Assembly (NCBI GenBank): GCA_050259635.1 | Contig: JBLNBA010000001.1 | Location: 7,329 to 71,328 of the forward strand | Length of the DNA: 64,000 nucleotides | DNA from: Bacillota bacterium | Lineage (GTDB): Bacteria; Patescibacteriota; Patescibacteriia; Patescibacteriales; UBA12465 | Direction: 5' to 3' | The notes under the pieces: model-generated | Seen by the model: only the letters and a program-made list of their open reading frames with translations | Databases searched by the model: none | Told to the model about the DNA's origin: nothing | Program-made: the position numbers and the translations under genes | Shown: piece after piece, positions 1-64,000 of the stretch | Layout: each line of letters opens with the position of its first letter | Numbering within the stretch: the first letter of the stretch is position 1

Positions 1-204
1 TTTGAGATAATCTATATACCCGATTTGCCGCAGCGTCACTGAAGATCCGTTCATTACCGACGAACCTTGAGGGATCAGTTCGAGGATAAGCTCAAAGGCT
101 TCTTGGCCGCTTACCACGAAATGGGTGCCGATTCCTTTTTCCGAAAAAGCTGCCATCGTGCGGTTCACAGCCTCCTTTCCGGCTAACTGATTGTAGTCTT
201 TCAT
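1..204 (-). CDS. LUD-domain (DUF162, LutC/YkgG-like) protein, N-terminal part; gene runs off the left edge
   Basis: Not in ORF track (no stop in window). Reverse complement of 202-204 is ATG. Translation MKDYNQLAGKEAVNRTMAAFSEKGIGTHFVVSGQEAFELILELIPQGSSVMNGSSVTLRQIGYIDYLK stays open to position 1 and resembles LUD-family N-termini. Confidence 0.45.
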   Translation of the reverse strand, partial: MKDYNQLAGKEAVNRTMAAFSEKGIGTHFVVSGQEAFELILELIPQGSSVMNGSSVTLRQIGYIDYLK

Positions 205-315
205 ATTGTTAAAGTTATATTAGTCGAGATATTATAGCACGAATCGGCACCTTTTCCAAGAAGGTTTAAAAACAGAAAATATATTCAATCCAGGATAGAC
301 TCGGGCTTGATTTTG

Positions 316-324
316 TGCTATACT
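316..324 (+). promoter_or_regulatory. extended -10 promoter element TGCTATACT
   Basis: TGnTATACT lies 35 nt upstream of the ATG at 359. The same TGnTATAAT-type element recurs upstream of several genes in the window. Confidence 0.4.
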
Positions 325-358
325 AGTATCCCCCTTCCTTCTAAACGCTTAGCCTCAT

Positions 359-1192
359 ATGAAAAATAGAGTCATATACTTCGAAATACCCTCTGATGAT
401 CCGGAAAATAGCACCGAATTTTTCAAGAAGGTCTTTGGCTGGGAATTCCGCCGTTTCCAAAGCCCAAATTACTGGCAAGCGATGACCGGCGACCCTAAAA
501 ACCCGGGTATCGATGGCGGCATCACGAAGAAAAGCGAAAACTTTACCCGGATAATCAATACCATCGAGGTAGACAATATCGATGAAACGCTAGCCCTGCT
601 CGAAAAAATGGGCGGGAAGATCGTTTCTCAGAAAACCCATACGCAAGACGTCGGTTGGCTGGCCCAATTCAGCGACCCGGACGGGAATTATCACGGCCTG
701 GTCCAGTTCGATAATCCGGCCGGAATGACCGGCGGACTAGTGATCGAGCGCCATTTCAGAGCTCCTCTCAAATCAGTCTGGCAAAATTGGGCCCTTCCCC
801 AGAATCTCATGCGCTGGTGGGGCCCCAAAGAATATATCTCGACAGAGGCCATCATGGATTTCCAGGAAGGCGGAAAATATATCTTCTCCATGCGCTCACC
901 CGAAGGAAAAGATTTCTATAGCACCGGTATCTATAAAGAAATAGTGCCGATGAAAAAAATCGTCGCCACGGATAGCTTTTCCGATAAAGAGGGCAACATC
1001 GTTCCGGCTTCATATTACGGTCTGGATGGCGATGAGCTGGAACAATACTTGGTAACAATAACCTTTAAAGAAGAAGGTCCGACCACGACGATGACGCTCA
1101 AGCACGAAGGTCTCCCCGAAGATATGAAAAAATTAACGAAGCAGGGATGGGAACAATCCTTTGATAAGTTTGCCGACAGCTTAAAAATTTAA
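359..1192 (+). CDS. fusion protein: N-terminal VOC/glyoxalase-like domain plus C-terminal SRPBCC (AHSA1/Aha1-like) domain
   Basis: N-terminus VIYFEIPSDDPENSTEFFKKVFGWEF is typical of the VOC fold. C-terminal half (RHFRAPLKSVWQNWALPQNLMRWWGP...) is typical of AHSA1-type SRPBCC proteins. Confidence 0.7.
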   Translation: MKNRVIYFEIPSDDPENSTEFFKKVFGWEFRRFQSPNYWQAMTGDPKNPGIDGGITKKSENFTRIINTIEVDNIDETLALLEKMGGKIVSQKTHTQDVGWLAQFSDPDGNYHGLVQFDNPAGMTGGLVIERHFRAPLKSVWQNWALPQNLMRWWGPKEYISTEAIMDFQEGGKYIFSMRSPEGKDFYSTGIYKEIVPMKKIVATDSFSDKEGNIVPASYYGLDGDELEQYLVTITFKEEGPTTTMTLKHEGLPEDMKKLTKQGWEQSFDKFADSLKI

Positions 1193-1203
1193 TTATCAAA
1201 AAT

Positions 1204-1626
1204 ATGAAAATCAATCCTTATCTTAATTTCGAAGGCAAGGCGGAGGAAGCGTTCGAATTCTATAAATCGGTCTTTGGTGGTGAATTTTCTCGAATCCAGC
1301 GTTATAGCGAAACGCCCGAAGCCGGAGAAGTAAAAAAAGAAGACCAAAACAAGATCATGCATGTCTCTTTGCCCGTCGGCGATGCGATCCTTATGGCCTC
1401 CGACAGCGTTGATTCAATGGGGCAAAAATTACTGACGGGAAATAACATCAGCCTTTCGATCGATACCGGGAGCAAGGAAGAAGCTGACCAGCTCTTCAAA
1501 GCCCTTTCTGAGGGCGGTAAGGTGGATATGCCGATGGATAATTCCTTCTGGGGATCATATTTCGGCATGGCTACCGACCGCTTCGGCATCCACTGGATGA
1601 TTAGCTGGGATAAGGACAGAATGTAA
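1204..1626 (+). CDS. VOC family protein, PhnB/YjdN-like
   Basis: MKINPYLNFEGKAEEAFEFYKSVFGGEF... and C-terminal FWGSYFGMATDRFGIHWMI match the PhnB-like glyoxalase-superfamily pattern. Confidence 0.75.
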   Translation: MKINPYLNFEGKAEEAFEFYKSVFGGEFSRIQRYSETPEAGEVKKEDQNKIMHVSLPVGDAILMASDSVDSMGQKLLTGNNISLSIDTGSKEEADQLFKALSEGGKVDMPMDNSFWGSYFGMATDRFGIHWMISWDKDRM

Positions 1627-1644
1627 CAAAGTTCATTACAATTA

Positions 1645-1692
1645 TTCAGGCGCAGCGGAGAGGATTTGAGGATCCTGTCCGCTGCGCCTGAA
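1645..1692. repeat. long perfect inverted repeat (15-bp GC-rich arms), possible terminator or processing hairpin
   Basis: ttcaggcgcagcgga ... tccgctgcgcctgaa, with an inner aggat/atcct pairing. No U-run follows on the + strand, so it is not a canonical intrinsic terminator. Confidence 0.4.
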
Positions 1693-1736
1693 AAGAAGCA
1701 GCAGAACGCGTTATTGTATAACTAAAAAACCTCGAC

Positions 1737-1967
1737 ATGAACAATAATCAACTCAATGGCCACGACGCGATCACGGCCGGGATGCTGGTTAAATTAACCA
1801 GTGAAAAGATTGATAAGCTTCTTAAAGAAAAGAAGTTATCGGACTACCCGGATACTGAAGGACGGGTGTCCCGAGTTTTCAACCGCTTCAAGCCTTCTGT
1901 TTTCTACGTCAATTTCGGAGGCAAGCAAATAACACTCCAGGAAGGAGACATAGAATCGATCAATTGA
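1737..1967 (+). CDS. hypothetical protein (76 aa)
   Basis: ORF only; no motif recognised. Confidence 0.35.
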   Translation: MNNNQLNGHDAITAGMLVKLTSEKIDKLLKEKKLSDYPDTEGRVSRVFNRFKPSVFYVNFGGKQITLQEGDIESIN

Positions 1968-2083
1968 ACAGGACAAGATAGCGGTTAGTTTTTTTGGAGG
2001 GACTCAGGCGTATTGCCAGGGTCCTTTTTTCAATATCCCGTTTCCAAGCAGGCTTTACTTAAGTGCTTTTTTTTGCTATAATA

Positions 2084-2092
2084 CCTGAGCTC
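2084..2092 (+). promoter_or_regulatory. extended -10 promoter TGCTATAAT
   Basis: Exact TGnTATAAT 57 nt upstream of the ATG at 2149, preceded by a T-rich tract. Confidence 0.45.
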
Positions 2093-2148
2093 ATTTAGAT
2101 TTTTCCCAACCGGATAATTGATTTTAGTGAATATAAAGCCCTATCAAT

Positions 2149-3546
2149 ATGAAAAAAACAGGGTCGACCGCTAATAAACGTTTTCTCGCTTATCTGCCAT
2201 TAATGGTGGCTTTTGGCGCCTTGGCCGCTTATCCTAGACCCGCTCTTCAGGCTGCCAACCCCTTCCAGATAGGGGCCACCGTAACGGTAACGGCCCCCAG
2301 CCTCAACGTACGCGACGCCGCCGGGACGACCGCCAAAGTGCTCGGCTCGGTCCCTGCCGGCTCTACCGGGAAGATCATTGGAGGGCCCAACCTGGCGAGC
2401 GGCAGCAAATGGTGGAAAATAGACTACCTTAACGGCCCCGACGGCTGGTCTGCCGAACCATTTTTGCGTGTATCCTCCAGTCTCGCGCCGGCAGTTAAAT
2501 TCAAGGCCGGCGATCGGATAATCTCTACCGATACCATCATCATACGCAACGGCGTCGGCTTATCAGCTAAGATCGTCGGCGTGATAAGCCAAGGATCTAC
2601 GGGCACTATTATCGCCGGACCGAACCGCGCCAATGACAGCAATTGGTGGCTGATAAATAATGATAACGGCGCCGATGGCTGGACCCTCGAGAACCCCCTG
2701 TCTAAAGTTTCTTCCACTCCTACTCCCATCCCCAAGCCTACGCTGAAATGGGGCGCTTATGCCGGCAACAATCCGGGCGATCTTGAATCCTTTGAAAAGC
2801 TAGTCGGCAAGCAAGCGGATATCCAAGCAGTCTTTGTCGGCTGGAACGATCCCTTTCCCTGGGAAATTGCCCGACGCTTAAAAAATTCGGGCAAAACTCT
2901 GCTTATTTTTTGGGAACCATATTCCACTTCTCTTGAATCGATCGACGCCGGCCATTCCGATGGCTACATGGAAGCGTTCGCTACAGAAGCCAAGGCCTAT
3001 GGCGGGCCCATCATGTTAGCCCCTTTGCACGAAATGAACGGGAATTGGGATCCCTGGGGCGGATATGGCTGGGATGATAAGCCCATCAATAGCCCGTCGC
3101 TGATAATCTCCGTATGGCGCCGGATGCACGGCTTCTTTAAGGGAGCAGACAACGTCAAATTCGCCTGGGCGGTGAATAATGATTCCGTCCCGGACATCCC
3201 CGCTAATTCAATTAATACCTATTACCCGGGTGATAATTATGTAGACTACGTCGGCGTCGACGGCTTTAACTTCGGTACTCCTTGGCAAAGCTTTGATGAA
3301 GTATTCGGGAACGCTATTAAATCCGTATCAGTACATAAGAAGCCGATCTATCTATTTTCCATCGGTTCCACGGCTTCCCCAGAAAAGGATAACTGGATTA
3401 AAGAAGGATTGGGAAACCTTATCCAGCACTATCCGGGAGTGGCCGGCTGGGTCTGGTTTAACCAAAATGGGCCCGACCGGAATTGGACGATAAATTCGGA
3501 CCCCGATTCGCTCGCCGCATTCCGCTCCGTCATTCCTTTAAAATAA
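2149..3546 (+). CDS. secreted glycoside hydrolase, GH26-like catalytic domain preceded by two SH3b domains
   Basis: N-terminal signal-like segment. Two repeats of the type SLNVRDAAGTTAKVLG...WWKIDY..DGW (SH3b). C-terminal LAPLHEMNGNWDPWGG resembles the GH26 HE.NG.W..WG motif. Confidence 0.65.
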   Translation: MKKTGSTANKRFLAYLPLMVAFGALAAYPRPALQAANPFQIGATVTVTAPSLNVRDAAGTTAKVLGSVPAGSTGKIIGGPNLASGSKWWKIDYLNGPDGWSAEPFLRVSSSLAPAVKFKAGDRIISTDTIIIRNGVGLSAKIVGVISQGSTGTIIAGPNRANDSNWWLINNDNGADGWTLENPLSKVSSTPTPIPKPTLKWGAYAGNNPGDLESFEKLVGKQADIQAVFVGWNDPFPWEIARRLKNSGKTLLIFWEPYSTSLESIDAGHSDGYMEAFATEAKAYGGPIMLAPLHEMNGNWDPWGGYGWDDKPINSPSLIISVWRRMHGFFKGADNVKFAWAVNNDSVPDIPANSINTYYPGDNYVDYVGVDGFNFGTPWQSFDEVFGNAIKSVSVHKKPIYLFSIGSTASPEKDNWIKEGLGNLIQHYPGVAGWVWFNQNGPDRNWTINSDPDSLAAFRSVIPLK

Positions 3547-3722
3547 AACACCTATGATAAAATCATCACCCCCACCCCAAGCAAACATTACCTGCCTGAC
3601 GGCTAATAGACTAGCCGGAGGGAGCTTTTGCCAAATAACTTACAACTGCTCGGTGATCGATATAAGCATCATGAAAAACCTGCATTCTAATATGCAGGTT
3701 TTTTTGCGCCCATAGTAAATTT

Positions 3723-4751
3723 ATGAAAATCTCGCTGCTCGTACCATGTTTCAATGAAGAGCGCTCTATCGAAGCGACCATCCGTTCCTGCCTCAACCAG
3801 ACACGGAAGTTTGACGAAATCATTTTCATTGATGACAGCTCCACCGACGATACCCCGAATATCCTTAAACGTTATGCGCGAAAGGGAGTGAAAAGCTATA
3901 AAACTCCTCATAATACCGGCAATAAAAGCAGCGCGCAAGAATTCGGCTTAAATTTCCTAACTGGGGACATTATGGTAACGACCGATGCAGATACTTTGCT
4001 TGACCCGCGCTTCGTTGAAGAGATCGAAAAAAGCTTCCGCAACCCGGGGATATTCGCCGTCGCCGGTTACGTTAAAAGCCTTCCCTATAACTGGCTCACG
4101 CTCTGCCGCGCCTTCGATTATGTCATCGGCCAGGATTTCCATAAGCTCGCCCAAGCACACTTGAACTATATCTTTGTCATGCCCGGGGCAGCCAGTGCTT
4201 TTAGAGTGAAAATGTTCCGACGTTATATTACTTTCGACCATGATACGATCACCGAAGATTTGGATTTCACCTATATGCTGCATCGCCGGAATCTGCGTAT
4301 CGAATACAACACCAAGGCGATTACCTACACCCAGGATCCGGCAACGCTTAGCAACTACATCAACCAGATGCGCCGCTGGTATGACGGGGGCTGGCAGAAC
4401 CTCCGGAAGCACTACCGCATCATGAAGAACCCGGTCCGCGCCCTTGAGCTATCTTTGATCTATATCGAAGGCATGGTCTTTTCCGTCCTGATCTTTCTCA
4501 TTCCTCTCCTCAATTTCTGGTTTGCCTTGATGTTTATATTTTCCTCTCTCATCATCACCCTGCTATACGGCATCTGGGCGGCCTGGAGACAACGCCGCCC
4601 CTTGCTTCTACTCGCCCCCTTCCCTTATGTAATCATAGTATTTATAAATTCCGCCCTTTATTTGGAGACATTTACCAAAGAAATATTGCTTCGGAGACGG
4701 AACCTTAAATGGTTCAAGCCCGAGCGGGTAAATATTGAAATTAAACAATGA
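3723..4751 (+). CDS. membrane-embedded family 2 glycosyltransferase, processive synthase type (IcaA/PgaC/NodC-like)
   Basis: LVPCFNEE, DDSSTDDT, TDADT (DxD) and QMRRW (QxxRW) motifs, followed by C-terminal hydrophobic helices. Confidence 0.8.
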   Translation: MKISLLVPCFNEERSIEATIRSCLNQTRKFDEIIFIDDSSTDDTPNILKRYARKGVKSYKTPHNTGNKSSAQEFGLNFLTGDIMVTTDADTLLDPRFVEEIEKSFRNPGIFAVAGYVKSLPYNWLTLCRAFDYVIGQDFHKLAQAHLNYIFVMPGAASAFRVKMFRRYITFDHDTITEDLDFTYMLHRRNLRIEYNTKAITYTQDPATLSNYINQMRRWYDGGWQNLRKHYRIMKNPVRALELSLIYIEGMVFSVLIFLIPLLNFWFALMFIFSSLIITLLYGIWAAWRQRRPLLLLAPFPYVIIVFINSALYLETFTKEILLRRRNLKWFKPERVNIEIKQ

Positions 4752-5361
4752 TATGCCCTTGACGCCTTCCATCGGATTATCCGTCCTTGTCCATCTGATC
4801 GTACTCCTGGTTTACGGGATCAGGAGGGTATTCGGTTCCGCAAAGCGTAATTCACTAAAAAGCATCCGCATCCACCACGCGGTGATAAACAACCGCTTCC
4901 TCGGCATAATTATCCCTATCACCATTTCCGTCGTCATCTTTAGCGGCGCGTTCAAGCTCGTAGAGTTGTCCGTCCAAAATCGCTATTCTTCCATCCATCT
5001 GGTACGCCAATATCTAGACAACCTTCCGCAAGGACCGCAAGCCATAAGCAGCCAAATCGCCTTGCAAAGCCGCTTGGATGAGCAAAGCGTCCCTCCCGTC
5101 GCCGAAGCGGGAAAGGTCGAGGCCGCTTTTGACTGCACACCGTTATTCAATAACTTTGCGTCCGAATACGGCTGGTCTTTGGTCAACTACCTGACAGCCA
5201 AAGGATTGCCGCAAGACCTACCCTTCCGAAAGAACCTGGCGGCCGAAGTAGGAATCCAGGGATATGACGGCAGCAGCGCTAAGAATATTGAGCTCCTCCA
5301 GACTTTATTCATCCGCAACTCGGAGGGAGGGCTGCCAAAAAATGCCATTTGCCGCCTGTAA
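4735..5361 (+). CDS. hypothetical membrane protein, overlaps the GT2 gene
   Basis: Overlaps the GT2 stop by 17 nt. Two hydrophobic segments (SIGLSVLVHLIVLLVYGI; FLGIIIPITISVVIFSGAF). No family recognised. Confidence 0.5.
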   Translation: MKLNNDMPLTPSIGLSVLVHLIVLLVYGIRRVFGSAKRNSLKSIRIHHAVINNRFLGIIIPITISVVIFSGAFKLVELSVQNRYSSIHLVRQYLDNLPQGPQAISSQIALQSRLDEQSVPPVAEAGKVEAAFDCTPLFNNFASEYGWSLVNYLTAKGLPQDLPFRKNLAAEVGIQGYDGSSAKNIELLQTLFIRNSEGGLPKNAICRL

Positions 5362-5447
5362 TGATCGACCGACTAATTAATTAATTACAATACTATGAAA
5401 AAGCGAGAAGACAAACATTTACAAAATTTCTATTTAATAACAACGAT

Positions 5448-8400
5448 ATGAAACAAAAAAAGTTTTTACAACTTGTATCGAAAGCCAGCCTCTTTGCACT
5501 TATGGGGGCGACAATACTAAGTTTCAACGCCGCATTGCCAGCCCAAGCCGCTGGGCCTAATTTAATAACCAACCCTTCCCTCGAGACTGCCGACGGAGCA
5601 AACCCCCAAGGCTGGCTCAATGGTTTTTTCCCGGCCGGCCTGCAAGCAAATTTCACCTACCCGGTTGAAGGTTCCACCGGTACAAGCAGCAAGGCGGCTA
5701 AAGTAGAGATTACCAGTTATCCGGGCGAAGGCGATGCAAAATGGTACTTCCAAGACGTAACGGTCCAACCCGAAACCTACTACGTGATTTCCGATAAATA
5801 TAAGTCCACGATTCCGAATAAAGTAATCGTGCGCTATAACCTTGGCAATAGCGTATATAACAACGTCACCTTAGAACAGCTCCCGGCAGCAGCAGACTGG
5901 ACAAACATGAGCCACGAGTTTTTGACACCGGCCGGAGTAATATCACTCACTATCTTCCATGTGATAGAAGGAGTGGGGACATTGACGGTAGACGACTATA
6001 ATCTAGCCACGAAAGATTCCCCCAATGTCTTCGACAATGGCATGTTTACTTTTACCTTCGATGATGGTTGGCAATCCGTCTATGACAATGCCCTTCCTAT
6101 CCTCGATGCTAAAGGATACAAGAGCACTCAATATATTATTACTGATGTCGTCCAAGATGAAAGGGTGGGTTCCTATATGACTTCGGCTGAAGTACTCGCC
6201 ATGATTAATTCCGGCCATGATATAGCCGACCATACCCGCACCCATACCAGCTTAGCCCTACCCCCCTTAAGCCCGGCAGAACTTGCTAAAGAAGTATCCG
6301 GTTCCCGCCTTGATCTTCTCACCCGCTTGAACGCGAAACCGGTGGACAGTTTAGCTTATACCTATGGGGATTATGATGAGGCCGCCAAAGCCGCCGTTCG
6401 GGATGCCGGTTTCATCGGAGCGCGCACGATCGACGAAGGATATAACGATAAAGCCTCAGACCGCTATGCCTTGAAGGCCATGTCTATCCTCAGGGGCGGA
6501 ATAGACGCGGATAATGGAAACGAAATCGCCACCACCACGATCGAAGAAGTGAGGGCTGCCATAGATAACGCCATTACCAACAAGGCTTGGCTCATATTCA
6601 CCCTTCACCAAATAGACAATATCGATAGCAACGTCTATGGCGCCACCCCCGAATTCCTCCAACAGATGGTGGACTACATCCAGCAAAAGCAAGGCTCCGT
6701 GAAGACCATGTCCGAAGCGCTGCATTTAATGCCTGGAACCCCGGTTAAAGATACTGTTCCGCCTATCCTAGCAACCACTACGGATATTAGCGTCCCAGCC
6801 ACTAGCGGATCGGGTGCAATCGTCTCTTTTTCTTCACCGGCTGTGACCGATAATATTGATACCAATCTTAAATCTTTCTGCTATACGGCTTCCGGCTTGG
6901 CTTCAAGCTCCACTTTCCCTATTGGTAATACAGAAATATCTTGCCGAGCGATGGATTCGAGCGGCAACCTCTCCAGCTTAGGAACTTTTAATGTCATCGT
7001 TATTGATCCGGCTGCGCCTGTCGTCACTTTAAACTCACCGGTAAGCCCCACTAAGCTGAGAGACTTTACCTATAATTTCTCCAGTAGCGACCCCTTAGCA
7101 GTGCTGACTTATAGCCTTGATGGCGCCGCTTACCAAACAGCAACCTCGACAGCCACATCAACGGCAACCTCAACCGTTACTGTCACCGGCCTACTGGAGG
7201 GAAATCATACCTTTAGCGTCCAGGCAACGGACTCCCAGAACCGAGTTGGTATGGCCACCAGCCGTTTCATCGTCGATCTCACGAAACCGGTAATCACCCT
7301 TAATGGCTCCGCCTCATCTACCTTAGCGGTCGGGGCCGGCTTTACCGATCCGGGAGCAAGCGTCTTAGATAACGTCGATGGCGTAATGACCGCCATCGTA
7401 AGCGGTGACACTGTAACCACCAGCACCCCGGCTGGGACGTATAAGATTTACTATGATGCGACCGACAGGGCTGGAAATGCAGCAGATCGCCTGACTCGCA
7501 CAGTTATAGTCGGCGATGGCGGCAGCGGAAATAATAATAACGGCCCCTCAGCCACGGATATCAGCGCCACCGCGATTACCATCCGCTGGAATTCGGCCGC
7601 CTCGTCCACCGGCGCAATTGTTTGGGATAAAGCCTCCCATACAACGGCCTCCAGCACAGCGGCAGGACCGGAAAAATACGGCTATCCCAACCTTACCAGC
7701 GGAGGCAGCAATCCCAGCATTGAACATTCGATAAAGATAGAGAATCTCGACCCTGACACCACTTATTATTTCCGTACGGTTACGATAGCGGGCACCTCTA
7801 CCCCCCTGCTTGGAAACGAGATCAGCGCCAAGACTTTACGCCGGCCTTCAGGCGGCGGCGGTTATATCCCCTCGACTCCGCCAACATATTATGGACAGGC
7901 CAACGGCTACATCGCCTGGAACGGAAATGTCGGGGGCAATGGCAATGGCCAGACGGATTATCTCGCAGAAGCCAGGATCATTTCCTTATATAATGGCGAC
8001 ATTACCCTGACGCCCGCCAACCAAGCTCTATATAACAGCCTGGTCGGTAATAGGGTGGTAACGGAAGGACAGCGTAAAGCTATATCTTATTTCATCCAAA
8101 ACGGCACCGACAGCAGCCGCAAACTCGGCTCCGGTGAGCGAGCCGGAGTGCTCGGTTCCTTCCTGAAAGCATTCGAACGACTCCCGCTCGATGAGCAAGA
8201 TTGGGAAGATGTCTTAAAGGTAGCTTCCGGACGCTGGACTAAAAAGATCAACCAGAAGGCAGAGCAAAACGCCCTTACGATCTTTTCCGTCATCTATAAG
8301 CGTAAGGCGAACCTGAGCGAAGTCCACGACCAGACGGCGGTCAAGCTCATTGCGTATGGCTTACGCCCGGGTAATCGCAATCTTAAAAGTGAGAAAGCTT

Positions 8401-8498
8401 CACTCAAGAGCTTCTTCTCCATCTTTAACCGCCTGCCGAGGCTGGCTGGCGATTGGGACATCGTCCGGGCAATTGCCTATAGCGGCGCGAAGCGCTAA
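5448..8498 (+). CDS. large secreted multidomain polysaccharide deacetylase (CBM4/9-like + CE4 NodB + HYR + Ig-like/DUF5011-like + FN3-like + repeated C-terminal domain)
   Basis: Signal peptide ...LPAQAAGP. CE4 motifs FTFDDGW and DHTRTH. HYR-like DTVPPIL...SCRAMDSSGN. PVITLNG...GTYKIYYDATDRAGN is Ig-like. 1016 aa. Confidence 0.8.
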   Translation: MKQKKFLQLVSKASLFALMGATILSFNAALPAQAAGPNLITNPSLETADGANPQGWLNGFFPAGLQANFTYPVEGSTGTSSKAAKVEITSYPGEGDAKWYFQDVTVQPETYYVISDKYKSTIPNKVIVRYNLGNSVYNNVTLEQLPAAADWTNMSHEFLTPAGVISLTIFHVIEGVGTLTVDDYNLATKDSPNVFDNGMFTFTFDDGWQSVYDNALPILDAKGYKSTQYIITDVVQDERVGSYMTSAEVLAMINSGHDIADHTRTHTSLALPPLSPAELAKEVSGSRLDLLTRLNAKPVDSLAYTYGDYDEAAKAAVRDAGFIGARTIDEGYNDKASDRYALKAMSILRGGIDADNGNEIATTTIEEVRAAIDNAITNKAWLIFTLHQIDNIDSNVYGATPEFLQQMVDYIQQKQGSVKTMSEALHLMPGTPVKDTVPPILATTTDISVPATSGSGAIVSFSSPAVTDNIDTNLKSFCYTASGLASSSTFPIGNTEISCRAMDSSGNLSSLGTFNVIVIDPAAPVVTLNSPVSPTKLRDFTYNFSSSDPLAVLTYSLDGAAYQTATSTATSTATSTVTVTGLLEGNHTFSVQATDSQNRVGMATSRFIVDLTKPVITLNGSASSTLAVGAGFTDPGASVLDNVDGVMTAIVSGDTVTTSTPAGTYKIYYDATDRAGNAADRLTRTVIVGDGGSGNNNNGPSATDISATAITIRWNSAASSTGAIVWDKASHTTASSTAAGPEKYGYPNLTSGGSNPSIEHSIKIENLDPDTTYYFRTVTIAGTSTPLLGNEISAKTLRRPSGGGGYIPSTPPTYYGQANGYIAWNGNVGGNGNGQTDYLAEARIISLYNGDITLTPANQALYNSLVGNRVVTEGQRKAISYFIQNGTDSSRKLGSGERAGVLGSFLKAFERLPLDEQDWEDVLKVASGRWTKKINQKAEQNALTIFSVIYKRKANLSEVHDQTAVKLIAYGLRPGNRNLKSEKASLKSFFSIFNRLPRLAGDWDIVRAIAYSGAKR

Positions 8499-8557
8499 TT
8501 CCCGACAACGAAACCAGGCCTCTATATGAGGCCTTTTCGTTTATCCAGCGTAAAAGG

Positions 8558-8563
8558 TATAAT
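8558..8563 (+). promoter_or_regulatory. -10 box TATAAT, probably giving a leaderless mRNA
   Basis: TATAAT ends 6 nt before the ATG at 8570. The csoR-like gene at 61155 has the same geometry. Confidence 0.4.
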
Positions 8564-8569
8564 ATAAGA

Positions 8570-9385
8570 ATGGAAAGAAGCAACCACAAAGTCTTTTCTT
8601 CCCAGACGGGAATAATGAGCTACGAAGTTTCCGGTAGCGGCCGTCCGATTCTGGTCATTCATGGTTCCGGCGGCGGAAGCGACCAAGGCATCCTCATTGC
8701 CGAACGCCTGCTGCCCCTCGGGAAAGCCCTCTGCCCGTCTCGATTCGGTTACCTCGACAGTGCTTTACCGAAAAAAGCGGATAGCGAAGCTCAAGCCGAC
8801 GCCTACCTCGATCTTCTGAGAGAGGAAAATGTCCGAACAGTGGATGTTGTCGCCTATTCTGCCGGCGGCCCTTCCGCCGTAGAATTCGCGCGCCGTTATC
8901 CCGACTACTGCCGCAGTCTCATCCTTATTTCCGCCGTAAGCACGCCAAGCCTGGAAAAAGGCCTGAAAGCTAAACTAGCCTTTTCGCAACTAAAAGATCG
9001 GACGGTAATATCTGGTTTTCTGCATTCTCTGGGCGTTCCCAAGGAAATCAGCCCGCAACCGAAGGAAGAAGATGAGCATTTTTTACAATTCAGCCTTAGG
9101 AGCCTAAAACAATTCAAATTGCGTTTAAAAGGTTACTTAGCCGACAAAAACATGCTTCCTCTTCCTGATATTGCTTATCAAGAAATATCTTGCCCGGTCT
9201 TAATCATCCATGCCGCTGATGATAAGGTTGTCTCCATCGATAATGCTCAGTATACCCAAAGATTGGTTCCTAATTCCGAAAGCTATATCCTTCCCGAAGG
9301 AGGGCATTTGCTTTTTACCCAGCATTCGAAAATCAAAGATCGGATCGCCCGTTTTTGGAATCTGTCCAAAACGGGAGAAGCTTAA
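8570..9385 (+). CDS. alpha/beta-fold hydrolase
   Basis: ILVIHGSGGG near the N-terminus, nucleophile-elbow-like VVAYSAGG, and C-terminal EGGHLLF His motif. Confidence 0.7.
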   Translation: MERSNHKVFSSQTGIMSYEVSGSGRPILVIHGSGGGSDQGILIAERLLPLGKALCPSRFGYLDSALPKKADSEAQADAYLDLLREENVRTVDVVAYSAGGPSAVEFARRYPDYCRSLILISAVSTPSLEKGLKAKLAFSQLKDRTVISGFLHSLGVPKEISPQPKEEDEHFLQFSLRSLKQFKLRLKGYLADKNMLPLPDIAYQEISCPVLIIHAADDKVVSIDNAQYTQRLVPNSESYILPEGGHLLFTQHSKIKDRIARFWNLSKTGEA

Positions 9386-9401
9386 CAAACGCATCAATTC
9401 G

Positions 9402-9410
9402 TGCTATAAT
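9402..9410 (+). promoter_or_regulatory. extended -10 promoter TGCTATAAT
   Basis: Exact TGnTATAAT 40 nt upstream of the bcp ATG at 9450. Confidence 0.45.
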
Positions 9411-9449
9411 ACCTGGACTAATTTGTCCTTGAATAATAACACGAACCAT

Positions 9450-9899
9450 ATGCTTCAAATCGGAACCCCAGCGCCGGACTTCAAGGCGCCAGACCAGCAC
9501 GGGCAGGTCCAGACCTTGTCCCAGTACCGCGGCTCATGGGTCCTGCTTTACTTCTACCCTCGAGACAACACCCCCGGTTGTACCGAAGAGGCCTGCCGTC
9601 TCCGCGACAACCACCCGAGTTTCGAGAAATTGGATGCCATTGTGTTAGGCGTGAGCACAGATTCTGTACAAAGCCATGCCAGCTTCTCATCCCAACATGG
9701 CTTGCCTTTTACCATCATTTCCGATTCCGAAGAAAAGATCGTCAAAGAATACGGAGCAGATGGTTCGGCAAGGCGAATCTCATATCTCATTGATCCGGAA
9801 GGTAATATCGCTAAGATCTATCCCAGCGTAAAGCCCTCTAAGCATGCAGCTGAGGTTCTCGAGGACTTGGCCACCTTACAAAAAGATCGAGCAAATTAA
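9450..9899 (+). CDS. bcp: peroxiredoxin, Bcp type
   Basis: MLQIGTPAPDFKAPDQHG...LLYFYPRDNTPGCTEEAC matches the Bcp active-site region. Start moved to the internal ATG (aa 81 of ORF 9210) because the upstream part overlaps the hydrolase gene and the promoter. Confidence 0.85.
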   Translation: MLQIGTPAPDFKAPDQHGQVQTLSQYRGSWVLLYFYPRDNTPGCTEEACRLRDNHPSFEKLDAIVLGVSTDSVQSHASFSSQHGLPFTIISDSEEKIVKEYGADGSARRISYLIDPEGNIAKIYPSVKPSKHAAEVLEDLATLQKDRAN

Positions 9900-9922
9900 A
9901 TTAACATACACCGTAGGAGGCG

Positions 9923-10504
9923 GTGATAGCCACTAAGTATATGAAGGAGTACGAATTCTTCAAGGCTGCCGAAAAAGGCACTAAGATTAATGAGTCCGAA
10001 GACAGGGATAATCTTCAATCTCGTGATAGAGAGAAGGATGAAGATGAACTCTTTGTTGAGAAGAATGATCCCCGTAAACATTACACGACCATTGATGATA
10101 TTGCTGATAATTCATATCTGAACTATGGCGAGGAACCCGAACCCGAGCCTGAAGTCCCCGAAGAAGAACCGGATGAAAGGATCATCATGTCAGACGAGCC
10201 GATAATTACTGATATCAGCAATGAAGCCGGCCTGATAGGTGCGGCCCATGCCGACGGTAAATCGGTTCTCATCAATCGTGAAAAGGGAGATCCTCTCGAT
10301 CATCTAGAGATAGACGATGATGGGCTCCAAGAAAAATACGCTCCCGTAAGTGAAGAGATCCAACGCAAGTATCAGCCGCAAAAAGAAAATAGATACCAGA
10401 ATGTCAACGAAAGCCACCACGGCGATAATCTTAAAACCCTGACCTCAAGCAAACAGGAAAGATCACTGAGAGGCAAAATCAGGCAGCTGTTCAAGAGCCT
10501 ATAA
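9923..10504 (+). CDS. hypothetical acidic protein (193 aa)
   Basis: ORF with an E/D/P-rich segment (EEPEPEPEVPEEEPDE). AGGAGG at 9915-9920. The start (GTG 9923 or ATG 9941) is uncertain. Confidence 0.45.
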   Translation: MIATKYMKEYEFFKAAEKGTKINESEDRDNLQSRDREKDEDELFVEKNDPRKHYTTIDDIADNSYLNYGEEPEPEPEVPEEEPDERIIMSDEPIITDISNEAGLIGAAHADGKSVLINREKGDPLDHLEIDDDGLQEKYAPVSEEIQRKYQPQKENRYQNVNESHHGDNLKTLTSSKQERSLRGKIRQLFKSL

Positions 10505-10568
10505 TACAGTTTTTCCTAATGTTATATTAAAAAATTCCCATAACGACTATTGCAAAAAACTGTTTTTT

Positions 10569-10577
10569 TGCTATAAT
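10569..10577 (+). promoter_or_regulatory. extended -10 promoter TGCTATAAT
   Basis: TGCTATAAT is followed by GACAGTAAT. The 15-mer TATAATGACAGTAAT is identical to 18870-18884. Confidence 0.45.
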
Positions 10578-10626
10578 GACAGTAATGGAACCGCGAGGTT
10601 TTATTTATTTTACTAGAGAGAAGTAT

Positions 10627-11019
10627 ATGGAAAAGAAGACCAATTCGATTGATATCAAAATCGTCACAGAGATCAAACAAGAACTGCTAACTCGTAAGCA
10701 GGAAATTTTAGATATATTAGCCGATATCGCTAAATCCGACCCCCACGAAGCAGATAAGATGGGTTCTAAGTTTCCGGAATATGGCAGCAAGCCCGACGAG
10801 AATGCCCAAGAAATCAGCGACTATACCGCTACTTCTGCCACTGAAAAAGTATTGGAAAAAACCTTAGCTGATATCGAAGGCGCCTTGAAACGCATTGAAA
10901 ACGGGACTTATGGCATCTGTAAGTATTGCGGACAACCGATTGCCATCAAAAGACTCCAGGCTCGTCCGGTAGCCAGCGCCTGTATCTCTTGCAAGACAGA
11001 ATTGCAGGAAAATGACTGA
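10627..11019 (+). CDS. DksA/TraR-family C4 zinc-finger protein
   Basis: C-terminal CKYCGQPIAIKRLQARPVASACISC is the CxxC-N17-CxxC DksA/TraR finger. The ORF-track start at 10576 lies inside the -10 box, so the ATG at 10627 was chosen. Confidence 0.7.
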   Translation: MEKKTNSIDIKIVTEIKQELLTRKQEILDILADIAKSDPHEADKMGSKFPEYGSKPDENAQEISDYTATSATEKVLEKTLADIEGALKRIENGTYGICKYCGQPIAIKRLQARPVASACISCKTELQEND

Positions 11020-11524
11020 CTTTAGCAAAAAATATTGGAATTTTTGGAACATAGCTGGGTACACTGCCTTAGCTATGTTTTTTATTGCCGACCGCCTTCT
11101 CAAGACTGCAGCCGTCAAGCAAGGATATGGCGGTTATATGGAACTCGTTGGAGGATTACTGAGGTTCCGTCTCAGCCCCAATAGCGGGCTCGCTTTTTCC
11201 ATAAACAGCGGCCTTCCTGGCCTAACCTGGCTTATTTCCGGGGTCATTTTAGCCCTTTTAATTTATCTTTCTTATTTAATAATAAATAAAAAGAATCAGA
11301 GACACCTCCTTCTACCCTTGACATTTATTATAATAGGTGCTATAAGTAATGTACTAGATCGCATTCTTTTCGGAGCTGTTATCGACTACCTAGATGTCGC
11401 CAACCTCACGGTCTTGAACCTATCTGATGTCTTAATAACCATCGGATTAATCGTCTTGTTCATTCAACAAACAACGTCCAATCATGCAGACACTCATAGC
11501 GAAAAAACTAACGCTAAAGGGTAA
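11012..11524 (+). CDS. lspA: lipoprotein signal peptidase (signal peptidase II)
   Basis: Four hydrophobic segments and the NVLDRILFGAVIDYLDV motif typical of LspA. Confidence 0.8.
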   Translation: MTDFSKKYWNFWNIAGYTALAMFFIADRLLKTAAVKQGYGGYMELVGGLLRFRLSPNSGLAFSINSGLPGLTWLISGVILALLIYLSYLIINKKNQRHLLLPLTFIIIGAISNVLDRILFGAVIDYLDVANLTVLNLSDVLITIGLIVLFIQQTTSNHADTHSEKTNAKG

Positions 11525-11801
11525 AAAGGAAACCTTAGAACTCGCAGGTAAAGTCGCTGATCATTATTTCAAAAAATTCTCGACTAAGTTATTCGATGAA
11601 GAAGAAACTGAAAATGATCAGTCAGAGTTCATGAATTTATTAAAAAGCGGGAAAGACATAGTCCTCTTAGATCCTATCTTAAGCGATTCTGAAAGAACAG
11701 AGATTAATTCTCTGACAGATAAAGCATTCATAGGCCTCCTCAGAGAAGTTAGCCTAAACTTCCTCAGGATGGATAAGAGCCTCTCTTCTCATCTTCGCTG
11801 A
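11484..11801 (+). CDS. hypothetical protein (105 aa)
   Basis: ORF only. Overlaps the lspA end by 41 nt, so the true start may be later. Confidence 0.3.
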   Translation: MQTLIAKKLTLKGKKETLELAGKVADHYFKKFSTKLFDEEETENDQSEFMNLLKSGKDIVLLDPILSDSERTEINSLTDKAFIGLLREVSLNFLRMDKSLSSHLR

Positions 11802-11802
11802 C

Positions 11803-11841
11803 AAAAAAAGTCCCCTTCATTGATTTGAAGGGGACATTTTT
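11803..11841. terminator. bidirectional intrinsic terminator
   Basis: gtccccttca / tgaaggggac 10-bp stem flanked by an A-run and a T-run, between convergent genes. Confidence 0.65.
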
Positions 11842-11851
11842 ATTTTCTCGC

Positions 11852-12631
11852 TTAGGCCGCTTTTCTTAATTCTGCCTCCGCCTCCTTTACCGAGGTCTCA
11901 AGTGCAGTCATATCTGAGTAAAGCTGCATCGCCCAAGAAGCGATGTATTTTCTTTCCGCGTCCGGCTCCCGTGGTATGGCTTTGAAGTCGATGAAAGCCC
12001 CGGCCGAATAAGGGAATTTATAATATTCATGTTCCGCCAAGGCGGCCGCCAGATCAGATTGGGACAAGCCTTCCCGATCCTTGAATTGTGATTCCTCGGA
12101 CAGGCGTCTTTCCTCCGGATATTCGGCATTAAAGGTAATATTTACCATCCGGGCCGCAATCTTTATGTCGCCAATTAGCTTGTTATGATACCTTCGCCTG
12201 GATTCTTCCGATTCTATCTGGCTATCTAAAAACTTCTGTTGGTCTACTTCTTCCGAGCGACGCATCGTCATCATGTAATTTACGGAACCGATATAATTGC
12301 GGATATCTTCATGAATATTCTTGAGCATGCTAAGGATCGCCTTTTTCCTCTCCTCAAAAATCTTCAACTCCCTCATATCACCGGCCGCTTCCGACTTGAG
12401 AGATGAATCTTTTATGATCTCTACCGTTTTGATGAAATTTTTTCCGGCCGAACTGATGATTTCGTGCTTTTCAATTTTAGCTTCACCTACCAAAGCTTCC
12501 TGATCATCCGTTTTCTCTTGATCGTCTTTTAACATCTCATCGATTTCTGCTTTCTCGGGCCTGCCCTCGTTATAGAGATCAGGATTTTTAAACATGTCCC
12601 TGAATTGTTTCAAAGGCGATTCAAATTTCAT
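11852..12631 (-). CDS. hypothetical protein (259 aa), co-transcribed with tsaE
   Basis: 4-nt overlap with the tsaE stop. Charged, helical-looking sequence with no recognised family. Confidence 0.55.
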   Translation of the reverse strand: MKFESPLKQFRDMFKNPDLYNEGRPEKAEIDEMLKDDQEKTDDQEALVGEAKIEKHEIISSAGKNFIKTVEIIKDSSLKSEAAGDMRELKIFEERKKAILSMLKNIHEDIRNYIGSVNYMMTMRRSEEVDQQKFLDSQIESEESRRRYHNKLIGDIKIAARMVNITFNAEYPEERRLSEESQFKDREGLSQSDLAAALAEHEYYKFPYSAGAFIDFKAIPREPDAERKYIASWAMQLYSDMTALETSVKEAEAELRKAA

Positions 12632-13077
12632 ATTTTTGAAATATTAATAATCCTTTCCTCGACCGACACTGCCTCGATCCTGACCTTAATCAGATCGCCG
12701 CTACCGATAATTTCTTCAGCTTTTTCTGCCCACTCGATAGCACAGACAACATCCTTGGCACTGATATAATCGAGAGCGCCGATTTCCCTTAATTCGGAGG
12801 TTGAAGTCAGACGGTATGTATCAATATGGCAAAACCGCCGGATGGCTCCGGTTTTAATCTCATAAATATTCATGATCGAGAAGGTAGGGCTGTTTACGAT
12901 CTGTTTTACCCCTAAGCCTTCTGCTAAGCCCTGCACAAAAGCTGTTTTACCCGCACCTAAATCTCCGTAAAGTGCGATTACTTCGCCGCCCTGGAGAGAA
13001 GGCGCCAGCTCACGGGCAATAGCCTTCGTTTCTTCGGTTGATCGGCTTTTGTAACTCTTATAATCCATATTATCCAT
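12628..13077 (-). CDS. tsaE: tRNA threonylcarbamoyladenosine (t6A) biosynthesis ATPase TsaE
   Basis: [19 protein letters not shown] (P-loop), then [12 protein letters not shown] and HIDTYRL, all typical of TsaE/YjeE. Confidence 0.85.
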
Positions 13078-13106
13078 TTTATCCTACCCCCTGCTTATGT
13101 AAAGCC

Positions 13107-13150
13107 TTGACAAGATGACGGGAAAGGATTATAATTAGATATATATCTAA
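13107..13150 (+). promoter_or_regulatory. consensus sigma70-type promoter (TTGACA-17-TATAAT) with an abutting perfect 16-bp palindrome (probable ArsR-type operator)
   Basis: TTGACA at 13107-13112 and TATAAT at 13130-13135. TTAGATATATATCTAA at 13135-13150 covers the expected transcription start. Confidence 0.6.
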
Positions 13151-13160
13151 ATATAAAAAT

Positions 13161-13433
13161 ATGTCCCTCAGCGATACCTTTTCCGCTCTCGCCGATCCGA
13201 ACCGCCAAGCAATCCTTGATGCTCTAAGAAAAGAGGAGCTGCCGGTATCAGCCATTGCCGAAAATCTCAGCATTACCCTCCCTACGCTCTCCCATCACTT
13301 GGATATCCTCAAGCGTACAGGCCTGGTAAGTTCCAGGAGATCCGGCAGGCAGATATTCTATAGCCTGAACATGAGCGTTCTCGAAGAGATAAGCGAAGCG
13401 CTAATAAAATTCATCGGACCAAAAAAGAAATAA
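13161..13433 (+). CDS. ArsR/SmtB-family transcriptional regulator (SdpR-like)
   Basis: FSALADPNRQAILDAL...VSAIAENLSITLPTLSHHLDILKRTGLV is the ArsR winged-helix signature. Confidence 0.85.
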   Translation: MSLSDTFSALADPNRQAILDALRKEELPVSAIAENLSITLPTLSHHLDILKRTGLVSSRRSGRQIFYSLNMSVLEEISEALIKFIGPKKK

Positions 13434-13440
13434 TAATAAT

Positions 13441-14100
13441 ATGCCAAAGATCACAATGAAAACAGAATGGCGAGCTCTTCTCATTCTCGCCGCCGCTATC
13501 GGACTTAGTGCTTGGGCCTATCCCCAGCTTCCGGAAACTGTCGCTTCCCACTGGAACTTCCAGGGGAACGTCGACGGTTGGACCAATAAGACCTTCCACT
13601 CATTGTTTTTCCCCGGCCTTCTTATTTTTATCTATGTTTTACTCCTTGTAACCCCCTATCTCGACCCGAGAAAAGAAAGGTATGCGGAATTTACGGGCGT
13701 TTACCAGTTAATTCGCGACTCCATCCTCTTTGTAATGGCTTCCGTCTTTGCCATCGCTACCTTTTTTAATCTCGGTTATGATATAAATGTCGGTAAGACG
13801 GTCGCCTTCCTCATCGGCTTGCTCTTCATTGTCCTGGGCAACTACTTCGGCAAGATAAAGCGCAATTGGTTCGTGGGTATCAAGACCCCTTGGACCCTGT
13901 CTTCGGAAAATATTTGGAATAAGACCCACCGGCTCGGTGGCCGCCTCTTCATGGTTTGGGGATTGCTCATGATACTTGCTCCCTGGCTTACTTTCCAGTG
14001 GGGCATGCTCATAGTACTTGGCGGCGTAATCGCCCTGGTCATCGGGGTGTATGCCTATTCATACGTATTGTATAAGAAGGAAAAAAGGGAAGTAAAATAA
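13441..14100 (+). CDS. SdpI/YhfL-family membrane protein (DUF1648 + SdpI domains)
   Basis: HWNFQGNVDGWTNK (DUF1648-like) and KRNWFVGIKTPWTLSSENIWNKTHR (SdpI-like), with multiple TM helices. Confidence 0.7.
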   Translation: MPKITMKTEWRALLILAAAIGLSAWAYPQLPETVASHWNFQGNVDGWTNKTFHSLFFPGLLIFIYVLLLVTPYLDPRKERYAEFTGVYQLIRDSILFVMASVFAIATFFNLGYDINVGKTVAFLIGLLFIVLGNYFGKIKRNWFVGIKTPWTLSSENIWNKTHRLGGRLFMVWGLLMILAPWLTFQWGMLIVLGGVIALVIGVYAYSYVLYKKEKREVK

Positions 14101-14143
14101 AAAAAGGAAGCGTTTTCCTCACCCTAATAATTCTAATAAAAAA

Positions 14144-14165
14144 ACAGGCCGAAAGCCTGTTTTTA
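14144..14165 (+). terminator. intrinsic terminator
   Basis: acaggc-cgaaa-gcctgt hairpin followed by TTTT. Confidence 0.55.
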
Positions 14166-14167
14166 TG

Positions 14168-14241
14168 TGGGCGCACAAGGATTCGAACCCTGGACCCCTT
14201 CGGTGTAAACGAAGTGCTCTAACCAGCTGAGCTATGCGCCC
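14168..14241 (-). tRNA. tRNA-Val (anticodon TAC)
   Basis: Reverse complement GGGCGCATAGCTCAGCTGGTTAGAGCACTTCGTTTACACCGAAGG..GGTTCGAATCC folds as a cloverleaf. Anticodon loop is TTTACAC. Confidence 0.9.
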
Positions 14242-14251
14242 CAATCGATGC

Positions 14252-14338
14252 TGGTGGGCGAAAGAGGATTTGAACCTCCACGGCATTGCTGCCACAAGCC
14301 CCTCAAGCTTGCGTGTCTACCAATTTCACCATCCGCCC
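14252..14338 (-). tRNA. tRNA-Leu (anticodon GAG), long variable arm, CCA encoded
   Basis: Reverse complement GGGCGGATGGTGAAATTGGTAGACACGCAAGCTTGAGGGGCTTG...GGTTCAAATCC...CACCA. Anticodon loop is TTGAGGG. Confidence 0.9.
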
Positions 14339-14390
14339 CTCTATAAAGGGGCTTACGCCCCCTTATGTGTATGAAAATTAATATCCTGAC

Positions 14391-14762
14391 TTAGCGGACA
14401 ACCTTTTCCTTCAAGCGCTTCTTATAGCCCTTCTTAAGGAAATAGAGTTTCGCGCGGCGCACTTCAGCAATCTTCTTCACTTCGATCTTAGTGATAGTGG
14501 GAAGATTAAGCGGGAAGATCTTTTCTACGCCAATGCCATCGGAAACCTTACGGACAGTGATAGTGCCGCCTTTTTCCTTATTATGCTTGCGCGCGATAAT
14601 CATTCCTTCGAAGTATTGGATACGCTCCTTTTCTTCTCCCTTGGAATTAAGTTCTTTGATCTTCTGGTGGATGCGGACCGTCATGCCCGGCTTGAGGTCG
14701 ACTTCGGCCTTTTTCTCCTCCTTCGATTCGGTTTTCTTTTCTGCCATATCGTTATTTATCAA
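14391..14762 (-). CDS. rplS: 50S ribosomal protein L19
   Basis: [12 protein letters not shown]...[15 protein letters not shown]...[23 protein letters not shown] matches the conserved L19 core. Confidence 0.9.
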
Positions 14763-14825
14763 AACTAGAAACGAGATGGTCCCATCCCGTTTGGTTTCTC
14801 TTTCTAAGTATGTCTAATATTATAA

Positions 14826-15395
14826 TCAAACTTGAGGCTTGTCAAGGCGGCTTCTGATGAAAGCGTATACTTGCTGGAAGACTTCTTCTTGGCTAATGTT
14901 AGTTGTGTCAAGAACATAATCAAAATTGGAGCGGTCGTGGACATCAAGGCCATAATACTTCTCATAGCGGAGCCGGTCACTTGCAGTCCGTCTGATCAAA
15001 CTATCTTTTACCGCCTCCTCGCTATTTAGGCCATCCGCTTCATTTCTCGAGTTATTTTGTTTAAGATGAGCGAAAATTCGCTTAGCCCCTTCATCCAAAT
15101 CAACGTCCAAATAAATCTTTAGGGAGTGAGGAATTAGGAAATAGGAAGTTCGCCCTTCAATAATGAAGTTATCGCCATCCTTGCCCAGCTCCCGTTGATA
15201 TTCGTCCACTTCCCGGTCAGTCACCGGATCAGTCTCGCCCAAGCGATTGTAGTCCTCAAGAGTCATTCCCCGGCGTGCTGCCGCCTCCCGGCGCAGGCCG
15301 CCGATATAATATCTTGGCCATCCAAGCTCCCGGGATAGCCGTTCCGCGAAACTAGATTTTCCCGATCCTTGGGCGCCACTGATAGAAATAATCAT
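14826..15395 (-). CDS. cytidylate kinase-like (AAA/NMP kinase family) protein
   Basis: MIISISGAQGSGKSS P-loop and overall similarity to short CMP kinase-family proteins. Confidence 0.65.
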   Translation of the reverse strand: MIISISGAQGSGKSSFAERLSRELGWPRYYIGGLRREAAARRGMTLEDYNRLGETDPVTDREVDEYQRELGKDGDNFIIEGRTSYFLIPHSLKIYLDVDLDEGAKRIFAHLKQNNSRNEADGLNSEEAVKDSLIRRTASDRLRYEKYYGLDVHDRSNFDYVLDTTNISQEEVFQQVYAFIRSRLDKPQV

Positions 15396-15543
15396 ATTAT
15401 AGATAAATGCGGGAAACCTTAGTATAATTCACAAACCATCCATTTTGAATTATGTTCCGATTATACTATAATAATACCATATTTATAAGGCCGCAAGCAG
15501 ATAATCCGCTCGCCCGCCATAATGTCGCGTCTACGCGTTTTTT

Positions 15544-18500
15544 ATGTTTTTAGAAAAACTGGAAATCCAAGGTTTTAAATCATTTGCCAATAAGAACAAG
15601 TTGGTTTTTTCGAATAAGATAGACAGCACCGGGCGCCGAGGCCTAACTGCCATTGTCGGCCCCAACGGTTCCGGGAAATCCAATATTGCGGACTCCATCC
15701 GTTGGGTGTTGGGCGAACAGAGTCTCAAGACTCTCCGGGGAAAGAAGAGCGAGGATGTCATTTTCTCCGGATCCGACCAAAAAAGTAAGCTCAGCATGGC
15801 CGAGGTTTCACTCTATCTCAATAATGAAGGCCGTCTGTTCCAACCAGTCGTTGAAACAGAAGACGAAGAAGGAACCGAAACAGACGCTTCCGGGCACTCC
15901 TTATCACCTTTAGATTATGAACAGATCGTAATCACTCGGCGGCTCTATCGCAGCGGTGAAAGCGAATACCTCCTCAACGGCAACCGCGTCCGCCTGGCGG
16001 ACATCCAGATTCTTCTTGCTAAAGCGAACGTGGGCCAAAAAACATACAGCGTCATCGGACAAGGCATGGTCGAAAATTTCCTTAATACCGGGGCCGCGGA
16101 GCGAAAGGATTTCTTTGATGAAGCAACCGGCGTCAAGCAATTCCAAATCAAACGAGACCTGGCGCTCAATAAGCTGGAGAATAGTTATGAAAACCTTAAG
16201 CAGGTTGAAATGCTACTCGGTGAAATCCGCCCAAGGCTGAAGATCCTGACCCGCCAAGTAGACAAGCTCAAGCGTCGCGGCCAGCTGGAAGATGAATTAT
16301 TATCCCATCAACGCCGCTATTTCCATAATGCATGGCGAGATATTAGCGAAAAGCTTGTCGATGCGAAAAATAAGCTGGAGGCAATCGGAGCCGAAAAAAT
16401 CAATCAGGAAAAACAGCTTGAGCAAGTAAATGCCGATTTGGAAATAATCCGCCAAACCAGTGGCGCCGATTCCGCCGCCCCTCTCCAAGAAGAATTACGG
16501 TCGCTGCAAAATGGACGCACCGAAATCGTAAGAAACATCGCGCGCCTTAACGCCGAACTCGAATTACAGCTCGAAGCACAAGGCCAGTTCGATACCGCCT
16601 GGCTTAATAAAAAACACGAAGAGCTTAAAGCGGAAGCGCAAAAATTAGAAGAGGAGACGGCCGCGATCCGCTCCCAGGCAGATAACCGTGAAGAAGAATT
16701 GCGTGATGAAATGCAGCGCATTGCCGAAGAGATAAGCCTTCGGGACAGCCGCCGACGCCTGGCAGAAAACAGGCAAGAAGAAAAAAACCAGCTTCAAAAA
16801 CATATTGCCAAGCTGGATGCCGTCCTGGAGGCTAATCTGGAAGCACAGGGACAATTCGATATTGCTTGGCTAAATAATAAGCATGACGAGCTAAGCCGTT
16901 CTCTGTCCGCCATCGCAAAAGAAATCGATTCAATCCAGATAGAAGACCTGCGCGCCGAAGCCAGCGGCCTGGATTCGCAGCGCATACAGCTGGATACGGA
17001 AATCGCCAGAGGGAACGGCGAACTGCAGGCAATAAACCGGGATATCCGCTCCAGTGCCAAGCCGGCAGCCGGCAGGGAAGAAATCAACCGCAGCATCGAT
17101 GACTTTTTATCGCGCCTGGATGCTATTAAAAATGAGAAGAGTCTTGACCGGATCAAATCCTTGATCGAAGAAGCCAAGCAGGAATTCCAAAAGCAAATCC
17201 GCACTTTGATCGACGGAGAAAATGAAGCTAAGCTTGAGAAGGCACGCTCCCTGCAGCAAGAGATAATCAAGCAGACAGAACAAAGACAGTCCCTCATCGC
17301 GGAAATAAACGAGATCCGCCTGGAATTGTCTACCCGCCAAGAACGCCGCCGCTTGCTTGATAATCAAAAAACGCAAGCCGAGCGGGAAATTTCCGATATC
17401 AAAGAAAAAATCGCCAAGAGCGAGGTCAAGTTTGACGCGGCTTCGATAAATAAAGAAAAAGAAGAATTGTACAAGAAATTATCGGCACTGGAAGCCGCTA
17501 TCAAGGAAGAGGTCGAAAAGAATCAGGTGGGCGCCTTGATCGCCGATCGCCAGCGCATAGCAAGCGAGCTCAATGAATGCCGACTCGCCGCCTCGTCTCG
17601 GCGGGATAAGATCCAGTTATTCGAAGACAAGCTCCGCCAACTAAGCCGCGAAATGAGCGATGTGAAGGAAAAAATCGCCAAGAGCGAGGTTAAGTTCGAT
17701 GCAGACAAGCTGAACTTAGAAAAGGGCCGATTAGATATCAGCCTTAAAGAGGCGGATAAGGATATTGCGGCGATCCAAGAGCGGCTTCGTCTGGAGAATG
17801 AAAAGCGTGATGACGAGAAACGACGTCTTTTCGCTCTCCAGTCCCAGATAAACAGCTTGCAAACCGAAATTAACCGCCTCAACAGCCAGCAGAGCAGCAT
17901 CCAGATAGAAGCAGCCCGCCAGGAAACCCGTCTGGAAGACTTAGAAAATAGTATTAAAGATGAAGAACTAAACCTGGAAGAAATAAAGGAATATCATCCG
18001 GAAGAGGAAGAGGGCGGCCTCGATGATGAACATCTGCGCAAGCGCATCACCGAACTTAAGAACCAGCTAGAAATGATTGGCGGTATCGACCCGGAAACAG
18101 AAAAGGAATATGCCGAAACCAGCGAGCGTTTCTCCTTCCTGGAAAAGCAGACCGCGGATTTGGATTCGGCCATCCAATCGCTGGAAAAGATCATCGCCGA
18201 ACTGGATATTAATATCAAAGAACGCTTTGAAAAAGAATTTAAGGTTATATCAGAAAAATTCAGCGAATACTTCAAGATACTATTCAATGGTGGAAGCGCT
18301 AAGATCTTCAAGTTGGAGGCCTTAGAGACTAATGAGGAAGGGACGACGGACCAGCAGGCGCCAAGCAATGAAGGAGATGATCGTTTCAAACGCCTGCGAC
18401 TGCTAAGAAAACGCAACGCGCTTGGCTTAGCCGGCATTGAAATCCAAGCCACGCCTCCCGGCAAAAAGATCCAGACTATATCTATGCTTTCCGGAGGTGA

Positions 18501-18783
18501 GAGAGCCCTTACTGCCATCGCCTTGATTTGCGCTATCATCAGCGCCAACCCCTCGCCCTTCGTCGTTCTCGATGAAGTCGATGCGGCTCTCGATGAGGCT
18601 AATTCTGAGCGCCTTGCCCAGATTCTCGACGATCTTTCCTCGAAGACCCAATTCGTTACCATTACCCACAACAGAGCCTCGATGAAACGGGCTAGCATAA
18701 TTTACGGAGTAACCATGAAGTCTGATGGCGTAAGCCAGCTGCTAAGCATCAAGCTAGACGATATCGCCGCTTTCCGCAATTAA
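15544..18783 (+). CDS. smc: chromosome segregation protein SMC (1079 aa; no recognisable hinge domain)
   Basis: N-terminal head LEIQGFKSF...IVGPNGSGKSNI. C-terminal head LSGGERALTAIALICAI...VLDEVDAALD. The central part is all coiled-coil-like. Confidence 0.85.
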   Translation: MFLEKLEIQGFKSFANKNKLVFSNKIDSTGRRGLTAIVGPNGSGKSNIADSIRWVLGEQSLKTLRGKKSEDVIFSGSDQKSKLSMAEVSLYLNNEGRLFQPVVETEDEEGTETDASGHSLSPLDYEQIVITRRLYRSGESEYLLNGNRVRLADIQILLAKANVGQKTYSVIGQGMVENFLNTGAAERKDFFDEATGVKQFQIKRDLALNKLENSYENLKQVEMLLGEIRPRLKILTRQVDKLKRRGQLEDELLSHQRRYFHNAWRDISEKLVDAKNKLEAIGAEKINQEKQLEQVNADLEIIRQTSGADSAAPLQEELRSLQNGRTEIVRNIARLNAELELQLEAQGQFDTAWLNKKHEELKAEAQKLEEETAAIRSQADNREEELRDEMQRIAEEISLRDSRRRLAENRQEEKNQLQKHIAKLDAVLEANLEAQGQFDIAWLNNKHDELSRSLSAIAKEIDSIQIEDLRAEASGLDSQRIQLDTEIARGNGELQAINRDIRSSAKPAAGREEINRSIDDFLSRLDAIKNEKSLDRIKSLIEEAKQEFQKQIRTLIDGENEAKLEKARSLQQEIIKQTEQRQSLIAEINEIRLELSTRQERRRLLDNQKTQAEREISDIKEKIAKSEVKFDAASINKEKEELYKKLSALEAAIKEEVEKNQVGALIADRQRIASELNECRLAASSRRDKIQLFEDKLRQLSREMSDVKEKIAKSEVKFDADKLNLEKGRLDISLKEADKDIAAIQERLRLENEKRDDEKRRLFALQSQINSLQTEINRLNSQQSSIQIEAARQETRLEDLENSIKDEELNLEEIKEYHPEEEEGGLDDEHLRKRITELKNQLEMIGGIDPETEKEYAETSERFSFLEKQTADLDSAIQSLEKIIAELDINIKERFEKEFKVISEKFSEYFKILFNGGSAKIFKLEALETNEEGTTDQQAPSNEGDDRFKRLRLLRKRNALGLAGIEIQATPPGKKIQTISMLSGGERALTAIALICAIISANPSPFVVLDEVDAALDEANSERLAQILDDLSSKTQFVTITHNRASMKRASIIYGVTMKSDGVSQLLSIKLDDIAAFRN

Positions 18784-18796
18784 GGATAATCAAAAA

Positions 18797-18822
18797 AAAG
18801 CCGCTCTCTCAAGCGGCTTTTT
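18797..18822 (+). terminator. intrinsic terminator after smc
   Basis: aaagccgct-ctctca-agcggcttt hairpin followed by a T-run. Confidence 0.65.
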
Positions 18823-18866
18823 CTAATTACAACGCCTCTCCCCGTTTTACTTCAGCACCTATAATC

Positions 18867-18875
18867 TGTTATAAT
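18867..18875 (+). promoter_or_regulatory. extended -10 promoter TGTTATAAT
   Basis: TGnTATAAT. The following GACAGTAAT is identical to the region after the promoter at 10569. Confidence 0.45.
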
Positions 18876-18924
18876 GACAGTAATCGCCTCGAAAATAGGC
18901 GCCCTTATCTTAGCTAATTATCTT

Positions 18925-20292
18925 ATGAAAAAACGGATATTCCTCCTCCTGCTCTTGGGGGCATTCATGCTAAGCGCCGGTTTCGGCTGTAAAACAGTAG
19001 ACAAGGAAACCAAAGCCGCGATGGAGCCCGTAACGCTCACTTATTGGCGTGTCATTGATGACACAGACACCTTCCAACCGATCATCGACGCGTATCGAGT
19101 CCTGCATCCCAACGTCACCGTTAAATATCGGAAGCTTAGGTTGGAAGAATATGAAACCGAACTTCTTAATGCCTTAGCGGAAGATAGAGGTCCGGATATC
19201 CTTTCTATCCATAATACCTGGATTCGCAAATACCAAAGCAAGCTCGCTCCGATGCCTGCCACCATCACCATGGCCTATCCAGTGGAGAAGGGCTCGATAA
19301 AAAAAGAAATCGTCACGGAGCTTAGAAGTATCAAGTCCCCGACTCCAAAAGAAATACGCGAAACCTTCGTAGACGCTGTCCCTAACGATGTCGTCATTGA
19401 TAACCAGATATACGGCCTGCCCCTCTCAGTCGACACTCTCGCTCTCTTCTATAATCGCGATCTTTTAAATAATGCCGGCATCGTCCAACCTCCGGCTTTC
19501 TGGAATAAAGAGTTCCAACAGAATGTAAAGAAGCTCACCAAACAAGATGCTAGCGTGGGGATAGTGCAGTCGGGTATCGCCCTTGGAGGCAGCAAAAATA
19601 TCGAGCGTTTCAGCGATATCCTTTCAGTATTGATGATGCAAAATGGTGCAACCATGATGGATGGCGGCCGCGTTCTCTTTAACACCATACCGGCAAAAAA
19701 CAGCGGCAATAATTATAACCCGGGACTGGAAGCTCTCAGATTCTACATCGACTTCGCCAACCCGGGGAAAGAAGTATATTCCTGGAATGAATCCTTGGCC
19801 AATTCCCTGGAACTATTCGCGAGCGGCAAGCTTGCTATGATGTTTGGCTATTCATATCATTTACCGGCCATAAAAGCTCTCTCCCCTAAATTGAACTTCT
19901 CCGTTGCCAAACTTCCCCAAATAGAAGGCAGTATGGTCGAGACTAATTTCGCCAATTATTGGATCGAGTCAGTATCGAAGAAAAGCCAAAATCCGGAGGC
20001 TGCTTGGGATTTCATCATTTTCGCCACCAAAGAAGCGCAGGCGAAGCAATACCTAGAAAAAACCAAGAAACCGACCGCCCTGCGTTCGCTCGTCACCGCT
20101 CAGCTTGAAGATGATGAAATCGGTGTCTTTGCCTCTCAGGTTCTCACAGCAAAGAGCTGGTACCAAGGGAAAGATGCGAAATCGGCTGAGGCGGCGCTTG
20201 CCGAAATGATCGACACTGCCAGTCTTAATCTCGATAAGATCCTAGAAGCGATTAATGCCGGTGCCTCCAAGGTACAACAAACACTAGAATAA
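18925..20292 (+). CDS. ABC-transporter-type extracellular solute-binding lipoprotein (family 1, sugar-type)
   Basis: Start moved to MKKRIFLLLLLGAFMLSAGFGC (lipobox LSAGFGC). Body resembles sugar-binding SBPs (YGLPLSVDTLALFYNRDLL). No permease or ATPase gene is adjacent. Confidence 0.7.
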   Translation: MKKRIFLLLLLGAFMLSAGFGCKTVDKETKAAMEPVTLTYWRVIDDTDTFQPIIDAYRVLHPNVTVKYRKLRLEEYETELLNALAEDRGPDILSIHNTWIRKYQSKLAPMPATITMAYPVEKGSIKKEIVTELRSIKSPTPKEIRETFVDAVPNDVVIDNQIYGLPLSVDTLALFYNRDLLNNAGIVQPPAFWNKEFQQNVKKLTKQDASVGIVQSGIALGGSKNIERFSDILSVLMMQNGATMMDGGRVLFNTIPAKNSGNNYNPGLEALRFYIDFANPGKEVYSWNESLANSLELFASGKLAMMFGYSYHLPAIKALSPKLNFSVAKLPQIEGSMVETNFANYWIESVSKKSQNPEAAWDFIIFATKEAQAKQYLEKTKKPTALRSLVTAQLEDDEIGVFASQVLTAKSWYQGKDAKSAEAALAEMIDTASLNLDKILEAINAGASKVQQTLE

Positions 20293-20293
20293 T

Positions 20294-20695
20294 ATGAAGA
20301 ATAAAGTCACAAAGTTCGCAATCACGGCCCTTGTCCTTGTATTCTCTTTTGCCCTTATTCAATCCGCTCTAGCCACCTCTACCCCCCAATCCATCGTAGA
20401 CAACACCACGAATGATTATAAATATGGAACTTATGACGTCAATGATGCGGTAATCTTTGTGATCCGCGCCTCACGTTGGGTTCTTGGACTCGTCGGTTCC
20501 CTCGCACTCCTGATGTTTGTCTACGGCGGCTTACTCTTCCTGATATCAGGCGGAAGCAGCGACCAAGTAGGTAAAGCCAAGAAAGTAATCATAGCGGCTG
20601 TCATCGGGCTGGCGATCGTTTTTGCAAGCTATCTGATAATCCAATACGTCCTGTCGATTTTAGGAATAAGCTGGGACGGAAAAATCCCCGCATGA
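20294..20695 (+). CDS. TrbC/VirB2-like pilin-family small membrane protein (paralog 0)
   Basis: Signal-like N-terminus, then LLMFVYGGLLFLISGGSSDQVGKAKKVIIAAVIGLAIVFASYLI. This is the same two-helix module as the 25303-27811 array. Confidence 0.65.
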   Translation: MKNKVTKFAITALVLVFSFALIQSALATSTPQSIVDNTTNDYKYGTYDVNDAVIFVIRASRWVLGLVGSLALLMFVYGGLLFLISGGSSDQVGKAKKVIIAAVIGLAIVFASYLIIQYVLSILGISWDGKIPA

Positions 20696-21351
20696 ATAGT
20701 TTTACCTTCAAAAAGCTCATAACACCCGATCACGCCGGCGAGAAGCTCCGCCATGCAAGAGAGGCCAAGAAAGCAACTTTAGAGGATGCCGCCGCCGTTC
20801 TCCATATCCGGGCGGATTATCTCGAAGCCCTTGAGAATGAAGAATACGACCGCTTACCCTCAGGATTATATGGACGCCAATTTTTTAAAGAATATTGTCA
20901 ACTGCTTAAACTAGACTATCGCAAACTTGTCCGACTCACTCCCTATTCCAAAGAAAAAGAAGGCGCTGACCCCTTTTCCCAAAAAGTATTGCGTCGGCAT
21001 AAATTCCTGGTATTCCCGAAACTGTTCCGAAATGCGCTCTTCATCGGCTTATTTTGTATCTGTCTGCTTTATCTGCTGATATATTTCCGCCGTTTGGCAT
21101 CCGCTCCCGAACTTATCGTAGACTATCCGCCAAGCAACATGGTAACGCACGAACTTTCAATTGAGATCCGCGGGCAAAGCGACCCGGAAACAGAAGTGAA
21201 GATCAATAACACCAGTATCATGAGCACGCAGGACGGTTCTTTCAGCCATGAGGTCCGCCTAAAACGCGGTTTAAACGACATTACGATCAGCGCGCAAAAG
21301 AAATACGGCCGGGAAAGCGTCATTGAACGCCAGATCCTAGTCGAGGAATAA
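20692..21351 (+). CDS. helix-turn-helix membrane protein, RodZ-like
   Basis: N-terminal HTH (LRHAREAKKATLEDAAAVLHIRADYLEALENEEYDRLP), one TM segment, and a C-terminal beta-rich domain. Confidence 0.55.
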   Translation: MNSFTFKKLITPDHAGEKLRHAREAKKATLEDAAAVLHIRADYLEALENEEYDRLPSGLYGRQFFKEYCQLLKLDYRKLVRLTPYSKEKEGADPFSQKVLRRHKFLVFPKLFRNALFIGLFCICLLYLLIYFRRLASAPELIVDYPPSNMVTHELSIEIRGQSDPETEVKINNTSIMSTQDGSFSHEVRLKRGLNDITISAQKKYGRESVIERQILVEE

Positions 21352-21352
21352 T

Positions 21353-21901
21353 ATGGTAAATCCTAAGACCATCCTATTTGACATCCCTGGGATTTTGAAT
21401 AAAATAGCAATTGAAGAAGGCCAAACAGTCGGAGAACTCGGTTGCGGCAATTTCGGCTACTTCGTCTTCCCGGTTGCCAGGCTAGTGGGAGCCAGAGGAA
21501 AGCTTTATGCCGTGGATATCCTCAAATCCACGCTTGAGGAGATTAAGAAGAAAGCTGTAACCGAAAACCTCAAGCAAATCGAGACTATCTGGACCAATTT
21601 AGAGGTATTTAAAGGAGCCAAAATAGAGAGCTCAAGCCTGGATCGCGCTCTTCTCATTAACACCCTCCATCAATCCCAGAAACGAGCGGAAATACTCAGA
21701 GAATCGGTACGCCTACTCAAATCGGGCGGGCGCCTCCTAGTGGTTGAATGGAAGAATGGCGAGAGTCCTCTGGGCCCTCCTACAGAGAAACGGGTCAGCC
21801 GAGATGCTTTAAAGCAAGCCGGACCGCGATTGGGTCTCATCCTTAAAGATGAGTTCGATGCCGGGCCATTTCATTACGGTTTAATATTCCATAAATCATA
21901 A
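21353..21901 (+). CDS. class I SAM-dependent methyltransferase
   Basis: VGELGCGNFG (motif I-like) and a RLLVVEW post-I region. Confidence 0.65.
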   Translation: MVNPKTILFDIPGILNKIAIEEGQTVGELGCGNFGYFVFPVARLVGARGKLYAVDILKSTLEEIKKKAVTENLKQIETIWTNLEVFKGAKIESSSLDRALLINTLHQSQKRAEILRESVRLLKSGGRLLVVEWKNGESPLGPPTEKRVSRDALKQAGPRLGLILKDEFDAGPFHYGLIFHKS

Positions 21902-21906
21902 ACACT

Positions 21907-22287
21907 ATGCAAAACCTGCTAACCTGGCGCTTCTGGTTCAACTTGCGCCCCGAGCCGCTACTCCCGTTATTCAACTATCTTTTCCTCGGCCTCATCGGAG
22001 CTCTAATAATCGCTACGATAGCTACAGGCTTCCTCCAGAGACGCAAAAGCCTCTACAAGGGCGTTTGGCGCCGTGCCTATGTCTTCAGTTTTAGTAATTC
22101 AGTCGTGGGCGTAGCCTTATTTTTCTTCAATTATGAACGAGCAGCATTTCTCTCTGGTCGTTTCTGGATCCTTTTCTGGGGAATAACCATGATTGCCTGG
22201 CTGGCATATATCCTGAAAGGCATAAAAAGGCCAGCTAACAAAGAACAACTGGAAAAAGAGAGAGAATTCAAGAAATACCTTCCCTAA
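21907..22287 (+). CDS. hypothetical membrane protein (126 aa)
   Basis: Three hydrophobic segments; no family recognised. Confidence 0.45.
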   Translation: MQNLLTWRFWFNLRPEPLLPLFNYLFLGLIGALIIATIATGFLQRRKSLYKGVWRRAYVFSFSNSVVGVALFFFNYERAAFLSGRFWILFWGITMIAWLAYILKGIKRPANKEQLEKEREFKKYLP

Positions 22288-22295
22288 AACACAAA

Positions 22296-22321
22296 AGACC
22301 TCCTAACGGAGGTCTTTTTTA
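22296..22321. terminator. bidirectional intrinsic terminator
   Basis: agacctcc-taac-ggaggtct hairpin flanked by an A-run and a T-run, between convergent genes. Confidence 0.65.
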
Positions 22322-23647
22322 TTCCTTCATCTTCCAAACGCTAACCCAGGCATCCTCGAATACAGGTTCATATTTATCATCGATAAGCCGCTCTACCGGA
22401 TTATCCGAGTTATATCGGAAACGATGCAGCGAAGAAGAAAAAGAACGGACAACACATATGGGCATTTTCTCCGCGATCGCCGCCGCCGCGTCTGCGAACT
22501 GAGCCCGAGTCTGGTGTCCAGTTATGAGGATATCGAAGGAAGAAGCGCTTAGTTTTTGAGTTTCATAATAAGCATTAGGAAAAAATGGACCGGCATGCAA
22601 ATATGCCCCCGGACAATTATGCTTTACGTACTCAATGAAACCGGGTTCCATCCCTGGTTCGAGGGCAGCTGAGGCATATCGGCTCACCGGATACAAGAAT
22701 AAGCAGGCAAAAATGGCAAGATATATCCAGGTCCACATAGTCTTTCGATCCGTCATGCCGATTACGACCATCGGCAATACAGGTAAAAGCGCAATTGTAA
22801 GGTGATATGAATCAGGAAGAGGCAGGCAAGACAAGAGGAGAAGCGCAGCGATATAATATAATAGCCATTCTTCTTTACTAGAGCGTCGGCGGTCCCATAC
22901 CAAACAAGCCAAACCGGCTACCGCCCACCAAAATAATGCCAAAGAAAAGCGATTTGCTTCAATATAATTGAATATGGGAAAAATGATTAACTGATCAAAA
23001 ACTAGTTTTGCCGGAAAAATCAAGAATAGAAGTGCTAGCGGAATAAGAGCGATAGATAAGAAGACTATTACCTGACTAAACTTCCTTTTCCAACCATTCT
23101 CTACCCATAATAACCATACCGCTTCTGCCCCCAGGAAGGCCAAGCCTTTCTGTTGCAATAATATGATTGAAAGCCCGGTTACGAAGGCGGCTACTATAAA
23201 TGAGGACATCTTTCTTCTCTCCCGATATGATAGTAAAAAATTTACTGCCCAGAGAATGACAACGAGATTAAAGAAATTATGATTAATAATCCAGTGCCAA
23301 GAGGTCAAAATCAAGAAAAGGATGGGGGAAAAATATGAAGCCTGCCGGGCTCCAAACCTTTTAGTTAACCGGAATACGGCCACCGCCCCCATGATTACAA
23401 ATATAATCGCTAAAGCCTTGGCTGACCAAAAAGCCGCTCCAGTAAGGCTGAAAGCGGCTGCAACTAAATACGACGATAGCGGCGGAATAAAGGTAAAATA
23501 ATCCGTAAACGGTTCTCGTCCGTTAAAGATATTCCAAGCACCATTAAGAATCACGCCTTCATCGGCATTAATCAAATGGTCGCAGTGAATTAACACCGCC
23601 AAAGCACTAATAAACAGCCAATACGCTAATTTACTCAGTCTTTTCAT
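22319..23647 (-). CDS. polytopic membrane glycosyltransferase, GT-C fold (GT39/PMT_2/ArnT-like)
   Basis: First-loop motif ADEGVILNGAWNIFNGREPFTDYFTFIPPL resembles PMT_2/GT39-like enzymes. More than 10 TM segments. Start moved to MKRLSK (ATG 23645-23647). Confidence 0.55.
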   Translation of the reverse strand: MKRLSKLAYWLFISALAVLIHCDHLINADEGVILNGAWNIFNGREPFTDYFTFIPPLSSYLVAAAFSLTGAAFWSAKALAIIFVIMGAVAVFRLTKRFGARQASYFSPILFLILTSWHWIINHNFFNLVVILWAVNFLLSYRERRKMSSFIVAAFVTGLSIILLQQKGLAFLGAEAVWLLWVENGWKRKFSQVIVFLSIALIPLALLFLIFPAKLVFDQLIIFPIFNYIEANRFSLALFWWAVAGLACLVWDRRRSSKEEWLLYYIAALLLLSCLPLPDSYHLTIALLPVLPMVVIGMTDRKTMWTWIYLAIFACLFLYPVSRYASAALEPGMEPGFIEYVKHNCPGAYLHAGPFFPNAYYETQKLSASSFDILITGHQTRAQFADAAAAIAEKMPICVVRSFSSSLHRFRYNSDNPVERLIDDKYEPVFEDAWVSVWKMKE

Positions 23648-25199
23648 AAATAGATGCCAGGCCGTCAAAATAGACCCGGGACCAAAGAGGAGAGCCGTCA
23701 AAATATTCCCTTAAATTATCAGTAGGTGATGGTTTGCTATCTTTAATATTGAAAAAAATTCTTTCCCATTTCTTATACTGATAAGTCCGATCACTTGAAT
23801 ATATGATAGCCGTATCGATGCCATGCTTTTCTATGGCCGCCCCTATATCTTCAAAGCCATATCTCAAAGCTCGATATTCTTCTAAAATCGTTCGGTTCCC
23901 ATATCGCTCCTGAGGCATCCGTCCATCAATGAAATAGTCAAGCTCGGGCGCTGAATAAAGGAGAAACCCTCCCCAATTGAACTCGTTGAATATCCGTCTC
24001 GATTTTACCTGGCTTAAAGATTCCAAATACTCCACAGCTGCGCAAGGGTATTTTTGTCCACAATAGGCCAGAATCGGATGCAGACCGTAAGGTATCTTCA
24101 CGAGAAGGATAATAGACAGGCCCGCTAAGGATATTGCCGCCAATACTCGCAGCCTGGTAACCATCTGGCCACCTAATTTCGGTAAATCGCTGAAGATATC
24201 TTCCAAAAATAACGTACAGAGGGGTAAGGTAATCAAGGCGAACAAAGGGAAATGTCGACGAGAGCGCCAGGCAAGGATATAAAAAATGATGAATACTCCA
24301 TATTCCCAAAGAGTCCCCCTTTTTACTTCCCGCCAGCGATAAATATGCCAAGTTGCCAGGGCTGAAACCAAAGCTAAATAGGCTAATTGAGGATAATATA
24401 AAGGAAGTGAATATTGGCCAAGCCACTCCTGGATATACCCCATATAGGACGTATTGGTATAACCGGCCAATAAGCCATACAACCTGAATCCATACGGGTT
24501 TATTAACGTCGCCGCCAAAGACATGACCCAGGAAGCAGTAATAAACCAGCGATCACGGTTGGTAAATGATATTATCGGAAGTCCAACAGCTTGGCTAATC
24601 CGCCGCACTAAAGGCACAAGCCAAAGATAGACAGTGTATGCCCCTAGTAAGGCTAGCCCCAAAAGGAAGCTACCATGGAAATTAGACCAGAGAAGAAAAA
24701 GGGTGGGCATTATATAAAGGAAGTGCTTGGGTCTGACCCAAGTGATGACATACATAATGACTACCGAAAAAAGCAAGCCAAATTCCTGGACCCTTAAACC
24801 CAGATGTGGCCGACTCGCCCAAACAGCCAAAACCCCAAGAAGGAAGGCGTATCCCAAGCTATTTTTTTTAGCCCCATGCCATACAGCTAAAGCTACGGCC
24901 GTGAGGGCCACTAGAGCAAAGAGCAGATGCAGGACGCCAAACCCGGCTAATTTAGTCACCCCAGCCATACCTGCATTTAGAAGCCACTCATGATCGATCC
25001 AATCTCTTTGGAGCGTAAAATTGTAGAAGTTTTCCCGAGGAGCCTGCCCGCTGTCCAAGATATCGTTACCAACACGAAGATGCCATCCTAGGTCAGAATC
25101 AGAATATGAATAAGAATTAAATATAAGAATAGATAAGAAAAAAATAAGGCCGCTGCCGATCAATATTCCTCTTGACAAGTTCTTTTTTTTCTTATCCAT
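23631..25199 (-). CDS. large polytopic membrane protein, possible GT-C-type glycosyltransferase
   Basis: About 12 hydrophobic segments, an early loop SDSDLGWHLRVGN...DHEWL, and a soluble C-terminal domain. Family not firmly recognised. Confidence 0.45.
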   Translation of the reverse strand: MDKKKKNLSRGILIGSGLIFFLSILIFNSYSYSDSDLGWHLRVGNDILDSGQAPRENFYNFTLQRDWIDHEWLLNAGMAGVTKLAGFGVLHLLFALVALTAVALAVWHGAKKNSLGYAFLLGVLAVWASRPHLGLRVQEFGLLFSVVIMYVITWVRPKHFLYIMPTLFLLWSNFHGSFLLGLALLGAYTVYLWLVPLVRRISQAVGLPIISFTNRDRWFITASWVMSLAATLINPYGFRLYGLLAGYTNTSYMGYIQEWLGQYSLPLYYPQLAYLALVSALATWHIYRWREVKRGTLWEYGVFIIFYILAWRSRRHFPLFALITLPLCTLFLEDIFSDLPKLGGQMVTRLRVLAAISLAGLSIILLVKIPYGLHPILAYCGQKYPCAAVEYLESLSQVKSRRIFNEFNWGGFLLYSAPELDYFIDGRMPQERYGNRTILEEYRALRYGFEDIGAAIEKHGIDTAIIYSSDRTYQYKKWERIFFNIKDSKPSPTDNLREYFDGSPLWSRVYFDGLASIYEKTE

Positions 25200-25302
25200 A
25201 TAGACATTTTATCACACGCCCTCTTGTTTGTCTTTCATGGTTACTTATGATAAAATAAAAGTATTATTTGAAACTATCAACAACTAGAAAGGTGGTGAAT
25301 TT

Positions 25303-25692
25303 ATGAAAAAAAGAATCGCTAAACATCTACTGGCCTTCGCTCTTCTTACCTTATTCGCCCTCCCGATGGTGACTTTCGCCCAATCGGGAAACATCGACGT
25401 GGGTTTGAATGAAATCGAGCAGGGATTCGGAGATAACGGCTTAGGGAACGTTGATCCTCGCGTTACCGTCGCCAAGTTGATTAACACCGCCATGCTCTTC
25501 CTGGGCATCATTGCTGTCGTCATCATCTTGCTGGCTGGTTTCAAGTGGATGACTTCCGGAGGCAACGAGGACAAGGCAGCTGAAGCTCGCAAGCTTCTAG
25601 GCGCTGGCGTCATCGGTTTAGTTATCATTTTGTCCGCTTGGGGCATCGCCACCTTCGTTCTTGACAGACTTATCCAAGCGACCAACGAATAA
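25303..25692 (+). CDS. TrbC/VirB2-like pilin-family protein (paralog 1)
   Basis: SD-like aaaggtgg upstream. Signal segment ends ..VTFAQ. Core is LFLGIIAVVIILLAGFKWMTSGGNEDKAAEARKLLGAGVIGLVIILSAWGIATFV. Confidence 0.7.
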   Translation: MKKRIAKHLLAFALLTLFALPMVTFAQSGNIDVGLNEIEQGFGDNGLGNVDPRVTVAKLINTAMLFLGIIAVVIILLAGFKWMTSGGNEDKAAEARKLLGAGVIGLVIILSAWGIATFVLDRLIQATNE

Positions 25693-25782
25693 CCGTTTCT
25701 AAGATCGATTTTAGAAAAGGAGGCCCTTGCACGCAGGGGCCACCGCCCCGTAAATCAGCACTGCTGGTTTCCGGAGCGGTGA

Positions 25783-26190
25783 ATGAATAATATGAAAATA
25801 CATACACTTCGCCGCCTAGCGGCCTGCTTGATATTAACCAGCGCCTTGTTAGCCGGTTTTTTTATACCCACATCATCCTGGGCACAAACCGAGAACAATT
25901 ACGGCTTAGATGACAGCGCCGAAAAGGTAGGGGCCTACCAAGCGCAGATCAATAGCTCGGATAACTTCCTTACGACCAAGGTGGGAAGTATAATAGGGAT
26001 AGTCCTTTCCTTCGTCGGTGTTATTTTCCTTGTACTTATTATTTATGCCGGACTTAATTGGATGACCGCTTCCGGTAATGCAGATAAGGTTGGCAAGTCT
26101 AAGGATATGATGATTAACGCCGTTATCGGCCTTATCATCGTCCTGGCCGCCTACGCCATAACCGCCTTCGTCGGGGATCGCTTGCTCTAG
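25783..26190 (+). CDS. TrbC/VirB2-like pilin-family protein (paralog 2)
   Basis: Signal segment ends ..SSWAQ. Core is FVGVIFLVLIIYAGLNWMTASGNADKVGKSKDMMINAVIGLIIVLAAYAITAFV. Confidence 0.7.
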   Translation: MNNMKIHTLRRLAACLILTSALLAGFFIPTSSWAQTENNYGLDDSAEKVGAYQAQINSSDNFLTTKVGSIIGIVLSFVGVIFLVLIIYAGLNWMTASGNADKVGKSKDMMINAVIGLIIVLAAYAITAFVGDRLL

Positions 26191-26192
26191 AT

Positions 26193-26594
26193 ATGAAATT
26201 GACTATCAAAAAAGCTATTGCCTCATTATATCTGGTGCTTGCCAGCGGATTTATTATGGCACCAGCCCTTGCCCAGACTTATGATTTCTCTAGCCAAAGC
26301 GGTCTAAATGAAACTGGAGTAGCCGCTGGCTATGACACCGGCAACGAGGCACCGACTGTCGAAGGATATGTAAGCCGTATTATTACAATTGTCCTGTCTT
26401 TGCTGGGAGTTATATTCCTGGGTTTGACCATATATGCCGGGCTTATCTGGATGATGGCTCAAGGCAATGAGGCGAGGGTGAGTAAAGCTAAAGAACTGCT
26501 GACAGAAGCGGTAATTGGCGTACTCGTAGTTTTGGCCGCCTATGCAATAAGCATTTTCGTTCTCAAAGCCACAACAGGCACTTTGCTTAAATGA
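26193..26594 (+). CDS. TrbC/VirB2-like pilin-family protein (paralog 3)
   Basis: Signal segment ends ..PALAQ. Core is LLGVIFLGLTIYAGLIWMMAQGNEARVSKAKELLTEAVIGVLVVLAAYAISIFV. Confidence 0.7.
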   Translation: MKLTIKKAIASLYLVLASGFIMAPALAQTYDFSSQSGLNETGVAAGYDTGNEAPTVEGYVSRIITIVLSLLGVIFLGLTIYAGLIWMMAQGNEARVSKAKELLTEAVIGVLVVLAAYAISIFVLKATTGTLLK

Positions 26595-26595
26595 C

Positions 26596-26940
26596 ATGTT
26601 TTTTAAACTTATACAATCCGTCTCAGCCGCTAATCTAAAAGATGCTTTCGACACTAGCGCCAATAAGCCCTTGTCTACCGTTGCGGAAAAAGGCGCCGGA
26701 TTCTTGCCGGGAATATCACTTGAAACCCAAGCGGGAAATATAATTACCGCCATCTTATCGCTCCTGGGCATCTTGTTTGTTGTCTATGGCGTATATGGGG
26801 GTTTTGTCTTTATGATGGCCAGTGGCAACCCGGAAAAAACAAAGCACGGAGTTGCAATCATCACCCAAGCCTTGACCGGCATGATCATTATCCTGGCCGC
26901 CTATGCGATCTCATATTTTATCATCAAAATCATCACCTAA
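26596..26940 (+). CDS. TrbC/VirB2-like pilin-family protein (paralog 4, shortest, atypical N-terminus)
   Basis: Core is LLGILFVVYGVYGGFVFMMASGNPEKTKHGVAIITQALTGMIIILAAYAISYFI. The N-terminus MFFKLIQSVSAANL is a weak signal. Confidence 0.65.
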   Translation: MFFKLIQSVSAANLKDAFDTSANKPLSTVAEKGAGFLPGISLETQAGNIITAILSLLGILFVVYGVYGGFVFMMASGNPEKTKHGVAIITQALTGMIIILAAYAISYFIIKIIT

Positions 26941-26943
26941 CCT

Positions 26944-27378
26944 ATGAAAACTAGAGCTATCAAGCCAATATTTACCTTCCTCCTACTGACCGCCGTTATG
27001 ATCCTGCCCTATTTCGTCTTTGCCCAGACAACGACGGGTGGGACGATTAATACCGGGTCTCAAGCAAACCCCATCCAGATGCTGGAAAATGTAGCTACCG
27101 GCCAATCCGGACAGGGCGGGCCCTATCAGGCCGCTGATGAAAGTACTCTTCCCCAAATTGTGGGCCTAATCGTTAACGCCGCCCTCGGCTTGCTTGGCAT
27201 CATCTTTATCATCCTCATCATCTATGCGGGCTATCTCTGGATGGCCGCATCCGGGAACCAAGCAGCTGTCGATAAGGCAAAAAAAATCATCACCAGTTCA
27301 ATCATCGGGCTAGTCATCGTTCTAAGCTCCTGGTCCATCTGGGTATTCGTGCTGCAGAATTTGATTTCTAAGTTCTAA
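26944..27378 (+). CDS. TrbC/VirB2-like pilin-family protein (paralog 5)
   Basis: Signal segment ends ..FVFAQ. Core is LLGIIFIILIIYAGYLWMAASGNQAAVDKAKKIITSSIIGLVIVLSSWSIWVFV. Confidence 0.7.
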   Translation: MKTRAIKPIFTFLLLTAVMILPYFVFAQTTTGGTINTGSQANPIQMLENVATGQSGQGGPYQAADESTLPQIVGLIVNAALGLLGIIFIILIIYAGYLWMAASGNQAAVDKAKKIITSSIIGLVIVLSSWSIWVFVLQNLISKF

Positions 27379-27382
27379 CTTT

Positions 27383-27811
27383 ATGAAGAAAATATTTGTG
27401 CCGATCTTCCTCGCCCTCTTTCTTTTTCTGGCCGGCACCAACGTCCAAGCCCAAACAAGCACCGATTTGATAGACACGATAGCCGGACCGGCGGATGCAA
27501 TGCGCTCCACAACCGGTCTAGCCGAATTTACTATTGGTAGCCTGATCGCCTTGATAATCAAGGTCGCGCTTGGCCTACTGGGCGTGATCTTCATCATCTT
27601 GATCATTTTCTCCGGCTACCGCTGGATGACCGCCTCCGGCAATGAAGAAGCAGTTAATAAGTCGAAGAAGACCATCCAAATGGCAATCATTGGTCTGGTT
27701 ATCGTCTTGGCTGCTTATTCCATAACCTACTTCGTGTTTGAAAGACTGCCCTTCGGAGGAATTGGGGCATCTCCTTCGTCCGGCAACCTGCAAGGAAGCG
27801 GTACGGATTAA
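27383..27811 (+). CDS. TrbC/VirB2-like pilin-family protein (paralog 6)
   Basis: Signal segment ends ..NVQAQ. Core is LLGVIFIILIIFSGYRWMTASGNEEAVNKSKKTIQMAIIGLVIVLAAYSITYFV, with a G/S-rich C-terminal tail. Confidence 0.7.
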   Translation: MKKIFVPIFLALFLFLAGTNVQAQTSTDLIDTIAGPADAMRSTTGLAEFTIGSLIALIIKVALGLLGVIFIILIIFSGYRWMTASGNEEAVNKSKKTIQMAIIGLVIVLAAYSITYFVFERLPFGGIGASPSSGNLQGSGTD

Positions 27812-27837
27812 ATTTTATATTTCATTCTTATATTAAA

Positions 27838-27870
27838 AAAGGCCGCCTATAAGGTGGCCTTTATCTTTTC
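27838..27870. terminator. bidirectional terminator between the pilin array and a convergent gene
   Basis: aaaggccgcc-tataa-ggtggccttt hairpin (one G-U pair) flanked by an A-run and T-rich sequence. Confidence 0.6.
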
Positions 27871-28747
27871 AGTTCGCCCACACAATCGTGGATTTTACAT
27901 TTCTCGTTGGGTAGACATACCAATGCAGAATCTCCGCATTAAAGCCTAATTTTGTCTTGTTTGATACGGTGAATACATATTCCTTTTCGATTTGCTGTCC
28001 ATACGCGTAGGAAACCGCGGTATATTTTCCTGGAAGTAAATAGGCCTCGACCGTCTGTCCCGGCTGAAGGATGGCGTCAAATGAATCGACACTTTCCTTT
28101 TCATTTCTGATTCTTATTTGATATAGAGTATTAGTCGGATTATATACCTTTCCCTTATACCCCATTATCGAATCAACCACGACCGGCGACTCTCGCATTT
28201 TAGTAACAGCCATGCTGAAAATTTTCGCTTGAGCCTCCGTTTTGGCGTCATCAAGGACTACCTCGTTACTACTTAACCGGCGTTTTTTATTACAATTTGA
28301 AATTGCGACCGGTACCTTGTCATCCATTGCTTCACTGATGCTTTTTTTCTGGAACATATTAAGCATCCCGTTCATATCCCGGATAGTGTCAAGTAAGAAT
28401 TTCTCTTTAAGGAGTAAGCTTTTGTATGCCCAGGGGTTATCATTAAAGTGATAATTTTTTATCTGGGCATCCAGGATCTTTATGCGCTTCAGAAATGCGT
28501 CTTTCATCTCAAGCGTTAAGCCCGAACCGTCATCCGCCCTCCTCTGAAGACTATCTCTGGTAGCTATTAGTTCAGCCTTGCTTATCGGCCTATTACTGAT
28601 TTCACCCCGGACCTTATTAAGCTCGGCGTTGAAACGGGCAATACTAGCCCGCAGTTGTTGTTCTTCCTTAGTCTGCTGCTTTGTCTGACTTACCGCAGAG
28701 ATGCTCATCAGAACGAAAAGAAGGATGAAAAAATTTAGCTTTTTCAT
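27869..28747 (-). CDS. secreted hypothetical protein (292 aa)
   Basis: Signal peptide MKKLNFFILLFVLMSISAVSQ, an N-terminal coiled-coil-like region and a beta-rich C-terminus. No family recognised. Confidence 0.5.
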   Translation of the reverse strand: MKKLNFFILLFVLMSISAVSQTKQQTKEEQQLRASIARFNAELNKVRGEISNRPISKAELIATRDSLQRRADDGSGLTLEMKDAFLKRIKILDAQIKNYHFNDNPWAYKSLLLKEKFLLDTIRDMNGMLNMFQKKSISEAMDDKVPVAISNCNKKRRLSSNEVVLDDAKTEAQAKIFSMAVTKMRESPVVVDSIMGYKGKVYNPTNTLYQIRIRNEKESVDSFDAILQPGQTVEAYLLPGKYTAVSYAYGQQIEKEYVFTVSNKTKLGFNAEILHWYVYPTRNVKSTIVWAN

Positions 28748-28877
28748 GATTTATGGTTTTTTTGTTGTTAATATACAATTTTTGCTTAATTCTAGTATAA
28801 AAGTTATCAAATACACCAGAATGTAATAATATATCATATTTAGGTTATATTGTCAATGACTTTTCCACAAGGCATTC

Positions 28878-28906
28878 TTGACTTTGTTAGTTAGATATGA
28901 TATAAA
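28878..28906 (+). promoter_or_regulatory. sigma70-type promoter TTGACT-17-TATAAA with TG extension
   Basis: TTGACT at 28878-28883, TG at 28898-28899, TATAAA at 28901-28906. Confidence 0.5.
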
Positions 28907-28916
28907 GTTAAGTCGC

Positions 28917-28959
28917 AAAAATCCCTGCTTGGATTATCCATATAATGTAGGGATTTTTT
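28917..28959 (+). promoter_or_regulatory. terminator-like hairpin in the 5' leader of the 3D-domain gene
   Basis: aaaaatccct ... agggattttt 10-bp stem with a 22-nt loop and trailing Ts. It starts a few nt after the predicted transcription start. Confidence 0.35.
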
Positions 28960-28985
28960 GTTTGAGCAAATAACCTTACGCTAAT

Positions 28986-29594
28986 ATGAAGATTTTCAAG
29001 ATCAGCGAGGAAATCGTGCCCCTCAGTAGACGCCAACAGGCTGTCCTCGCTTTAATAATTACCCTTGTCTTCCAGTTTCTCCTGTTTTTCGCTCCGGTTC
29101 TGGCCGCAGAAGCCGTCGAACAAGATAGGATACAGACTGTTAAGGTAGAGGCAACTAAAGGCGAAGCCGACCCCGTCGTGGCCGCTTTAATAAGCGAAGT
29201 CCAGGCCTCACCTTTACCAGTCGAGGAAATTGCATCCACACCAGAACCGACGGTGCAGCCAGAGGCTGAAACGGTGAAGGTTATCCGCACCAGCACCCAT
29301 GTCATGACTGCCTATAATTCAGAGGCCGCCCAAACGGATGGTTCCCCTTGTATCACCGCCAATGGTTTCAATGTTTGCGAACATGGGACAGAGGATACGA
29401 TAGCGGCAAACTTCCTTAAATTCGGCACCAAGGTTCGCATTCCTGATTTATATGGCGATAGGATATTCGTCGTTCGCGATCGAATGAATAAAAGATATTC
29501 GGATCGCGTCGATATCTGGATGGTCCACAAAGCAGACGCTCTGAAGTTCGGTGTCCGAACTGCCAAGATTGAAGTTGTCGAAGTAATTGAATAA
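28986..29594 (+). CDS. 3D-domain (MltA/YabE-like double-psi beta-barrel) cell-wall-associated protein
   Basis: N-terminal TM/signal segment. C-terminus TAYNSEAAQTDGSPCITANG...TIAANFLKFGTKVRIPDLYGDRIFVVRDRMNKRYSDRVDIWM is typical of 3D domains. Confidence 0.7.
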   Translation: MKIFKISEEIVPLSRRQQAVLALIITLVFQFLLFFAPVLAAEAVEQDRIQTVKVEATKGEADPVVAALISEVQASPLPVEEIASTPEPTVQPEAETVKVIRTSTHVMTAYNSEAAQTDGSPCITANGFNVCEHGTEDTIAANFLKFGTKVRIPDLYGDRIFVVRDRMNKRYSDRVDIWMVHKADALKFGVRTAKIEVVEVIE

Positions 29595-29617
29595 GATAAT
29601 TTTCAGTTCACATACAA

Positions 29618-29642
29618 AAAGCCCGCTTGCCGCGGGCTTTTT
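29618..29642. terminator. bidirectional intrinsic terminator
   Basis: aaagcccgc-ttgcc-gcgggcttt hairpin between convergent genes. Confidence 0.65.
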
Positions 29643-29664
29643 GCTATAAACACAGCCTTTATTA

Positions 29665-32073
29665 TTAAAACAGGAAAGAGAAAATGCTACGGGATAGGGA
29701 ACGTTCTTTTTTTGCAAGGTTTATCGTGGTGGGGATGACAGTATCTGGTATAAGAGAAATGCTATTGATGCCCGCCTTCATCAGGAACTCAGCAAAGTCC
29801 GGAAAATCACTGGGGCCCTGGCCGCAGATTCCCACTTTTCTCTTTCTCTTCTTGGCAACAACCAAGAGCTGCTTGATCATCGCCTTAACTGCCTCATTCT
29901 TTTCATTAGAAACGCCTTCGATTTTGAGACTTCCTCCGGAATCACGGTCGATTCCCAAAAGCAACTGGGTCAAATCATTAGAACCAATCGAGAAGCCGTC
30001 AAAAATATCGCAAAACTTATCCGCAAGTACGATATTCGATGGTATTTCTGCCATTACATATACTTCCAAGCCATTTACTCCCCTCTTCAAGCCATTACGT
30101 GCCATTATTTCCTGCACCCGCTTTCCTTCTTCGACCGTACGACAAAAGGGGACCATCAGTTTGAGATTGGTTAAGCCATAGTCATCTCGCACCTTCTTCA
30201 TCGCCTTGCATTCCAGATTGAAAGCAGGTACAAACTGCTTCGCATAATATCTGCTTGCCCCTCGCCAGCCGATCATCGGATTTGATTCGATCGGTTCGAA
30301 CTCCTTACCCCCGATCAGGTTAGCATATTCATTGGTCTTGAAGTCAGAAAGGCGGACAATCACATCTTTCGGATAAAATGCGGCTGATATTATCGCGACG
30401 CCCTGAGCCAGACGATCGACAAAGTATTGAGCTTTATCCTCATATCCGGCAGTCAATTCTTCGATTTGCTTCTTTGCGTCTGGATCGGCAATATTAGGAT
30501 AATTTATCAAAGCTAAAGGATGGATTTTAATGTAATTATTAATGATGAATTCCAACCTCGCCAGGCCCACGCCGTCATTAGGGATAAAAGACTGGGCAAA
30601 GGCCATTTCCGGCTCTCCTATATTCATCATTATCTTCGTTCTTTTCGGTCGCTTAAGGTTCTTGATGTCGGTGCTCTTGATTTCAAAAGGAAGCTTGCCC
30701 TCATAGACAACTCCTTCTTCGCCCTCTGCACAGCTGATGGTAATATTTTTCTTATTGGCAATCTGTGCCGATCCTTTGTTCGTACCAACAATGCAGGGGA
30801 TCCCTAATTCTCGGGAAACGATCGCCGCATGGCAAGTCCTTCCCCCTTTATCAGTTACAATGGCGGCTGCTATCTTCATGATCGGTTCCCAGTCCGGATC
30901 AGTCATATCCGTGACCAAAACTTCCCCCTCCTTAAATGAATGAATTTCAGCTACATCCATTATCCGATGCGCTTTCCCAGCACCTATCCGATTGCCAACG
31001 CTCTGGCCTTTAATTATTACTTTTCCAGTCTTTTGGAGTCGGAACTCTTCCACAACAGCCAGATTACGGATGCTCTGGACGGTCTCGGGCCTTGCTTGGA
31101 TAATATACAATTCACTATTACGGCCATCTAATGCCCATTCTATATCCATCGCTCTTCCATAGTGTTTTTCAATAACCATGCCCCACTTGGCCAACTGCTT
31201 TACCTGGTTATCCGTGATGGAGGGCTTATTCCGGACCAAAGCAGGAACGGTTATATTCTTTACCGGAGATTTTCCGCCTTTATTATATATCATCCGCATC
31301 GCCTTCTTCCCGATAGAGCGGGATATGATGGCTAAAGTCGGCTTAAAGACATAGAATTCGTCAGGATTAACCCTTCCTTGGACAATATTTTCTCCTAAGC
31401 CATAAATAGAGTTTATAAGGACCGTATTCCGGAAACCGGATTCAGTATCGATCGTAAACATCACTCCGGATGATCCAAGGTCCGAGCGCACCATCTTCTG
31501 GACTCCGACAGAAAGAGCGATGGAAAAATGATCAAAACCCTTATCGACGCGATAAGAAATAGCACGATCGGTAAAAAGGGAAGCGATACAACGCTTAACG
31601 GCTATAAGTAGCGCTTTTTCTCCAACGATATTTAGGAATGTCTCTTGCTGCCCGGCAAAAGAAGCATCAGGCAAGTCCTCGGCGGTAGCGCTGGAACGAA
31701 CGGCCACATCAAGGGATTTTACTTTACTCTCCGCAGATAATCTCTTATAGGCAGAAATAATGTCCTTTTTAAGTTCCAAAGGAAGCTGAACCGACATAAT
31801 CGCCTCTCTAACCTTCTTCCCCCGTGACATGAGATTACGCGTATCTCCAGTATCTAGATCGCTCAAAATTTCCTTAATCTTCGTTTTCAATCCTGTACTT
31901 TCCAAAAAATCAAAGTAGGCCTCAGCGGTAGTCGCGAAACCGTTTGGAACTTTTATCCCTTCTGGTTTAAGTTTCCGATACATTTCGCCCAAAGAAGCAT
32001 TCTTTCCTCCGACTGAGGGCACATCCTTGATGGATAGCTCCTCAAAAAAACGTACATACGCGGGCTTAGTCAT
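29665..32073 (-). CDS. ppsA: phosphoenolpyruvate synthase (pyruvate, water dikinase)
   Basis: VGGKNASLGEM ATP-grasp start, phosphohistidine loop GGRTCHAAIVSRELGIPCIVG, and a C-terminal PEP-utilising TIM domain. 802 aa. Confidence 0.9.
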   Translation of the reverse strand: MTKPAYVRFFEELSIKDVPSVGGKNASLGEMYRKLKPEGIKVPNGFATTAEAYFDFLESTGLKTKIKEILSDLDTGDTRNLMSRGKKVREAIMSVQLPLELKKDIISAYKRLSAESKVKSLDVAVRSSATAEDLPDASFAGQQETFLNIVGEKALLIAVKRCIASLFTDRAISYRVDKGFDHFSIALSVGVQKMVRSDLGSSGVMFTIDTESGFRNTVLINSIYGLGENIVQGRVNPDEFYVFKPTLAIISRSIGKKAMRMIYNKGGKSPVKNITVPALVRNKPSITDNQVKQLAKWGMVIEKHYGRAMDIEWALDGRNSELYIIQARPETVQSIRNLAVVEEFRLQKTGKVIIKGQSVGNRIGAGKAHRIMDVAEIHSFKEGEVLVTDMTDPDWEPIMKIAAAIVTDKGGRTCHAAIVSRELGIPCIVGTNKGSAQIANKKNITISCAEGEEGVVYEGKLPFEIKSTDIKNLKRPKRTKIMMNIGEPEMAFAQSFIPNDGVGLARLEFIINNYIKIHPLALINYPNIADPDAKKQIEELTAGYEDKAQYFVDRLAQGVAIISAAFYPKDVIVRLSDFKTNEYANLIGGKEFEPIESNPMIGWRGASRYYAKQFVPAFNLECKAMKKVRDDYGLTNLKLMVPFCRTVEEGKRVQEIMARNGLKRGVNGLEVYVMAEIPSNIVLADKFCDIFDGFSIGSNDLTQLLLGIDRDSGGSLKIEGVSNEKNEAVKAMIKQLLVVAKKRKRKVGICGQGPSDFPDFAEFLMKAGINSISLIPDTVIPTTINLAKKERSLSRSIFSFLF

Positions 32074-32178
32074 ATGAAAAATCGATGAATATTTTTATCG
32101 ATAGTTATCTGAAAGTATTATAGCACAATCTTTACTTTCTTATAATTTTCCCATAAGATTAAGACGTAATACAAGCTA

Positions 32179-32260
32179 GCGGACGTGGCGAAACTGGTAG
32201 ACGCACTTGGCTTAGGACCAAGCGGGGCAACCCTTGAGAGTTCGAGTCTCTCCGTCCGCA
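32179..32260 (+). tRNA. tRNA-Leu (anticodon TAG)
   Basis: GCGGACGTGGCGAAACTGGTAGACGCACTTGGCTTAGGACCAAG...GAGTTCGAGTCTCTCCGTCCGCA. Anticodon loop CTTAGGA, long variable arm. Confidence 0.9.
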
Positions 32261-32272
32261 CAATCAAAGCCC

Positions 32273-33094
32273 ATGTTGTCATTCTTGCACAATTATCTTC
32301 CCTCTCCAGTGCTTTTAAATTTAGGCTTTTTTTCTCTGCGCTGGTACGGGGTACTCATCACCATAGCAATAGCTTCTGCAATTGCGATGATGGTACGTAT
32401 AGGTAAGAAAGCAGGCATGAAAGACGACGATATTATCGATGTTTCTATAGCGACGACTATTGGCGGAATTATCGGAGCCCGCCTATATGAAATCTTGATT
32501 ATCGAGCCGGCTTATTATTTCCAGAACCCCTTAAGGATGCTGAAAATCTGGGAAGGGGGGTTAGCCATCCATGGAGGCCTTATAGGCGGCGCTATCGCCC
32601 TCTGGCTCTATTGCCACTACAAAGGTCTTTCCCTTATTAAAATGGCCGCATCCGCCGTAACCGGGGTTGCTCTTGGACAAGCCATTGGGCGTCTAGGAAA
32701 CTGGTTTAACCAAGAATTATACGGAAGTCCGACCATTTTGCCCTGGGGTATTCCTATCGCCCCCGAAAATCGCCTGCCCGGATATCAGGATAATAGTTTT
32801 TATCACCCCGTCTTCCTTTACGAAAGTCTCGGTTGTCTCCTGATTTCATGGCTACTTTGGAAGCTGGCAAAACATTACCATTTCAATTTTACCCAAAAAG
32901 CAGGCTTAACCATGATCCTTTCATATTTAGCCTTATATTCCCTGTTGCGTTTTTCTCTTGAGTTTATAAAGATAGATCCCACATTCATGCTCGGGAGATA
33001 TCGCTGGCCTCAATTATTAAGCCTGTTAATTTTTCTTGTTTCAGTCACAATCATTTACTGGAAACACTGCCAACAAAGATCCAAACCACTATGA
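32273..33094 (+). CDS. lgt: prolipoprotein diacylglyceryl transferase
   Basis: LRWYGVLI..., GGIIGARLYE, HGGLIGG and GRLGNWFNQELYG motifs. Start moved to the ATG at 32273 because ORF start 32234 overlaps tRNA-Leu. Confidence 0.85.
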   Translation: MLSFLHNYLPSPVLLNLGFFSLRWYGVLITIAIASAIAMMVRIGKKAGMKDDDIIDVSIATTIGGIIGARLYEILIIEPAYYFQNPLRMLKIWEGGLAIHGGLIGGAIALWLYCHYKGLSLIKMAASAVTGVALGQAIGRLGNWFNQELYGSPTILPWGIPIAPENRLPGYQDNSFYHPVFLYESLGCLLISWLLWKLAKHYHFNFTQKAGLTMILSYLALYSLLRFSLEFIKIDPTFMLGRYRWPQLLSLLIFLVSVTIIYWKHCQQRSKPL

Positions 33095-34269
33095 AATCTC
33101 TCTTTAGCCGGAAAAATAAAAGCCGAAATCTATATATCCTTTATCTGCTGGGGATGGTCTTGGCGATCGCCAACGCTTTGCCCGCTTATATCCAGTCCAA
33201 TTATTTAGGCTCACTATTCTCCATTACTTGGATAAGTATTTTTTTCTTAGTTGCAAATCTGGCGGCAGTCATAGCGATTATTTTTTACCCGAAAATCATA
33301 AGCAAGACCGGTAATTCCGTCTCCACCGAAACCGTCTTGTTACTTTTTATCGTCTCCTTATTAGGACTCAGCGTCGCTCGTAATATCTGGGGGATCCTCC
33401 TTTCTTTTATTGCTCTCAGCGTATCCACTAATTTGATCTGGATAAATATGGATATTCTGGTAGAAAAATTTTCCGATGACGCTTCAACGGGAACGACCAG
33501 AACCATCTATTTTACCGCTATTAATTTGGGGTGGATCATTGCTCCGGCCCTTTCGAGCTTCCTGATAACCGGCGGTAATTACTACTGGGTATTTCTGGCG
33601 GCTGCAATATTCCTCGTACCATTCTTTGCGCTGCTTATAGGGTACCGGCAACGTTTCAAGGATTCCAGAAAGTATCGCACAGATTCGACCAGAAAAACAT
33701 TAGCTTCGTTTATTAACGATCCAGATCTCCGCGGAGCCTATATGCTATCCCTTCTCTTAAATATTTTTTATAGCAGTGCTGTCGTTTATATACCCATCTA
33801 CCTCCACCAGCATCTCGGTTTCGCCTGGACAACTTTAGGCCTCATGTTTTCGATAATGTTGATCCCTTTTATCCTTTTTGAGATACCGGCCGGCTATATT
33901 GCAGACAAGAAGATCGGGGAAAAGGAACTGCTGGCAACCGGCCTGACGATCGTGATCATCTCCTTATTTTTCTTTTTCACTTATCGGGTACCGGATGCCT
34001 TATGGTGGGGCGCTCTGCTATTTATGAGCAGAATCGGCGCCGCTTTAATCGAAGCGATGAGAGAATCTTATTTCTTTAAAAAGGTAGGGGCTTCCGATAT
34101 TCCCTTGATAAACTTTTTCCGTACAACTGCTCCTCTAGGTTACCTTATCGGCACCGGTATGGCCGCCCTAGTTTTCCTTTTTTATCCCCTGCAATATCTG
34201 TTCATATTCGTGGCCTTAGCCATGGCTTCCGGCTATATTTTCCTCCATGGAATGGCAGATAGCCGCTAG
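33091..34269 (+). CDS. MFS transporter
   Basis: About 12 TM segments in a 6+6 arrangement with a central basic loop (RQRFKDSRKYR). Confidence 0.7.
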   Translation: MKSLFSRKNKSRNLYILYLLGMVLAIANALPAYIQSNYLGSLFSITWISIFFLVANLAAVIAIIFYPKIISKTGNSVSTETVLLLFIVSLLGLSVARNIWGILLSFIALSVSTNLIWINMDILVEKFSDDASTGTTRTIYFTAINLGWIIAPALSSFLITGGNYYWVFLAAAIFLVPFFALLIGYRQRFKDSRKYRTDSTRKTLASFINDPDLRGAYMLSLLLNIFYSSAVVYIPIYLHQHLGFAWTTLGLMFSIMLIPFILFEIPAGYIADKKIGEKELLATGLTIVIISLFFFFTYRVPDALWWGALLFMSRIGAALIEAMRESYFFKKVGASDIPLINFFRTTAPLGYLIGTGMAALVFLFYPLQYLFIFVALAMASGYIFLHGMADSR

Positions 34270-34310
34270 TTGACGGGGTAAGGAAAATCACTTATCATAA
34301 CTTTGAATAG

Positions 34311-34382
34311 GCGGGTATCGTATAGTGGTTATTATGTCAGCCTTCCAAGCTGAAGATGGCGGTTCGATTCCGCTTACCCGCT
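34311..34382 (+). tRNA. tRNA-Gly (anticodon TCC)
   Basis: GCGGGTATCGTATAGTGGTTATTATGTCAGCCTTCCAAGCTGAAGATGGCGGTTCGATTCCGCTTACCCGCT. Anticodon loop CTTCCAA. Confidence 0.9.
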
Positions 34383-34390
34383 CAGATAAA

Positions 34391-34415
34391 AAAAGGGCCT
34401 TAGAGGCCCTTTTTT
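34391..34415. terminator. bidirectional intrinsic terminator
   Basis: agggcct-tag-aggccct hairpin flanked by an A-run and a T-run. Confidence 0.65.
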
Positions 34416-34435
34416 GTTATATAAGCGCTTCCACC

Positions 34436-34834
34436 TTAGTCGTCTTTCTTCAAGATCAGGGAAATAAGGATAATGATGAATACCGAATGCAGGAAGAAGT
34501 CTGTCGGTTCAACATTAAAGACGAATAGCTCTTTCGCCCCGTGCCACAGCCCCGGTGCATCGGTCATCAAAGCTAAAAATAAGGCTAGGGCCAAGAAAAT
34601 AATAAGGCTTAAGACAGCAGATCTAAAATATCTACCATTCGCTAAGAGTAACGTTCCGGCAATAATTTCGAAAGCGCACATCAGCCAGGAAAGCACCGCC
34701 GGTAAGCCTAAACTAAGCATCTCACCGGTCGCCTCTGCAGCATTGAAGAGCCGAAAAATACCAGCAGATATAAAGATTGCCGCCATCAAGCCACGCAAGA
34801 GAAAGTCCCTCCGTTTAAAATTTTCCAAAGTCAT
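34436..34834 (-). CDS. DoxX-family membrane protein
   Basis: Four TM segments. FLLRGLMAAIFISAGIFRLFN... and EIIAGTLLLANG are DoxX-like. Confidence 0.65.
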   Translation of the reverse strand: MTLENFKRRDFLLRGLMAAIFISAGIFRLFNAAEATGEMLSLGLPAVLSWLMCAFEIIAGTLLLANGRYFRSAVLSLIIFLALALFLALMTDAPGLWHGAKELFVFNVEPTDFFLHSVFIIILISLILKKDD

Positions 34835-35522
34835 ATTTGATAATATCTTTCTTTATCTTTCGATTGGTAAGCGTATACAACCCCATACGCAACCATGTCC
34901 ATCCTGTTTTCCAGAATCCTTCTTTTTCCATGCGCCGCGATGAATATAATAAGCGCACACTTTCTAGCATCCGGAATCGTCCCACACCGGCCAGCCTTTC
35001 ACAATAATCATAATCCTCGGCCAGCTTGATATTGAGATCAAACCCGCCAATTTTTTCATGGGCGGACCTTAAAGCTGCCAGGCCGGCACCGACAGCCGCC
35101 GGATGGCGGCCATACTGTTTCAAACCGCAAATCACATTGGAAATTATGGCGTAAATACTATAACGGATATTGTTCGGATTGAAACGGATATAGCAGCCAG
35201 CGCCGGTAAGTTGTTTTTTCCCAAATTGAGACACTAAGTCGACAAGGAATCCTTGTCCGATCTCAGAATCAGCATCCAAAAAGAGTAAGATATCTCCCTT
35301 AGCTACTGCGGCTCCTGCGTTCCTTTGAGCTGATGGATGTTTAATTTTAGAATCCGCCGCCAGCTTCACTCCTCGGCTTGCAGCGATTTCCCTCGTCCTG
35401 TCCTGTGACCCGGCATCTGACACGATGATTTCATAATCCTTGAAATCTTGCTTTTCAATGGAGTCTAGAAGTCTAGGAAGATAATGCTCTTCGTTTAAAG
35501 TGGGGATAATGATTGAAACCAT
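34815..35522 (-). CDS. family 2 glycosyltransferase (soluble type)
   Basis: MVSIIIPTLNEEHYLPRLLDSI, SDAGSQDRT, and LFLDADSE (DxD). Confidence 0.8.
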   Translation of the reverse strand: MVSIIIPTLNEEHYLPRLLDSIEKQDFKDYEIIVSDAGSQDRTREIAASRGVKLAADSKIKHPSAQRNAGAAVAKGDILLFLDADSEIGQGFLVDLVSQFGKKQLTGAGCYIRFNPNNIRYSIYAIISNVICGLKQYGRHPAAVGAGLAALRSAHEKIGGFDLNIKLAEDYDYCERLAGVGRFRMLESVRLLYSSRRMEKEGFWKTGWTWLRMGLYTLTNRKIKKDIIKYDFGKF

Positions 35523-35523
35523 A

Positions 35524-36525
35524 TTAGAAAATCGTCCGGGCTAATTCCCAATACTCGGGGTCCCCGTGTTTAAACTGCCAATACCACCATTCTACGCCCC
35601 ATAAATATGCTTTTTTAAAACGCGTCTTCTCAGCGTACCGGAGGTTAGCCTTAAATTGATCAATATTGAATGAATAATCCGCTTCGCTTTTAGAGAGATG
35701 GATGATCTTTCCTTGCGGAACCCAAGGCTCTGCCTGAAGTTCAGCGATGATACGTTTGTCTTTAGGAATACCGGCGAAATATGCTTTCAAACGGTAAAAC
35801 CAAGAAGGTATAGGGTATCGCAGGTACCCTGTTATATTACTCCAGACCACCCGATACATGGTTGTCCCGAAGACATCCCCGTATTTTGCCTCCTTCTTCC
35901 ATAAATTAAGCTCGCCTGGTCCGGAAATAATGACGGGGCGGTCATCAAGCGATTTAACCAGCTCCACCTCCTTTTTTAGGAATGCTTCATCACTCTTGGG
36001 ACAGATACCGAAAGTGTTTAAGAAAGGCTCATTTTCAACCTGCCAATAGATAATTGCGGGGTTATCACGATAACGCTCAACCGTCTTCTGCAGCATCGCT
36101 AACGTATCGCCTTGGATGTCCGTGATGTTTTCTTGATTAGTCCAGGCAGGCGCATGGCATTCCGGCCAGCGAGGAAGACGCCAACCAATATTAATGATAA
36201 AGTGTGTCTGACGCTTGCTGCCTTCCGAGATCAAGTAATCATATTCGGAAAAATCAAAAGTCCCTTTAGTTTTTTCTATTTCATCCCAATATATAGGAAG
36301 CCGGATATGCTTCACTTTAAGGTCATCAAGAATTTGTAGATAAGTTTCGCGCCAGTCTAAGCCGATCTCCTCGGCATACTTCTTAGAAAAAGTCACTCCA
36401 AAAAACTCGGGCTGCCGCTCGATAACGATATTATTCCGTTGGTAATTAAAAATTTTCATGATGAGAACCAGGCTAGCGACCAAAACAATCGCTGACAGCC
36501 AGAATATTTTTACGCGCTTGCTCAT
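35524..36525 (-). CDS. membrane-anchored clan GH-A (TIM-barrel) glycoside hydrolase-like protein
   Basis: N-terminal TM anchor, VKHIRLPIYWDEIE and IIYWQVENEPF (the NEP acid/base motif of GH-A families). Confidence 0.55.
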   Translation of the reverse strand: MSKRVKIFWLSAIVLVASLVLIMKIFNYQRNNIVIERQPEFFGVTFSKKYAEEIGLDWRETYLQILDDLKVKHIRLPIYWDEIEKTKGTFDFSEYDYLISEGSKRQTHFIINIGWRLPRWPECHAPAWTNQENITDIQGDTLAMLQKTVERYRDNPAIIYWQVENEPFLNTFGICPKSDEAFLKKEVELVKSLDDRPVIISGPGELNLWKKEAKYGDVFGTTMYRVVWSNITGYLRYPIPSWFYRLKAYFAGIPKDKRIIAELQAEPWVPQGKIIHLSKSEADYSFNIDQFKANLRYAEKTRFKKAYLWGVEWWYWQFKHGDPEYWELARTIF

Positions 36526-37460
36526 ATCGAAAGAAGATAAAGGCCCGCTCCAATCATTAGGATCGCAAAACCTTTCTGGATTAAAGCTCGAGCACCAATA
36601 TCTTCACGAAGAATGTCTGCCTTGAAGAATGTAACCACCGCCCCTATAAGTATGACCCAGGCATACTGCACGCCTTGTAAAGCATTTACTAAAGTGACCG
36701 GGCCCAAATATATGGCATAGTTTTGTAAAACGAAGCCGCCCGCACCTAGTATTTGATTACCCACTACTAATACCTGATTCTTTTTCTTCCCAGGCTTTTT
36801 TTGGAATAATGATTTAATTTCTGCTCGTGCTTTTGGAGAAAGAAGAATGAAAAGAGCAGCCACGGCCGCAGCCAGCCTCATCCAGAGGAAGGCGCTCAAA
36901 AAGGGTTGCTGCTGGTAAGCTAACTTGCTACCCACAAAGAAAAGCGAATAGGCGAGCCCCGACCCTAAAGCCAAGATGACGCTTGATATCGTGGTCTTGG
37001 GCGAAAACGTAAAGCCGACTACTTTTGTCCAGAAACCTGGTTGTTTTCTAGGTAGCAATGCTACTACCGCCACACCGATCACTAATAATAAGACGGCTGT
37101 CAATTCTGAAGCGGGAAATCTTTCGCCAAGAATTAGTAAGGAGAGGGGGATGGTGAAAACGGGCGTCGATCCTCCAACTATCACCAAGGCACGTGATGCC
37201 TCGCCTCTCCTAAGCGATGCAAATAGTAATAATAAGGCGAGACAGAATATAGCACCTAACAACAAATCAAGGGCAAGCCCGGCAATGCCTGGCCAAGAAA
37301 GCAGCCACGGAGCGCCGATAAAAACGACCGACCCGAGAATACAGGCGACAAAGGCGTAGGCACGCCCGCTACCGATTACCTTTTCCACTAAAAACTTGTC
37401 TATTAAATTAGAAATCGCCAACAGAAAATAGGCAGCGATCGCGACCGGTATCCAGCTCAT
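36522..37460 (-). CDS. EamA/DMT-superfamily transporter
   Basis: Ten hydrophobic segments in a 5+5 arrangement; 4-nt overlaps with both neighbours. Confidence 0.65.
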   Translation of the reverse strand: MSWIPVAIAAYFLLAISNLIDKFLVEKVIGSGRAYAFVACILGSVVFIGAPWLLSWPGIAGLALDLLLGAIFCLALLLLFASLRRGEASRALVIVGGSTPVFTIPLSLLILGERFPASELTAVLLLVIGVAVVALLPRKQPGFWTKVVGFTFSPKTTISSVILALGSGLAYSLFFVGSKLAYQQQPFLSAFLWMRLAAAVAALFILLSPKARAEIKSLFQKKPGKKKNQVLVVGNQILGAGGFVLQNYAIYLGPVTLVNALQGVQYAWVILIGAVVTFFKADILREDIGARALIQKGFAILMIGAGLYLLSI

Positions 37461-38740
37461 AATGCATCATCATTAAATATCTGTGCAATACTTTCGGTAC
37501 CGCTATGCGGGGCAAGCAGATAGGCATTCATAGCGGCGCGAGCCAGCCGTCCATCTCGACGCCAATCTAATAGCCACTCATTTACGAACTTTGGATCGTC
37601 GCTTTCCATGCCTGCACCGATAGCGAGCAACCATTCTCGATTAAATTCCTCCTGTGAACCGACTGGTTCGGACATTAATATCGGCAATCCCAAGCCTGAA
37701 TAAAAACTAAGCTCAGAAGGTTTCGTCCATAAAACATCCGTTTCGCGCAGACACTCATTAAACTGCCGAAAATATTCCATTTTTTTAGGATGATAAAGAA
37801 TATTGAGGTTTTCATTTCCGACTAATGATTCTTTATTTGCCAAGGAAGTAAAATATTCTTTAACGTCACCGCGACTTCCAGCCACCAAGTTGAGGCGCAT
37901 ATTACCATCCCTTATAGCAGGCGCTAATTTTTCCAAGATCTTCCCGCCAATTTCTCTTTGCGCTCCAGCTCCACCAACCGCAAAGGTCAAAGAAAAGGCA
38001 CGACCAGCATTAATTGGAAGATCAAGTCCGCTTAAAAGCGGAGAGAACGAGCTTCTAAAAGCCTCTAAAGGATCCAAAGATACCAAGCGCTTAGCTAAGT
38101 CGGCCTTTAATGTCGCAATATTTTCTTCAGGCAAAGGAAAGCCGGTAACGAAGATATTTCCGGAACTGACGCCATACATTTTTAAGCGTTCGCGCACCCT
38201 TTCATTCGGTGCAAGGTACTTGATTTTCGATTTCTTTGGCTCTATAGGCGCCCACGCACGGGAAATATCAGCATCGCATACTATACAATAGATATCACCC
38301 GGATAATTATAATATTCTGCGCAATAAGCGGCCACAAAAAAGGTCGTAACAAATGGCAAAACCTCGGATTCCTTACCCAGTCTTTCAATAAGCCCTTTAC
38401 CAAGTCCCTTTTTAATCTCCCTAAGGAACATTTTCTGTTGAAAAGTTTGTTCTCCGAGAGGCCGTTTAGGATAGAACGGCTGGATCTTTTGGAAGTGATC
38501 CATAGCCTTAAATACTAAAGATCCCAACAGAGGAATTTTCTTGAAATAAGAAATCTTCTCGTAAGACTTTAAAGTATTAGCCCAATATGTGCGTTCAGAC
38601 TGGCTAATACCTTCATAATCATTCAAATTAATTGTACCTTGCTTGCTTAAAGCTAATAAAGGATAAGCAGCTCGTTGATGGCCGTAACCCATGTCTGCGG
38701 CAACCAGGTTGATCTTTGACATATATAAGAATAAATACAA
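37457..38740 (-). CDS. GT-B glycosyltransferase, GT28 MGDG-synthase/UgtP-like
   Basis: N-terminal AADMGYGHQRAA (compare the G-G-GH motif). C-terminal LWTKPSELSFYSGLGLPILMSEPVGSQEEFNREWL resembles the TKPGG...PGQEE.N motif of UgtP/MGDG synthases. Confidence 0.55.
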   Translation of the reverse strand: MYLFLYMSKINLVAADMGYGHQRAAYPLLALSKQGTINLNDYEGISQSERTYWANTLKSYEKISYFKKIPLLGSLVFKAMDHFQKIQPFYPKRPLGEQTFQQKMFLREIKKGLGKGLIERLGKESEVLPFVTTFFVAAYCAEYYNYPGDIYCIVCDADISRAWAPIEPKKSKIKYLAPNERVRERLKMYGVSSGNIFVTGFPLPEENIATLKADLAKRLVSLDPLEAFRSSFSPLLSGLDLPINAGRAFSLTFAVGGAGAQREIGGKILEKLAPAIRDGNMRLNLVAGSRGDVKEYFTSLANKESLVGNENLNILYHPKKMEYFRQFNECLRETDVLWTKPSELSFYSGLGLPILMSEPVGSQEEFNREWLLAIGAGMESDDPKFVNEWLLDWRRDGRLARAAMNAYLLAPHSGTESIAQIFNDDAL

Positions 38741-38772
38741 AACTCACTAATACGGTACTTAAATTATACTAT

Positions 38773-38801
38773 AAAAAAACCGGCCCTGAAAGGGCGGTTT
38801 T
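38773..38801. terminator. hairpin terminator downstream of trxB
   Basis: ccggccct-gaa-agggcgg imperfect stem flanked by an A-run and a T-run. Confidence 0.5.
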
Positions 38802-38822
38802 TAAATATTTTCAGGTTAAATA

Positions 38823-39755
38823 TCAAGCTTGCTTCGCACTCTCAACATCTTGAATGTGCTGGTAAGCCGCCAAAGCGGCAATTGTGGCCTGCCCCATCGC
38901 TATTGTTATCTGCTTGTACTGACTGTGGACAACATCTCCGGCCGCAAATAAACCAGGCGTCCTCGTTTCCATATTTTCATTGACCAGAATCTGTGCCTGT
39001 TGGTCACGATCCACAAACTCGCATAGGATATCGGTGCTGGCTATCCTGCCAATTTCCACAAAGATACCTTCAAGGGGCAATTCAATTTCATTTTGCTTTT
39101 CATCCCGATAAACAAGCCCCTCGACCTTCTGAGCACCTTTGATAAGGACGGTATCTGCATTAACTAAAATCTTTATATTAGGACGAGATTCTACTTCTTT
39201 AACTAAGGCGTCAAATGCCTTGAATTTATCACCTCGGACGACCAGATATACTTGAGAGGCAATCTTAGACATGACCTCAGCAGCGTCAAAAGCTGAATTT
39301 CCAGCACCGACAACGGCTACGGTTTTCCCTTTATACAAAGGCCCATCGCAATTTGCACAATATGACACCCCCCTACCGGTAAGCTCAACTTCACCAGGAA
39401 CAGTCAATCTCCTTGGAGCCAGCCCTAAAGTGGCAATCACGGTTTTGGTTTCGTACACTACTCCGCCCGCTAGTACCTCAAAGATCCCGTCAGTGCGTTT
39501 GGTTATCTTAGTGACTTCACTATTTTTAATCTCTACTCCGGACTTTAGGGCATGCTCATTAAAGCGGCTGATCAGATCAAAGTTACTTATGCTGGTAAAC
39601 CCGGGATAATTCTCGATTTCGCTTGCCCAAATGATTTGCCCTCCTGGCTCTTTACCGATGATTAGGGTTTTCATTTCCCGCCTAACGGCATAAATAGCCG
39701 CTGTAATACCAGCTGGTCCTTGTCCAATAACGATAGTGTCGTACATAATGTTCAT
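38823..39755 (-). CDS. trxB: thioredoxin-disulfide reductase
   Basis: IGQGPAGITAAIYA FAD motif, redox-active CANCDG, VVGAGNSAFDAA NADPH motif and C-terminal FAAGDV. Confidence 0.9.
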   Translation of the reverse strand: MNIMYDTIVIGQGPAGITAAIYAVRREMKTLIIGKEPGGQIIWASEIENYPGFTSISNFDLISRFNEHALKSGVEIKNSEVTKITKRTDGIFEVLAGGVVYETKTVIATLGLAPRRLTVPGEVELTGRGVSYCANCDGPLYKGKTVAVVGAGNSAFDAAEVMSKIASQVYLVVRGDKFKAFDALVKEVESRPNIKILVNADTVLIKGAQKVEGLVYRDEKQNEIELPLEGIFVEIGRIASTDILCEFVDRDQQAQILVNENMETRTPGLFAAGDVVHSQYKQITIAMGQATIAALAAYQHIQDVESAKQA

Positions 39756-39852
39756 GATAAGTAATAGTAGTATTATTATAAATCCTTATTCGTTTTTTGG
39801 CAAAGAAATGTAGAATTACATTATATTTATTTAATATTAGCACATTATTGAT

Positions 39853-39868
39853 TGTTCTTTGTGGAACA
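39853..39868. repeat. TGTTC-N6-GAACA palindrome, copy 1
   Basis: tgttctttgtggaaca, about 100 bp upstream of the trxB start. Confidence 0.8.
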
Positions 39869-39891
39869 TCGTCAATCTCACGCTACGTTTA

Positions 39892-39915
39892 GTTTTGTTC
39901 TCCGTAGAACAAAAC
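39892..39915. repeat. TGTTC-N6-GAACA palindrome, copy 2 (extended 9-bp arms)
   Basis: gttttgttc-tccgta-gaacaaaac. Confidence 0.8.
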
Positions 39916-40001
39916 TCTATCGGATATTAATTCGGTAGCAACGCGGCCACGCTAACATTCTTTGGCCATTTTCAATTACTTTCTCGCCTTCTGCTATTAC
40001 C

Positions 40002-40017
40002 TGTTCTTCGTGGAACA
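40002..40017. repeat. TGTTC-N6-GAACA palindrome, copy 3
   Basis: tgttcttcgtggaaca. Confidence 0.8.
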
Positions 40018-40111
40018 AATTGATTCGGCAAACATGTTAACAATAAATATAATCGTCGAAGAGATTTACTCACTCTATTTGAATCAATTTCTGATATCAG
40101 ATAAATTGTAA

Positions 40112-40129
40112 TTGTTCCATACGGAACAA
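40112..40129. repeat. TGTTC-N6-GAACA palindrome, copy 4 (7-bp arms)
   Basis: ttgttcc-atac-ggaacaa. Confidence 0.8.
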
Positions 40130-40242
40130 GATTCAAATGTCGCTAAATCGATTTACAACTTGATCACAAGTTTCAAGATCGGTTTATTAAGCATTATTAT
40201 ATGGCACACAAGAGTATAATTGCAGAATGATACTGCTCTTAA

Positions 40243-40265
40243 CAAAAAAGACTCCGAAGAGTCTT
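40243..40265 (-). terminator. intrinsic terminator of the tRNA-Arg/tRNA-Ala transcription unit
   Basis: aagactc-cgaa-gagtctt hairpin. On the minus strand it is followed by a U-run (the A-run at 40243-40249). Confidence 0.6.
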
Positions 40266-40268
40266 ATT

Positions 40269-40345
40269 TGGTGGACCATAAGGGACTTGAACCCTTGACC
40301 TCTTCCATGCCATGGAAGCGCTCTAGCCAACTGAGCTAATGGCCC
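40269..40345 (-). tRNA. tRNA-Ala (anticodon GGC), CCA encoded
   Basis: Reverse complement GGGCCATTAGCTCAGTTGGCTAGAGCGCTTCCATGGCATGGAAG...GGTTCAAGTCCCTTATGGTCCACCA. G3:U70 pair is present. Confidence 0.9.
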
Positions 40346-40349
40346 GTAA

Positions 40350-40365
40350 TGTTCTATGAAGAACA
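40350..40365. repeat. TGTTC-N6-GAACA palindrome, copy 5 (between two tRNA genes)
   Basis: tgttctatgaagaaca, 5 nt from the 5' end of tRNA-Ala. Confidence 0.75.
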
Positions 40366-40404
40366 ATAATATATTTTACTAAAATTGTCAATAGTATATA
40401 GGAG

Positions 40405-40476
40405 TGCCCTCGCCAGGAATCGGACCTGGATCTAGAACTTAGGAGATTCTCGTTCTATCCATTGAACTACAAGGGC
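40405..40476 (-). tRNA. tRNA-Arg (anticodon CCT) with atypical T-loop TCCGATT
   Basis: Reverse complement GCCCTTGTAGTTCAATGGATAGAACGAGAATCTCCTAAGTTCTAGATCCAGGTCCGATTCCTGGCGAGGGCA. Anticodon loop CTCCTAA. Confidence 0.85.
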
Positions 40477-40649
40477 GAGGTCAAAAATATCATAACTGAT
40501 TATATTACTTTTTACAATAGTATTTTTTATTAAGTGTTTTATATAACATTAAATAATTTTTTTGACACTATCCCCTTAGTATACTAAAATGTAAATGATG
40601 AAAGCAATATAAATCATAGCCCGAATCAGGGAGGCGGGCCCTTAAATTT

Positions 40650-41051
40650 ATGTTCAGTAAAGACAACAAAATCGAAAAATTAAAAGATGCGGAGACCATA
40701 ATCGGCGCCTCAATCCGCGTAAAAGGGAACTTTAATGGTAAGGGCGACATTGTTATCGAAGGATTCTTAGAGGGATCCTTAAAGACTGAGGCGAATGTTT
40801 ACATTGGAGAAAAAGCTCGCGTCAATGCCAATGTGGAAGCAACCGAGGCCTTAATCAGTGGAGAAATTAGCGGCAACATCAAGGCCCGTAAATATTTAGC
40901 AATCGGTAAGACCGCTAAAATTGCCGGCGATGTTCATTGTGGTGAAATTTCAATCGAGCGGGGCGCTTCCATCACCGGTCAAATTATTGTTTCCAGTGCC
41001 GACACCAGAAAAACCGAGGCTCGAAAAGCCAGCGACGAAGTCGAGGAGTAA
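40650..41051 (+). CDS. bactofilin-family polymer-forming cytoskeletal protein
   Basis: IIGASIRVKGNFNGKGDIVIEGFLEGSLKTEANVYIGEKARVNANVEA...ISGEISGNIKA is the bactofilin (DUF583) beta-helix repeat pattern. Confidence 0.8.
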   Translation: MFSKDNKIEKLKDAETIIGASIRVKGNFNGKGDIVIEGFLEGSLKTEANVYIGEKARVNANVEATEALISGEISGNIKARKYLAIGKTAKIAGDVHCGEISIERGASITGQIIVSSADTRKTEARKASDEVEE

Positions 41052-41066
41052 GACTTCATAAGCCCT

Positions 41067-41810
41067 ATGAATGCTTATATTTACGATGACTTCTTGAGCA
41101 AGGGCCGCCACCGCCGATCATTAACCCGCGTCGAAATCAGGCTAACGGATCTGGGCCTGAACGGCAAGATTATCCGGCTTGGATCTATTAAGAATGTTCG
41201 AGATGCCGTCCAGATGGAAATCAAGAACGGCACTAAGAACATTGTGGCGGTGGGGAACAACGAAACGGCTAACAAGGTGATCAGCGCAATGGTCAGTAAT
41301 AAAGCCTACGGCCTTTTTCAAAAGGATGTATTATTTTCTATCATCCCAATAGGTGACAATAACTCTATCGCCCACTCTTTTGGAATTAATAAAGAAGAAG
41401 AAGCCTGCAATATCTTATTGGCTCGCCGCATTAAACAGATAGACATTGGCGTAGCCGGCAACCATATTTTTATCAACAAGGCGGAACTCATTACAAACGA
41501 AGCTAAAATCAACGTCGATGGAGATTTTGAACTTGAAATTACCAAGAAGACCTCAGTTAAGGTAATAAACCTTAATGACGACCAAAACCTCTTCTTAAAG
41601 GACCGTATTGATCCTTATGATAACTGTTTAAACCTTGTCATCAGCGGTCGCGGCGATGATAACACCTTTATTTCAAGCAATAACATCAAGCTTTCGGGTA
41701 AAGGAGAATTAGTTCTGGACGATTCTGTTGCCCTGCCTTTACCGGCTGAAATCGGGATAATCCCCGAAAAGATTAATGTAATCGTCGGTAAAGATCGCGG
41801 ATTCGCATAA
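41067..41810 (+). CDS. diacylglycerol/lipid kinase-fold (DAGK_cat, YegS-like) protein with degenerate nucleotide motifs
   Basis: IVAVGNNETANKVISAM aligns to the ..GGDGT..ev.n.l motif. IIPIGDNNSIAHSFGI aligns to iiPlGTgNdfAr.lgi. GGDGT is replaced by GNNET. Confidence 0.5.
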   Translation: MNAYIYDDFLSKGRHRRSLTRVEIRLTDLGLNGKIIRLGSIKNVRDAVQMEIKNGTKNIVAVGNNETANKVISAMVSNKAYGLFQKDVLFSIIPIGDNNSIAHSFGINKEEEACNILLARRIKQIDIGVAGNHIFINKAELITNEAKINVDGDFELEITKKTSVKVINLNDDQNLFLKDRIDPYDNCLNLVISGRGDDNTFISSNNIKLSGKGELVLDDSVALPLPAEIGIIPEKINVIVGKDRGFA

Positions 41811-41812
41811 AT

Positions 41813-41834
41813 AAAACCGGCTTAAGCCGGTTTT
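41813..41834. terminator. bidirectional intrinsic terminator
   Basis: aaaaccggc-ttaa-gccggtttt perfect hairpin between convergent genes. Confidence 0.7.
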
Positions 41835-41854
41835 ATATAACCTTCTTTCTTTAT

Positions 41855-42598
41855 TTAGTTAATAATCTGGCCTTCTATAGGCCCTTTTTTATTACTGCTT
41901 CTAGTAACCCGTTGCTGCAGAATGGTTACAAGAGTAATAACCAACCAATATAGGGTCAGGCCTCCGGGTAAAGTAATACCGATAAATATGGTAATAGCCG
42001 GCATAAAATATAACATTTGCTTATTCATGATCGCTGCCATATTTTCATCCTTCGCCCCTTCGCCTGCAATCTTGGTGTCCACCCGCTTCGCCATCATCAT
42101 TTTCGCCTGCCAAAATTGAGCTGCTCCTGCCAATATTGCTAAAGCTATATTTGGCTTAGACAGATCGAGAAACCCCAAAAAAACCGGATTGATCGTTTCA
42201 GGACGAGGCACGAAGGAATAAACTAAATCCAGATGATTCTGTAGGCCGTCACGAAACACTCTATATACCGCTATAAAAAAAGGTAGTTGGAGTAGTAAGG
42301 GCAGGCAGGAAGAGAATGGATTGACCTTATTCTGCTTATAAAGGTCCATTAATTCCCGTCCCATCTCTTGCTGATTATCCTTGTATTTGACCTTGAGCTC
42401 ATCGATTTTCGGCTGCAAAAGCTGTAAGGCCTTCTGTGAGCGAATAGATTTCCGTGACAGAGGCCAGAGAATCAGCTTAATAATTACTGTTAAGAGAATA
42501 ATGGCCAAACCAAGGTCATGTAAAGTTACGGAATTGTATAAGAATACCAACAGATTCAAGATCGGTTGATAAAAAACTACTTGAAATAGATGGATCAT
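41855..42598 (-). CDS. yidC: membrane protein insertase YidC (short, Oxa1-like form)
   Basis: LWPLSRKSIRSQKALQLLQPKIDELKVKYKDNQQEM..ELMDLYKQNKVNPFSSCLPLLLQLPFF is the conserved YidC core. Lies in rnpA-yidD-yidC synteny. Confidence 0.85.
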   Translation of the reverse strand: MIHLFQVVFYQPILNLLVFLYNSVTLHDLGLAIILLTVIIKLILWPLSRKSIRSQKALQLLQPKIDELKVKYKDNQQEMGRELMDLYKQNKVNPFSSCLPLLLQLPFFIAVYRVFRDGLQNHLDLVYSFVPRPETINPVFLGFLDLSKPNIALAILAGAAQFWQAKMMMAKRVDTKIAGEGAKDENMAAIMNKQMLYFMPAITIFIGITLPGGLTLYWLVITLVTILQQRVTRSSNKKGPIEGQIIN

Positions 42599-42602
42599 AA
42601 AT

Positions 42603-42857
42603 TTATTTTACAGGATCGTAACCTCCTGGATTGAATGGGTTACAGCGCAAAACGCGCCACATTGTCATTAATAGACCTTTTATCGGACCATATTTGCTTA
42701 TCGCCTGCACGCCGTACTCGGAACATGTCGGCGTAAACCGGCAATGTCCATAGGGATACAAAAAACGGAAAGGTCCATGGTCAAAGGACAAGGTTTTCTG
42801 ATATAACCGAATTAAAGCAACCAAGAAAGCCCCGATCGCACGGGACATCAGAGACAT
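42603..42857 (-). CDS. yidD: membrane protein insertion efficiency factor YidD
   Basis: [45 protein letters not shown]. Confidence 0.9.
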
Positions 42858-42863
42858 AATATA

Positions 42864-43199
42864 TTATTTATAAAGACGGTTCAGCATTGCCAACAATTCA
42901 TCTTCTGTTTCCTGAAAAGACGCTTCTTTAAGCGTGGGCAGAGCAATTATAACACAATCGGCTGGAAATGGTAATTTGGTATAATTTTTCTCAATTATCC
43001 CATATATCCGTCTTTTTAGGCGGTGTCTCCCGACTGCACTCTTATCAACTTTCAACCCCAAAATAACGCCAAATCGGCTATAATCCAAGTCATTTTTCTT
43101 TAATCTTAAGCCTAAAAACCGCCCGTATTGGCTACGGCCGGCTTTGAAGGTCTTATCGAAATCGCGGTTTAAATGGAGTTTATGTTTCTTACTTAACAT
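42864..43199 (-). CDS. rnpA: ribonuclease P protein component
   Basis: FGVILGLKVDKSAVGRHRLKRRI (RNR-like motif), positioned between rpmH and yidD. Confidence 0.85.
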   Translation of the reverse strand: MLSKKHKLHLNRDFDKTFKAGRSQYGRFLGLRLKKNDLDYSRFGVILGLKVDKSAVGRHRLKRRIYGIIEKNYTKLPFPADCVIIALPTLKEASFQETEDELLAMLNRLYK

Positions 43200-43211
43200 G
43201 GCAAAAAGCCA

Positions 43212-43349
43212 TTATTTAGATAAAACTTCACGTCCTTTATCACGGCGACGCTTCAAAACATCCCTTCCATCCTTTGTGCTCATCCGCTTTAAGAAACCAT
43301 GTTTCTTGGAAGCGCGCTTCTTATTAGGCTGATACGTTCTTTTTGGCAT
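43212..43349 (-). CDS. rpmH: 50S ribosomal protein L34
   Basis: Below the ORF-track cut-off. Hand translation [45 protein letters not shown] (45 aa) matches the L34 consensus. Confidence 0.85.
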
Positions 43350-43512
43350 AAGTTATGTGATTTCTGAATGATTATTTCAAACATAACACTATAAATACAA
43401 AAGGTCAATAATCAACCGAAAATAGGTTATGCACTTATTATAAACACCTTTTAAACATTGATTCTCCTTGTGACCGCGAGATATATACATTATAATATAT
43501 AGGAATCTACTC

Positions 43513-44916
43513 GTGCTTATGAACAACGACCAAATCTGGCAAGCGGCCCTTGGAGAATTAGAAATAAATCTCTCAAGGGTTAATTTCGTTACCTGGTTCA
43601 AGGACACTTATCTGTCCTCTTTTGAAAATGGCCGAGCGATTATTTGCGTACCCAATGCTTTTGTTAAGAAGTGGCTTGAAGAAAAATACCATAAGAACAT
43701 TGTTTCTTCGCTTGAAAATATTTCGAAGCAAAAACTACAGGAAATAATTTACAAAATTGAACTTCGCCACGCCGGCCCGCATGAACTCGCTCCTTCGGTC
43801 ATGAGCATTAAACAGCCAGAAACAGTAATTACAGACGCTAGACAAGAAGCCTCCCGTTCATCTTCGTCCGGACAGCCGGCTAATCGCTTTGGTCTTAATC
43901 CGAAATATGTTTTCGAAAATTTCATAGTAGGCCGAGGCAACGAACTTGCTCACGCTGCTTGCCGTGCGGTTGTAAATAATCTTGGGAAAGCCTATAATCC
44001 TCTTTTCATCTATGGCGGCGTTGGTTTAGGAAAAACGCATTTACTTCAAGCTATCGGTAATGAAGTCGCGAAACACACTGATAAAATTCTTTATGTTACC
44101 AGTGAAAAATTTACCAATAACTACATCCAGGCCGTACAAACAGGAAAGGCTAAAGACTTTAAAAATATCTATCGCAACGTCGACCTCTTATTAGTAGACG
44201 ATGTCCAGTTTATGGGCGGGAAAGACGGGACTCAAGAAGAATTCTTCCACACTTTCAACGAACTACAGCAGGGCGATAAGCAAATCGTAATGACCTCCGA
44301 TCGTCCGCCGAAGTCTATCCCTGCCATAGAAAAACGTCTTATCTCCCGCTTCGAATCAGGCATGGTGGCCGATGTGGGTAAGCCCGATATGGAAACTAAG
44401 ATCGCGATTCTCGAGAAGAAGTCCTTAGAGAAAGGCTTTCCTTTAGATAAGGATGTTCTAATATACATCGCAAATAATGTACAGAATAACATCAGAGAAC
44501 TTGAAGGGGCTCTTAATAAGGTAATCGTAATCCACCAGCTAAACAACTCCGTCCCGACATTAAAAAGTGTTAGGAACGCCTTAAGCGACTATGTTTCAAG
44601 CCTCCAGGCTAAGTCGCTTACTGCCAAAGAAATCATCGAGGCTGTCTCTCGATTTTACGAAATCAGCCACAAAGATATAGTCGGTACCAGCCGACGGAAA
44701 GAGCTTGTGGGTCCAAGACAGATTGCCATTTATCTTATTAGGGAAGAATTAAATTCATCTTATCCTAGCATCGGCCAGGAAATTGGAGGGCGCGATCACA
44801 CGACTGCTATGCATGCTTATAATAAGATCTTGGGTGAATTGAAAGAAAATGATAATGAACGTTTAAAGCAAGAGATAGAATCAATCAAACAGTTATACGC
44901 CAACCCACTCTATTGA
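43513..44916 (+). CDS. dnaA: chromosomal replication initiator protein DnaA
   Basis: WQAALGELE..., Walker A GGVGLGKTHLLQAIGN, LLVDDVQF, sensor regions, and C-terminal DNA-binding SYPSIGQEIGGRDHTTAMHAYNKI. Start is GTG 43513 or ATG 43519. Confidence 0.92.
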   Translation: MLMNNDQIWQAALGELEINLSRVNFVTWFKDTYLSSFENGRAIICVPNAFVKKWLEEKYHKNIVSSLENISKQKLQEIIYKIELRHAGPHELAPSVMSIKQPETVITDARQEASRSSSSGQPANRFGLNPKYVFENFIVGRGNELAHAACRAVVNNLGKAYNPLFIYGGVGLGKTHLLQAIGNEVAKHTDKILYVTSEKFTNNYIQAVQTGKAKDFKNIYRNVDLLLVDDVQFMGGKDGTQEEFFHTFNELQQGDKQIVMTSDRPPKSIPAIEKRLISRFESGMVADVGKPDMETKIAILEKKSLEKGFPLDKDVLIYIANNVQNNIRELEGALNKVIVIHQLNNSVPTLKSVRNALSDYVSSLQAKSLTAKEIIEAVSRFYEISHKDIVGTSRRKELVGPRQIAIYLIREELNSSYPSIGQEIGGRDHTTAMHAYNKILGELKENDNERLKQEIESIKQLYANPLY

Positions 44917-45185
44917 TGTGTATATCCTGTGGTAAAACCCATTCCCTCCTGTTAATCACCTTGTGGGTAAGCGCGTGCCAATCAGTTGATAAACCAAAGA
45001 TCCTCAAAGAGGTGGATAATAATCCACTTCCAATTCCCGGTAAAGCACCGTTAATCAATAAGGGTAATCACAGCTATTTTTATTTAATATCAGATAAACA
45101 TTTAATGATTTTGAACTTGTCCACTCCGCTTATTATTATTGTTTATTAAATATTATAAATATATATATATTAATACTAATAATAT
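44917..45185. other. candidate oriC: DnaA-box-like sites plus an AT-rich unwinding element in the dnaA-dnaN spacer
   Basis: TGTGGGTAA (44962-44970) and GGTGGATAA (45011-45019) abut TAATCCACT (45020-45028) as an inverted pair. Also TGTGGTAAA (44928-44936) and TTGTCCACT (45117-45125). Positions 45131-45185 are almost pure A/T. Confidence 0.6.
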
Positions 45186-46307
45186 ATGAAGTTCATTTGT
45201 CTCCAAGAAAATCTGAAAAAGGGATTAGCGGTCGTAAGTCATATCAACAACAAGAATATTAATTTGCCCATCTTAAATAACATTTTGATACGAGCAAATG
45301 AAAGCGGCTTAGAACTTGTAAGCACGAATCTTGAAATTGGTATCACTCATCAGCTTAGGGCAAAAGTGGAAGAGACGGGCGAGACCACTGTAGATGCAAA
45401 AATTATAAGTGATTATGTGAATCTTCTGCCCAGTGAAAAGGTGGAGTTAAAGGAAGATAAGGATGACATCGGATTGAAGTGTGGTAATTACAAAACCAAG
45501 ATCAAAGGAGAGTCCGCCAAGGAGTTTCCTTTAATTCCTCAAATCGATAAGAACCGGTTTGCTGAATTCAATGTTTTTGATTTTAAAAAGGCTTTGGCGG
45601 GAGTTGCGTTCGCGGTAGCAAATAATGATAACAGACTTGAGCTTTCCGGGGTCCTCTTTGAATTCAATGAGGAGAACCTGACTTTGGTAGCTACGGATAG
45701 CTATCGCCTCTCTGAGAAGAAGATAGGGGTCAAGGGAGGCAATATAAATGAAGGTCGGGTTATTGTTCCGGCTCGTACTGTGCAAGAGGTTCTTCGAATC
45801 ATTTCCGGTCTTAGTGCGGATGCCCAAACAATCGAATCCGATAAGCTCAAGGTTTACCTGGCTGATAACCAGATAATGTTTGCCTTTGACACCGTTGAGC
45901 TGATCTCCCGGTTAATTAGCGGTCAGTATCCAGATTATAAGCAGATTATTCCCGATAAGTATAAAACCGAAGTGGTTATCAAGAGGCAGGACTTTATCCG
46001 GGCGCTTAAAGCATCATCGATCTTTTCCCGGGTTGGAGTCTTTGATATTTCACTGGTTTTTAAGAAGGGTTTGATAAATGTCTTTTCTTCTTCCAGTCAA
46101 AACGGAGAAAGCTCCATTGATCTAAGCGGGGACCTAACAGGAGATGATAATGACATCACTATAAATTATCGTTATCTGCTTGATGGTTTGAATATTATCG
46201 AGAGCGATACGGTTAATATTAAGGTTATAAATAATAATACGCCTTGTGCTTTGTGTGCTGAGGGTGATGATGAATATCTTTATATCGTGATGCCAATTAG
46301 GAATTAA
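45186..46307 (+). CDS. dnaN: DNA polymerase III beta subunit (sliding clamp)
   Basis: MKFICLQENLKKGLAVVSHI..., LPILNNILI, ATDSYRLSEK and a C-terminal LYIVMPIR-type ending. 373 aa, directly after dnaA. Confidence 0.92.
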   Translation: MKFICLQENLKKGLAVVSHINNKNINLPILNNILIRANESGLELVSTNLEIGITHQLRAKVEETGETTVDAKIISDYVNLLPSEKVELKEDKDDIGLKCGNYKTKIKGESAKEFPLIPQIDKNRFAEFNVFDFKKALAGVAFAVANNDNRLELSGVLFEFNEENLTLVATDSYRLSEKKIGVKGGNINEGRVIVPARTVQEVLRIISGLSADAQTIESDKLKVYLADNQIMFAFDTVELISRLISGQYPDYKQIIPDKYKTEVVIKRQDFIRALKASSIFSRVGVFDISLVFKKGLINVFSSSSQNGESSIDLSGDLTGDDNDITINYRYLLDGLNIIESDTVNIKVINNNTPCALCAEGDDEYLYIVMPIRN

Positions 46308-46326
46308 TATCTTAAAAAGCAATATA

Positions 46327-46353
46327 AAAGAGCCGCATTGGGCGGCTCTTTTT
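46327..46353. terminator. bidirectional intrinsic terminator
   Basis: aaagagccgc-attgg-gcggctcttt hairpin between convergent dnaN and the PBP gene. Confidence 0.7.
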
Positions 46354-46365
46354 GATTTCTCTTTT

Positions 46366-48882
46366 TTAGCGGGTTAGATTTATATTTATGGAGGCGGTTT
46401 CGCAATTTCCAACATCATCACAAGCGGTGGCGGTTATTTTTTGGTAGCCATTATCGATACCGTCTAAAGCGATGGTTATTTCGGCTTCTGGACCGCTTGC
46501 CAAGGCGGTATCATTAAGCCAATACTTAATCGTCTTAATCCCTCTGGGCGCGGAAGCTTCAACTTTTACTAAGAGAGTATTATTGGTCACGATTTCATTA
46601 TTTCCTGGTGCAAGGAAAGATATTGTTGGCTTGTTTTCCGGCTTGATGAGATCAGCCTGTTCGATGAGTTGTTGGTTAGAACCCTGTTTGTTTTTGTCTG
46701 CCCAGTTTTTGACGGCCGCTTCCCAGCCTGCATACTGAGGATCGGCAGCGGCGTCAGTCGGGGTCGCACCTAGAGGATCCTCGCGGTTTACATAATAAAG
46801 AATGGAGTGATGGTTAAAGGCCTCGACTTCCTGCTTTAATTCCTCTGGTGTGTCCTGGGTTGCTGGTAAGCCGGTAGAAATATCCACAATAATCTTCTTT
46901 GAAGTGGCTATGTCTCCGTCAATTGCTGCAATGCCGGTTTTTTTACCATCCCAGGGCCTGAAGGCCTCAGACGGAGAATCGCCCAGTGCGCGCTTCATGA
47001 ATTCATTCCAGATCGGTGCGGCAATAACGCTGCCATCTGCACCGGCGCTCATTTTGGAATTATCAGTATTACCCACCCAGACGCCCGTGACCAAAGATGG
47101 TGTGTAGCCAATCGTCCAAGCATCTTTGTAGTCGTTGGTGGTTCCAGTCTTGGCAGCCACCGGTCTGTTTCCCAAAACTAGCCAGTTCTTAGCTCCGAAT
47201 ATAAATGTCCGAGCTGCATTGTCGCTCAATATGCTGTTAATCTTCTGGGCTGTCTCTACAGAGAGAGCGCGGTGTTCTTCCTGTTTGTATTCCTCTAAAA
47301 CATTTCCTTTACGGTCTTCTATTTTAAGAATATAAGCTAATTCATTTACTTTTCCTTCTCTAGCGAACGCACTATAGGCATTGGCGTGCTCTAACAACTT
47401 TACTTCTCCACCGCCAAGGACTAAGGAAAGGCCATAACGCTCACGTTCATTCAAGGTTTTGTAGCCCAGATTTTGGGCAAGGTCGATGACGTTATTGATT
47501 CCCGCGAGATAGATAGCTTTTACGGCCGGGATATTCAGGGAGCCGGCAAGCGCTTGGCGAATGCTTACAGGGCCATACTCTTTTAAATTATAGTTATGCG
47601 GGATATAAGGGTTGGCTGAATCGGTGGAGAAATTAGTAACGACGTCGTAAAGCTTGGTATTAGGGGTATAACCCAGTTCGAATAAAGCCGCATAGACGAT
47701 AGGCTTCATCGAGGAGCCAGGCTGGCGGGGCCTGTCCGCCACATTTACCTGGCCATCGATTTCATCATTAAAATAGTCGCGTGAACCTACTAATGCCAAC
47801 ACCTGTCCTGTTTTAGGATCAATTGATACCAGCGAGGCGTTGTTCGCATTATATTTTTCTTGGTAGTTTTCTGTCTTTTCAGCGATGACTTCTTCCGCCA
47901 TCTTTTGTTTTTCCCAGTCGATGGTGGTTATGATTTTTAAACCGCCCTGCTCAACTTCGCTCTCGCCGTATTTTTCAGAGACAATCTCTTTTACCATCAT
48001 GACGAAATGGGGCGCGGTGATGCTCGCCTCGGGTTGCTGGAAATTTATTTGGTAGCTCTTGGCGGCATCCCGCTCGGCTTCCGATATATATCCTTGTTCG
48101 GCCATTAGGTCCAAGACATAGTCTTTGCGTCCGATCAAAAGGTCCTTATTCGGTCCATAAGGGGAATAACGGCTTGGTGCCTGAGTAAGAGCCGCTAAGA
48201 GAGCAGATTCTGCCAGGTTGATGTCTTTAACGCTCTTCCCGAAATATTTTTGGCTTGCCGCTTCGACGCCATAGGCGTTTGAACCGTATGGTATTTCATT
48301 TAAGTACATCTGGAGCACCTCATCTTTAGAGAATTTTTTTTCTATCCTTTGCGCGAGTACCACCTCCTTTATCTTGCGAGTATATTTTTTTTCCGATGTC
48401 AGGATGGCATTCTTCACGAATTGTTGAGTGAGGGTTGAGCCGCCAGCCTTGCGATTATAAATAACATTCGTTACTAAGGTTCGGAACATTGCCCAAATAC
48501 TGAAGCCGCCATGGCGGTAAAAGTTTTTATCTTCAATGGCGATAGTGGCGTTTTTCACATTGTCCGGAATATCATCCAAACTCATGAGAGTCCTTTTCTC
48601 ATCGCCATGAATCTCATAAAGCACATGTTCTCCGCTACGGTCATAAATTTTCGTACTTTGGGCGATTTCCCTGTCGATCAATTGGTTTGGATCAGGAAGG
48701 TCGCGTGAAACCCAGGCCACCATAATGAAGGCAGCCAAGGCACCAAGAGAAAAAACTAGAACTGCGGCATATAGGAGTTTCTTCTTCCAGTCTTTTTTCT
48801 GGTTCTTTTGTTCTTTTTTTCCTCTGTTGCGCCAAAATTCTGCTTTCGGTGCAGCGACGGCATGAAGTCTGGGTATAGGCAT
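46366..48882 (-). CDS. class A penicillin-binding protein (PBP1A: glycosyltransferase GT51 + transpeptidase) with a C-terminal Ig-like domain
   Basis: GT51 motifs AIEDKNFYRHGG and GGSTLTQQ. Transpeptidase motifs SSMKP, SLN and KTGTT. N-terminal TM anchor. 838 aa. Confidence 0.88.
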   Translation of the reverse strand: MPIPRLHAVAAPKAEFWRNRGKKEQKNQKKDWKKKLLYAAVLVFSLGALAAFIMVAWVSRDLPDPNQLIDREIAQSTKIYDRSGEHVLYEIHGDEKRTLMSLDDIPDNVKNATIAIEDKNFYRHGGFSIWAMFRTLVTNVIYNRKAGGSTLTQQFVKNAILTSEKKYTRKIKEVVLAQRIEKKFSKDEVLQMYLNEIPYGSNAYGVEAASQKYFGKSVKDINLAESALLAALTQAPSRYSPYGPNKDLLIGRKDYVLDLMAEQGYISEAERDAAKSYQINFQQPEASITAPHFVMMVKEIVSEKYGESEVEQGGLKIITTIDWEKQKMAEEVIAEKTENYQEKYNANNASLVSIDPKTGQVLALVGSRDYFNDEIDGQVNVADRPRQPGSSMKPIVYAALFELGYTPNTKLYDVVTNFSTDSANPYIPHNYNLKEYGPVSIRQALAGSLNIPAVKAIYLAGINNVIDLAQNLGYKTLNERERYGLSLVLGGGEVKLLEHANAYSAFAREGKVNELAYILKIEDRKGNVLEEYKQEEHRALSVETAQKINSILSDNAARTFIFGAKNWLVLGNRPVAAKTGTTNDYKDAWTIGYTPSLVTGVWVGNTDNSKMSAGADGSVIAAPIWNEFMKRALGDSPSEAFRPWDGKKTGIAAIDGDIATSKKIIVDISTGLPATQDTPEELKQEVEAFNHHSILYYVNREDPLGATPTDAAADPQYAGWEAAVKNWADKNKQGSNQQLIEQADLIKPENKPTISFLAPGNNEIVTNNTLLVKVEASAPRGIKTIKYWLNDTALASGPEAEITIALDGIDNGYQKITATACDDVGNCETASININLTR

Positions 48883-49006
48883 AGTATAAAATTATGTTAG
48901 ATTATCCCCATTATATCAGAGATTATGTATATTGAAAAAACGGAAGTGAATTTGATTGGCAACAACGTATTGAAAAATCGGAAGAATAAAGATAATCTTG
49001 TTGTAT

Positions 49007-49777
49007 ATGATTACCAGCTTGCAAAACGAGTTAATTAAGGACATTGTACGCTTAAGAAAGGCTAGGGTTAGGAAAAAGGAAGACCTGGCTATTGTAGACG
49101 GCTTAAGGGAAATAAAGGTCGCTTTTGATTACGGCTACGAATTTGCTGAGATTCTTTACTGTCCTGAGATTAGCGAAGAAAAATGGCATTCTACCCCTAT
49201 TCCCGTTACCGAGGTTTCATTGCCGGTATTCCAAAAAATAGCTTATGCCGAAAACCCTAATGGCTGGTTAGCCCTAATTAGACCTAAGCGTCATTCTTTG
49301 GACGAACTGGCTATTGGGAAAAATCCCTTGATCTTGGTATTAGAGGCAGTTGAAAAACCGGGGAACCTTGGCGCGATGCTCAGAACAGCCTATGCAGCAG
49401 GCATTGATGCGGTTATCCTTAATAATCTGCAGACAGATTTATATAATCCTAATGTAATCAAGGCAAGTTCTGGCCATGTCTTTAGCGATCAAGTAGTAGT
49501 CGCGAAGGCTGAGGATACCTACAATTGGCTTGTAAAGCGGGGGGTGAAGATCTATGCAACAAATCTGAAAGCTGCGGTACCTTATACTAAAGTCGACTGG
49601 AAAGAAGCTGCTGCCATCATCATGGGGACGGAAGCGACCGGCCTCAGTGAGTACTGGATAGGTAAGGCGGACCAAAATATAATCATACCGATGAAACCCG
49701 GTATCGATTCTTTAAATGTTTCTGTTTCGGCCGCGGTGGTCATCTTCGAGGCAAAAAGACAAAGAGATAAAAGCTAA
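49007..49777 (+). CDS. TrmH/SpoU-family RNA 2'-O-methyltransferase
   Basis: LEAVEKPGNLGAMLRTAYAAGIDAVIL, IIMGTEATGLS and IPMKPGIDSLNVSVSAAVVIFE are SPOUT motifs. ATG 49007 is preferred to TTG 48998. Confidence 0.8.
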   Translation: MITSLQNELIKDIVRLRKARVRKKEDLAIVDGLREIKVAFDYGYEFAEILYCPEISEEKWHSTPIPVTEVSLPVFQKIAYAENPNGWLALIRPKRHSLDELAIGKNPLILVLEAVEKPGNLGAMLRTAYAAGIDAVILNNLQTDLYNPNVIKASSGHVFSDQVVVAKAEDTYNWLVKRGVKIYATNLKAAVPYTKVDWKEAAAIIMGTEATGLSEYWIGKADQNIIIPMKPGIDSLNVSVSAAVVIFEAKRQRDKS

Positions 49778-49839
49778 TATTAGATATATATATAAATTGA
49801 CAGGGATAAATTAATCTTGTATTATCAAAAAAGGTTAAG

Positions 49840-49911
49840 GCGCCCATAGTTCAATGGATAGAACACCAGCCTTCTAAGCTGGTTATGTAGGTCCGATTCC
49901 TACTGGGCGTA
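49840..49911 (+). tRNA. tRNA-Arg (anticodon TCT) with atypical T-loop TCCGATT
   Basis: GCGCCCATAGTTCAATGGATAGAACACCAGCCTTCTAAGCTGGTTATGTAGGTCCGATTCCTACTGGGCGTA. Anticodon loop CTTCTAA. Confidence 0.85.
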
Positions 49912-49940
49912 CTTATTTATTAATCATTAATGATCCAAAT

Positions 49941-50084
49941 ATGATAAGTGAAAAGAAAAGCACGAAGAAGGTTGCGCCGAAAACGGCCGCAAAAAAGACC
50001 CGTGAACAGATAGAAGAGATGTTTTCTTTTGATTTTAGCTGTGACTGTGGCCATTGCGCGAATAAGTGCGGAGAAGAAAAGTAA
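49941..50084 (+). CDS. possible small Lys-rich / Cys-rich protein (47 aa)
   Basis: Hand-found ORF between two tRNAs: MISEKKSTKKVAPKTAAKKTREQIEEMFSFDFSCDCGHCANKCGEEK. No obvious SD; coding status unproven. Confidence 0.3.
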   Translation: MISEKKSTKKVAPKTAAKKTREQIEEMFSFDFSCDCGHCANKCGEEK

Positions 50085-50111
50085 AGAAATTCCCTTCATA
50101 GAAGGGATTAT

Positions 50112-50186
50112 GGTGCCTATGGTTTAATGGTAGAACGGCGGGTTGTGGTCCCGCTAGCCTGGGTTCGATTCCCAGTAGGCACCCCA
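50112..50186 (+). tRNA. tRNA-His (anticodon GTG) with encoded G-1 and CCA
   Basis: GGTGCCTATGGTTTAATGGTAGAACGGCGGGTTGTGGTCCCGCTAGCCTGGGTTCGATTCCCAGTAGGCACCCCA. Anticodon loop TTGTGGT; the extra 5' G pairs with C73. Confidence 0.9.
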
Positions 50187-50192
50187 TAAAAT

Positions 50193-50363
50193 ATGAAGAA
50201 TAACATTAAAATAGGTCTTTACGCTTTATTAATATTATTTGGAGTATTTATTTTTGTTTACGGTGGTTATGATGATAGTCCTGGGGCGCAATTACTGGGG
50301 GTCCTGGCGGTTGCCGGCGGTATCATTGGGATTGTGAAAACTACTAAAAAACAAAGACCATAA
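50193..50363 (+). CDS. possible small two-TM membrane protein (56 aa)
   Basis: Hand-found ORF MKNNIKIGLYALLILFGVFIFVYGGYDDSPGAQLLGVLAVAGGIIGIVKTTKKQRP, followed by a terminator. Confidence 0.35.
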   Translation: MKNNIKIGLYALLILFGVFIFVYGGYDDSPGAQLLGVLAVAGGIIGIVKTTKKQRP

Positions 50364-50403
50364 TCAAGGATCATTTTTTGTTAATTTACGAAAAAATTAA
50401 TAT

Positions 50404-50426
50404 ACCTCCAAAAAGGAGGTTTTTTA
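50404..50426 (+). terminator. intrinsic terminator
   Basis: acctcc-aaaaa-ggaggt hairpin followed by TTTTT. Confidence 0.6.
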
Positions 50427-50442
50427 AATACTCTGGCAGTGG

Positions 50443-50471
50443 TTGACATTTCTTTAATAATGTGATATACT
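50443..50471 (+). promoter_or_regulatory. near-consensus promoter TTGACA-17-TATACT with TG extension
   Basis: TTGACA at 50443-50448, TG at 50463-50464, TATACT at 50466-50471, 40 nt upstream of the ATG at 50512. Confidence 0.6.
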
Positions 50472-50511
50472 GAAGGCAGTAATTTAACAAGTTAAACAAA
50501 CCAACACCGTC

Positions 50512-50922
50512 ATGGAAGCAGAAGAAGTATGTATAACAACGCCAAGCTACAAAGAAATTGGCTCTTTTGAGGGCGTATTACTAAAAGTGCCATCGATAGA
50601 TGACATCTACATGAAATGGATCAGTAAGCACAAATTTAATGGTCGCGAAATTCCCGGCCATTATCGACGCGGCGACCTAATCGATGGCAAATTAGCCATA
50701 ACCAGAAATTTCTATACAATCGACGCGCAGGAAGAATCAAGAAATTTGGTCGCTGATATAAAAATATTTCGGAAAACGACCGAAAACGGCAATACGATTT
50801 TAATTGATATCCAGCCATCAAAGAAAATGACTGCTTCATTCCGACTAAAGCTCGGTTCGCCAGGGCGGAGCAATATCCGGATTCCGGGAACAAATAAATA
50901 TATTGTCTTGGAATCGATATAG
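50512..50922 (+). CDS. hypothetical protein (136 aa)
   Basis: ORF behind a near-consensus promoter; no family recognised. Confidence 0.5.
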   Translation: MEAEEVCITTPSYKEIGSFEGVLLKVPSIDDIYMKWISKHKFNGREIPGHYRRGDLIDGKLAITRNFYTIDAQEESRNLVADIKIFRKTTENGNTILIDIQPSKKMTASFRLKLGSPGRSNIRIPGTNKYIVLESI

Positions 50923-51026
50923 CAAAGATACAACTTATAAGGAGTCAGCTAGTCTGGTTCCTTTTTCATTTTCAAAAAACTCTTTATTTGCTATTATGGT
51001 CTTGCGGATAAAAGATTAAATTTATA

Positions 51027-51206
51027 ATGTCTCAGCCGGCCGGAAACGAATCGACCGAATTTAAAACCCGGTATAACTACCGGGTTTTTGATTTGGTCAT
51101 CTTGGCTATAGGAATAGGATTTGGCTATTATCAGATAATAATTTTAAACAAAAAGTATACGCATCCCAAAATAGAAGCGTTTTTATTAAAAAAAGGCTAT
51201 AATTAA
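51027..51206 (+). CDS. possible small membrane protein (59 aa)
   Basis: Hand-found ORF MSQPAGNESTEFKTRYNYRVFDLVILAIGIGFGYYQIIILNKKYTHPKIEAFLLKKGYN. TGCTATTAT lies upstream (about 50989). Confidence 0.25.
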   Translation: MSQPAGNESTEFKTRYNYRVFDLVILAIGIGFGYYQIIILNKKYTHPKIEAFLLKKGYN

Positions 51207-51231
51207 AATATAGTATAATTGTTGTCGTCAT

Positions 51232-51987
51232 ATGAAAAAAATCCATAGCCAGCGCGTTATATTCTTTAGTCTTCTTTCTTTAATCTTCTTTGCAACCGCC
51301 CTTGTGCCCTTCATGTATCGCGGAGGTTTCATAGGTTTGTCCGAGGAACCGGCGGAAGCGATCACTATTGCCATCCTCATGACTGCCGCTTTTGCGGTCA
51401 ACTCTCTGTGCCTTAAAGAATATTGGCGCCTTCACCGCTACCAAGTGAATTTGGAAGACCGCTTACAGGATACATTCAAATATATAGGTTCGGTTAATCT
51501 GCAGATGGAGGAAATGAGACAGGCGTTTAGCAATATTAAAAAATATCCGGAAAACAAGAAGGATATCCGGGCTGTATTTTCATACTTCGGAGAGAAAATC
51601 TTAGGGATGATAAACGCCGATTGGGTTATCATCCGGGTAGTCGACATGATGACGCAACGCACCATCAGAGAAGATCGTTATGCGCGAAACAAGCAAACGG
51701 TTGATTGCGGAAAGATAGAAAACAGCGAGCTTTTATCTGGAAGATGCAAGGATGAGCGTTATACGATTATTAAAACCGAACAAGACAATATCAGCTTTAA
51801 GACCTTCTGTGTCATTCCGACTAAGTTAGCGAACCGTGACCAGGAGTTCTTCATACGGTCCATTATTAATCAGTTAGAGATGCTTTATCTAGTCTTTTCA
51901 TCCCTTAATAAAAATGGTTTAGGAAATCGCTTGGAGGCTCCTATGGCGGAATCCGAACCCGTTACGCGTGATAATAATAATAAATAA
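51232..51987 (+). CDS. hypothetical membrane protein (2 TM + cytoplasmic domain, 251 aa)
   Basis: Two N-terminal hydrophobic helices, a coiled-coil-like linker and a roughly 130-aa globular region. No family recognised. Confidence 0.5.
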   Translation: MKKIHSQRVIFFSLLSLIFFATALVPFMYRGGFIGLSEEPAEAITIAILMTAAFAVNSLCLKEYWRLHRYQVNLEDRLQDTFKYIGSVNLQMEEMRQAFSNIKKYPENKKDIRAVFSYFGEKILGMINADWVIIRVVDMMTQRTIREDRYARNKQTVDCGKIENSELLSGRCKDERYTIIKTEQDNISFKTFCVIPTKLANRDQEFFIRSIINQLEMLYLVFSSLNKNGLGNRLEAPMAESEPVTRDNNNK

Positions 51988-51989
51988 AT

Positions 51990-52280
51990 ATGCCAAGCAA
52001 GAAGACAAAAGCCGGCGCTAAGGCTACCGGCAAATCCAAAAATGACAGTGGTTTCGAAGAAATGAAAATCACCGGCCGGGAGCTGGTGGAAAAGATCAAG
52101 GAATTGATAAAGGAAGGAAATGTAAGGAGAATAATAATCAAGAATGAACGCGGCAAAGTAATGATGGAAATTCCGGTGACCGTCGCTGTCGTAGGAGCGG
52201 TGTTCGCTCCAGTGTTGGCTGCCATTGGAGCATTAGCGGCATTGCTAAATAAAGGAAGTATAGTGGTTGAGAAAAAATAA
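51990..52280 (+). CDS. DUF4342-like protein
   Basis: ELVEKIKELIKEGNVRRIIIKNERGKVMMEIPVTVAVVGAVFAPVLAAIGALAALL resembles the DUF4342 pattern. Starts 2 nt after the previous stop. Confidence 0.6.
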   Translation: MPSKKTKAGAKATGKSKNDSGFEEMKITGRELVEKIKELIKEGNVRRIIIKNERGKVMMEIPVTVAVVGAVFAPVLAAIGALAALLNKGSIVVEKK

Positions 52281-52295
52281 CTGGGAGGTTTAAAA

Positions 52296-52320
52296 AAAGA
52301 GCGCTTGATAGCGCTCTTTT
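52296..52320. terminator. bidirectional intrinsic terminator
   Basis: aaagagcgc-ttgata-gcgctcttt hairpin between convergent genes. Confidence 0.7.
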
Positions 52321-52329
52321 ATATTTGCT

Positions 52330-53700
52330 TTAAGCTTTTTCGATCAATGACAGCACCTCGTCCCGCCGCTTATCCATCGTAGCCTGGTCTAAGGCTTCGA
52401 GATTGAGCCTTACCTTATCCTCAGTATTCGATGCTCGTACATTAAACCAGAAGTCGGGATATGAGATGCTGATTCCATCAAGCCGGTTGATTTCGGCGTC
52501 TTGGTATTTTTCTTCTAAAAGTGCGAATACCGCCGCTTTATCTTTCACTGATCTGTTAATCTCGCCTGAATGGGAATAGCGGCGATAGGGTTTGAGAAAA
52601 TTAGATATTTTATCACCTTTAGAAAATTCAGCTAATAATTTGCCAATCATGATAATTGGCATTTCAAAGCAACCGATAGAAAGGTTGAGAAAGAAGTGGC
52701 CGGATGATTCGCCGGCAAAATAGGCATCTTCTGAAATCATCTGTTCCTTGATCAGTGAGTGCCCGACTCTGCTTAAAACCGGTATTCCGCCCGCTTCACG
52801 GATGAGATCTACAGTTATTTTGCCGGGGCGGACATCGTAACAGATTTTGCTGCCGGGGCGTTCAGCCAAAAAGATGCGAGCTAGCAAGCCACGGATAATC
52901 GACGGGTCTATCACTTCGCCTTTTTCATCCACGAAGAAAACCCGATCGCCGTCACCGTCGGTGGCGATGCCGAGATCAGCTTGCTCTTTGATGACTGCAT
53001 TTGAAAGCTGCTGCAGATTTTCCTTTTTTAAAGGATCTGCTTCATGAGCCGGGAAAGAGCCGTCTAATTCAAAATTCAGCTTGACCAATTCTGCGGGTAA
53101 TCGGGAGAATAGAAGCTCGAGGTATTGCGCCCCCATGCTGTTGGCAGCGTCAGCCACAATCTTGAAAGGCTTGATGGCAGTAACGTCGATATGGATGAGA
53201 TCATGGTGTAATTGCGCCGCTGCCGTGCCCTGTATCGATTGAATAGACCCGGTTCCCATGGGGAAGTTCTTTTCTTCGATGCAGGTTTTCAACCATTGGA
53301 TACCGCTTTCACCGCTTATCGGCTTGCTTTTCTCTCGTACCAGTTTGAAACCGTTCCATTCTTTCGGGTTATGGGAAGCCGACACCATAATCCCTCCGTC
53401 AGCCTCATTCGCTGAGACGGCATAGTAAAAAGCCGGAGTAGATAAAAGGCCGGCGTCTAGTACGTCCGCGCCGGAGGCGACCAAGCCATCGATTAAACAC
53501 TGGCAAAGCTCTGGCGAGGTCAGCCGCATATCGCGGGCCACCACGATTCTGAGTTTGTTTGTCAGGCCATCCCTTTGGCGTAAGGCTACATAGGCTTGGC
53601 CGAGATCGTGTGCAAAAGCAGCATCGAAATCTTGGCCTACTATACCCCTTATATCATAGGCCTTGAAAATAGAGGGAAGAAACATATTATTTTTTGGCAA
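52330..53700 (-). CDS. phosphomannomutase/phosphoglucomutase (alpha-D-phosphohexomutase family)
   Basis: Active-site SASHNPKEWNG, metal loop TDGDGDRVFF and sugar-binding GESSGHFF. Confidence 0.88.
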   Translation of the reverse strand: MPKNNMFLPSIFKAYDIRGIVGQDFDAAFAHDLGQAYVALRQRDGLTNKLRIVVARDMRLTSPELCQCLIDGLVASGADVLDAGLLSTPAFYYAVSANEADGGIMVSASHNPKEWNGFKLVREKSKPISGESGIQWLKTCIEEKNFPMGTGSIQSIQGTAAAQLHHDLIHIDVTAIKPFKIVADAANSMGAQYLELLFSRLPAELVKLNFELDGSFPAHEADPLKKENLQQLSNAVIKEQADLGIATDGDGDRVFFVDEKGEVIDPSIIRGLLARIFLAERPGSKICYDVRPGKITVDLIREAGGIPVLSRVGHSLIKEQMISEDAYFAGESSGHFFLNLSIGCFEMPIIMIGKLLAEFSKGDKISNFLKPYRRYSHSGEINRSVKDKAAVFALLEEKYQDAEINRLDGISISYPDFWFNVRASNTEDKVRLNLEALDQATMDKRRDEVLSLIEKA

Positions 53701-54811
53701 ATAAGCGCAGGAAGGCGCCCAGGCCTATGCAGGTAGCGACTACCGAGAAAAGCCAGCCAATGTAAGGAATAGCAAAGAGCAGCCAGGCAATGATACAGCC
53801 TATAACTAGTCCAAACGTCAGTTGTCGGTCGCTATCATCATTACGAGATATTCTTTTCACAATCGCCTGTCCAAGGAATATTGCAGCGATTACTTTCCCT
53901 ACCCAGAACATGATTAGCCAAAGGGCAAAGAGAATAAGGGCGAGCGGTGCGCCGATGATCGTGAAAGCCAGCATCAAACAGACTAAGGGTATGGCCAGGA
54001 AAGAAAGGATTCCCGAAATGATCGTGGTCCCGGCCTTGCTTTGCATTAATTCTATCATTTGTTTGGCGATTTTGCGTCCTGGCTTTATAATGACAAGTCC
54101 GATGACGATCGCGGCAAAAATGGAATAAATGAGGCCCCAGAGTTTTCCGCTACTATCCGCCTCTGCTGGCTTCCATTCTTTTTTGGCAATACTGCCGGCG
54201 ACCGTGGCCCCCTCCTGGATAGTGAGATTTGAAGACTCAAAATATTTAAGATCACCATTAACTAAAGCTTCCGGTGCGAGGGTGATAGTCCGGCCCTCTC
54301 GGTTTCCGTACCAGTCGAAATTACGGCCGATTTTGCCGGAGAGGATTACGCTGTCTCCGTCACCCATGACATTACCGGCAATAGTGCCGGCGATATCCGT
54401 GCTCACCGCGGCTGTTACCAGGTCCCAACCGATTTTAGCCTCCTTACCGATTGAAATAGAGTTCCCGATATAATTAACATTACGGGCCACTGGGCCTTCA
54501 ATACGGGCACTGTTTGCGGCGATTCGGATATTGCCATTTACTTCCCCGTTCACGGTAATAGTCTGGGCGGCAGCAATGAGGTCGCCCTCCAGCCGTCCGT
54601 TCACGGTAATAGTCTGGGCGGCAGCAATGAGGTCGCCTTTTATTTCTCCGTCAATCGTGATATTGTTTCCGGCGGCATACAGGTTCCCATCTACGGTTTG
54701 TCCGGAAGGAAGGTAGACGCTATTTTGCGTCTTGATTTCAGCAGCGCTGGCGGCTGCCGGGATCGCCAAGAGGGCTAAGAAGGCGATGAAGAGGCTTTTA
54801 GCTTTGGTCAT
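53687..54811 (-). CDS. signal-peptide protein with bactofilin-like beta-helix repeats and a C-terminal multi-TM domain
   Basis: Start moved to MTKAKSLFIAFLALLAIPAAASA (ATG 54809-54811). Repeats GDLIAAAQTITVNGRLEGDLIAAAQTITVNGEVNGNIRIAAN.. are followed by 4-5 TM helices. Confidence 0.55.
   Translation of the reverse strand: MTKAKSLFIAFLALLAIPAAASAAEIKTQNSVYLPSGQTVDGNLYAAGNNITIDGEIKGDLIAAAQTITVNGRLEGDLIAAAQTITVNGEVNGNIRIAANSARIEGPVARNVNYIGNSISIGKEAKIGWDLVTAAVSTDIAGTIAGNVMGDGDSVILSGKIGRNFDWYGNREGRTITLAPEALVNGDLKYFESSNLTIQEGATVAGSIAKKEWKPAEADSSGKLWGLIYSIFAAIVIGLVIIKPGRKIAKQMIELMQSKAGTTIISGILSFLAIPLVCLMLAFTIIGAPLALILFALWLIMFWVGKVIAAIFLGQAIVKRISRNDDSDRQLTFGLVIGCIIAWLLFAIPYIGWLFSVVATCIGLGAFLRLFAKK
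54546..54637. repeat. tandem 51-nt duplication inside the CDS (41 nt identical per unit)
   Basis: ccgttcacggtaatagtctgggcggcagcaatgaggtcgcc occurs at 54546-54586 and again at 54597-54637, giving the duplicated peptide GDLIAAAQTITVNG. Confidence 0.9.
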
Positions 54812-54866
54812 AATAAAAAAATTACAAATATTTGCTATAATTATAAGGCTATTATAACCCATTAAG

Positions 54867-56453
54867 ATGTCCACGGCAATCAATAAATTAATATTAGAAG
54901 CGGTCAGCACGGTGGAAACCCGTGATGATTTATCTGCTCTCAAACGAAAAATCTGTAAGGAATATAAGCTTCATTCTATCCAGAATACCGAAATAATCCG
55001 CGAATATAAGGAAATGATTAAATCAGGACTCATTGATGGAAATCTGCCATTGGAAATGCTTTTGCGAAAGCGGTCAGTAAGGACAATGTCGGGGATTGCG
55101 CCGGTAGCGGTCTTATCCAAACCATATCCCTGCCCTGGAACTTGCGCTTATTGTCCTCGGCTCACAGGTGTCCCGGTAAGTTATCTGCCTAATGAGCCTG
55201 CGGTGATGCGTGCAATCCGATGCAAATATGATCCTTATGAACAGGTGCGGACCCGTTTGCGTTCACTTGAGGACAATGGTCATAGGCCGGAGAAGATTGA
55301 ACTGATCGTAATCGGTGGGACGTGGAGTTATCTGCCTGATAAATATAAATTTTGGTATGTCGCAAACTGTTTCAAGGCTGCCAATGAATTCAATTCAGGC
55401 AAAGAAAGCAGAGCGATGCCTAAAAATTACAGCTTAGCCAAATTAAAGGCTATATTGCTCACCGAACAATCAAAGAATGAGAATGCTAGGTATCGAGTTA
55501 TTGGTCTAACTTTAGAGACGAGGCCGGATTATGTTAGTGAGAAAGAGGCACTGCAAATGCGAGTTTTGGGTTGTACTCGGGTTGAGATCGGCGTGCAGGC
55601 CGTGGACGACGATATTTTAAGGTTAAATAAGCGCGGGCATGGAGTGGATGCGATTGCCCAGGCAACCACACTTCTGAAGAGGTATGGATTTAAAGTTACC
55701 TATCATCTTATGCCTGGCTTGCCCGGGTCAAGCGCTAAGAAAGACCTGATAATGTTCAAGCAGATATTTTCCGACAGCCGCTTCCAGCCTGATCAGATCA
55801 AATTCTATCCAACAGTGGTTACCGAGGGGAGCCTGCTGTTTAAATGGTATAAGGAAGGAAAATATAAGCCGTATAGTGATAACCAGCTAATAAGGCTTAT
55901 TATTGCCTGCAAAGAATCCGTGCCGCGTTATGTTCGGATAATCCGGTTAATCCGCGACATCCCGGCCGAATCTATTATTGCCGGCAATAAGGATACGAAT
56001 CTTAGGCAGTTGGTGCAAAAACAGGGCGTCCATTGTTCGTGTATTCGTTGCCGCGAACCTAAAGAAGGCGTTCTTATCGGCCCGATGTCTATAAATATCC
56101 AAAGGTACCAGGCATCTTTAGGCGAAGAAGTGTTTATCAGTTTCGATAGCACGGACGGTAAGACGTTGTATGGTTTTTGTCGATTGCGTATCGATCCGGC
56201 AAGTCAGGTTGCGCCAGCGATTATCCGGGAACTTCATGTTTATGGTGAATTAGCTCCTATCGGTACGCAAAAAACCGTCCAACATCGCGGCTTAGGCAGA
56301 AAGCTGCTAGCCCATGCTGAAGAGATAGCTATCCAATCAGGAGCGCAAAACATCGCTGTGATATCAGGCGTTGGAGTAAGGGGCTATTATCGTAAGAATG
56401 GCTATCGTTTAAAGGGCGGATATATGTGTAAAAAGTTAATAAATAAAGCCTGA
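54867..56453 (+). CDS. Elp3-like radical SAM + GNAT acetyltransferase (tRNA U34 carboxymethylation enzyme family)
   Basis: Radical-SAM cluster CPGTCAYCP, ELP3-type TIM region (RVEIGVQAVDDDILRLNKRGH), and C-terminal GNAT with IRELHVYG and QHRGLGRKLL. Confidence 0.8.
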   Translation: MSTAINKLILEAVSTVETRDDLSALKRKICKEYKLHSIQNTEIIREYKEMIKSGLIDGNLPLEMLLRKRSVRTMSGIAPVAVLSKPYPCPGTCAYCPRLTGVPVSYLPNEPAVMRAIRCKYDPYEQVRTRLRSLEDNGHRPEKIELIVIGGTWSYLPDKYKFWYVANCFKAANEFNSGKESRAMPKNYSLAKLKAILLTEQSKNENARYRVIGLTLETRPDYVSEKEALQMRVLGCTRVEIGVQAVDDDILRLNKRGHGVDAIAQATTLLKRYGFKVTYHLMPGLPGSSAKKDLIMFKQIFSDSRFQPDQIKFYPTVVTEGSLLFKWYKEGKYKPYSDNQLIRLIIACKESVPRYVRIIRLIRDIPAESIIAGNKDTNLRQLVQKQGVHCSCIRCREPKEGVLIGPMSINIQRYQASLGEEVFISFDSTDGKTLYGFCRLRIDPASQVAPAIIRELHVYGELAPIGTQKTVQHRGLGRKLLAHAEEIAIQSGAQNIAVISGVGVRGYYRKNGYRLKGGYMCKKLINKA

Positions 56454-56507
56454 AAATGAAATTTAACGTTTTTGACAAACGAACGCGGCTAAACTAAGAT
56501 AAAGGTT

Positions 56508-57752
56508 ATGGGCACACAACAAATTATTACCGGTGACATCACCGTAGACGAGATTATTAGAAGAGAAGGCGAACGCCAGGAGAACGAACTGGAGCTGATC
56601 GCTTCGGAAAACTACGCCTCTCCGGCTGTCCGAGCGGCATTGTCGTCTGCTTTAACTAATAAATATAGCGAAGGTTATCCCGGAAAGAGATATTACGGCG
56701 GCAATGCGATAATCGATGAGATGGAAGAATTGGCCATAAGTCGCTTGAAGAAACTTTTTTCGGCGGAACATGCCAACGTCCAGCCTCTTTCAGGTTCTCC
56801 TGCTAACGCTGCAGTATATATGGCCTTCCTTGAGCCTGGCGATAAGGTCTTGGGATTGAGACTAGACCATGGCGGCCACCTGTCACACGGGCATAAGGTA
56901 AACTTTTCCGGAAGATTATATAACTTCATCCAATATGGTCTTGATCCGAAAACCGGGCGGATCGATATGGAAGAAGTAAGGCGGATTGCTCTAGCCGAAA
57001 AACCAAAGATGATCGTTGCCGGTTTTAGTGCATATTCGCGTGAAATCGATTGGGCGCGTTTCCAAGAGATTGCAGACGAAATCGGAGCTTATACTTTTGC
57101 CGACATCGCCCATATCGCCGGCCTTATCGCCGGCAAACAGTTGGCTAACCCCGTCCCTTTGTTCGATGTGGTTTCAACTACGACGCACAAAACTCTGAGA
57201 GGACCCAGGGGGGCAGTCATAATGTGCAAGGAGATTTATGCCAAACAGGTGGATCGAGCGGTATTCCCGGGGATGCAGGGCGGCCCTCATGATAATGTAA
57301 CGGCGGCTAAAGCGGTAGCGTTTGGTGAAGCCTTGAAGCCAGAATTCCAGCGATATGCCAAGCAGGTGATCGATAATGCGCGGGCTTTAGTTCAGGCTCT
57401 CATTAATAAGGCCTATACCGTCGTCTCGGGTGGAACTGATAACCATTTATTTGTAATCGACCTCTCATCTAAGGGTCTTGCCGGGAAAGAGGCAGAAATT
57501 GCTCTGGAGGCAGTGGGTATTTCCGTTTCCCGTTCCACTGTACCGGATGATCCGAACCCGCCTATGAATCCGTCCGGGGTGCGTATCGGCACGCCATCCG
57601 TGACCACGAGAGGCATGAAGGAAGCTGATATGTATGAGATAGCCGATATTATCGATGAGGCTATAAGTAATCGGAACGAGCCGGAGAAGTTGGCGGCATT
57701 AAAACTGAGGACAAGGAATCTTTGCCGGCGTTATCCGGTCTATATTAAATAA
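56508..57752 (+). CDS. glyA: serine hydroxymethyltransferase
   Basis: LELIASENYASPAV, YSEGYPGKRYYGG, and the PLP-lysine region VVSTTTHKTLRGPRG. Confidence 0.92.
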   Translation: MGTQQIITGDITVDEIIRREGERQENELELIASENYASPAVRAALSSALTNKYSEGYPGKRYYGGNAIIDEMEELAISRLKKLFSAEHANVQPLSGSPANAAVYMAFLEPGDKVLGLRLDHGGHLSHGHKVNFSGRLYNFIQYGLDPKTGRIDMEEVRRIALAEKPKMIVAGFSAYSREIDWARFQEIADEIGAYTFADIAHIAGLIAGKQLANPVPLFDVVSTTTHKTLRGPRGAVIMCKEIYAKQVDRAVFPGMQGGPHDNVTAAKAVAFGEALKPEFQRYAKQVIDNARALVQALINKAYTVVSGGTDNHLFVIDLSSKGLAGKEAEIALEAVGISVSRSTVPDDPNPPMNPSGVRIGTPSVTTRGMKEADMYEIADIIDEAISNRNEPEKLAALKLRTRNLCRRYPVYIK

Positions 57753-57757
57753 TTTTT

Positions 57758-58609
57758 ATGCAGATAAACGATAAGGTAATCGACGGCCGCCGACTTTCCG
57801 AAGCGGTTAAGGACGGTATCGTGAAAGAAATTCTAGAGGAGGGCGGAACCCGTCGGCCATCCTTAGCTATTATCTTGGTTGGCGAACGGGCTGATTCCAA
57901 ACTTTATGTTTCATTAAAAGAGCGGGAAGCCAAGAAGGTGGGTATTGATACGCATTTATACGTGCTCGAAGAAGAGATGAGAGAAGATGAACTTCTGGAG
58001 GTTATTAATTTTCTAAATACGGACGTTACGGTTGACGCTATTCTATTACAGCTTCCTCTTCCCTCTCACATGGATGCCGATAAGATGATCGCCGCAATCG
58101 ATCCCCTGAAGGATGCGGACGGGTTCCATCCCCTCCACCCGGAGTATGTTCTTTCCCCGGTGATCGCGGCCGTGGATTATATCGTGAAAGAATATAAGCT
58201 ATCCGGGAAGGCTTGTATTTTTCATCGCTCGGATGTTTTCGGCTCTGCTCTTAAAGAGCACCTGGAAGGAATGGGTTTTTCTGTCGGTTCACGAGCAGTT
58301 TTGCCGGATGCAAATCCTAGCCAAGATAAATTGCTGCGGTCTGAACTCGCCTCGGCCAGCCTTGAGGCTGACCTGGTTGTTACCGCTCTTGGTATCCCCA
58401 TGTTTCTCGATGAAGAATATGTGAAGGAAGGAGCCACGGTTATTGATATCGGTATTAACAATGACCACGGCCACGTACACGGTGATGTTGATTTTACCGG
58501 CGCCGCTAAGAAGGCTAAGTTAATTACGCCCGTGCCGGGAGGTATCGGCCCGATGACTATCGCTTTCTTGTTTAAAAATGTGATGGCAATCTATAAGCAT
58601 CGCCAATAA
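57758..58609 (+). CDS. folD: bifunctional methylenetetrahydrofolate dehydrogenase/cyclohydrolase
   Basis: PSLAIILVGERADSKLYVSLKE, ILLQLPLP, DADGFHP and PVPGGIGPMTIAFL. Confidence 0.9.
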   Translation: MQINDKVIDGRRLSEAVKDGIVKEILEEGGTRRPSLAIILVGERADSKLYVSLKEREAKKVGIDTHLYVLEEEMREDELLEVINFLNTDVTVDAILLQLPLPSHMDADKMIAAIDPLKDADGFHPLHPEYVLSPVIAAVDYIVKEYKLSGKACIFHRSDVFGSALKEHLEGMGFSVGSRAVLPDANPSQDKLLRSELASASLEADLVVTALGIPMFLDEEYVKEGATVIDIGINNDHGHVHGDVDFTGAAKKAKLITPVPGGIGPMTIAFLFKNVMAIYKHRQ

Positions 58610-58635
58610 TAGATAATTAAACGTATGCTTGCGTT

Positions 58636-58655
58636 GAGCCATGCTTGCATGGCTC
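58636..58655 (+). terminator. hairpin between folD and recQ (weak terminator or attenuator)
   Basis: gagccatg-cttg-catggctc perfect 8-bp stem with T-rich sequence after it. It overlaps the ORF-track start of recQ at 58641. Confidence 0.3.
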
Positions 58656-58670
58656 TGCTTGTCTAAAAGG

Positions 58671-60428
58671 ATGATTGATAAGAAGAAACAATTATTAGAG
58701 TTGCTCAAGATCCATTTTGGCTATGAATCGTTTCGTCCCGGACAGGAAAAGGCGATTGATGCCATAATTTCTGGACGAGATACGGTGGCGGTGTTGCCAA
58801 CCGGAGCCGGCAAGTCCCTGATTTTCCAACTACCCTCTTTGCTTCTCGAGGGGGTTACTTTAGTCGTGTCGCCACTTATTGCCTTGATGAAAGACCAGGT
58901 AGACTCCCTAGAAAGAGTGGGGATCCCGGCGACTTTTATTAATTCTTCAATTTCCTTAAGTGAGACGGCAAAAAGATTTGCCCGGATCAAGGAGGGTGCC
59001 TATAAGCTGATCTATATCGCACCGGAACGCTTTTATAACCAAGCGTTCGTAAACGAGCTTAAAAGTATAAAAGTATCGCTCTTCGCAATCGATGAGGCTC
59101 ATTGTATCAGCCAATGGGGACATGATTTCCGTCCGAGTTATTTGCGGCTGAAGGAAGCGATAAAATTTTGCGGCACGCCGGTCGTGGTAGCTTTAACGGC
59201 AACGGCAACCCCGGAGGTCCGGGAGGATATCGCAAGACAACTCGGTTTAAGGGATTATGAATTGGTAATTAGCGGATTTGCCCGCCCTAATCTGCACTTT
59301 GCGGCAATCTTGGCGAATAATGGTAAAAAAATGGAATATATTCTCGATGCTGTCCGCAGTCAGGAAGGTGGAGCCGGTATTATTTATGTCGGCACCCGCT
59401 CAAAAGCCGATGAAATCGTGGAGTATCTTTCGGATTACGATATTGCAGCCGTCGCCTATCATGGTGGGATGGATAGTGAAAGCCGCAATTGGGTCCAAGA
59501 ACAGTTTATGGAAGGACGAGCTCAGATCGTGGTGGCTACGAATGCCTTCGGGTTAGGAATAAACAAGAAGGACATCCGTTTGGTCATCCACAACGACATC
59601 CCGGGTACGATTGAGGCATATTATCAAGAGGCCGGCCGTGCCGGCCGTGACGGAAAACCTAGTTATTGCATTCTTTTTTATTCCCCTACCGATCGTTATC
59701 TGCAGGAATTTTTTATTCAAGGAGATAATCCCGGGCCGCAGCTGATAAAAGATGTTTATCGCTTTTTACTGGAAGCACAGGAAGATGCCGAACCGGGAGA
59801 AGAGACGGTCCTGATCACTTATGGCGAACTAGCCAAACGCCTATCCGAACCGGCGCCAGAGATGGCAGTGGGAACGGCGATCAAGCTTTTGGAAAAGGAA
59901 GGCATCGTTTCGCGTCCGAACGAACGGAATGTGAATAGCTTCTTGAAGCTTGTTGGTAGCTGGGACGACACTTTGGCCGGAATCGGCAAGCGAGCAAAAG
60001 TGCAGTTGGCAGTGGCCGAGAAGTTAAGGGAGAAATATGGTAAAGAGATAATCACTGGCTGGCAGTTTGCCGCCGACGAAGCGGCGGTTAGCCTGCATAT
60101 CAAGAAAGAGGTTCTTAACCGGGCCGTTAAAAAGATGGCAGAACAAGGCTTGGTAGAATATCGGCCGCCGTTTAAGGGAACGGAGATCAGGATCTTGAGA
60201 GTAATGGAACCGGAAGAGCTATCCCTGGATTTCCGCGCTTTGGAAGCGAAAGCGGAGAGAGCTCGAGCTAAACTGGAGGAAATGGAAGCTTACGTTTACA
60301 GCCAAATATGCCGGCAGAAATATATATTGGAGTATTTCGGCGAGCGGGATGCTTCGCCCTGCGGGCATTGTGATAATTGCTTGCGTCTTAATAAGATGCC
60401 GAAAAAAAGTTATCTTGGAGATTATTGA
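58671..60428 (+). CDS. recQ: ATP-dependent DNA helicase RecQ
   Basis: FGYESFRPGQEKAI, PTGAGKSL, DEAHCISQWGHDFRPSY, YYQEAGRAGRDG and a C-terminal zinc motif CGHCDNC. Start moved to the ATG at 58671. Confidence 0.88.
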   Translation: MIDKKKQLLELLKIHFGYESFRPGQEKAIDAIISGRDTVAVLPTGAGKSLIFQLPSLLLEGVTLVVSPLIALMKDQVDSLERVGIPATFINSSISLSETAKRFARIKEGAYKLIYIAPERFYNQAFVNELKSIKVSLFAIDEAHCISQWGHDFRPSYLRLKEAIKFCGTPVVVALTATATPEVREDIARQLGLRDYELVISGFARPNLHFAAILANNGKKMEYILDAVRSQEGGAGIIYVGTRSKADEIVEYLSDYDIAAVAYHGGMDSESRNWVQEQFMEGRAQIVVATNAFGLGINKKDIRLVIHNDIPGTIEAYYQEAGRAGRDGKPSYCILFYSPTDRYLQEFFIQGDNPGPQLIKDVYRFLLEAQEDAEPGEETVLITYGELAKRLSEPAPEMAVGTAIKLLEKEGIVSRPNERNVNSFLKLVGSWDDTLAGIGKRAKVQLAVAEKLREKYGKEIITGWQFAADEAAVSLHIKKEVLNRAVKKMAEQGLVEYRPPFKGTEIRILRVMEPEELSLDFRALEAKAERARAKLEEMEAYVYSQICRQKYILEYFGERDASPCGHCDNCLRLNKMPKKSYLGDY

Positions 60429-60429
60429 T

Positions 60430-61122
60430 ATGGATACGAAGCGAGTATTGGAACTAAAAGATAAAGTCCGTGAGTCATACCGTCTATCGGCTAAGCATTT
60501 TACCGCTACGCGCAAGAAAGGATTAGCCGATGATTTTTTGTGGGCAGCAGGCCAGATTGGCGAAAATGATAGAATCCTGGATGCGGGTTGCGGTAGCGGT
60601 CGTTTACTGGAAGCCGTCGAAATTGGACCGGAACGATACGTGGGGATAGACGGGAGTGAGCTTCTCTTGGGCTATGCCCGTGAGATTTATCCGGGCTACC
60701 GTTTTGAGCAGGGTGAGCTGGAAGACCTTGAGATAAAGGACGAGTTTGATTGCATCTTTTGCTCGGCGGTAATTTCCCATATCCCGGGCAGAGAAAATCG
60801 CACTCTTGTATTAAAAGCGTTTCTTAACGCCGCTAAAGACGGTGGCAAGCTTGTGATCAGCGTTTGGAAATTTCGTGGGAAATATCGTCGTCTGTTACAT
60901 CTTGCCAGGATTAAGAGCTTATTGGGCTTAAACCCATATGGATGGAATGAGATCGTTTTCGATTGGAAGAGCGATGATGGACGTCCTTTAGCAAAGCGGT
61001 ACTATCACTATTTCAGCAAGCGCGCTTTCTTGAGGGAGATAGCTGCTTCCGGTTGGCTAGTTAAGGAACTCCATGATAGCGCATATAATTACTGGGCCGT
61101 TGCGGAAAAAAAAGAATCTTGA
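60430..61122 (+). CDS. class I SAM-dependent methyltransferase
   Basis: ILDAGCGSGRLL (motif I) and FDCIFCSAVISHI. Start moved to the ATG at 60430, 1 nt after the recQ stop. Confidence 0.7.
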   Translation: MDTKRVLELKDKVRESYRLSAKHFTATRKKGLADDFLWAAGQIGENDRILDAGCGSGRLLEAVEIGPERYVGIDGSELLLGYAREIYPGYRFEQGELEDLEIKDEFDCIFCSAVISHIPGRENRTLVLKAFLNAAKDGGKLVISVWKFRGKYRRLLHLARIKSLLGLNPYGWNEIVFDWKSDDGRPLAKRYYHYFSKRAFLREIAASGWLVKELHDSAYNYWAVAEKKES

Positions 61123-61148
61123 CACCCCCCGGGGGTGTATTGTATAAT
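61119..61148 (+). promoter_or_regulatory. promoter TTGACA-18-TATAAT with an embedded C/G-tract palindrome (probable CsoR-family operator)
   Basis: TTGACA at 61119-61124, palindrome ACACCCCCCGGGGGTGT at 61122-61138, TATAAT at 61143-61148. The ATG at 61155 is 6 nt after the -10, so the mRNA is probably leaderless. Confidence 0.6.
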
Positions 61149-61154
61149 ATAGCC

Positions 61155-61400
61155 ATGAAAACCGCCGAACAGAGGATTAATAATATAATCGGGCAGCTTG
61201 AAGGCATTAAGAAAATGCTCAAGGAATCGCCAAATGATTGTTTTCCTTTACTCATGCAAATGAAGGCGGTTAAATCTGCCATTTCTTCTTTGACGGAACA
61301 GATCCTATCTACGGAGTTGGATCGTTGCCTTAACGGGAAGATGTCTTCTGAAAAGCGTGATAAGATGGCCGGGTTATTGAAAGAAGTAATTAAGAAATAA
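61155..61400 (+). CDS. CsoR/RcnR/CstR-family (DUF156) metal- or thiol-sensing transcriptional repressor
   Basis: AEQRINNIIGQLEGIKKMLKESPNDCFPLLMQMKAVKSAISSLTEQILSTELDRCL aligns to the CsoR helix bundle. Cys, Glu and Cys sit at the C-H-C positions. Confidence 0.75.
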   Translation: MKTAEQRINNIIGQLEGIKKMLKESPNDCFPLLMQMKAVKSAISSLTEQILSTELDRCLNGKMSSEKRDKMAGLLKEVIKK

Positions 61401-61439
61401 TTATAACAATGCCCTTAGGAGAAATGGCATTATAATAAT

Positions 61440-61769
61440 ATGAGTAAAGCGATTGAGTTGACCAAAGATGATTTTGAAGAGCAGGTTATGAAAAGCGAGG
61501 TGCCGGTATTGGTAGATTTCTGGGCTCCTTGGTGCATGCCTTGCCGGATGATGGCTCCGATTCTGGACGAGCTCTCCGGAGAATTAGAAGGGAAGGTTAA
61601 GATTTCCAAGCTAGATACAGAAAATCCCGAGAACCAGGAATTGGCCATGAAATATGAGATCCAAAGCATCCCGAATATGAAGCTGTTTAAAGGAGGACAG
61701 GTCGTCGAGGAATTTATCGGTCTCCGCAGCAAAGATGATCTGAAGGCAAGTTTAGAAAAATACGTTTAA
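61440..61769 (+). CDS. trxA: thioredoxin (active site WCMPC)
   Basis: VLVDFWAPWCMPCRMMAPILDEL...IQSIPNMKLFKGGQVV. Confidence 0.88.
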   Translation: MSKAIELTKDDFEEQVMKSEVPVLVDFWAPWCMPCRMMAPILDELSGELEGKVKISKLDTENPENQELAMKYEIQSIPNMKLFKGGQVVEEFIGLRSKDDLKASLEKYV

Positions 61770-61826
61770 AAATGGTTGGAGGAGGCGGACGTTTTTTTGC
61801 GGACGCCTCTTTTTAACAGTAAAAAT

Positions 61827-63053
61827 ATGAGTATATTCCAAGACAACTTAAAGAGGTTGGAGGCAGTAGCTAAGATCGATGGTCTGGGGGCGGACGATTT
61901 AGAATTGATGAGCAAGCCGGCACGGGTCAGTTATAATGATCTTAAGATCGGAGATAAAAGCTATCCGGCGTGGCGTATCCTTTACAGCGAGGATCTCGGT
62001 CCGGGCAAAGGGGGCATCCGATTCCATCCCGAAGTAAGCGAGGATGAGGTCCAGTCCCTGGCTTTTTGGATGGCCATGAAGAACTCTTTGGCGGACATCC
62101 CTTACGGAGGAGCTAAAGGAGGTGTGCGTTTCGATCCTAAGTCAGCGGATAAGACTGAACTAGAGGCGGTTTCCCGGGCATATATCCAGTCATTCCATGA
62201 AGTGTTGGGAGCAGATAAGGACATACCAGCCCCTGACGTCTATACCAATAGCCAAATAATGGGCTGGATGCTTGATGAATTTGAAAAGGTAACCGGTAAG
62301 CACGAGCCCGGAATGATTACCGGCAAACCCGTGGAACTTGGCGGCATTGCCATGCGTTCGGACGCGACCGCTCAAGGAGGATATTATATCCTTCAGGAAA
62401 CGGTGAAGGAATTCATGCCAGCAAAGAAGCCCGCGGGTATCAAGGTGGCGATCCAAGGCTTTGGTAATGCCGGCGCCTTGATGGCCGAAAAAGTGGCGTC
62501 TGATGGCTATAAGGTGGTGGCGGCTTCGGATAGCCGCGGAGGCACTTACAATGCCGATGGGTTGGATATCGCCGATCTCGGGCGCTTTAAGGGTGAAGGC
62601 AATAATGTTAGCTCTTATACGAAAGGCCAAGAGGTCACCAACGCCGCCTTGTTAGAACTGGACGTGGATATCCTCATCTTAGCTGCCTTGGAAAATCAAA
62701 TTACCGCTGAGAACGCCGGACGGATTAAGGCCAAACATATAATCGAGCTGGCTAACGGCCCGATCGATTTAGCAGCTGACCAAATATTGGATTCCGCCGG
62801 TACGGTAATTGTCCCGGATATTTTAGCGAATTCCGGAGGAGTCATCGTCAGCTATTTCGAATGGGCGCAGAACCGGGCGGGACAGATTCTTGATGAAGAA
62901 TATCTGCGCACTCTGCTGGAAAAGAAAATGAGATCGAATTGGCAGAGGATGCTTTCTGTCTATAAAGAGAAGCAAGGAATCAGTTTGAGGCAAGCGGCGT
63001 ATCTCTTGGCGGTTAGGCGCATTTTGGCAGCCAAACATTGGCGCGGAAGATAG
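61827..63053 (+). CDS. Glu/Leu/Phe/Val-family amino-acid dehydrogenase (glutamate dehydrogenase-like)
   Basis: Catalytic-lysine region GPGKGGIRFHP..., ALADIPYGGAKGG and Rossmann GFGNAGALMAEK. Start moved to the ATG at 61827, past a hairpin and T-run after trxA. Confidence 0.85.
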   Translation: MSIFQDNLKRLEAVAKIDGLGADDLELMSKPARVSYNDLKIGDKSYPAWRILYSEDLGPGKGGIRFHPEVSEDEVQSLAFWMAMKNSLADIPYGGAKGGVRFDPKSADKTELEAVSRAYIQSFHEVLGADKDIPAPDVYTNSQIMGWMLDEFEKVTGKHEPGMITGKPVELGGIAMRSDATAQGGYYILQETVKEFMPAKKPAGIKVAIQGFGNAGALMAEKVASDGYKVVAASDSRGGTYNADGLDIADLGRFKGEGNNVSSYTKGQEVTNAALLELDVDILILAALENQITAENAGRIKAKHIIELANGPIDLAADQILDSAGTVIVPDILANSGGVIVSYFEWAQNRAGQILDEEYLRTLLEKKMRSNWQRMLSVYKEKQGISLRQAAYLLAVRRILAAKHWRGR

Positions 63054-63073
63054 ATTATCGGGTTTGCATTAAA

Positions 63074-63100
63074 AAAGGACTGTCTAAGGACAGTCCTTTT
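63074..63100. terminator. bidirectional intrinsic terminator
   Basis: aaaggactgtc-taag-gacagtccttt hairpin between convergent genes. Confidence 0.7.
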
Positions 63101-63119
63101 TAGTAGATCTAGTTATAAC

Positions 63120-64000
63120 TTAGTTGCAGGAAGCAGCATTACTGGCGGCGCTATAGTCAAACCCGAAGCCCGCGGTAGGGGACTGGCTGTTCAGTTCCGT
63201 GTTACATTCTTCGGGTGCTTGGTTGAAGGCAGAGCAGATAGTGGAGAGCAGTGAGGCAGAGTCACGACCTGAAGAGGCTTCGGTGCCGTTAATGATCAAA
63301 GTTGGAGAGCCGCCAACGCCATACTTTTCATTATCTTTCTGGTCAACATTGAATCCTGGGTAGCTGCCGCGGAAATCAGCCTTGTTATCATAATTTTCCG
63401 TGACCTTGTATTCTTTATCCGTCTTGGTTATGCAACTATCCACTTTCTTCTTGTCTCCCGACTTAAGGTCAGCGAGACAAGTCTTGCTGTTTCCATCCTT
63501 CAAGAAGCACTGCAAGTAGCTATTAAGGGAACTGGTCTCTTTTTGGATACAGTATTGGGTTAGGTTCTCATCGATTTCTTTCTTTTCGTGCATCGCGTAG
63601 TCCACGAATTTGAGCTTGAAGTCAATTTTATCTCCCAGCGTTTCCAGAACTGGCAATATCCCTTTTTCTATCTGAGTACCATAAGGGCAATAACTCATGA
63701 CAAAGAGCTCAACGGAAGGTTTGTCGCTTTTAGGGAGATCGGTGGCAGCGGCATTGGCGGTATCACCGCTATCTGATTGCTGCTGGCCGGCTGCATCTTC
63801 CATGTTGATAGCTTGGGGGAAAAAGAGCTTACCGTCTTTAGTCACGTAGGATTCAACCGGGGATTCAGAACCGATATCGATCTTCATTTTATATAATCCG
63901 TATTCTTCCACGGTTTCAGTGATGGTTGCCTTGCTGCCGCTGGGCATCAGGAAATTATTAATGAATTCCTCCGATTTAGCGGCCGCTTGCTCGGCGCTGA
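63120..64000 (-). CDS. DsbA-like thioredoxin-fold protein with monothiol CPYG motif; the reading frame stays open to the right edge of the window
   Basis: VELFVMSYCPYGTQ occupies the CxxC position with Gly as the fourth residue (codons tgc cct tat ggt). GSPTLIING is a cis-Pro loop. No in-frame stop lies between 63947 and 64000. Confidence 0.55.
   Translation of the reverse strand, partial: SAEQAAAKSEEFINNFLMPSGSKATITETVEEYGLYKMKIDIGSESPVESYVTKDGKLFFPQAINMEDAAGQQQSDSGDTANAAATDLPKSDKPSVELFVMSYCPYGTQIEKGILPVLETLGDKIDFKLKFVDYAMHEKKEIDENLTQYCIQKETSSLNSYLQCFLKDGNSKTCLADLKSGDKKKVDSCITKTDKEYKVTENYDNKADFRGSYPGFNVDQKDNEKYGVGGSPTLIINGTEASSGRDSASLLSTICSAFNQAPEECNTELNSQSPTAGFGFDYSAASNAASCN

Follow-up and report, generated by a model that had tools for sequence, protein, structure and literature searches.

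Four genes follow one another on the forward strand of the window, by which we mean the whole 64,000-nucleotide stretch of Patescibacteria (CPR) DNA that was analysed (Table 1). The preliminary description of this DNA had claimed four same-strand genes here. All four open reading frames are indeed present, and only the start of the third needs revision. We call them g1 to g4. The locus also holds a promoter-like site and two terminator-like hairpins.

Table 1. Genes, catalytic codons and putative signals at the locus (window coordinates)
Feature	Position	Strand	Details
Promoter-like site 5' of g1	2054..2082	+	TTTACT-17-TATAAT with extended TG; from a consensus scan, a consensus match only
g1, secreted wall-binding GH26-derived protein	2149..3546	+	465 aa; Pfam and CtLic26A homology
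E295 codon of g1, GH26 acid/base Glu	3031..3033	+	E109 of CtLic26A; homologue alignments
S404 codon of g1, GH26 nucleophile position	3358..3360	+	E222 of CtLic26A; homologue alignments
Intrinsic-terminator-like hairpin between g1 and g2	3674..3705	+	A-tract, 8-bp stem ACCTGCAT/ATGCAGGT, T7
g2, GT2 synthase	3723..4751	+	342 aa; Pfam, motifs, hydropathy, AF2 model
g3, putative synthase partner	4753..5361	+	202 aa; ATG 1 nt past the GT2 stop; NCBI and orthologue starts
g4, secreted multidomain deacetylase	5448..8498	+	1016 aa; Pfam, motifs, AF2 fold
Terminator-like hairpin 3' of g4	8516..8534	+	Probable end of a g2-g3-g4 unit

The hairpin between g1 and g2 ends 17 nt before the GT2 start codon, as read from the sequence, and the leader that contains it has a folding z-score of -4.8. 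In the orthologous locus of a Falkowbacteria genome (L001) both of its arms have changed and the stem still pairs. It is not general among the other loci, and it has no Rfam match. A consensus scan recognised no promoter for g2. The second hairpin probably closes a transcription unit of g2, g3 and g4. All four genes had been described as one system; the terminator-like hairpin sets g1 apart from the other three.

The synthase and its putative membrane partner

The product of g2 matches the Pfam families Glycos_transf_2, Glyco_tranf_2_3 and Glyco_trans_2_3 above their thresholds. Its signature residues (D38, D88-A-D90, T177-E-D179 and Q215-MRR-W219) are invariant or nearly so across 70 sequences. 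A cytoplasmic GT-A domain leads into an interface helix (209-233) bearing QMRRW, and then into three membrane helices (237-263, 265-290 and 299-322). Neither hydropathy nor the AF2 model (pLDDT 91.5, pTM 0.88) gives an N-terminal membrane helix, and the reading frame begins at position 46 of the PgaC_IcaA family model. Foldseek searches of the PDB place hyaluronan synthases first, those of Chlorella virus and Xenopus giving query-normalised TM-scores of 0.71-0.79, followed by Chs1 and BcsA (E-values 7e-16 to 1e-12). Motifs and predicted fold together indicate a processive, membrane-integrated GT2, as had been proposed from the DxD and QMRRW motifs. Class I hyaluronan synthase, Chs1 and BcsA share with g2 the GT-A domain, the QxxRW interface helix and membrane helices, but g2 is far smaller than any of them, its only three membrane helices are all C-terminal, and a separate protein presumably has to complete its channel.

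Ranked against curated families, g2 scores 117.5 bits for PgaC_IcaA (NCBIfam TIGR03937), 56.8 for NodC and 24.7 for CelA; the equivalog cut-off for PgaC_IcaA, 422.3 bits, is not reached. Aligned with E. coli PgaC, the catalytic domain shows 28% identity (E 1e-24); the alignment begins past PgaC's two N-terminal helices and brings the ITEDxD and RWxxGG motifs into register.

The start of g3 is most likely ATG 4753 rather than TTG 4735. NCBI annotates the 202-residue product (MGE5425481.1), and most orthologues start with a short M-P-x-T-P-like motif a few nucleotides after the GT2 stop. With this start, the 17-nt overlap with the GT2 stop that had been reported for a 208-residue protein is probably not real; the TTG reflects only the rule by which open reading frames were called. 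In the 208-residue numbering, membrane helices lie at 11-29 and 50-68, the first bearing a family motif, (T/S)P-x-x-G-L-S-x-x-x-H, and the loop that joins them is basic. The C-terminal module is flanked by Cys, extracytoplasmic and weakly DUF3597-like.

Of the 78 loci with downstream sequence, about 60 encode a small partner with one or two membrane helices and the shared first-helix motif, its start adjoining the GT2 stop. In eight loci the hairpin of this partner forms the N-terminus of a giant CBM/CE4 protein and in another, L061, it is fused to a 416-residue CBM-CE4 protein, making nine fusions in all. This argues that the partner is part of the machinery. The fusions also imply a topology with both ends outside (N-out/C-out), the opposite of IcaD/PgaD, to which the partner had been likened. 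A two-helix protein does follow the GT2 in most loci, but it is unrelated to IcaD or PgaD: BLASTP of g3 against E. coli PgaD gives an E-value of 15, none of 51 partner sequences matches the PgaD/IcaD Pfam families, and g3 has no NCBIfam match of any kind.

A secreted multidomain CE4 protein

The giant of the locus is g4. It begins with a signal peptide (1-34), a putative CBM4/9-type beta-sandwich (about 35-190) and a CE4 domain (about 196-425). HYR (434-518), Ig-like (616-688) and FN3-like (701-782) domains follow, and then an unassigned C-terminal region that contains repeats (800-1016). Polysacc_deac_1 (PF01522) scores 67.7 bits against a threshold of 23.1, and the HYR, Ig-like and FN3-like domains named in the preliminary description also lie above Pfam thresholds, as HYR, Bact_surface_Ig-like and Pur_ac_phosph_N (an FN3-like fold).

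The claim of an intact CE4 site holds. The motifs are F-D205-D206-G, H262-TRT-H266, YTYG (304-307), R326 and L-H387; H262, H266, R326, W381 and H387 are invariant among 57 sequences, and FDDG is kept in 51 of 56 CE4 homologues. The claimed CBM4/9-like domain has no Pfam match in g4 itself, but PF02018 matches many of its homologues, and the AF2 model (pLDDT 95.4) resembles CBM16, CBM4, CBM22 and CBM61 structures with target-normalised TM-scores of about 0.6-0.7. The model also matches CE4 structures, among them PgaB-N, PplD and the acetyl-xylan esterases 2c71 and 7ax7; the CE4 family takes in O-acetyl esterases as well.

Among curated families, HfsH, the Caulobacter holdfast deacetylase, matches the CE4 domain best, at 73.5 bits, far under the cut-off of 400. 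In the HfsH system deacetylation renders the polymer adhesive; the holdfast pathway is Wzx/Wzy-dependent, not synthase-dependent. Against IcaB (TIGR03933) g4 scores 31.5 bits for a cut-off of 248, and against PgaB (TIGR03938) 17.3 bits for a cut-off of 322, with only CE4 motif 1 aligning. Neither cut-off is reached.

Recurrence of the module

The same GT2 was recovered in 80 loci from 80 Patescibacteria genomes of many candidate phyla, at identities of 48-87%. Co-occurrence was counted in the 40 loci whose flanks reach at least 6 kb upstream and at least 8 kb downstream. A CBM/CE4 gene is present in 37 of them and a GH26-like gene in 33, all 33 having both; a synteny comparison in related genomes had been suggested, and it shows that the four genes do co-occur. 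In 31 of these loci the CBM/CE4 gene follows immediately downstream with the same orientation, and seven of the 40 have no GH26-like gene within range. Reverse look-ups starting from CE4 or GH26-like homologues led to the GT2 cluster in three of five cases, and in a fourth the cluster was on a different contig of the same MAG. When the neighbourhoods were compared all against all, only the GT2, partner, CBM/CE4 and GH26-like families recurred; no acetyltransferase, flippase or Wzx/Wzy was found in that comparison.

In variant loci (L044, L047 and L082) CE4 gives way to a membrane-anchored DUF2334 protein, of the deacetylase superfamily, and the GH26-like protein to one of the GH18 family, as in L047. 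Another GH18 protein, in whose sequence the DxxDxDxE motif reads intact, adjoins a CE4 homologue in L084. A module that recurs in dozens of genomes is more than chance, and its recurrence suggests a core surface function for the GT2 and its three partner families. None of the three findings that the preliminary description had named as refuting it turned up. A search of the accessible literature brought no account of the module to light.

Could g1 and g4 instead be directed at glycans of foreign origin (peptidoglycan of the host, chitin or exopolysaccharide from the environment), to attack or harvest them in an episymbiotic or scavenging lifestyle, the product of the GT2 being unrelated? Giant proteins with multiple CBMs do resemble adhesins. 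Peptidoglycan-binding modules occur among the homologues of g1 (SH3_3 in 3 of 120, PG_binding_1 in 11 of 120). Lytic transglycosylases, whose substrate is peptidoglycan, typically work with a single carboxylate. A study of Nealsonbacteria takes that lineage's own CE4 genes to encode enzymes acting on external exopolysaccharide (10.1101/2022.04.20.488981). Against this stand the 31 loci in which GT2, partner and CBM/CE4 gene adjoin on one strand, the nine fusions of partner and CBM/CE4 protein, and the return of the triad of synthase, deacetylase and glycosidase with non-orthologous enzymes in the variant loci. We consider this explanation quite improbable and prefer one in which the genes serve a polymer of the cell's own making.

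A probable functional analogue of ica and pga

The title of the preliminary description, an icaADB-like module, implied a bona fide member of the icaADBC/pgaABCD family that makes beta-1,6 PNAG. The likeness is real at the level of gene logic. Like icaADBC (PIA/PNAG), the CPR module belongs to a single-membrane organism, since CPR cells have but one, and places a QxxRW GT2, a two-helix protein and an extracellular CE4 enzyme in the order of icaA-icaD-icaB, synthase-dependent and with no lipid-carrier genes. With E. coli pgaABCD it shares, besides the PgaC-like catalytic domain and its motifs, a general plan: a synthase next to a two-helix partner, deacetylation by CE4 and a glycoside hydrolase function linked to the pathway (in RefSeq, PgaB is named both N-deacetylase and beta-1,6 glycoside hydrolase). 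PgaC_IcaA does top the curated matches of the GT2.

Descent is another matter. The equivalog scores all fall far under their cut-offs (117.5 of 422 bits for PgaC_IcaA, 31.5 of 248 for IcaB, 17.3 of 322 for PgaB). Unlike its counterparts, the GT2 has no N-terminal helices; the partner is unrelated to PgaD by sequence and is probably inverted in the membrane; and the deacetylase, equipped with a CBM and adhesin-like repeats, has only CE4 motif 1 in common with PgaB. Neither the open reading frames nor the neighbourhood comparison yields an IcaC or a PgaA porin, and no c-di-GMP element was seen at the locus. Relative to icaADBC there is an additional GH26-derived protein, and the hydrolase-like function that pgaABCD carries on PgaB would sit here on a separate, wall-tethered protein. 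True membership of the ica/pga family is therefore very improbable. We regard the CPR module as a functional analogue of icaADB/pgaBCD, an ica/pga-like synthase-dependent system that is a separate lineage by descent. What stood of the earlier title is the analogous logic and order of the genes; orthology did not.

A GH26-like barrel with Ser for its nucleophile

NCBI records g1 (MGE5425479.1) as an 'SH3 domain-containing protein'. The signal peptide, two SH3b domains and GH26-like domain that had been claimed for it are all there: a signal peptide at about 1-36, SH3b domains at 51-104 and about 129-189, and a (beta/alpha)8 domain at 196-465, with Pfam matches above threshold to SH3_3 (two stretches, 51.3 bits) and Glyco_hydro_26 (42.6 bits, cut-off 20.2). 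Residues 199-462 are homologous over 264 residues to the lichenase CtLic26A of Clostridium thermocellum (PDB 2bv9, 2cip; E 2e-48), which shares fold, family and the HE(x)NGxW acid/base motif, H-E295-MNGNW in g1. E295 is invariant in 56 of 56 homologues from the loci and in 120 of 120 from the database.

The other half of the catalytic pair has gone. On strand 7, where CtLic26A has its nucleophile E222 (read as Gln in PDB 2cip), g1 has S404. Ser stands there in 55 of 56 locus homologues and 119 of 120 database homologues, and Ser-type proteins make up 105 of the 150 best representatives clustered at 50% identity; Glu-type relatives appear only at lower scores. The exchange is always paired with Phe at residue 373, where Glu-type proteins carry Tyr. 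In CtLic26A terms, E222 has become Ser, Y185 Phe and H170 Tyr, fixed throughout the clade. The residue before the acid/base Glu varies in Ser-type proteins (His, Ser, Asp, Glu and others). Nor is the context cellulosomal, as it is for CtLic26A: the g1-type domain is joined to SH3b or PG_binding_1, and in two loci (L064 and L065) the GH26-like proteins bear the same type of CBM as the CE4 proteins.

Because Ser replaces the nucleophile Glu, classical retaining hydrolysis by g1 is unlikely. The 'hydrolase' of the preliminary description is right as to family but lacks the intact GH26 catalytic pair. One explanation is that g1 is a dead pseudoenzyme, a wall-anchored lectin or scaffold that keeps the polymer on the cell. 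Nucleophile and Tyr partner are both lost, the His before the acid/base is relaxed, comparison with Glu-type proteins revealed no relocated carboxylate that sets the Ser-type clade apart, and the GH18 chi-lectins are a precedent for lectins derived from glycosidases. Yet the acid/base Glu is retained in 103 of 105 Ser-type representatives, the Ser itself is fixed without drift, many further residues around the active site are invariant, and in L047 a protein of the GH18 family takes the equivalent slot. We think a dead enzyme rather unlikely and favour one with a rebuilt catalytic centre.

Such a centre would keep the acid/base Glu and do without the nucleophile (now Ser) and its Tyr partner (now Phe). 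By analogy with GH18 and GH20 enzymes (chitinases, dispersin B), which have an acid/base and no enzyme nucleophile, g1 would most likely cleave or remodel the polymer of the module, with the 2-acetamido group of the substrate itself serving as nucleophile. The analogy is one of mechanism: GH26 has no sequence or clan relation to GH18 or GH20, and the acetamido-polarising carboxylate (Asp) that those enzymes possess has no conserved counterpart that we could identify in g1 or other Ser-type proteins.

The polymer

On balance, we favour the view that the module is a minimal, synthase-dependent route to a surface polysaccharide. The product would most likely be beta-linked poly-N-acetylglucosamine, partly de-N-acetylated once outside the cell. 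The DUF2334 and GH18 proteins swapped into the variant loci point to a GlcNAc polymer. The cluster pairs its deacetylase with no acetyltransferase, which we count in favour of GlcNAc, as we do the CBM type that the GH26-like proteins of L064 and L065 share with CE4 proteins. Against it we count that CtLic26A, the nearest relative of g1 with a solved structure, is a beta-1,3-1,4-glucanase and no GlcNAc-polymer enzyme, and that CE4 also takes in O-acetyl esterases. As to linkage, the similarity to PgaC points to beta-1,6 and the GH18 substitution to beta-1,4.

A neutral beta-glycan, resembling cellulose, mixed-linkage glucan or mannan, would fit several of the same observations, the CE4 domain then acting as an O-acetyl esterase or on some other substrate. 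GH26 is a family of mannanases, xylanases and lichenases, and g1, with a lichenase as its nearest relative, would still handle beta-glucan. The CBM of g4 is nearest to CBM16 and CBM4, binders of glucans and mannans, acetyl-xylan esterases are among its CE4 fold matches, and BcsA is among those of the GT2. But no neighbourhood compared contains an O-acetyltransferase, the GT2 scores much higher for PgaC/IcaA and NodC than for CelA, a retaining glucanase requires the very nucleophile that the g1 clade has lost, and the variant loci employ GH18 and DUF2334 proteins. A neutral glycan therefore seems unlikely to us, and we return to poly-N-acetylglucosamine.

In our model the GT2 would polymerise a UDP-sugar, presumably UDP-GlcNAc, at the cytoplasmic face and thread the chain across the membrane. 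Since the GT2 has only three membrane helices, we propose that the two-helix g3, probably translationally coupled to it, forms a complex with the synthase that completes or stabilises the channel and joins it to the machinery outside. There g4 would bind the emerging chain through its CBM4/9-type module and remove acetyl groups at its CE4 metal site, leaving a cationic, adhesive polymer, while its HYR, Ig and FN3 repeats may anchor it at the cell surface or project it outward. Tethered to peptidoglycan by its SH3b modules, g1 would act on the same polymer. Every functional step in this scheme rests on homology and synteny.

What the locus may mean for CPR bacteria

CPR bacteria are ultra-small, make up a large part of the diversity of bacteria and spend their lives attached to other cells. 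To our knowledge, almost nothing is known of their surface chemistry, and this locus, which can be cloned, provides a concrete candidate for a polymer of the envelope or of attachment. The locus raises two questions. How does a synthase with three membrane helices, together with a separate hairpin protein, translocate a polymer? And what does a GH26 barrel do once Ser has replaced its nucleophile, as it has, in fixed form, in over 100 sequence clusters?

The most far-reaching answer takes everything jointly, and we offer it only tentatively, as a possibility that we would not bet on. It is that this is an undescribed, CPR-wide envelope and adhesion system, in which a three-helix synthase relies on a new two-helix family, supplied in trans and able to be fused to giant CBM-CE4 adhesins, to complete its channel. 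Its glycosidase, with Glu exchanged for Ser and Tyr for Phe, would be the first GH26 lineage to abandon double displacement and would rely on substrate assistance to cut or transglycosylate a GlcNAc polymer; the cationic, deacetylated polymer would glue episymbionts to their host cells. What is learned from the locus would bear on adhesion between episymbiont and host, on the minimal architecture of a processive synthase and on the evolution of glycosidase mechanisms.

A conserved four-gene module

An ORF scan found the four plus-strand genes of the preliminary description where it had put them (see the table). Every Pfam-type domain it claimed for g1 (the secreted SH3b and GH26-like protein), g2 (the GT2 synthase) and g4 (the secreted CBM and CE4 deacetylase) scores above the Pfam threshold, and the sequence motifs are in place in g2 (DAD 88-90, TED 177-179, QMRRW 215-219) and in g4 (FDDG 204-207, HTRTH 262-266). 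The one casualty was the start of g3, the small membrane partner, which had been placed at TTG 4735 with a 17-nt overlap with the GT2 gene. That TTG is a product of the ORF rule. An ATG at 4753 lies one base past the GT2 stop, the NCBI annotation starts a 202-aa protein there, and most g3 orthologues open with a similar short motif, M-P-x-T-P, a few nucleotides past their own GT2 stop, so the overlap is probably not real.

Features of the module in the window and in related loci (coordinates are those of the window or of the locus named)
Feature	Locus	Position	Strand	Detail
g1	window	2149-3546	+	two SH3_3 stretches and a Glyco_hydro_26 match (Pfam)
g2	window	3723-4751	+	GT2 family matches (Pfam)
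g3	window	4753-5361	+	small membrane partner
g4	window	5448-8498	+	Polysacc_deac_1, HYR, Bact_surface_Ig-like, FN3-like Pur_ac_phosph_N (Pfam)
Promoter-like site	window	2054-2082		upstream of g1
Hairpin and T-tract	window	3674-3705		between g1 and g2
Hairpin	window	8516-8534		after g4
Split CE4	L009	5339-7453		example among L002-L080
Split CE4	L025	11626-14385		example among L002-L080
DUF2334 protein	L044	11070-11912		deacetylase superfamily, membrane-anchored, after GT2
Variant cluster	L047	about 11096-12842		DUF2334 protein (deacetylase superfamily, membrane-anchored) after GT2, and a GH18 family gene
DUF2334 protein	L082	6871-7806		deacetylase superfamily, membrane-anchored, after GT2
GH18 gene	L084	9903-10877		intact DxxDxDxE, beside a CE4 homologue

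A genome scan, taking one genome per species, gave 132 relatives of the GT2, of which 80 loci were kept. These are spread over many candidate phyla, including Falkow-, Nomura-, Adler-, Vogel-, Kaiser-, Magasanik-, Woese-, Shapiro-, Dojka-, Peregrini-, Portnoy-, Staskawicz-, Taylor- and Lloydbacteria. When the window proteins were searched against six-frame ORFs of all 80, the N-terminal domain of g4 was found in 65 loci, its CE4 domain in 55 and the GH26-like domain in 51. Because many loci are cut by contig ends, we restricted the count of gene content to the 40 with at least 6 kb upstream and at least 8 kb downstream. Here a CBM/CE4 protein is present in 37, a GH26-like protein in 33 and both in 33, and the CBM/CE4 gene lies directly downstream on the same strand in 31. 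Of five look-ups in reverse, from CE4 or GH26-like homologues, three led to the GT2 cluster, and another led to a MAG with the cluster on a different contig. The genes thus co-occur in related genomes, the opposite of which the preliminary description had named as a refutation, and we are highly confident that the four form a functional module.

Comparing the neighbourhoods all against all revealed no acetyltransferase, flippase, Wzx/Wzy or priming transferase. Since these neighbourhoods hold no further recurrent family, the unit is a four-family, synthase-dependent module. As extra cluster members, the same comparison returned antisense shadow ORFs and a sortase-like gene (about 220 aa, called by eye from its sequence), which lies upstream of the GT2 in 12 loci (e.g. 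L046 5157-5798); beyond the module, no other real family exceeds 10 loci.

The promoter-like site before g1 and the hairpins after g1 and g4 suggest that g1 may be its own transcription unit and g2-g3-g4 a second. The spacer between g1 and g2 (3547-3722) folds far better than shuffled controls (z -4.8), and its terminator hairpin is still paired in L001 (8336-8545), the nearest related locus, although both arms carry changes there. The GT2 ATG follows the T-tract by only 17 nt and g2 has no recognised promoter, so its expression may depend on read-through or attenuation. A riboswitch or other leader upstream of the GT2 was considered and rejected: Rfam gave no match there, either at gathering thresholds or with permissive E-values, and beyond the window the hairpin occurs only in L001, with no comparably strong hairpin near the GT2 start in the other loci scanned. 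We read it as the terminator of g1, not as a family-wide regulator.

A minimal synthase and its partner

The GT2 is unusually conserved, with identities of 48-87% over the 80 loci and 60-87% among 70 aligned database homologues; in the latter, the UDP-binding Asp and the DxD, TED and Q/RRW positions vary hardly or not at all. Its top curated family is PgaC_IcaA (117.5 bits against a cut-off of 422), followed by NodC (56.8) and CelA (24.7). It is 28% identical to Escherichia coli PgaC, in an alignment that begins at PgaC residue 76, past the two N-terminal helices of that protein. In the model of g2 (pLDDT 91.5, pTM 0.88), a GT-A domain is accompanied by an interface helix, on which QMRRW lies, and by three helices at 237-322. 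The structures closest to it are those of membrane-embedded processive synthases, with hyaluronan synthases first (TM-score 0.71-0.79), then chitin synthase Chs1 and BcsA. Motifs and fold both speak against a non-processive clade, and g2 is very probably a processive polymer synthase. What is new is its minimal membrane part: three C-terminal helices only, and none N-terminal. Past the last helix, a short basic tail at residues 323-342, (R/K)-N-L-x-W-F-K-P-E-R, shows little or no variation in the family; the model is of low confidence there, and the tail may serve in regulation or interaction.

Of the 78 loci with sequence beyond the GT2, about 60 have as their next gene one for a small protein (77-240 aa). 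These partners have one or two N-terminal membrane helices, even where no similarity to g3 is detected. Their alignment has a motif, (T/S)P-x-x-G-L-S-x-x-x-H, in the first helix, a basic loop before the second and often (D/E)-x-H-S-S after it. A subset that includes g3 adds a Cys-flanked C-terminal module, weakly DUF3597-like (DUF3597 matches 8 of 51 partner sequences, with g3 itself below threshold). Searching solved structures with g3 gave chance-level matches only. Two identities were tried for the partner and rejected, PgaD and the detached N-terminal helices of PgaC: neither showed similarity by BLASTP or profile comparison, and no IcaD/PgaD family matched.

In eight loci the giant CBM/CE4 protein itself opens with a partner-type hairpin, and in a further one, L061, a 416-aa CBM-CE4 protein is joined directly to the hairpin. 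Such fusions physically link partner and extracellular enzyme and imply an N-out, loop-in, C-out topology, the opposite of that of PgaD. Helices that other synthases have in cis would then come in trans from the hairpin, which would also couple synthase to deacetylase. A second rival reading, in which the secreted g1 and g4 attack foreign glycans, is weakened by these fusions, as it is by the tight adjacency of the genes.

The deacetylase

The CE4 site of g4 is intact, so the fear that catalytic residues might prove missing was unfounded. Both the metal and the catalytic residues are in place and conserved: FDDG occurs in 51 of 56 CE4 homologues, and H262, H266, R326, W381 and H387 are invariant. 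Residues 31-430 model with a pLDDT of 95.4 as a CBM4/16/22/61-type beta-sandwich and a CE4 barrel, which in a structure search matches PplD, the N-terminal domain of PgaB and acetyl-xylan esterases. PF02018 (CBM_4_9) is recorded for many g4 homologues; the isolated N- and C-terminal regions of g4 gave no Pfam match even at E-values up to 10. Relatives reach about 2,500 aa, with many CBM copies. Of the 56 homologues, 30 have a CE4 domain interrupted by a CBM-like insert of ~150 aa, so that motif 1 (FDDG) and motif 2 (HxxxH) lie 163-221 aa apart rather than about 60.

In the PDB, the CBM and CE4 model (5538-6737) finds its best fold match in the Haloferax tailed virus 1 turret protein (8qpg_TA; E 5e-18, 421 aligned columns), and this pairing of domains may also serve an archaeal virus. 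The C-terminal 216 aa of g4 (800-1016; 7845-8495) match no family, gave chance-level matches only against solved structures and were found in just 1 of 80 loci. By eye they contain two repeats of ~32 aa, (F/L)-x-x-F-x-R-L-P-x(4-5)-D-W-x-x-V-x-x-(I/V)-A-x-x-G. This region may be a surface-retention module.

A GH26-derived protein with serine at the nucleophile position

The catalytic domain of g1, which has the motif HEMNGNW, is homologous to the Clostridium thermocellum lichenase CtLic26A (E 2e-48 over 264 residues). Its acid/base glutamate, E295, is invariant, but g1 departs from GH26 enzymes in one defining feature of their catalysis: the nucleophile position is a serine, S404, matching E222 of CtLic26A (Gln in PDB 2cip). 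Serine stands here in 55 of 56 locus homologues and 119 of the 120 best database homologues. Among the best 150 representatives from an exhaustive search of 1.84 billion, 105 have Ser and 35 Glu. The two types differ in a coupled way. Residue 373 (Y185 of CtLic26A) is Phe in 104 of 105 Ser-type sequences and Tyr in 29 of 35 Glu-type; the His before the acid/base is kept in 32 of 105 and 31 of 35, respectively; and the acid/base Glu is kept in 103 of the 105 Ser-type sequences. No other alignment column separates the types, and there is thus no sign of a relocated carboxylate. The pattern points to selected remodelling of the catalytic centre, not decay. Such a centre would fit catalysis assisted by the 2-acetamido group of the substrate; a single-acid, transglycosylase-like reaction or a lectin role fits less well.

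The accessory modules of these proteins are wall-binding, SH3_3 in g1 and PG_binding_1 in others. Some (L064 8449-9873 and L065 7720-9840) have a CBM of the type found in the CE4 proteins, and in one database representative (P0362, 859 aa) two distinct stretches match the GH26-like query domain.

Which polymer?

We lean modestly towards a GlcNAc-based polymer deacetylated by g4. A GlcNAc-based chain is favoured by the curated-family ranking of the GT2, by a cluster that pairs its deacetylase with no acetyltransferase, by the nucleophile-less glycosidase g1 and by non-orthologous replacement in variant loci. Three loci have a DUF2334 protein after the GT2, one of them (L047) also with a gene of the GH18 family. 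The main rival is a neutral beta-glucan or mannan, for which the lichenase ancestry of g1 and the CBM type can be cited. For the GlcNAc-based chain, the linkage hints diverge: PgaC-like motifs would suggest beta-1,6, and GH18 would suggest beta-1,4. That the polymer is specifically beta-1,6 PNAG we consider doubtful.

Whose genome?

NCBI labels the source of MGE5425479-81, encoded on a contig of 179,153 bp, 'Bacillota bacterium'; all close homologues are from Patescibacteria (CPR). The label looks wrong, judging by these homologues and by the colinear locus L001, all of them patescibacterial with Falkowbacteria nearest. L001 belongs to Candidatus Falkowbacteria HGW-2; its GT2 shares 87% identity with g2, and the colinearity includes the two upstream glyoxalase-type genes. 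The window is chromosomal; among its genes are one for a class A penicillin-binding protein and dnaA (43513-44916), which lies where the cumulative GC skew is lowest, at about 42-44 kb. The stretch 42000-45000 is probably the chromosomal replication origin. Elsewhere, 54867-56453 encodes an Elp3-like protein with radical SAM, Radical_SAM_C and GNAT domains. On the minus strand (22319-25199), a PMT_2-type membrane glycosyltransferase adjoins a 522-aa protein without a family match; the pair is another candidate for envelope glycosylation and is not linked to the four-gene module in other genomes.

A variant of a known theme

Like icaADB and pgaBCD, the module combines a synthase, a small membrane partner, a CE4 deacetylase and an associated glycosidase, and it probably works as they do. 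Its proteins nevertheless fall outside PgaC/IcaA, IcaD/PgaD and IcaB/PgaB in membership tests. In the open-access literature and bioRxiv, our searches turned up neither the cluster nor a nucleophile-less, Ser-type GH26 clade. A preprint on Nealsonbacteria mentions CE4 genes only as possible EPS-scavenging enzymes (10.1101/2022.04.20.488981). The cluster is real and conserved, and apparently a hitherto undescribed variant of a known, synthase-dependent kind of system.

Follow-up and report, generated by a model that had tools for sequence, protein, structure and literature searches.

The gene smc, at nt 15544-18783 of the 64-kb window (the whole stretch of DNA analysed; all features below lie on the + strand), encodes a 1079-aa protein that has the ATPase head halves of an SMC protein joined by long arms with internal repeats, and it raises the question of whether a chromosomal Smc can have dispensed with its hinge and what the repeats contribute to its arms. 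The hinge is treated as a defining SMC domain: it dimerises the protein constitutively, provides a surface that binds DNA and has been proposed as a gate for DNA; its loss matters because it is regarded as a hallmark of these proteins. The joint explanation favoured here, with a probability of roughly 0.7, is that the protein is a hinge-less Smc orthologue with a fold-back rod, a helical tip and paired arm modules, working as a Smc-kleisin complex.

Repeated arm modules and the predicted rod

Two motifs each occur twice in the arms. LEAQGQFD[TI]AWLN[KN]KH[ED]EL is found at aa 343-361 and 432-450 (offset 89) and SD[IV]KEKIAKSEVKFDA at aa 617-632 and 705-720 (offset 88), the second pair sharing a 23-nt string that is present in exactly two copies, at nt 17404-17426 and 17668-17690, with an offset of 264 nt (3 x 88). 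Both pairs, their positions and offsets and the two copies of the 23-nt repeat had been described in a sequence-only reading of this DNA and were reproduced here. In a self dot-plot, 16-17/20 identities were reached on the two repeat diagonals only, all other diagonals giving ≤9/20.

The motifs lie within longer modules, delimited by hhalign of each module against its counterpart. In the N-terminal arm, the proximal module N1 (aa ~313-401, nt 16480-16746) contains the motif LEAQGQFDTAWLNKKHEEL (aa 343-361, nt 16570-16626), a coiled-coil interruption with an AF2 helix break at aa 349-350, and the distal module N2, the duplicated copy (aa ~402-490, nt 16747-17013), contains LEAQGQFDIAWLNNKHDEL (aa 432-450, nt 16837-16893) with a break at aa 438-439. 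In the C-terminal arm, the distal module C1 (aa ~585-672, nt 17296-17559) contains SDIKEKIAKSEVKFDA (aa 617-632, nt 17392-17439) with the first 23-nt copy and a break at aa 628-631, and the proximal module C2 (aa ~673-760, nt 17560-17823) contains SDVKEKIAKSEVKFDA (aa 705-720, nt 17656-17703) with the second 23-nt copy and a break at aa 716-719. Alignment of family profiles gave 96 gapless columns for N1 against N2 (E 8e-32, offset 89) and 75 columns for C1 against C2 (E 2e-26, offset 88), whereas control alignments with other arm segments gave 4-19% probability over 15-26 columns. The interruptions are strongly conserved, each N-strand module carrying G-x-x-D-x-x-W-L and each C-strand module K-x-x-K-F-D; across 113 sequences, G347, D350, W353 and L354 of the N1 motif and G436, D439, W442 and L443 of the N2 motif are invariant. 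The proposal that a module of about 88-89 aa had been duplicated in both arms is thus upheld by the profile alignments and the mirror-placed breaks, and the repeats are real and mark whole modules, no shorter than 75-96 aa, that are duplicated in each arm.

In the full-length AF2 model the helix is continuous over aa 184-913 with a reversal at aa 529-533, in keeping with the apex near aa 532 deduced earlier. The fragment model had a mean pLDDT of 85.4, with blocks of ~85-95 over most of the arms and lower values at the breaks. Arm and tip are connected by the variable linker SAKPAAGR (aa 504-511, nt 17053-17076; AF2 loop at aa 505-511), which contains Pro507 and Gly510 and has the lowest conservation of any arm segment (0.34). 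In the place of the hinge, AF2 predicts a tip helix-loop-helix (aa 512-549, nt 17077-17190) with the apex loop KNEKS (aa 529-533, nt 17128-17142) between helices 512-528 and 534 onward. The tip aligns at the hinge position of hinge-bearing relatives and is more conserved than the flanking distal N arm (0.66 vs 0.48), with L525 and F548 invariant and F521 and L522 almost invariant; its pLDDT is moderate (59-79) and it is not basic (11 K/R vs 12 D/E). Among the short helix breaks proposed earlier within aa ~460-610, that at SSAKPAAG (505-511) coincides with a predicted break, but the ARGNGE and IDGENE stretches are both modelled as helix and are marked only by a dip in pLDDT at aa 551-560.

The repeated motifs coincide with predicted helix breaks that mirror each other across the apex: the midpoints of the breaks at 349-350 and 716-719 sum to 1067 and those of the breaks at 438-439 and 628-631 to 1068, in agreement with the mirror symmetry first noticed in the repeat pairs. 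On these mirror-placed breaks, rather than on contacts, N1 is predicted to lie opposite C2, and N2 opposite C1. In Foldseek searches, the arm fragment had its best matches in antiparallel coiled-coil arms, those of Rad50, MukB, Smc5/6 and Pyrococcus Smc, and the full-length model gave generic SMC matches only. Covariation (MI-APC) showed an anti-diagonal peak at i+j = 1063-1067, the predicted register, with z ~3; the peak does not exceed the best control on a parallel diagonal (z ~2.9) and counts as weak support. Together with the AF2 model and the breaks, it leads to the prediction of a long intramolecular antiparallel coiled coil.

The same symmetry would be expected if there were no fold-back and two protomers were wound into a single long coiled coil, intermolecular and antiparallel, with composite heads at both ends. 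Without a hinge an intramolecular fold is not forced, the i+j symmetry and the covariation fit intermolecular pairing equally, and the AF2 prediction, being of a monomer, cannot decide against it. This arrangement is nevertheless considered quite unlikely, given the AF2 turn at 529-533 with its conserved helix-loop-helix flanks, the variable Pro507/Gly510 linker at 505-511 and the hinge-bearing relatives, in which a fold-back at the same place is necessary.

Identity of the gene and absence of a hinge

The N-terminal ATPase head half (aa 1-196, nt 15544-16131) carries the Walker A motif GPNGSGKSN and the Q-loop, and the C-terminal half (aa ~841-1079, nt 18064-18783) the LSGGERALT signature, Walker B FVVLDEVDAALD and the H-loop ITHNR. 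All five motifs are invariant across 113 family members, and the two halves align with head structures of B. subtilis Smc at E 3e-93. They contain insertions, one acidic at aa ~97-125 of the N-terminal half (vs 5xg3) with low pLDDT and one at aa ~925-960 of the C-terminal half with low pLDDT at 928-942. Pfam SMC_N spans aa 2-1064, and the NCBIfam SMC equivalog TIGR02168 scored 588.9 bits, slightly over its cut-off of 567.35; its best listed stretch aligned aa 527-1071 with model positions 674-1181, beginning roughly where the hinge region ends. The protein is therefore predicted to be the chromosome-organising Smc orthologue of a small-genome bacterium of the Patescibacteria (CPR).

A SMC-like paralogue of Rad50/SbcC, RecN or defence type, with the true Smc elsewhere or absent, could also lack a hinge, as is typical of Rad50/SbcC and RecN, and many family members are named just "AAA family ATPase" at NCBI. 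ScpA and ScpB, moreover, were not found near smc: neither was present among the 150-300-aa ORFs or the unassigned ORFs of the window, and in two relatives neither lies less than 10 kb from smc. A paralogue is however judged very unlikely, as the query exceeds the TIGR02168 equivalog cut-off while the models for Rad50 (23-47 bits against cut-offs of 700-1000), RecF and ASRP fall far under theirs, and the head match to Smc (E 3e-93) compares with 1e-4 for RecN and 2e-7 for Rad50. There is no CxxC, C679 and C996 being the sole cysteines, and the nearest hinge-containing relatives are hinge-bearing SMCs in which the N-arm motif occupies the corresponding place. The gene context is of a housekeeping, conserved type without a Mre11/SbcD-type neighbour, the order in relatives, including a 979-kb scaffold, being L19, cmk-like, smc, SBP_bac_1, pilin-like, HTH_25 and methyltransferase. 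The origin region (dnaA, dnaN, rnpA, yidC) lies inside the window, and the parS sequence TGTTNCACGTGAAACA, searched with ≤2 mismatches, had no match in these 64 kb, although CPR parS sites may differ.

The hinge was searched for at three levels. PF06470 (SMC_hinge) was absent from a Pfam scan of the query at E≤1, which returned SMC_N and generic AAA families only. A clade-specific hinge HMM, built on the nearest relatives that have a hinge, found the hinge in 8/8 canonical SMCs (E 1e-11 to 1e-41) and gave nothing at E≤10 in the query family and nothing in a six-frame translation of the window. By hhalign, aa 440-625 matched the hinge profile with 0.2% probability, against 100% for the positive control. 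The earlier observation that nothing between the head halves resembles a hinge is thus confirmed by profile searches, and the query is a Smc without a hinge domain, in which a short hairpin of helices is predicted to form the tip instead. That a hinge is present but diverged past recognition, as the high divergence frequent in CPR proteins might allow, or is provided in trans by another protein, is highly improbable: just ~45 residues separate the ends of the arm helices, all modelled as helix or loop, the hhalign probability is as low as given above, the HMM from relatives with 35-42% overall identity to the query finds nothing, and no frame of the window holds a hinge-like ORF.

Homologues, size classes and arm length

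The layout with both repeat pairs and no hinge is common to >100 homologues from many samples (52-73% identity), and at least 140 of the best 150 50%-identity clusters are without a hinge, including GTDB genomes labelled Uhrbacteria, Azambacteria and Saccharibacteria. That a mis-assembly expanded the repeat or deleted the hinge of an ordinary smc gene may be regarded as effectively refuted since, although the repeats are direct with an identical 23-nt core 264 nt apart and exactly one C unit is lacking in some homologues, these many homologues share the layout, synonymous sites have diverged between the copies of each pair, which use the same codon at just 8/22 and 12/26 conserved residues, the identical protein occurs in an NCBI MAG (179 kb) and a Logan contig (42 kb), and 23 nt is well under the final k-mer sizes usual in assemblers, which far exceed that length. 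The alignment with orthologues suggested by the sequence-only reading was carried out and showed the hinge loss to be shared family-wide; by this comparison the hinge-less architecture is family-wide and CPR-wide, not peculiar to the query gene. In a scan of genome contigs, the listed matches were mostly canonical Firmicutes/Chloroflexi SMCs; they supplied controls and a few named CPR genomes and do not constitute a census. Hinge-bearing and hinge-less sequences were interleaved in a head-domain NJ tree of 111 sequences, a crude tree without support values.

Three hinge-less size classes were distinguished, S (~750 aa), M (~890 aa) and L (~1080 aa, that of the query), alongside hinge-bearing relatives of ~1000-1035 aa; CPR relatives of ~750 and ~890 aa are also without a hinge and have 0 or 1 N-arm motif. 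Specifically, two N motifs were found in 117/125 L proteins, a single one in 33-42 of 79 M proteins and in 6-8 of 10 hinge-bearing relatives, and none in 58/60 S proteins or in the 8/8 canonical SMCs examined. The distance from head anchor to head anchor is ~345 aa in S, ~485 in M and ~655 in L, compared with 603-618 aa in hinge-bearing relatives and 824-834 aa in canonical SMCs; class-to-class steps are about 70 and 85 aa per arm. A HMM of the L-family tip (aa 500-565), run iteratively, found no tip from the ~750 or ~890 class at E<1e-3; the tips of the three classes are alike in architecture without detectable sequence similarity and therefore no "tip family" is claimed.

The N2 module is missing from the ~890-aa and from the hinge-bearing relatives. 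In the latter, the distance from the head to the single N motif is 157-158 aa and that from the motif to the hinge 89-97 aa, and in the query N1 lies 157 aa from the head and the second motif 95 aa from the apex; judging by this distance from the head anchor (157 aa vs 158 for the single motif of hinge-bearing relatives), the N1 motif is the ancestral copy. The suggestion that duplication lengthened the rod holds against the nearest relatives, which usually have one N motif, the ~890 class falling short of the query class by ~170 aa (2 x 85) in anchor distance. Measured between head anchors and tip, the query strands are close to those of canonical Smc (N 341 vs 345 aa, C 314 vs 309 aa), so that the duplication brings the arm back to canonical length, not beyond. 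Some relatives lack exactly one C-arm unit, and strict balance of the two strands is therefore not absolute.

Proposed working and comparison with known systems

In the predicted structure, a ~45-aa helix-loop-helix tip replaces the ~170-aa hinge: the N-arm helix ends at aa 504 and is followed by the linker (505-511), helix 512-528, the reversal at 529-533 and the C-arm helix returning to the head. The predicted fold-back gives two motif-marked interruptions ~13 nm apart. The query keeps the layout of hinge-bearing relatives and adds one motif-to-motif unit, by which its arms exceed those of the short class and reach the canonical ~50 nm. The ATP-driven Smc-kleisin complex would still work, its protomers being joined by the ATP-engaged heads and the kleisin and probably also by tip-to-tip or arm-to-arm contacts, one possibility being a four-helix bundle from two tip hairpins. 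A role of the tip in dimerisation or DNA binding is conjecture, because the tip has moderate pLDDT and is not basic. The hydrophobic pattern was considered as a sign of tip dimerisation and rejected, the tip being ~32-33% hydrophobic by hand count, which is not clearly unlike a two-stranded coil, and not basic.

A wider reading, considered less likely than not, is that hinge-less Smc is Patescibacteria-wide, with dimerisation and DNA handling taken over by the arms and tip and arm length set in quantised modules. Both tasks would then fall to the conserved aromatic interruptions of the arms and to a minimal tip of helices, and paired modules of ~70-90 residues would yield the ~750, ~890 and ~1080-aa classes. 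If this is true, these proteins form a natural experiment showing that a SMC motor can work without a hinge, and that two-stranded units are duplicated in register as arms evolve, possibly by way of unbalanced intermediates like the one-unit-deleted variants among the relatives. The large natural radiation of hinge-less Smc orthologues offers a test bed for which SMC functions need the hinge, and opens the second question of the minimum element able to hold two arms together. Surveys and annotation pipelines seeded with hinges miss or under-name such proteins, as the many "AAA family ATPase" entries illustrate.

Among known systems, RecN is likewise a SMC-like ATPase without a hinge and dimerises via its coiled-coil tips. 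It is far shorter (~550 aa vs 1079), its structure 4aby (PDB) gave a weak head match (E 1.4e-4), and no RecN model was among the best 25 of the 44 NCBIfam families matched by the query. Rad50/SbcC shares the head and the long antiparallel coiled coil, with an apex that is small and not a globular hinge, and the Rad50 coiled coil was the top Foldseek match of the arm fragment; the query differs in lacking the CxxC zinc hook and a Mre11/SbcD-type syntenic neighbour and in its Smc-like head sequences. Canonical bacterial Smc (Smc-ScpAB, as in B. subtilis) resembles the query in head motifs, predicted fold-back arm, strand lengths and TIGR02168 score. It has a ~170-aa hinge (PF06470), whereas the query has a ~45-aa helical hairpin, two G..D..WL / K..KFD interruptions absent from 8/8 canonical SMCs examined, head insertions, and kleisin partners not found in the window.

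In 2025, marine metagenomes were reported to contain a clade of hinge-less SMC proteins, which was assigned to Actinomycetes (Environ Microbiome, PMC12153180). As judged from the published description, not from sequences, it shares with the query SMC-type heads, an antiparallel coiled coil and the lack of both hinge and CxxC hook; it belongs to marine Actinobacteria, whereas the query belongs to Patescibacteria, and no arm-module duplication, arm-length classes or conserved arm motifs are reported for it. No report of a hinge-less SMC in CPR was found in the literature.

A functional parallel comes from two engineered B. subtilis proteins, Smc(Zh) and the mini-Smc of Burmann et al. (2017, PMC5344682), in which a small unrelated element stands in for the hinge and function depends on arm length. 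B. subtilis Smc with the Rad50 zinc hook replacing the hinge was functional, the fold of the dimerisation domain being irrelevant and the length and geometry of the arm critical (PMC5344682), with which the assembly proposed here would be consistent. The engineered proteins are laboratory constructs with a proven dimerising zinc hook, whereas the query tip is natural, without metal ligands, and its dimerisation conjectural. The survey in that study was seeded with hinge alignments and was therefore unable to find hinge-less Smc. It showed that natural Smc arm lengths cluster at 163, 238 and 341 aa (PMC5344682), i.e. in classes ~75-100 aa apart, which parallels the steps of ~70 and ~85 aa per arm among the query's relatives. 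The size classes and the in-register duplication lend sequence-level support to the idea of a quantised arm length derived from B. subtilis engineering, with a step of about one coiled-coil superhelical period.

Predicted arm fold and head identity

The whole of the finding lies within a single ORF of 1079 aa (window 15544–18783, + strand), whose coiled coil is predicted to fold back at canonical length, with ~330 residues per strand (an estimated arm length of ~49 nm at 0.15 nm per residue), and to carry two conserved interruptions per arm and a helical-hairpin tip. An AlphaFold2 model based on 113 sequences showed continuous helix over residues 184–913. A second model, covering aa 301–760 (mean pLDDT 85.4; blocks of ~85–95 over most of the arms, lower at the breaks), gave helices at 466–504, 512–528 and 534–627 with loops at 505–511 and 529–533. 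On the basis of this layout, a helix-loop-helix of ~45 aa is predicted to take the place of the hinge, with its apex at 529–533, in agreement with the fold-back apex near aa 532 proposed in the sequence-only reading. Foldseek matched the fragment to the antiparallel coiled-coil arms of Rad50, MukB, Smc5/6 and the Smc proteins of Pyrococcus and Bacillus. An intermolecular antiparallel rod, formed without fold-back, would be compatible with the monomer model but is disfavoured, since the turn is conserved in the family and the hinge-bearing homologues must fold back at that place.

From its sequence, the protein is predicted to be an Smc orthologue with competent heads. All its Pfam matches at E≤1 were to SMC_N (residues 2–1064) and generic P-loop families, and it scored 588.9 bits against the NCBIfam model TIGR02168 (chromosome segregation protein SMC; cut-off 567.35), the best listed stretch aligning query 527–1071 with model 674–1181 and thus beginning near the C-terminal boundary of the hinge region. 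The head halves matched B. subtilis Smc head structures (E 3e-93), and the Walker A, Q-loop, signature, Walker B and H-loop motifs were all present and invariant across the family. A repair-type or other paralogue is unlikely in view of the scores against TIGR02168 and other models, the head similarity to Smc and the syntenic housekeeping locus. Relative to B. subtilis Smc, the head halves contain two low-complexity, largely acidic insertions (window 15832–15918, aa ~97–125, and 18316–18423, aa ~925–960), both of low model confidence and of variable length within the family.

The window also includes a replication origin region (41855–46307) comprising yidC (41855–42598, −), rnpA (42864–43199, −), dnaA (43513–44916, +) and dnaN (45186–46307, +), adjoined by a bactofilin gene (40650–41051; Pfam E 1e-25). 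The cumulative GC skew reached its minimum at ~44 kb, with smc located ~25 kb away. An array of small ORFs (114–144 aa) matching Pfam T4SS_pilin was found at 25303–27811, with another such ORF just 3′ of smc (20294–20695), an arrangement that is syntenic in relatives sharing 53–67% Smc identity.

Searches for a hinge domain

The query gave no Pfam SMC_hinge match even at E≤1 and contains no CxxC motif. An HMM derived from ten hinge sequences, those of the nearest relatives that possess a hinge, recognised the domain in 8/8 canonical SMCs of Bacillota, Chloroflexi and other origin as a positive control (E 1e-11 to 1e-41), and gave zero matches at E≤10 in the query and the other 258 collected sequences, as well as none in a six-frame translation of the 64-kb window. 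Aligning the family profile (aa 440–625) with the hinge profile in hhalign returned a probability of 0.2%, against 100% for the positive control. The lack of a recognisable hinge reported from the sequence alone was thereby borne out, and the hhalign and six-frame results leave a cryptic hinge, or one supplied in trans, without support.

Duplicated modules and their predicted register

Both peptide repeats noticed in the earlier reading were found where it had placed them, at offsets of 89 and 88 aa, together with the two copies of a 23-nt string spaced 264 nt apart in the ORF. In a self dot-plot of the query, 16–17/20 identities occurred on these two repeat diagonals only, the remainder giving ≤9/20. 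Comparison of family profiles extended the similarity to whole modules and supported the proposed duplication of a module in both arms: the proximal and distal N-arm modules (N1, aa ~313–408; N2, ~402–497) aligned over 96 gapless columns (E 8e-32) and the distal and proximal C-arm modules (C1, 585–659; C2, 673–747) over 75 columns (E 2e-26), whereas control comparisons of other arm segments gave 4–19% probability over 15–26 columns.

The G, D, W and L of the N-arm motif do not vary in either copy (G347, D350, W353, L354; G436, D439, W442, L443), and conservation of the N-arm motifs matches that of the ATPase heads (0.85 vs 0.81). The same codon was shared between copies at just 8/22 (N) and 12/26 (C) conserved residues; this divergence at synonymous sites indicates that the arm duplication is old and has been kept by selection. 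Motif copies within a genome were more similar than across genomes (0.639 vs 0.610 for N, 0.520 vs 0.457 for C), values reached in 0/2000 permutations, and the spacers showed no such effect. This concerted evolution of the two copies of each motif points to occasional gene conversion between the in-frame direct repeats, or else to shared constraint, and the 23-nt identical tract is consistent with the former. In some lineages both C copies have a derived state in common, for example KFDSAQIE (family alignment A1; window 16570–16893 and 17392–17703).

An assembly artefact behind the repeats or the missing hinge is rejected by the independent assembly of an identical protein in an NCBI MAG (179-kb contig) and a Logan contig, by the presence of both repeat pairs in >100 homologues (52–73% identity, 1066–1094 aa) and by the synonymous divergence between copies. 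The names of these homologues, where present, are Patescibacteria or Falkowbacteria, as are all those of the close homologues of P0001, the protein identical to window 15544–18780; with gene content also CPR-like (CPR, Patescibacteria), the label “Bacillota bacterium” of its NCBI source MAG is probably wrong.

In the fragment model, helix breaks fall at F-D of the N motifs (349–350, 438–439) and at V-K-F-D of the C motifs (628–631, 716–719). The midpoints of mirrored breaks sum to 1067 and 1068, with twice the apex position at 1062, so that the mirror symmetry first seen in the repeat pairs recurs in the predicted breaks. MI-APC averaged along anti-diagonals was maximal at i+j = 1063–1067 when the entire arm was scanned and at 1065 in its distal part; because this peak (z ~3) was not above the best parallel-diagonal control, covariation counts as weak support. 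N1 is predicted to lie next to C2, and N2 next to C1, in the fold-back.

Arm-length classes and comparison with known SMC proteins

The hinge-less, duplicated-arm architecture is family-wide, which extends beyond the sequence-only reading, and many CPR Smc proteins share the hinge loss, in three arm-length classes. In an exhaustive search of 50%-identity cluster representatives, the 150 best matches were of ~715–780 aa (S), 843–920 aa (M), 995–1035 aa and 1039–1092 aa (L); the Pfam hinge was confined to the 995–1035-aa class, and the S and M members sampled were all without it. Short SMCs without a hinge were also present among GTDB species representatives that bear the labels Uhrbacteria, Azambacteria, Saccharibacteria and Patescibacteria. 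The distance between the FFDEAxG and IGGID anchors was ~345 aa in S, ~485 aa in M and ~655 aa in L (query 655), in steps of 140 aa (2 × 70) and 170 aa (2 × 85), and the N-arm motif (G..[DN]..W[LIVM]) occurred 0 times in 58/60 S, once in 33–42/79 M and twice in 117/125 L proteins. Hinge-bearing CPR-type relatives had an anchor distance of 603–618 aa and one motif in 6–8/10 cases, with a spacing of 158 aa to the head anchor and 89–97 aa to the hinge that follows. The corresponding spacings in the query are 157 aa between N1 and the head anchor and 95 aa between N2 and the apex that follows it. These matching spacings identify the query as the ancestral layout plus one motif-to-motif unit per strand, with a hairpin for the hinge; the duplicated unit is the ancestral motif-containing module, supporting the earlier interpretation of an in-register duplication that lengthened the rod.

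Two lineages (P0018, P0019, P0020 and P0065; loci L085 and L086) encode an Smc minus exactly one 88-aa C-arm unit with both N-arm units retained, leaving the strands unbalanced, and each has one degenerate N motif, with its F replaced by S in P0018 and by H in P0065. Between P0018 and P0019, whose genes come from separate assemblies, there are 4 nt differences, and assembler collapse is unlikely because the longest exact repeat in P0006, a close full-length homologue, is 19 nt. An 881-aa hinge-less Smc on a contig labelled Anaerolineae (L018:10001–12646) grouped with a canonical Anaerolineales Smc in a crude head-domain NJ tree, and may reflect a hinge lost independently in a non-CPR lineage, or else mis-binning of the contig.

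The query would still operate as an ATP-driven Smc-kleisin machine, dimerising via head engagement and kleisin and probably also through tip-tip or arm-arm contacts, and the extra unit may have been selected for shifting the arm to the next permitted length class. The moderate pLDDT of the tip (59–79), its non-basic character and the absence of ScpA, ScpB and a parS consensus (≤2 mismatches) throughout the 64-kb window caution against over-reading this mechanism.

A full-text search of incomplete coverage found no published report of hinge-less Smc in CPR/Patescibacteria, which is absence of evidence only. The natural arm lengths of prokaryotic Smc cluster at 163, 238 and 341 aa, in ~100-aa steps (Burmann et al. 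2017, PMC5344682), in a survey that could not include hinge-less Smc because it was seeded with hinge alignments. In the same study, B. subtilis Smc carrying a Rad50 zinc hook for its hinge was functional, with arm length still critical. The anchor distance of canonical SMCs (824–834 aa) less a hinge of ~170 aa is 654 aa, equal to that of the query, and duplication brings the arm back to canonical length. Compared with canonical SMC, the query has arm strands of near-equal length (N 341 vs 345, C 314 vs 309) but no hinge, whereas the canonical proteins lack the N-arm motif (8/8).

Follow-up and report, generated by a model that had tools for sequence, protein, structure and literature searches.

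What structure do the VirB2-like pilins of Patescibacteria build, and what does it mean that a genome carries a whole series of them? Much of bacterial diversity belongs to the Patescibacteria, which live attached to host cells. Few functions have been proved essential to this lifestyle, and a T4SS-like system with its pilin array is one of them. We know of no Patescibacterium in which a pilus of PF18895 array-type proteins has been seen. We analysed a stretch of 64,000 nucleotides (hereafter the window) that contains such an array. The 'Bacillota' label of this DNA is wrong: the window is ordinary origin-proximal chromosome of an ultrasmall Patescibacteria MAG of class ABY1, Falkowbacteria-type, with the array ∼16 kb from dnaA. 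A preliminary description had pointed to a CPR origin, and indeed homologs and syntenic loci all came from Patescibacteria/Falkowbacteria MAGs, the relatives being classed as ABY1.

Re-deriving the ORFs returned the coordinates, lengths and gaps of that description throughout. Six plus-strand genes, p1 (25303-25692, 129 aa), p2 (25783-26190, 135 aa), p3 (26193-26594, 133 aa), p4 (26596-26940, 114 aa), p5 (26944-27378, 144 aa) and p6 (27383-27811, 142 aa, its C-terminus a G/S-rich tail), follow each other with gaps of 90, 2, 1, 3 and 4 nt, and a solitary seventh, p7 (20294-20695, plus strand, 133 aa), lies upstream. The 103-nt divergent intergenic region before p1 holds a promoter-like site (25228-25256, plus strand; TTGTCT-17-TAAAAT with an extended -10 TG, a consensus match only), and a terminator-like hairpin (27838-27862, plus strand; 11-bp stem with 6 GC pairs, then ATCTTTT) ends the p1-p6 unit. 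The operon of p7 runs SBP - p7 - RodZ-like - methyltransferase - 126 aa membrane protein, with a 1-nt gap between the SBP gene and p7 and a 4-nt overlap between p7 and the HTH_25 gene. As had been claimed, the seven proteins share one architecture: they are true paralogs, 22-44% identical in pairs, with a common hairpin (...LLGvIF...AG..WMtAsGN...KAk..I..AiIGLvIvL.AY.I..F). When a seven-pilin HMM was run against the 701 six-frame ORFs of the window, members scored E 1e-36 to 1e-49 and no eighth copy appeared; as the next match reached only E 2.5, there are exactly seven.

Similarity to known pilins was clear for one family and marginal for another. PF18895 (T4SS_pilin; gathering score 26.6 bits) was passed by six of the seven pilins at 29.4-40.9 bits (p1 39.3 bits, E 7e-10; p2 29.4; p4 36.2; p5 40.9; p6 37.9; p7 34.0), and p3, at 24.7 bits just under the threshold, nonetheless belongs without doubt to the paralog set (family HMM E 3e-46); the precomputed Pfam hits of the sequence collection mark all seven as PF18895. 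For TrbC/VirB2 (PF04956, 27.9 bits) no pilin reached the gathering score: p1 (21.3 bits), p6 (19.9 bits) and p2 (17.2 bits) gave weak matches and the other four none. The TrbC/VirB2-like assignment of the preliminary description thus held for the T4SS_pilin family but, for TrbC, came down to three sub-threshold matches. Against NF045849 (Mbov_0395 pilin-like conjugal transfer protein, cut-off 40 bits), p1-p6 scored 26.1-35.4 bits and p7 did not match; this is genuine similarity (E 1e-6 to 1e-9), though short of an equivalog match. Neither fold searches nor sequence searches of the PDB separate the pilin hairpin from other hairpins: Foldseek of a pilin model against the PDB gave nothing at E ≤ 0.001 and listed generic helical hairpins such as ATP synthase subunit c, with the A. 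pernix conjugative pilin 8dfu ranking 41st among them (TMt 0.65). PDB sequence-profile matches to designed 'Pizza' repeat proteins were spurious, reflecting a 20-residue chance motif with per-stretch i-Evalues >300.

The array shows the PF18895 layout, a signal and two TM helices in ∼100-150 aa, except that p4 lacks the first segment. Hydropathy revealed three hydrophobic segments in six pilins, and signal-like N-termini end in FAQ (p1, TFA|QS), WAQ (p2), LAQ (p3), FAQ (p5), QAQ (p6) and ALA|TS (p7). These AXA-like motifs suggest that the signals are cleaved, and the predicted A|Q cut presumably resembles the VirB2 Ala-Gln processing site. In p4 (26596-26940), hydropathy detected no N-terminal hydrophobic segment, so the earlier statement that each pilin has a signal is right for six copies and wrong for this one. 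The segment is present in 48/51 p4 orthologs (compare MNISIKTVSHYIIGSFAFFTLFVNDVLAAPTLKDAF in relative L002 with MFFKLIQSVSAANLKDAF in the window), and the p4 signal appears truncated in the source genome. The AF2 model of p5 shows a signal helix and a hairpin; the predicted hairpin (H68-101/H106-141) has pLDDT ∼95 and the variable segment 27-67 low confidence.

Is the array a recent amplification, or a set of distinct genes? Exactly six tandem genes occur in 51/67 species-level relatives (76%), and extra duplications give 7-8 genes in 14/67 loci; locus scans used narrower profiles, alignments of 68 pilins and 11 distant GT-C proteins being too diverse. Gene order is p1-p2-p3-pX-p5-p6, with a median intergenic gap of 7 nt, and a solitary p7-like pilin lies upstream in 52/55 relatives with enough upstream sequence. 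Cross-genome best hits fell on the same array position in 81 of 84 cases, and orthologs are 39-74% identical, compared with 22-44% between paralogs. The most conserved of all seven is p1 (orthologs 65-74% identical); orthologs of p2 are 56-65% and those of p3 44-59% identical, and the most divergent position of the array is p4, which in relatives classes as p4, p3, p6 or p2. This positional orthology rules out recent gene amplification and indicates seven ancient, non-redundant subunits. The array is an old set in fixed order. The heteromeric structure proposed in the preliminary description is strengthened by these data, whereas its 'variable surface' reading is not, as each paralog is conserved in its own right instead of varying rapidly.

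One junction stands out. Across relatives, the median gap between p1 and p2 is 92 nt, versus 2-9 nt at the other junctions, and in the window it holds a structured RNA element (25693-25782, plus strand) of three hairpins (H1 25693-25720, H2 25722-25741, H3 25742-25780); the 3′ arm of H3 includes the GGAG that precedes the p2 start. The spacer folds with an MFE of -45.9 kcal/mol (z -5.2; 0/200 shuffles fold as well). Compensatory changes were found in 20/23 pairs, and 91.9% of cells are paired, compared with 72% when shuffled and 36-47% for slid controls (0/500). A covariance model (R1), run on 85 sources, hit the sense strand 77 times and always at the p1-p2 junction. None of the 4227 Rfam covariance models matched the window at gathering threshold, and over 25200-27900 at E ≤ 1 the only hit was an irrelevant Phe_leader (E 0.55) near the terminator. 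Instead of setting stoichiometry as an RNA, the spacer might act at the DNA level, as a palindrome or operator, or be a plain terminator. In keeping with an operator, hairpin 1 (TTTCTAgAATCGATTTTaGAAA) is palindromic and its sequence is conserved, and the covariance model also yields weaker mirror hits on the minus strand. However, hairpins 2 and 3 keep their pairing while their sequence varies (147 double-change cells versus 44 expected), G.U pairs work on the sense strand only, sense hits score 46-104 bits versus 32-40 bits for antisense, and no U-tract follows hairpin 3. We therefore regard this alternative, which touches only the regulatory sub-claim, as quite unlikely. The restriction of the RNA element to the p1-p2 junction, together with the conservation of p1, suggests a major subunit, p1, and five minor ones, p2-p6.

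Divergent from p1 lies a gene for a 522 aa protein (23631-25199, minus strand) that matched no Pfam or NCBIfam family even at E ≤ 10. Its AF2 model (pLDDT 94, pTM 0.93) retrieved STT3, AglB, PglB, DPY19, ALG9 and ArnT in Foldseek (E 2e-7 to 1e-3, prob 1.00, TMq 0.46-0.63), as well as the AglB C-terminal domain 3vu0. It has the parts of a GT-C fold, a multi-TM N-module, a first external loop bearing an acidic motif (D-x-D directly after TM1; D36 invariant, D34 near-invariant) and an extracytoplasmic C-terminal domain; this fold also disposes of a cryptic VirB6-like channel. The WWDYG motif is missing, and near-invariant W409-G410-G411 and invariant D425-G426-R427 are found instead. N-X-S/T sequons are inconsistent, occurring in 33-61% of pilins per position. 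PglB-type N-linked glycosylation is thus unsupported, and we do not file the protein as an N-oligosaccharyltransferase. The gene divergently adjoins p1 in 51/65 loci and is missing beside the arrays of the other 14. Distant homologs lie in Tad/Flp pilus operons next to Flp pilin genes; among metagenomic homolog loci, 27/80 carry Tad genes, and 15/31 do so where at least 8 kb of flank is available. This makes the protein a candidate pilin glycosyltransferase, and the recurrence of its GT-C family in Tad/Flp operons gives pilus biology beyond CPR a lead of its own. The S+T fraction of the exposed segment across the clade is 0.08 in p1 versus 0.17-0.19 in p2-p6, and the S/T-rich segments of p2-p6 are probably glycosylated by this OST-like enzyme. 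Downstream of it lies a second GT-C enzyme, of the PMT_2 family (22319-23701, minus strand; PF13231, E 4e-8), which is variable in relatives, GT2 and/or MptA_B/GT87 genes taking its place.

Which machinery would assemble these pilins? Pfam scans of essentially all window ORFs of at least 110 aa found no VirB4, VirB6, VirD4, VirB8, VirB3, PilB or Tad component. The preliminary description was thus right that no secretion machinery lies nearby; non-secretion ATPases (SMC, DnaA, RecQ-like) are present. In ∼85 related loci, no T4SS gene comes within 10 kb of the array, and so the clade shows no genomic linkage of array and T4SS. Large ORFs near arrays in relatives that could have been VirB4 are instead LeuRS, GyrA, RNase J, SBP_bac_5 and DUF2079, and a recurrent ∼500 aa Walker-A ORF is a Mg-chelatase/ComM-like gene and not a T4SS ATPase. 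Nor do the data establish a 202 aa protein encoded downstream as a VirB1-like hydrolase, since it gave a weak EntA/EntB C-terminal match (E 1e-3, far below cut-off) and no relative in the PDB. The conserved neighbours of the array are envelope genes (SBP, RodZ-like, GT-C and GT2 glycosyltransferases, Lgt). In Table S1 of PMC12102498, the array-bearing ABY1 relatives L012, L042 and L054 are marked VirB4-positive (GCA_005795825 and GCA_016938835 were not found in this supplement). With a base rate of ∼80% of assemblies, three of three is weak evidence, but it makes an assembly system of a different kind, as raised earlier, unnecessary.

Overall, we consider it reasonably probable that the seven genes encode VirB2-like (T4SS_pilin) subunits of a Patescibacteria-type T4SS apparatus that works by the steps given below. 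The data demonstrate the family membership and paralogy of the pilins, their positional orthology, the structure of the RNA, and the fold and linkage of the GT-C enzyme. From these we infer filament formation, stoichiometry, glycosylation and VirB4 dependence. The pilins would be exported via Sec and their signals cleaved, usually at A|Q, leaving a two-helix membrane hairpin with an exposed N-terminal segment of 30-60 aa. A VirB4-powered machine, presumably encoded elsewhere in the genome, would extract them into a filament or wall-spanning conduit that may serve contact with the host cell. The seven pilins would be distinct, anciently diverged subunits in fixed order rather than interchangeable variants, which implies a heteromeric structure. 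Most likely p1, best conserved and set off by the tandem-hairpin RNA, would be the major subunit and the translationally coupled p2-p6 lower-abundance minor subunits, probably glycosylated on their exposed segments, with p7 expressed from a separate envelope operon. More tentative, and in our view rather unlikely, is the fullest form of this proposal: a heteromeric filament or conduit of fixed composition, with major p1, glycosylated minor p2-p6 and a separately expressed seventh, its stoichiometry set by a new intercistronic RNA, and a newly recognised OST-like GT-C family serving two unrelated pilus systems, VirB2-like in Patescibacteria and Flp/Tad in other phyla. If true, it would be the first evidence of minor pilins and glycosylation in a T4SS-type pilus.

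Alternatively, the PF18895 hairpins may be envelope proteins independent of any T4SS, building or organizing a membrane or wall structure or serving as small integral membrane subunits of another complex. This would fit the separation of array and T4SS genes in all ∼85 loci, the envelope genes (SBP, RodZ-like, GT-C, GT2, Lgt) as conserved neighbours, the place of p7 within an SBP/RodZ-like operon and the outcome of the fold search, which matched membrane hairpins of a generic kind, ATP synthase subunit c among them. We nevertheless judge it unlikely: homologous arrays lie in the essential T4SS cluster of Southlakia epibionticum ML1 and near virB4 in 1135 assemblies (PMC10633639, PMC12102498), array-bearing relatives have VirB4, and the sub-threshold TrbC/VirB2 similarity spans the whole protein. 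Still less probable is that the paralogs serve as alternative major pilins and so vary antigens or host range, an idea put forward for the VirB2 paralogs of Bartonella and Anaplasma and suggested for Patescibacteria in PMC12102498 itself. The exposed N-terminal segments are indeed divergent in sequence, position 4 is fast-evolving and 14/67 loci hold 7-8 genes. However, each position is an ortholog group kept over species- to family-level divergence, and six genes are fixed in 76% of species. Translational coupling implies joint expression instead of switching; neither repeats nor recombination cassettes were seen, and the exposed segments are conserved among orthologs (for example p1, GLNEIEQGFGDNGL..DPR). 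In place of a loosely defined 'variable pilin' there are now testable hypotheses on the composition, stoichiometry and modification of the structure, based on individually conserved paralogs in fixed order in ∼80 species, a dedicated RNA after the first gene and a glycosyltransferase-like enzyme that travels with them.

Tandem VirB2-like pilin arrays in Patescibacteria have already been published (2023-2025), contrary to the implied novelty of the array and of its distance from machinery. PMC12102498 (Quinonero-Coronel et al. 2025) counts 441 arrays, each of 2-11 genes, across 383 Patescibacteria assemblies, with mean within-array identity ∼25% (max 54%), most abundant in Microgenomatia and Saccharimonadia, and pilins near virB4 in only 1135/1948 assemblies and away from it in ∼40%. 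Nor is the function without experimental test, as had been stated: Tn-seq of ML1 showed that the pilin array, which lies in the T4SS cluster, is essential (PMC10633639, Wang et al. 2023), and this array consists of six pilins (PMC12857230). What is new here is the fixed positional set, the p1-p2 RNA element and the GT-C neighbour, none of which is mentioned in the searched passages of the papers describing these arrays.

In the published arrays, genes stand in tandem or one gene apart and identity is low; the present one has six genes in tandem at 22-44%. It resembles the Patescibacteria arrays covered by those sources (PMC12102498; ML1 SEML1_0006-0019; the TM7x 'Sec-secreted array') in PF18895 membership, monoderm host and origin-proximal site, with six genes as in ML1, but it stands apart from every T4SS gene (in 64 kb, and within 10 kb in ∼85 loci) and belongs to ABY1/Falkowbacteria-type genomes, the others being chiefly from Microgenomatia and Saccharimonadia. 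With the diderm VirB2/TrbC/TraA pilins (PF04956; A. tumefaciens T-pilin, RP4 TrbC, F TraA) it shares a long signal, the hairpin and a short basic loop. It differs from them in PF04956 scores (at most 21.3 versus 27.9 bits), a much longer exposed N-terminal segment, seven paralogs instead of one, an organism without an outer membrane, and the absence of VirB5, cyclase, acetylase and adjacent machinery. Type IV pilus sets (pilA with fimU-pilVWXE), in which one abundant subunit is joined by about five co-transcribed low-abundance ones, may offer a purely functional parallel, but their fold and machine (prepilin peptidase, PilB) are unrelated. The predicted fold of the GT-C neighbour resembles OST-type GT-C enzymes (STT3/AglB/PglB), DPY19 and ArnT, including an AglB-like C-terminal domain, but sequence identity is only 9-14%, and it has neither WWDYG nor a Pfam/NCBIfam family. 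A precedent for pilin modification by a GT-C enzyme is the accessory glycosyltransferase TfpW of P. aeruginosa strains of group IV (bioRxiv 10.1101/2020.04.19.049825), encoded beside the pilin it modifies; the GT-C gene of the array likewise adjoins a pilin gene, suggesting a comparable role.

As in the preliminary description, which gave the same coordinates, lengths and gaps, seven VirB2-like pilin ORFs lie on the + strand: p1 (25303-25692), p2 (25783-26190), p3 (26193-26594), p4 (26596-26940), p5 (26944-27378) and p6 (27383-27811) in tandem, and the solitary p7 (20294-20695). The p1-p6 unit, ~16 kb from dnaA, is flanked upstream by a promoter-like site (25228-25256) and downstream by a terminator-like hairpin (27838-27862). 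Pairwise identities of 22-44% and a conserved two-helix core common to all seven make p1-p7 clear paralogs. An HMM built from them recovered 7/7 at E 1e-36 to 1e-49 among 701 six-frame window ORFs; as it found nothing else better than E 2.5, the window holds no hidden eighth copy. The earlier assignment to the T4SS_pilin family was borne out by HMM search: six of the seven passed the gathering score of Pfam PF18895 (29-41 bits versus 26.6), with p3 at 24.7 bits. Full-length but sub-threshold TrbC/VirB2 matches were obtained for p1, p2 and p6, and p1-p6 matched NCBIfam NF045849, a mycoplasma ICE pilin-like protein, at E 1e-6 to 1e-9, under its cut-off. Given 68 homologs, AlphaFold2 modelled p5 as a signal helix, then a low-confidence 40-residue segment and a very confident helical hairpin (residues 68-141, pLDDT about 95). 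Foldseek matched this hairpin to nothing in the PDB at E<=0.001, ranking ATP synthase subunit c 2nd and an archaeal conjugative pilin 41st, and a PDB sequence-profile search with the pilins gave artefactual matches only. As Foldseek cannot tell such hairpins apart, pilin membership rests on HMM and architecture, not fold. Judged by sequence, p1-p7 are members of the VirB2-like (T4SS_pilin) family; the original observation is real and its family assignment right.

A signal-like segment had been ascribed to every ORF. By hydropathy, six of the seven indeed have an N-terminal hydrophobic segment and two further hydrophobic helices, and p4 does not: it starts MFFKLIQSVSAANLKDAF, and no upstream extension is possible. 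Its ortholog in one relative reads MNISIKTVSHYIIGSFAFFTLFVNDVLAAPTLKDAF. As p4 lacks the hydrophobic N-terminus that is kept in 48/51 position-4 orthologs, this comparison indicates that most of its signal peptide, including the hydrophobic core, has been lost in the source genome. Position 4 is the fastest-evolving slot of the array, and p4 is possibly decaying or inserted by another route.

Four genomes have a common layout of SMC, a substrate-binding protein (SBP), p7, a RodZ-like protein, a methyltransferase, a 126 aa protein, glycosyltransferases and p1-p6, followed after p6 by a ~280 aa protein, a ~200 aa protein, PEP synthase and Lgt. Among these four, p5 orthologs are only 47-64% identical, and 81 of 84 cross-genome best hits in all-against-all BLASTP were positional. 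Pilin orthologs are 39-74% identical, reported as above any paralog pair in the window (22-44%). Relatives were detected with a p1 profile in at least 488 species-representative genomes, and the best 79 loci were analysed. Within these best 79, the 67 fully covered arrays contained six genes in 51 cases, seven in 10, eight in 4, and five and one in 1 each; the dominant order was p1-p2-p3-pX-p5-p6, with position 4 least stable. A solitary upstream p7 was present in 52/55 loci, and the median intergenic gap in the arrays of relatives was 7 nt. This pattern fits seven non-redundant, co-expressed subunits. A recently amplified antigenic-variation repertoire would match it poorly. Of the proposed heteromeric or variable surface structure, the heteromeric reading is strengthened by positional orthology and the variable one is not supported.

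The 90-nt p1-p2 spacer (25693-25782) is predicted to fold into three hairpins (-45.9 kcal/mol, z -5.2). In the 51 six-gene arrays, the median gap was 92 nt behind the first gene and 2-9 nt behind the second to fifth, and z fell below -2 in 36/38 spacers but in only 1/58 coding-segment controls. Of 23 pairs that RNAalifold predicted from a 27-sequence alignment, 20 showed compensatory double changes. Paired cells made up 91.9% (column shuffles, 72%; slid partners, 36-47%), and double-change cells numbered 147 versus 44 +/- 8; none of 500 shuffles reached the observed values. G.U pairs occurred often on the sense strand. A covariance model derived from these 27 aligned sequences and run over 85 sources (1.45 Mb) found one sense-strand match per locus in 77 sources, always at the p1-p2 junction (25693-25797 in the window; the same junction in the related loci L002-L087). 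Its other matches were only weaker mirror matches on the opposite strand at those sites, and the element had no match in Rfam. Hairpin 1 is a sequence-conserved near-palindrome, TTTCTAgAATCGATTTTaGAAA. In the window, the 3' arm of hairpin 3 contains the GGAG that precedes the p2 start; this hairpin is not followed by a U-tract, and p1 is the best conserved paralog. We therefore infer that the element increases the output of p1 over that of p2-p6, possibly by stabilising 3' ends, by processing, or by damping initiation at p2, which would spread through the coupled genes. Such an effect would make p1 the major subunit.

Divergent from p1, a gene on the - strand (23631-25199) encodes a 522 aa membrane protein that matched nothing in Pfam or NCBIfam, even at E<=10, and whose family is almost confined to this clade plus a tail of distant homologs. 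Its AlphaFold2 model (pLDDT 94, pTM 0.93) matched STT3, AglB, PglB, the C-mannosyltransferase DPY19, ALG9 and ArnT (E down to 2e-7, prob 1.00, TMq 0.46-0.63), and also the AglB C-terminal domain. An invariant D36 and near-invariant D34 follow TM1, and an Asp at this place is common to GT-C enzymes; the WWDYG motif is absent. Together, the fold matches and the Asp after TM1 identify the modelled protein as a GT-C enzyme of the oligosaccharyltransferase-like (OST-like) branch, and the GT-C fold matches rule out a VirB6-like channel. The gene is divergently adjacent to p1 in 51/65 loci (median distance 118 nt) and missing beside the other 14 arrays. One homolog, 27% identical and from an unrelated bacterium (locus L089, 6001-7461), lies between a Flp pilin gene and a prepilin peptidase in a Tad operon. 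The distant subfamily has at least 557 metagenomic relatives; in the best 80 loci (L090-L169), an insensitive single-sequence BLAST detected specific Tad/Flp genes in 27 and two or more of them in 19; where flanks of 8 kb or more were present, 15 of 31 loci had such genes. In other phyla, the family occurs inside Tad/Flp operons beside the Flp pilin gene, and in Falkowbacteria-type genomes next to VirB2-like arrays. P. aeruginosa TfpW is a precedent for a GT-C enzyme whose gene adjoins that of its pilin substrate (bioRxiv 10.1101/2020.04.19.049825); no glycan was seen in the solved C. crescentus Tad pilus. Ser+Thr make up 17-19% of the exposed segments of p2-p6 but 8% of that of p1, and N-X-S/T sequons occur inconsistently. 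For the minor subunits, O-linked modification therefore appears the more plausible reading.

The window consists of ordinary chromosomal DNA close to the replication origin, with YidC, DnaA (43513-44916) and DnaN at the GC-skew sign change, the housekeeping genes for SMC, class A PBP, PEP synthase and Lgt, genes for SHMT, FolD, GDH, a RecQ-like helicase, bactofilins and glycosyltransferases, and eight tRNAs. Consistent with the earlier statement that secretion machinery is absent within 64 kb, window ORFs of at least 110 aa matched no Pfam family of type IV secretion, type IV pilus or Tad components. Likewise, no relative examined had a VirB4-like ORF within 10 kb of the array: a recurrent ~500 aa Walker-A ORF was a Mg-chelatase/ComM-like gene, and other large ORFs were LeuRS, GyrA, RNase J, SBP and DUF2079. 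Three array-bearing ABY1 genomes, ADurb.Bin115 (p1 73% identical), Falkowbacteria CG1_02_41_21 and HGW-Falkowbacteria-1, are entered as 'Presence of VirB4: Yes' in Table S1 of PMC12102498, against a base rate near 80%. The T4SS machinery is probably encoded elsewhere in the genome. All homologs and syntenic loci are from Patescibacteria, mostly Falkowbacteria-type MAGs, and the named relatives belong to GTDB class ABY1. Taxonomic labels are unreliable here: the source, an NCBI MAG bearing the locus tags ACM3PZ_*, is called 'Bacillota bacterium' despite gene content and homologs of Patescibacteria (ABY1/Falkowbacteria-type), and many syntenic relatives (L009-L087) are titled 'uncultured Gammaproteobacteria bacterium' despite Patescibacteria content.

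Several neighbouring genes were also recorded. The p7 operon (18874-22318), conserved in most relatives, encodes an orphan sugar-type SBP, p7, a RodZ-like HTH_25/Glucodextran_B protein, a SAM methyltransferase and a 126 aa membrane protein; p7 is translationally coupled within it, and a bidirectional terminator-like hairpin (22293-22318) ends it. Conserved downstream neighbours of the array are a 292 aa signal-anchored coiled-coil protein (27869-28747, -) and a 202 aa secreted protein (28986-29594, +), both without family. The C-terminus of the latter shows weak similarity to the cell-wall-binding (3D-type) region of EntA/EntB (E 1e-3, far under cut-off), and a role in wall remodelling is possible. 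Two bactofilin-domain genes encode 133 aa near the origin region (40650-41051) and 418 aa with a long extension (53687-54943, -). A 1016 aa surface protein (5448-8498), a possible host-surface or cell-wall-modifying factor, has a polysaccharide deacetylase domain together with HYR, Ig-like and fibronectin-III-like domains. In one relative (L078, 655-3816), leucyl-tRNA synthetase has an alpha/beta serine-hydrolase domain inserted at residues ~496-668, which separates its editing part from its anticodon-binding part.

Overall, we consider it moderately likely that the pilins form a heteromeric VirB2-like assembly. They would be exported by Sec and stored in the membrane as VirB2-like subunits, with p1 as the major one, p2-p6 as minor, probably glycosylated ones and p7 as a separate one. 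From these, a VirB4 machine whose genes lie elsewhere would build a heteromeric filament, or a conduit spanning the wall, for contact with the host. A role of the pilins in the envelope independent of any T4SS would agree with the envelope genes that neighbour the array and with the array being, in this clade, entirely unlinked to T4SS genes; we regard it as unlikely. Still less probable is an antigenic or host-range pilin repertoire, against which both positional orthology and translational coupling argue.

Tandem VirB2-like pilin arrays of Patescibacteria are already published as a kind. According to Quinonero-Coronel et al. (PMC12102498), 3,035 Patescibacteria genomes were searched with PF18895, PF04956 and CONJScan profiles, giving a Patescibacteria-specific VirB4 clade in 2,407 assemblies and VirB2-like pilins in 1,948 VirB4-positive assemblies, near virB4 in 1,135 of these. 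Their 441 arrays, from 383 assemblies, hold 2-11 pilin genes each, with a mean within-array identity of 25% (maximum 54%); T4SS genes tend toward dnaA, and ABY1 T4SS loci lie near comF, recG and radA. In Southlakia epibionticum ML1, the T4SS cluster includes six divergent VirB2-like pilins, as noted in a 2025 review (PMC12857230), and the Tn-seq results of Wang et al. (PMC10633639) include the pilin series of this cluster as essential, so the preliminary remark that the function of the family had never been tested experimentally is out of date. As these three sources report such arrays, the one described here is a further example. Beyond them, it adds a fixed heteromeric set, a junction-specific RNA element and an OST-like GT-C family shared with Tad loci; these additions are incremental, yet they offer concrete, testable handles on what the pilins of Patescibacteria build.
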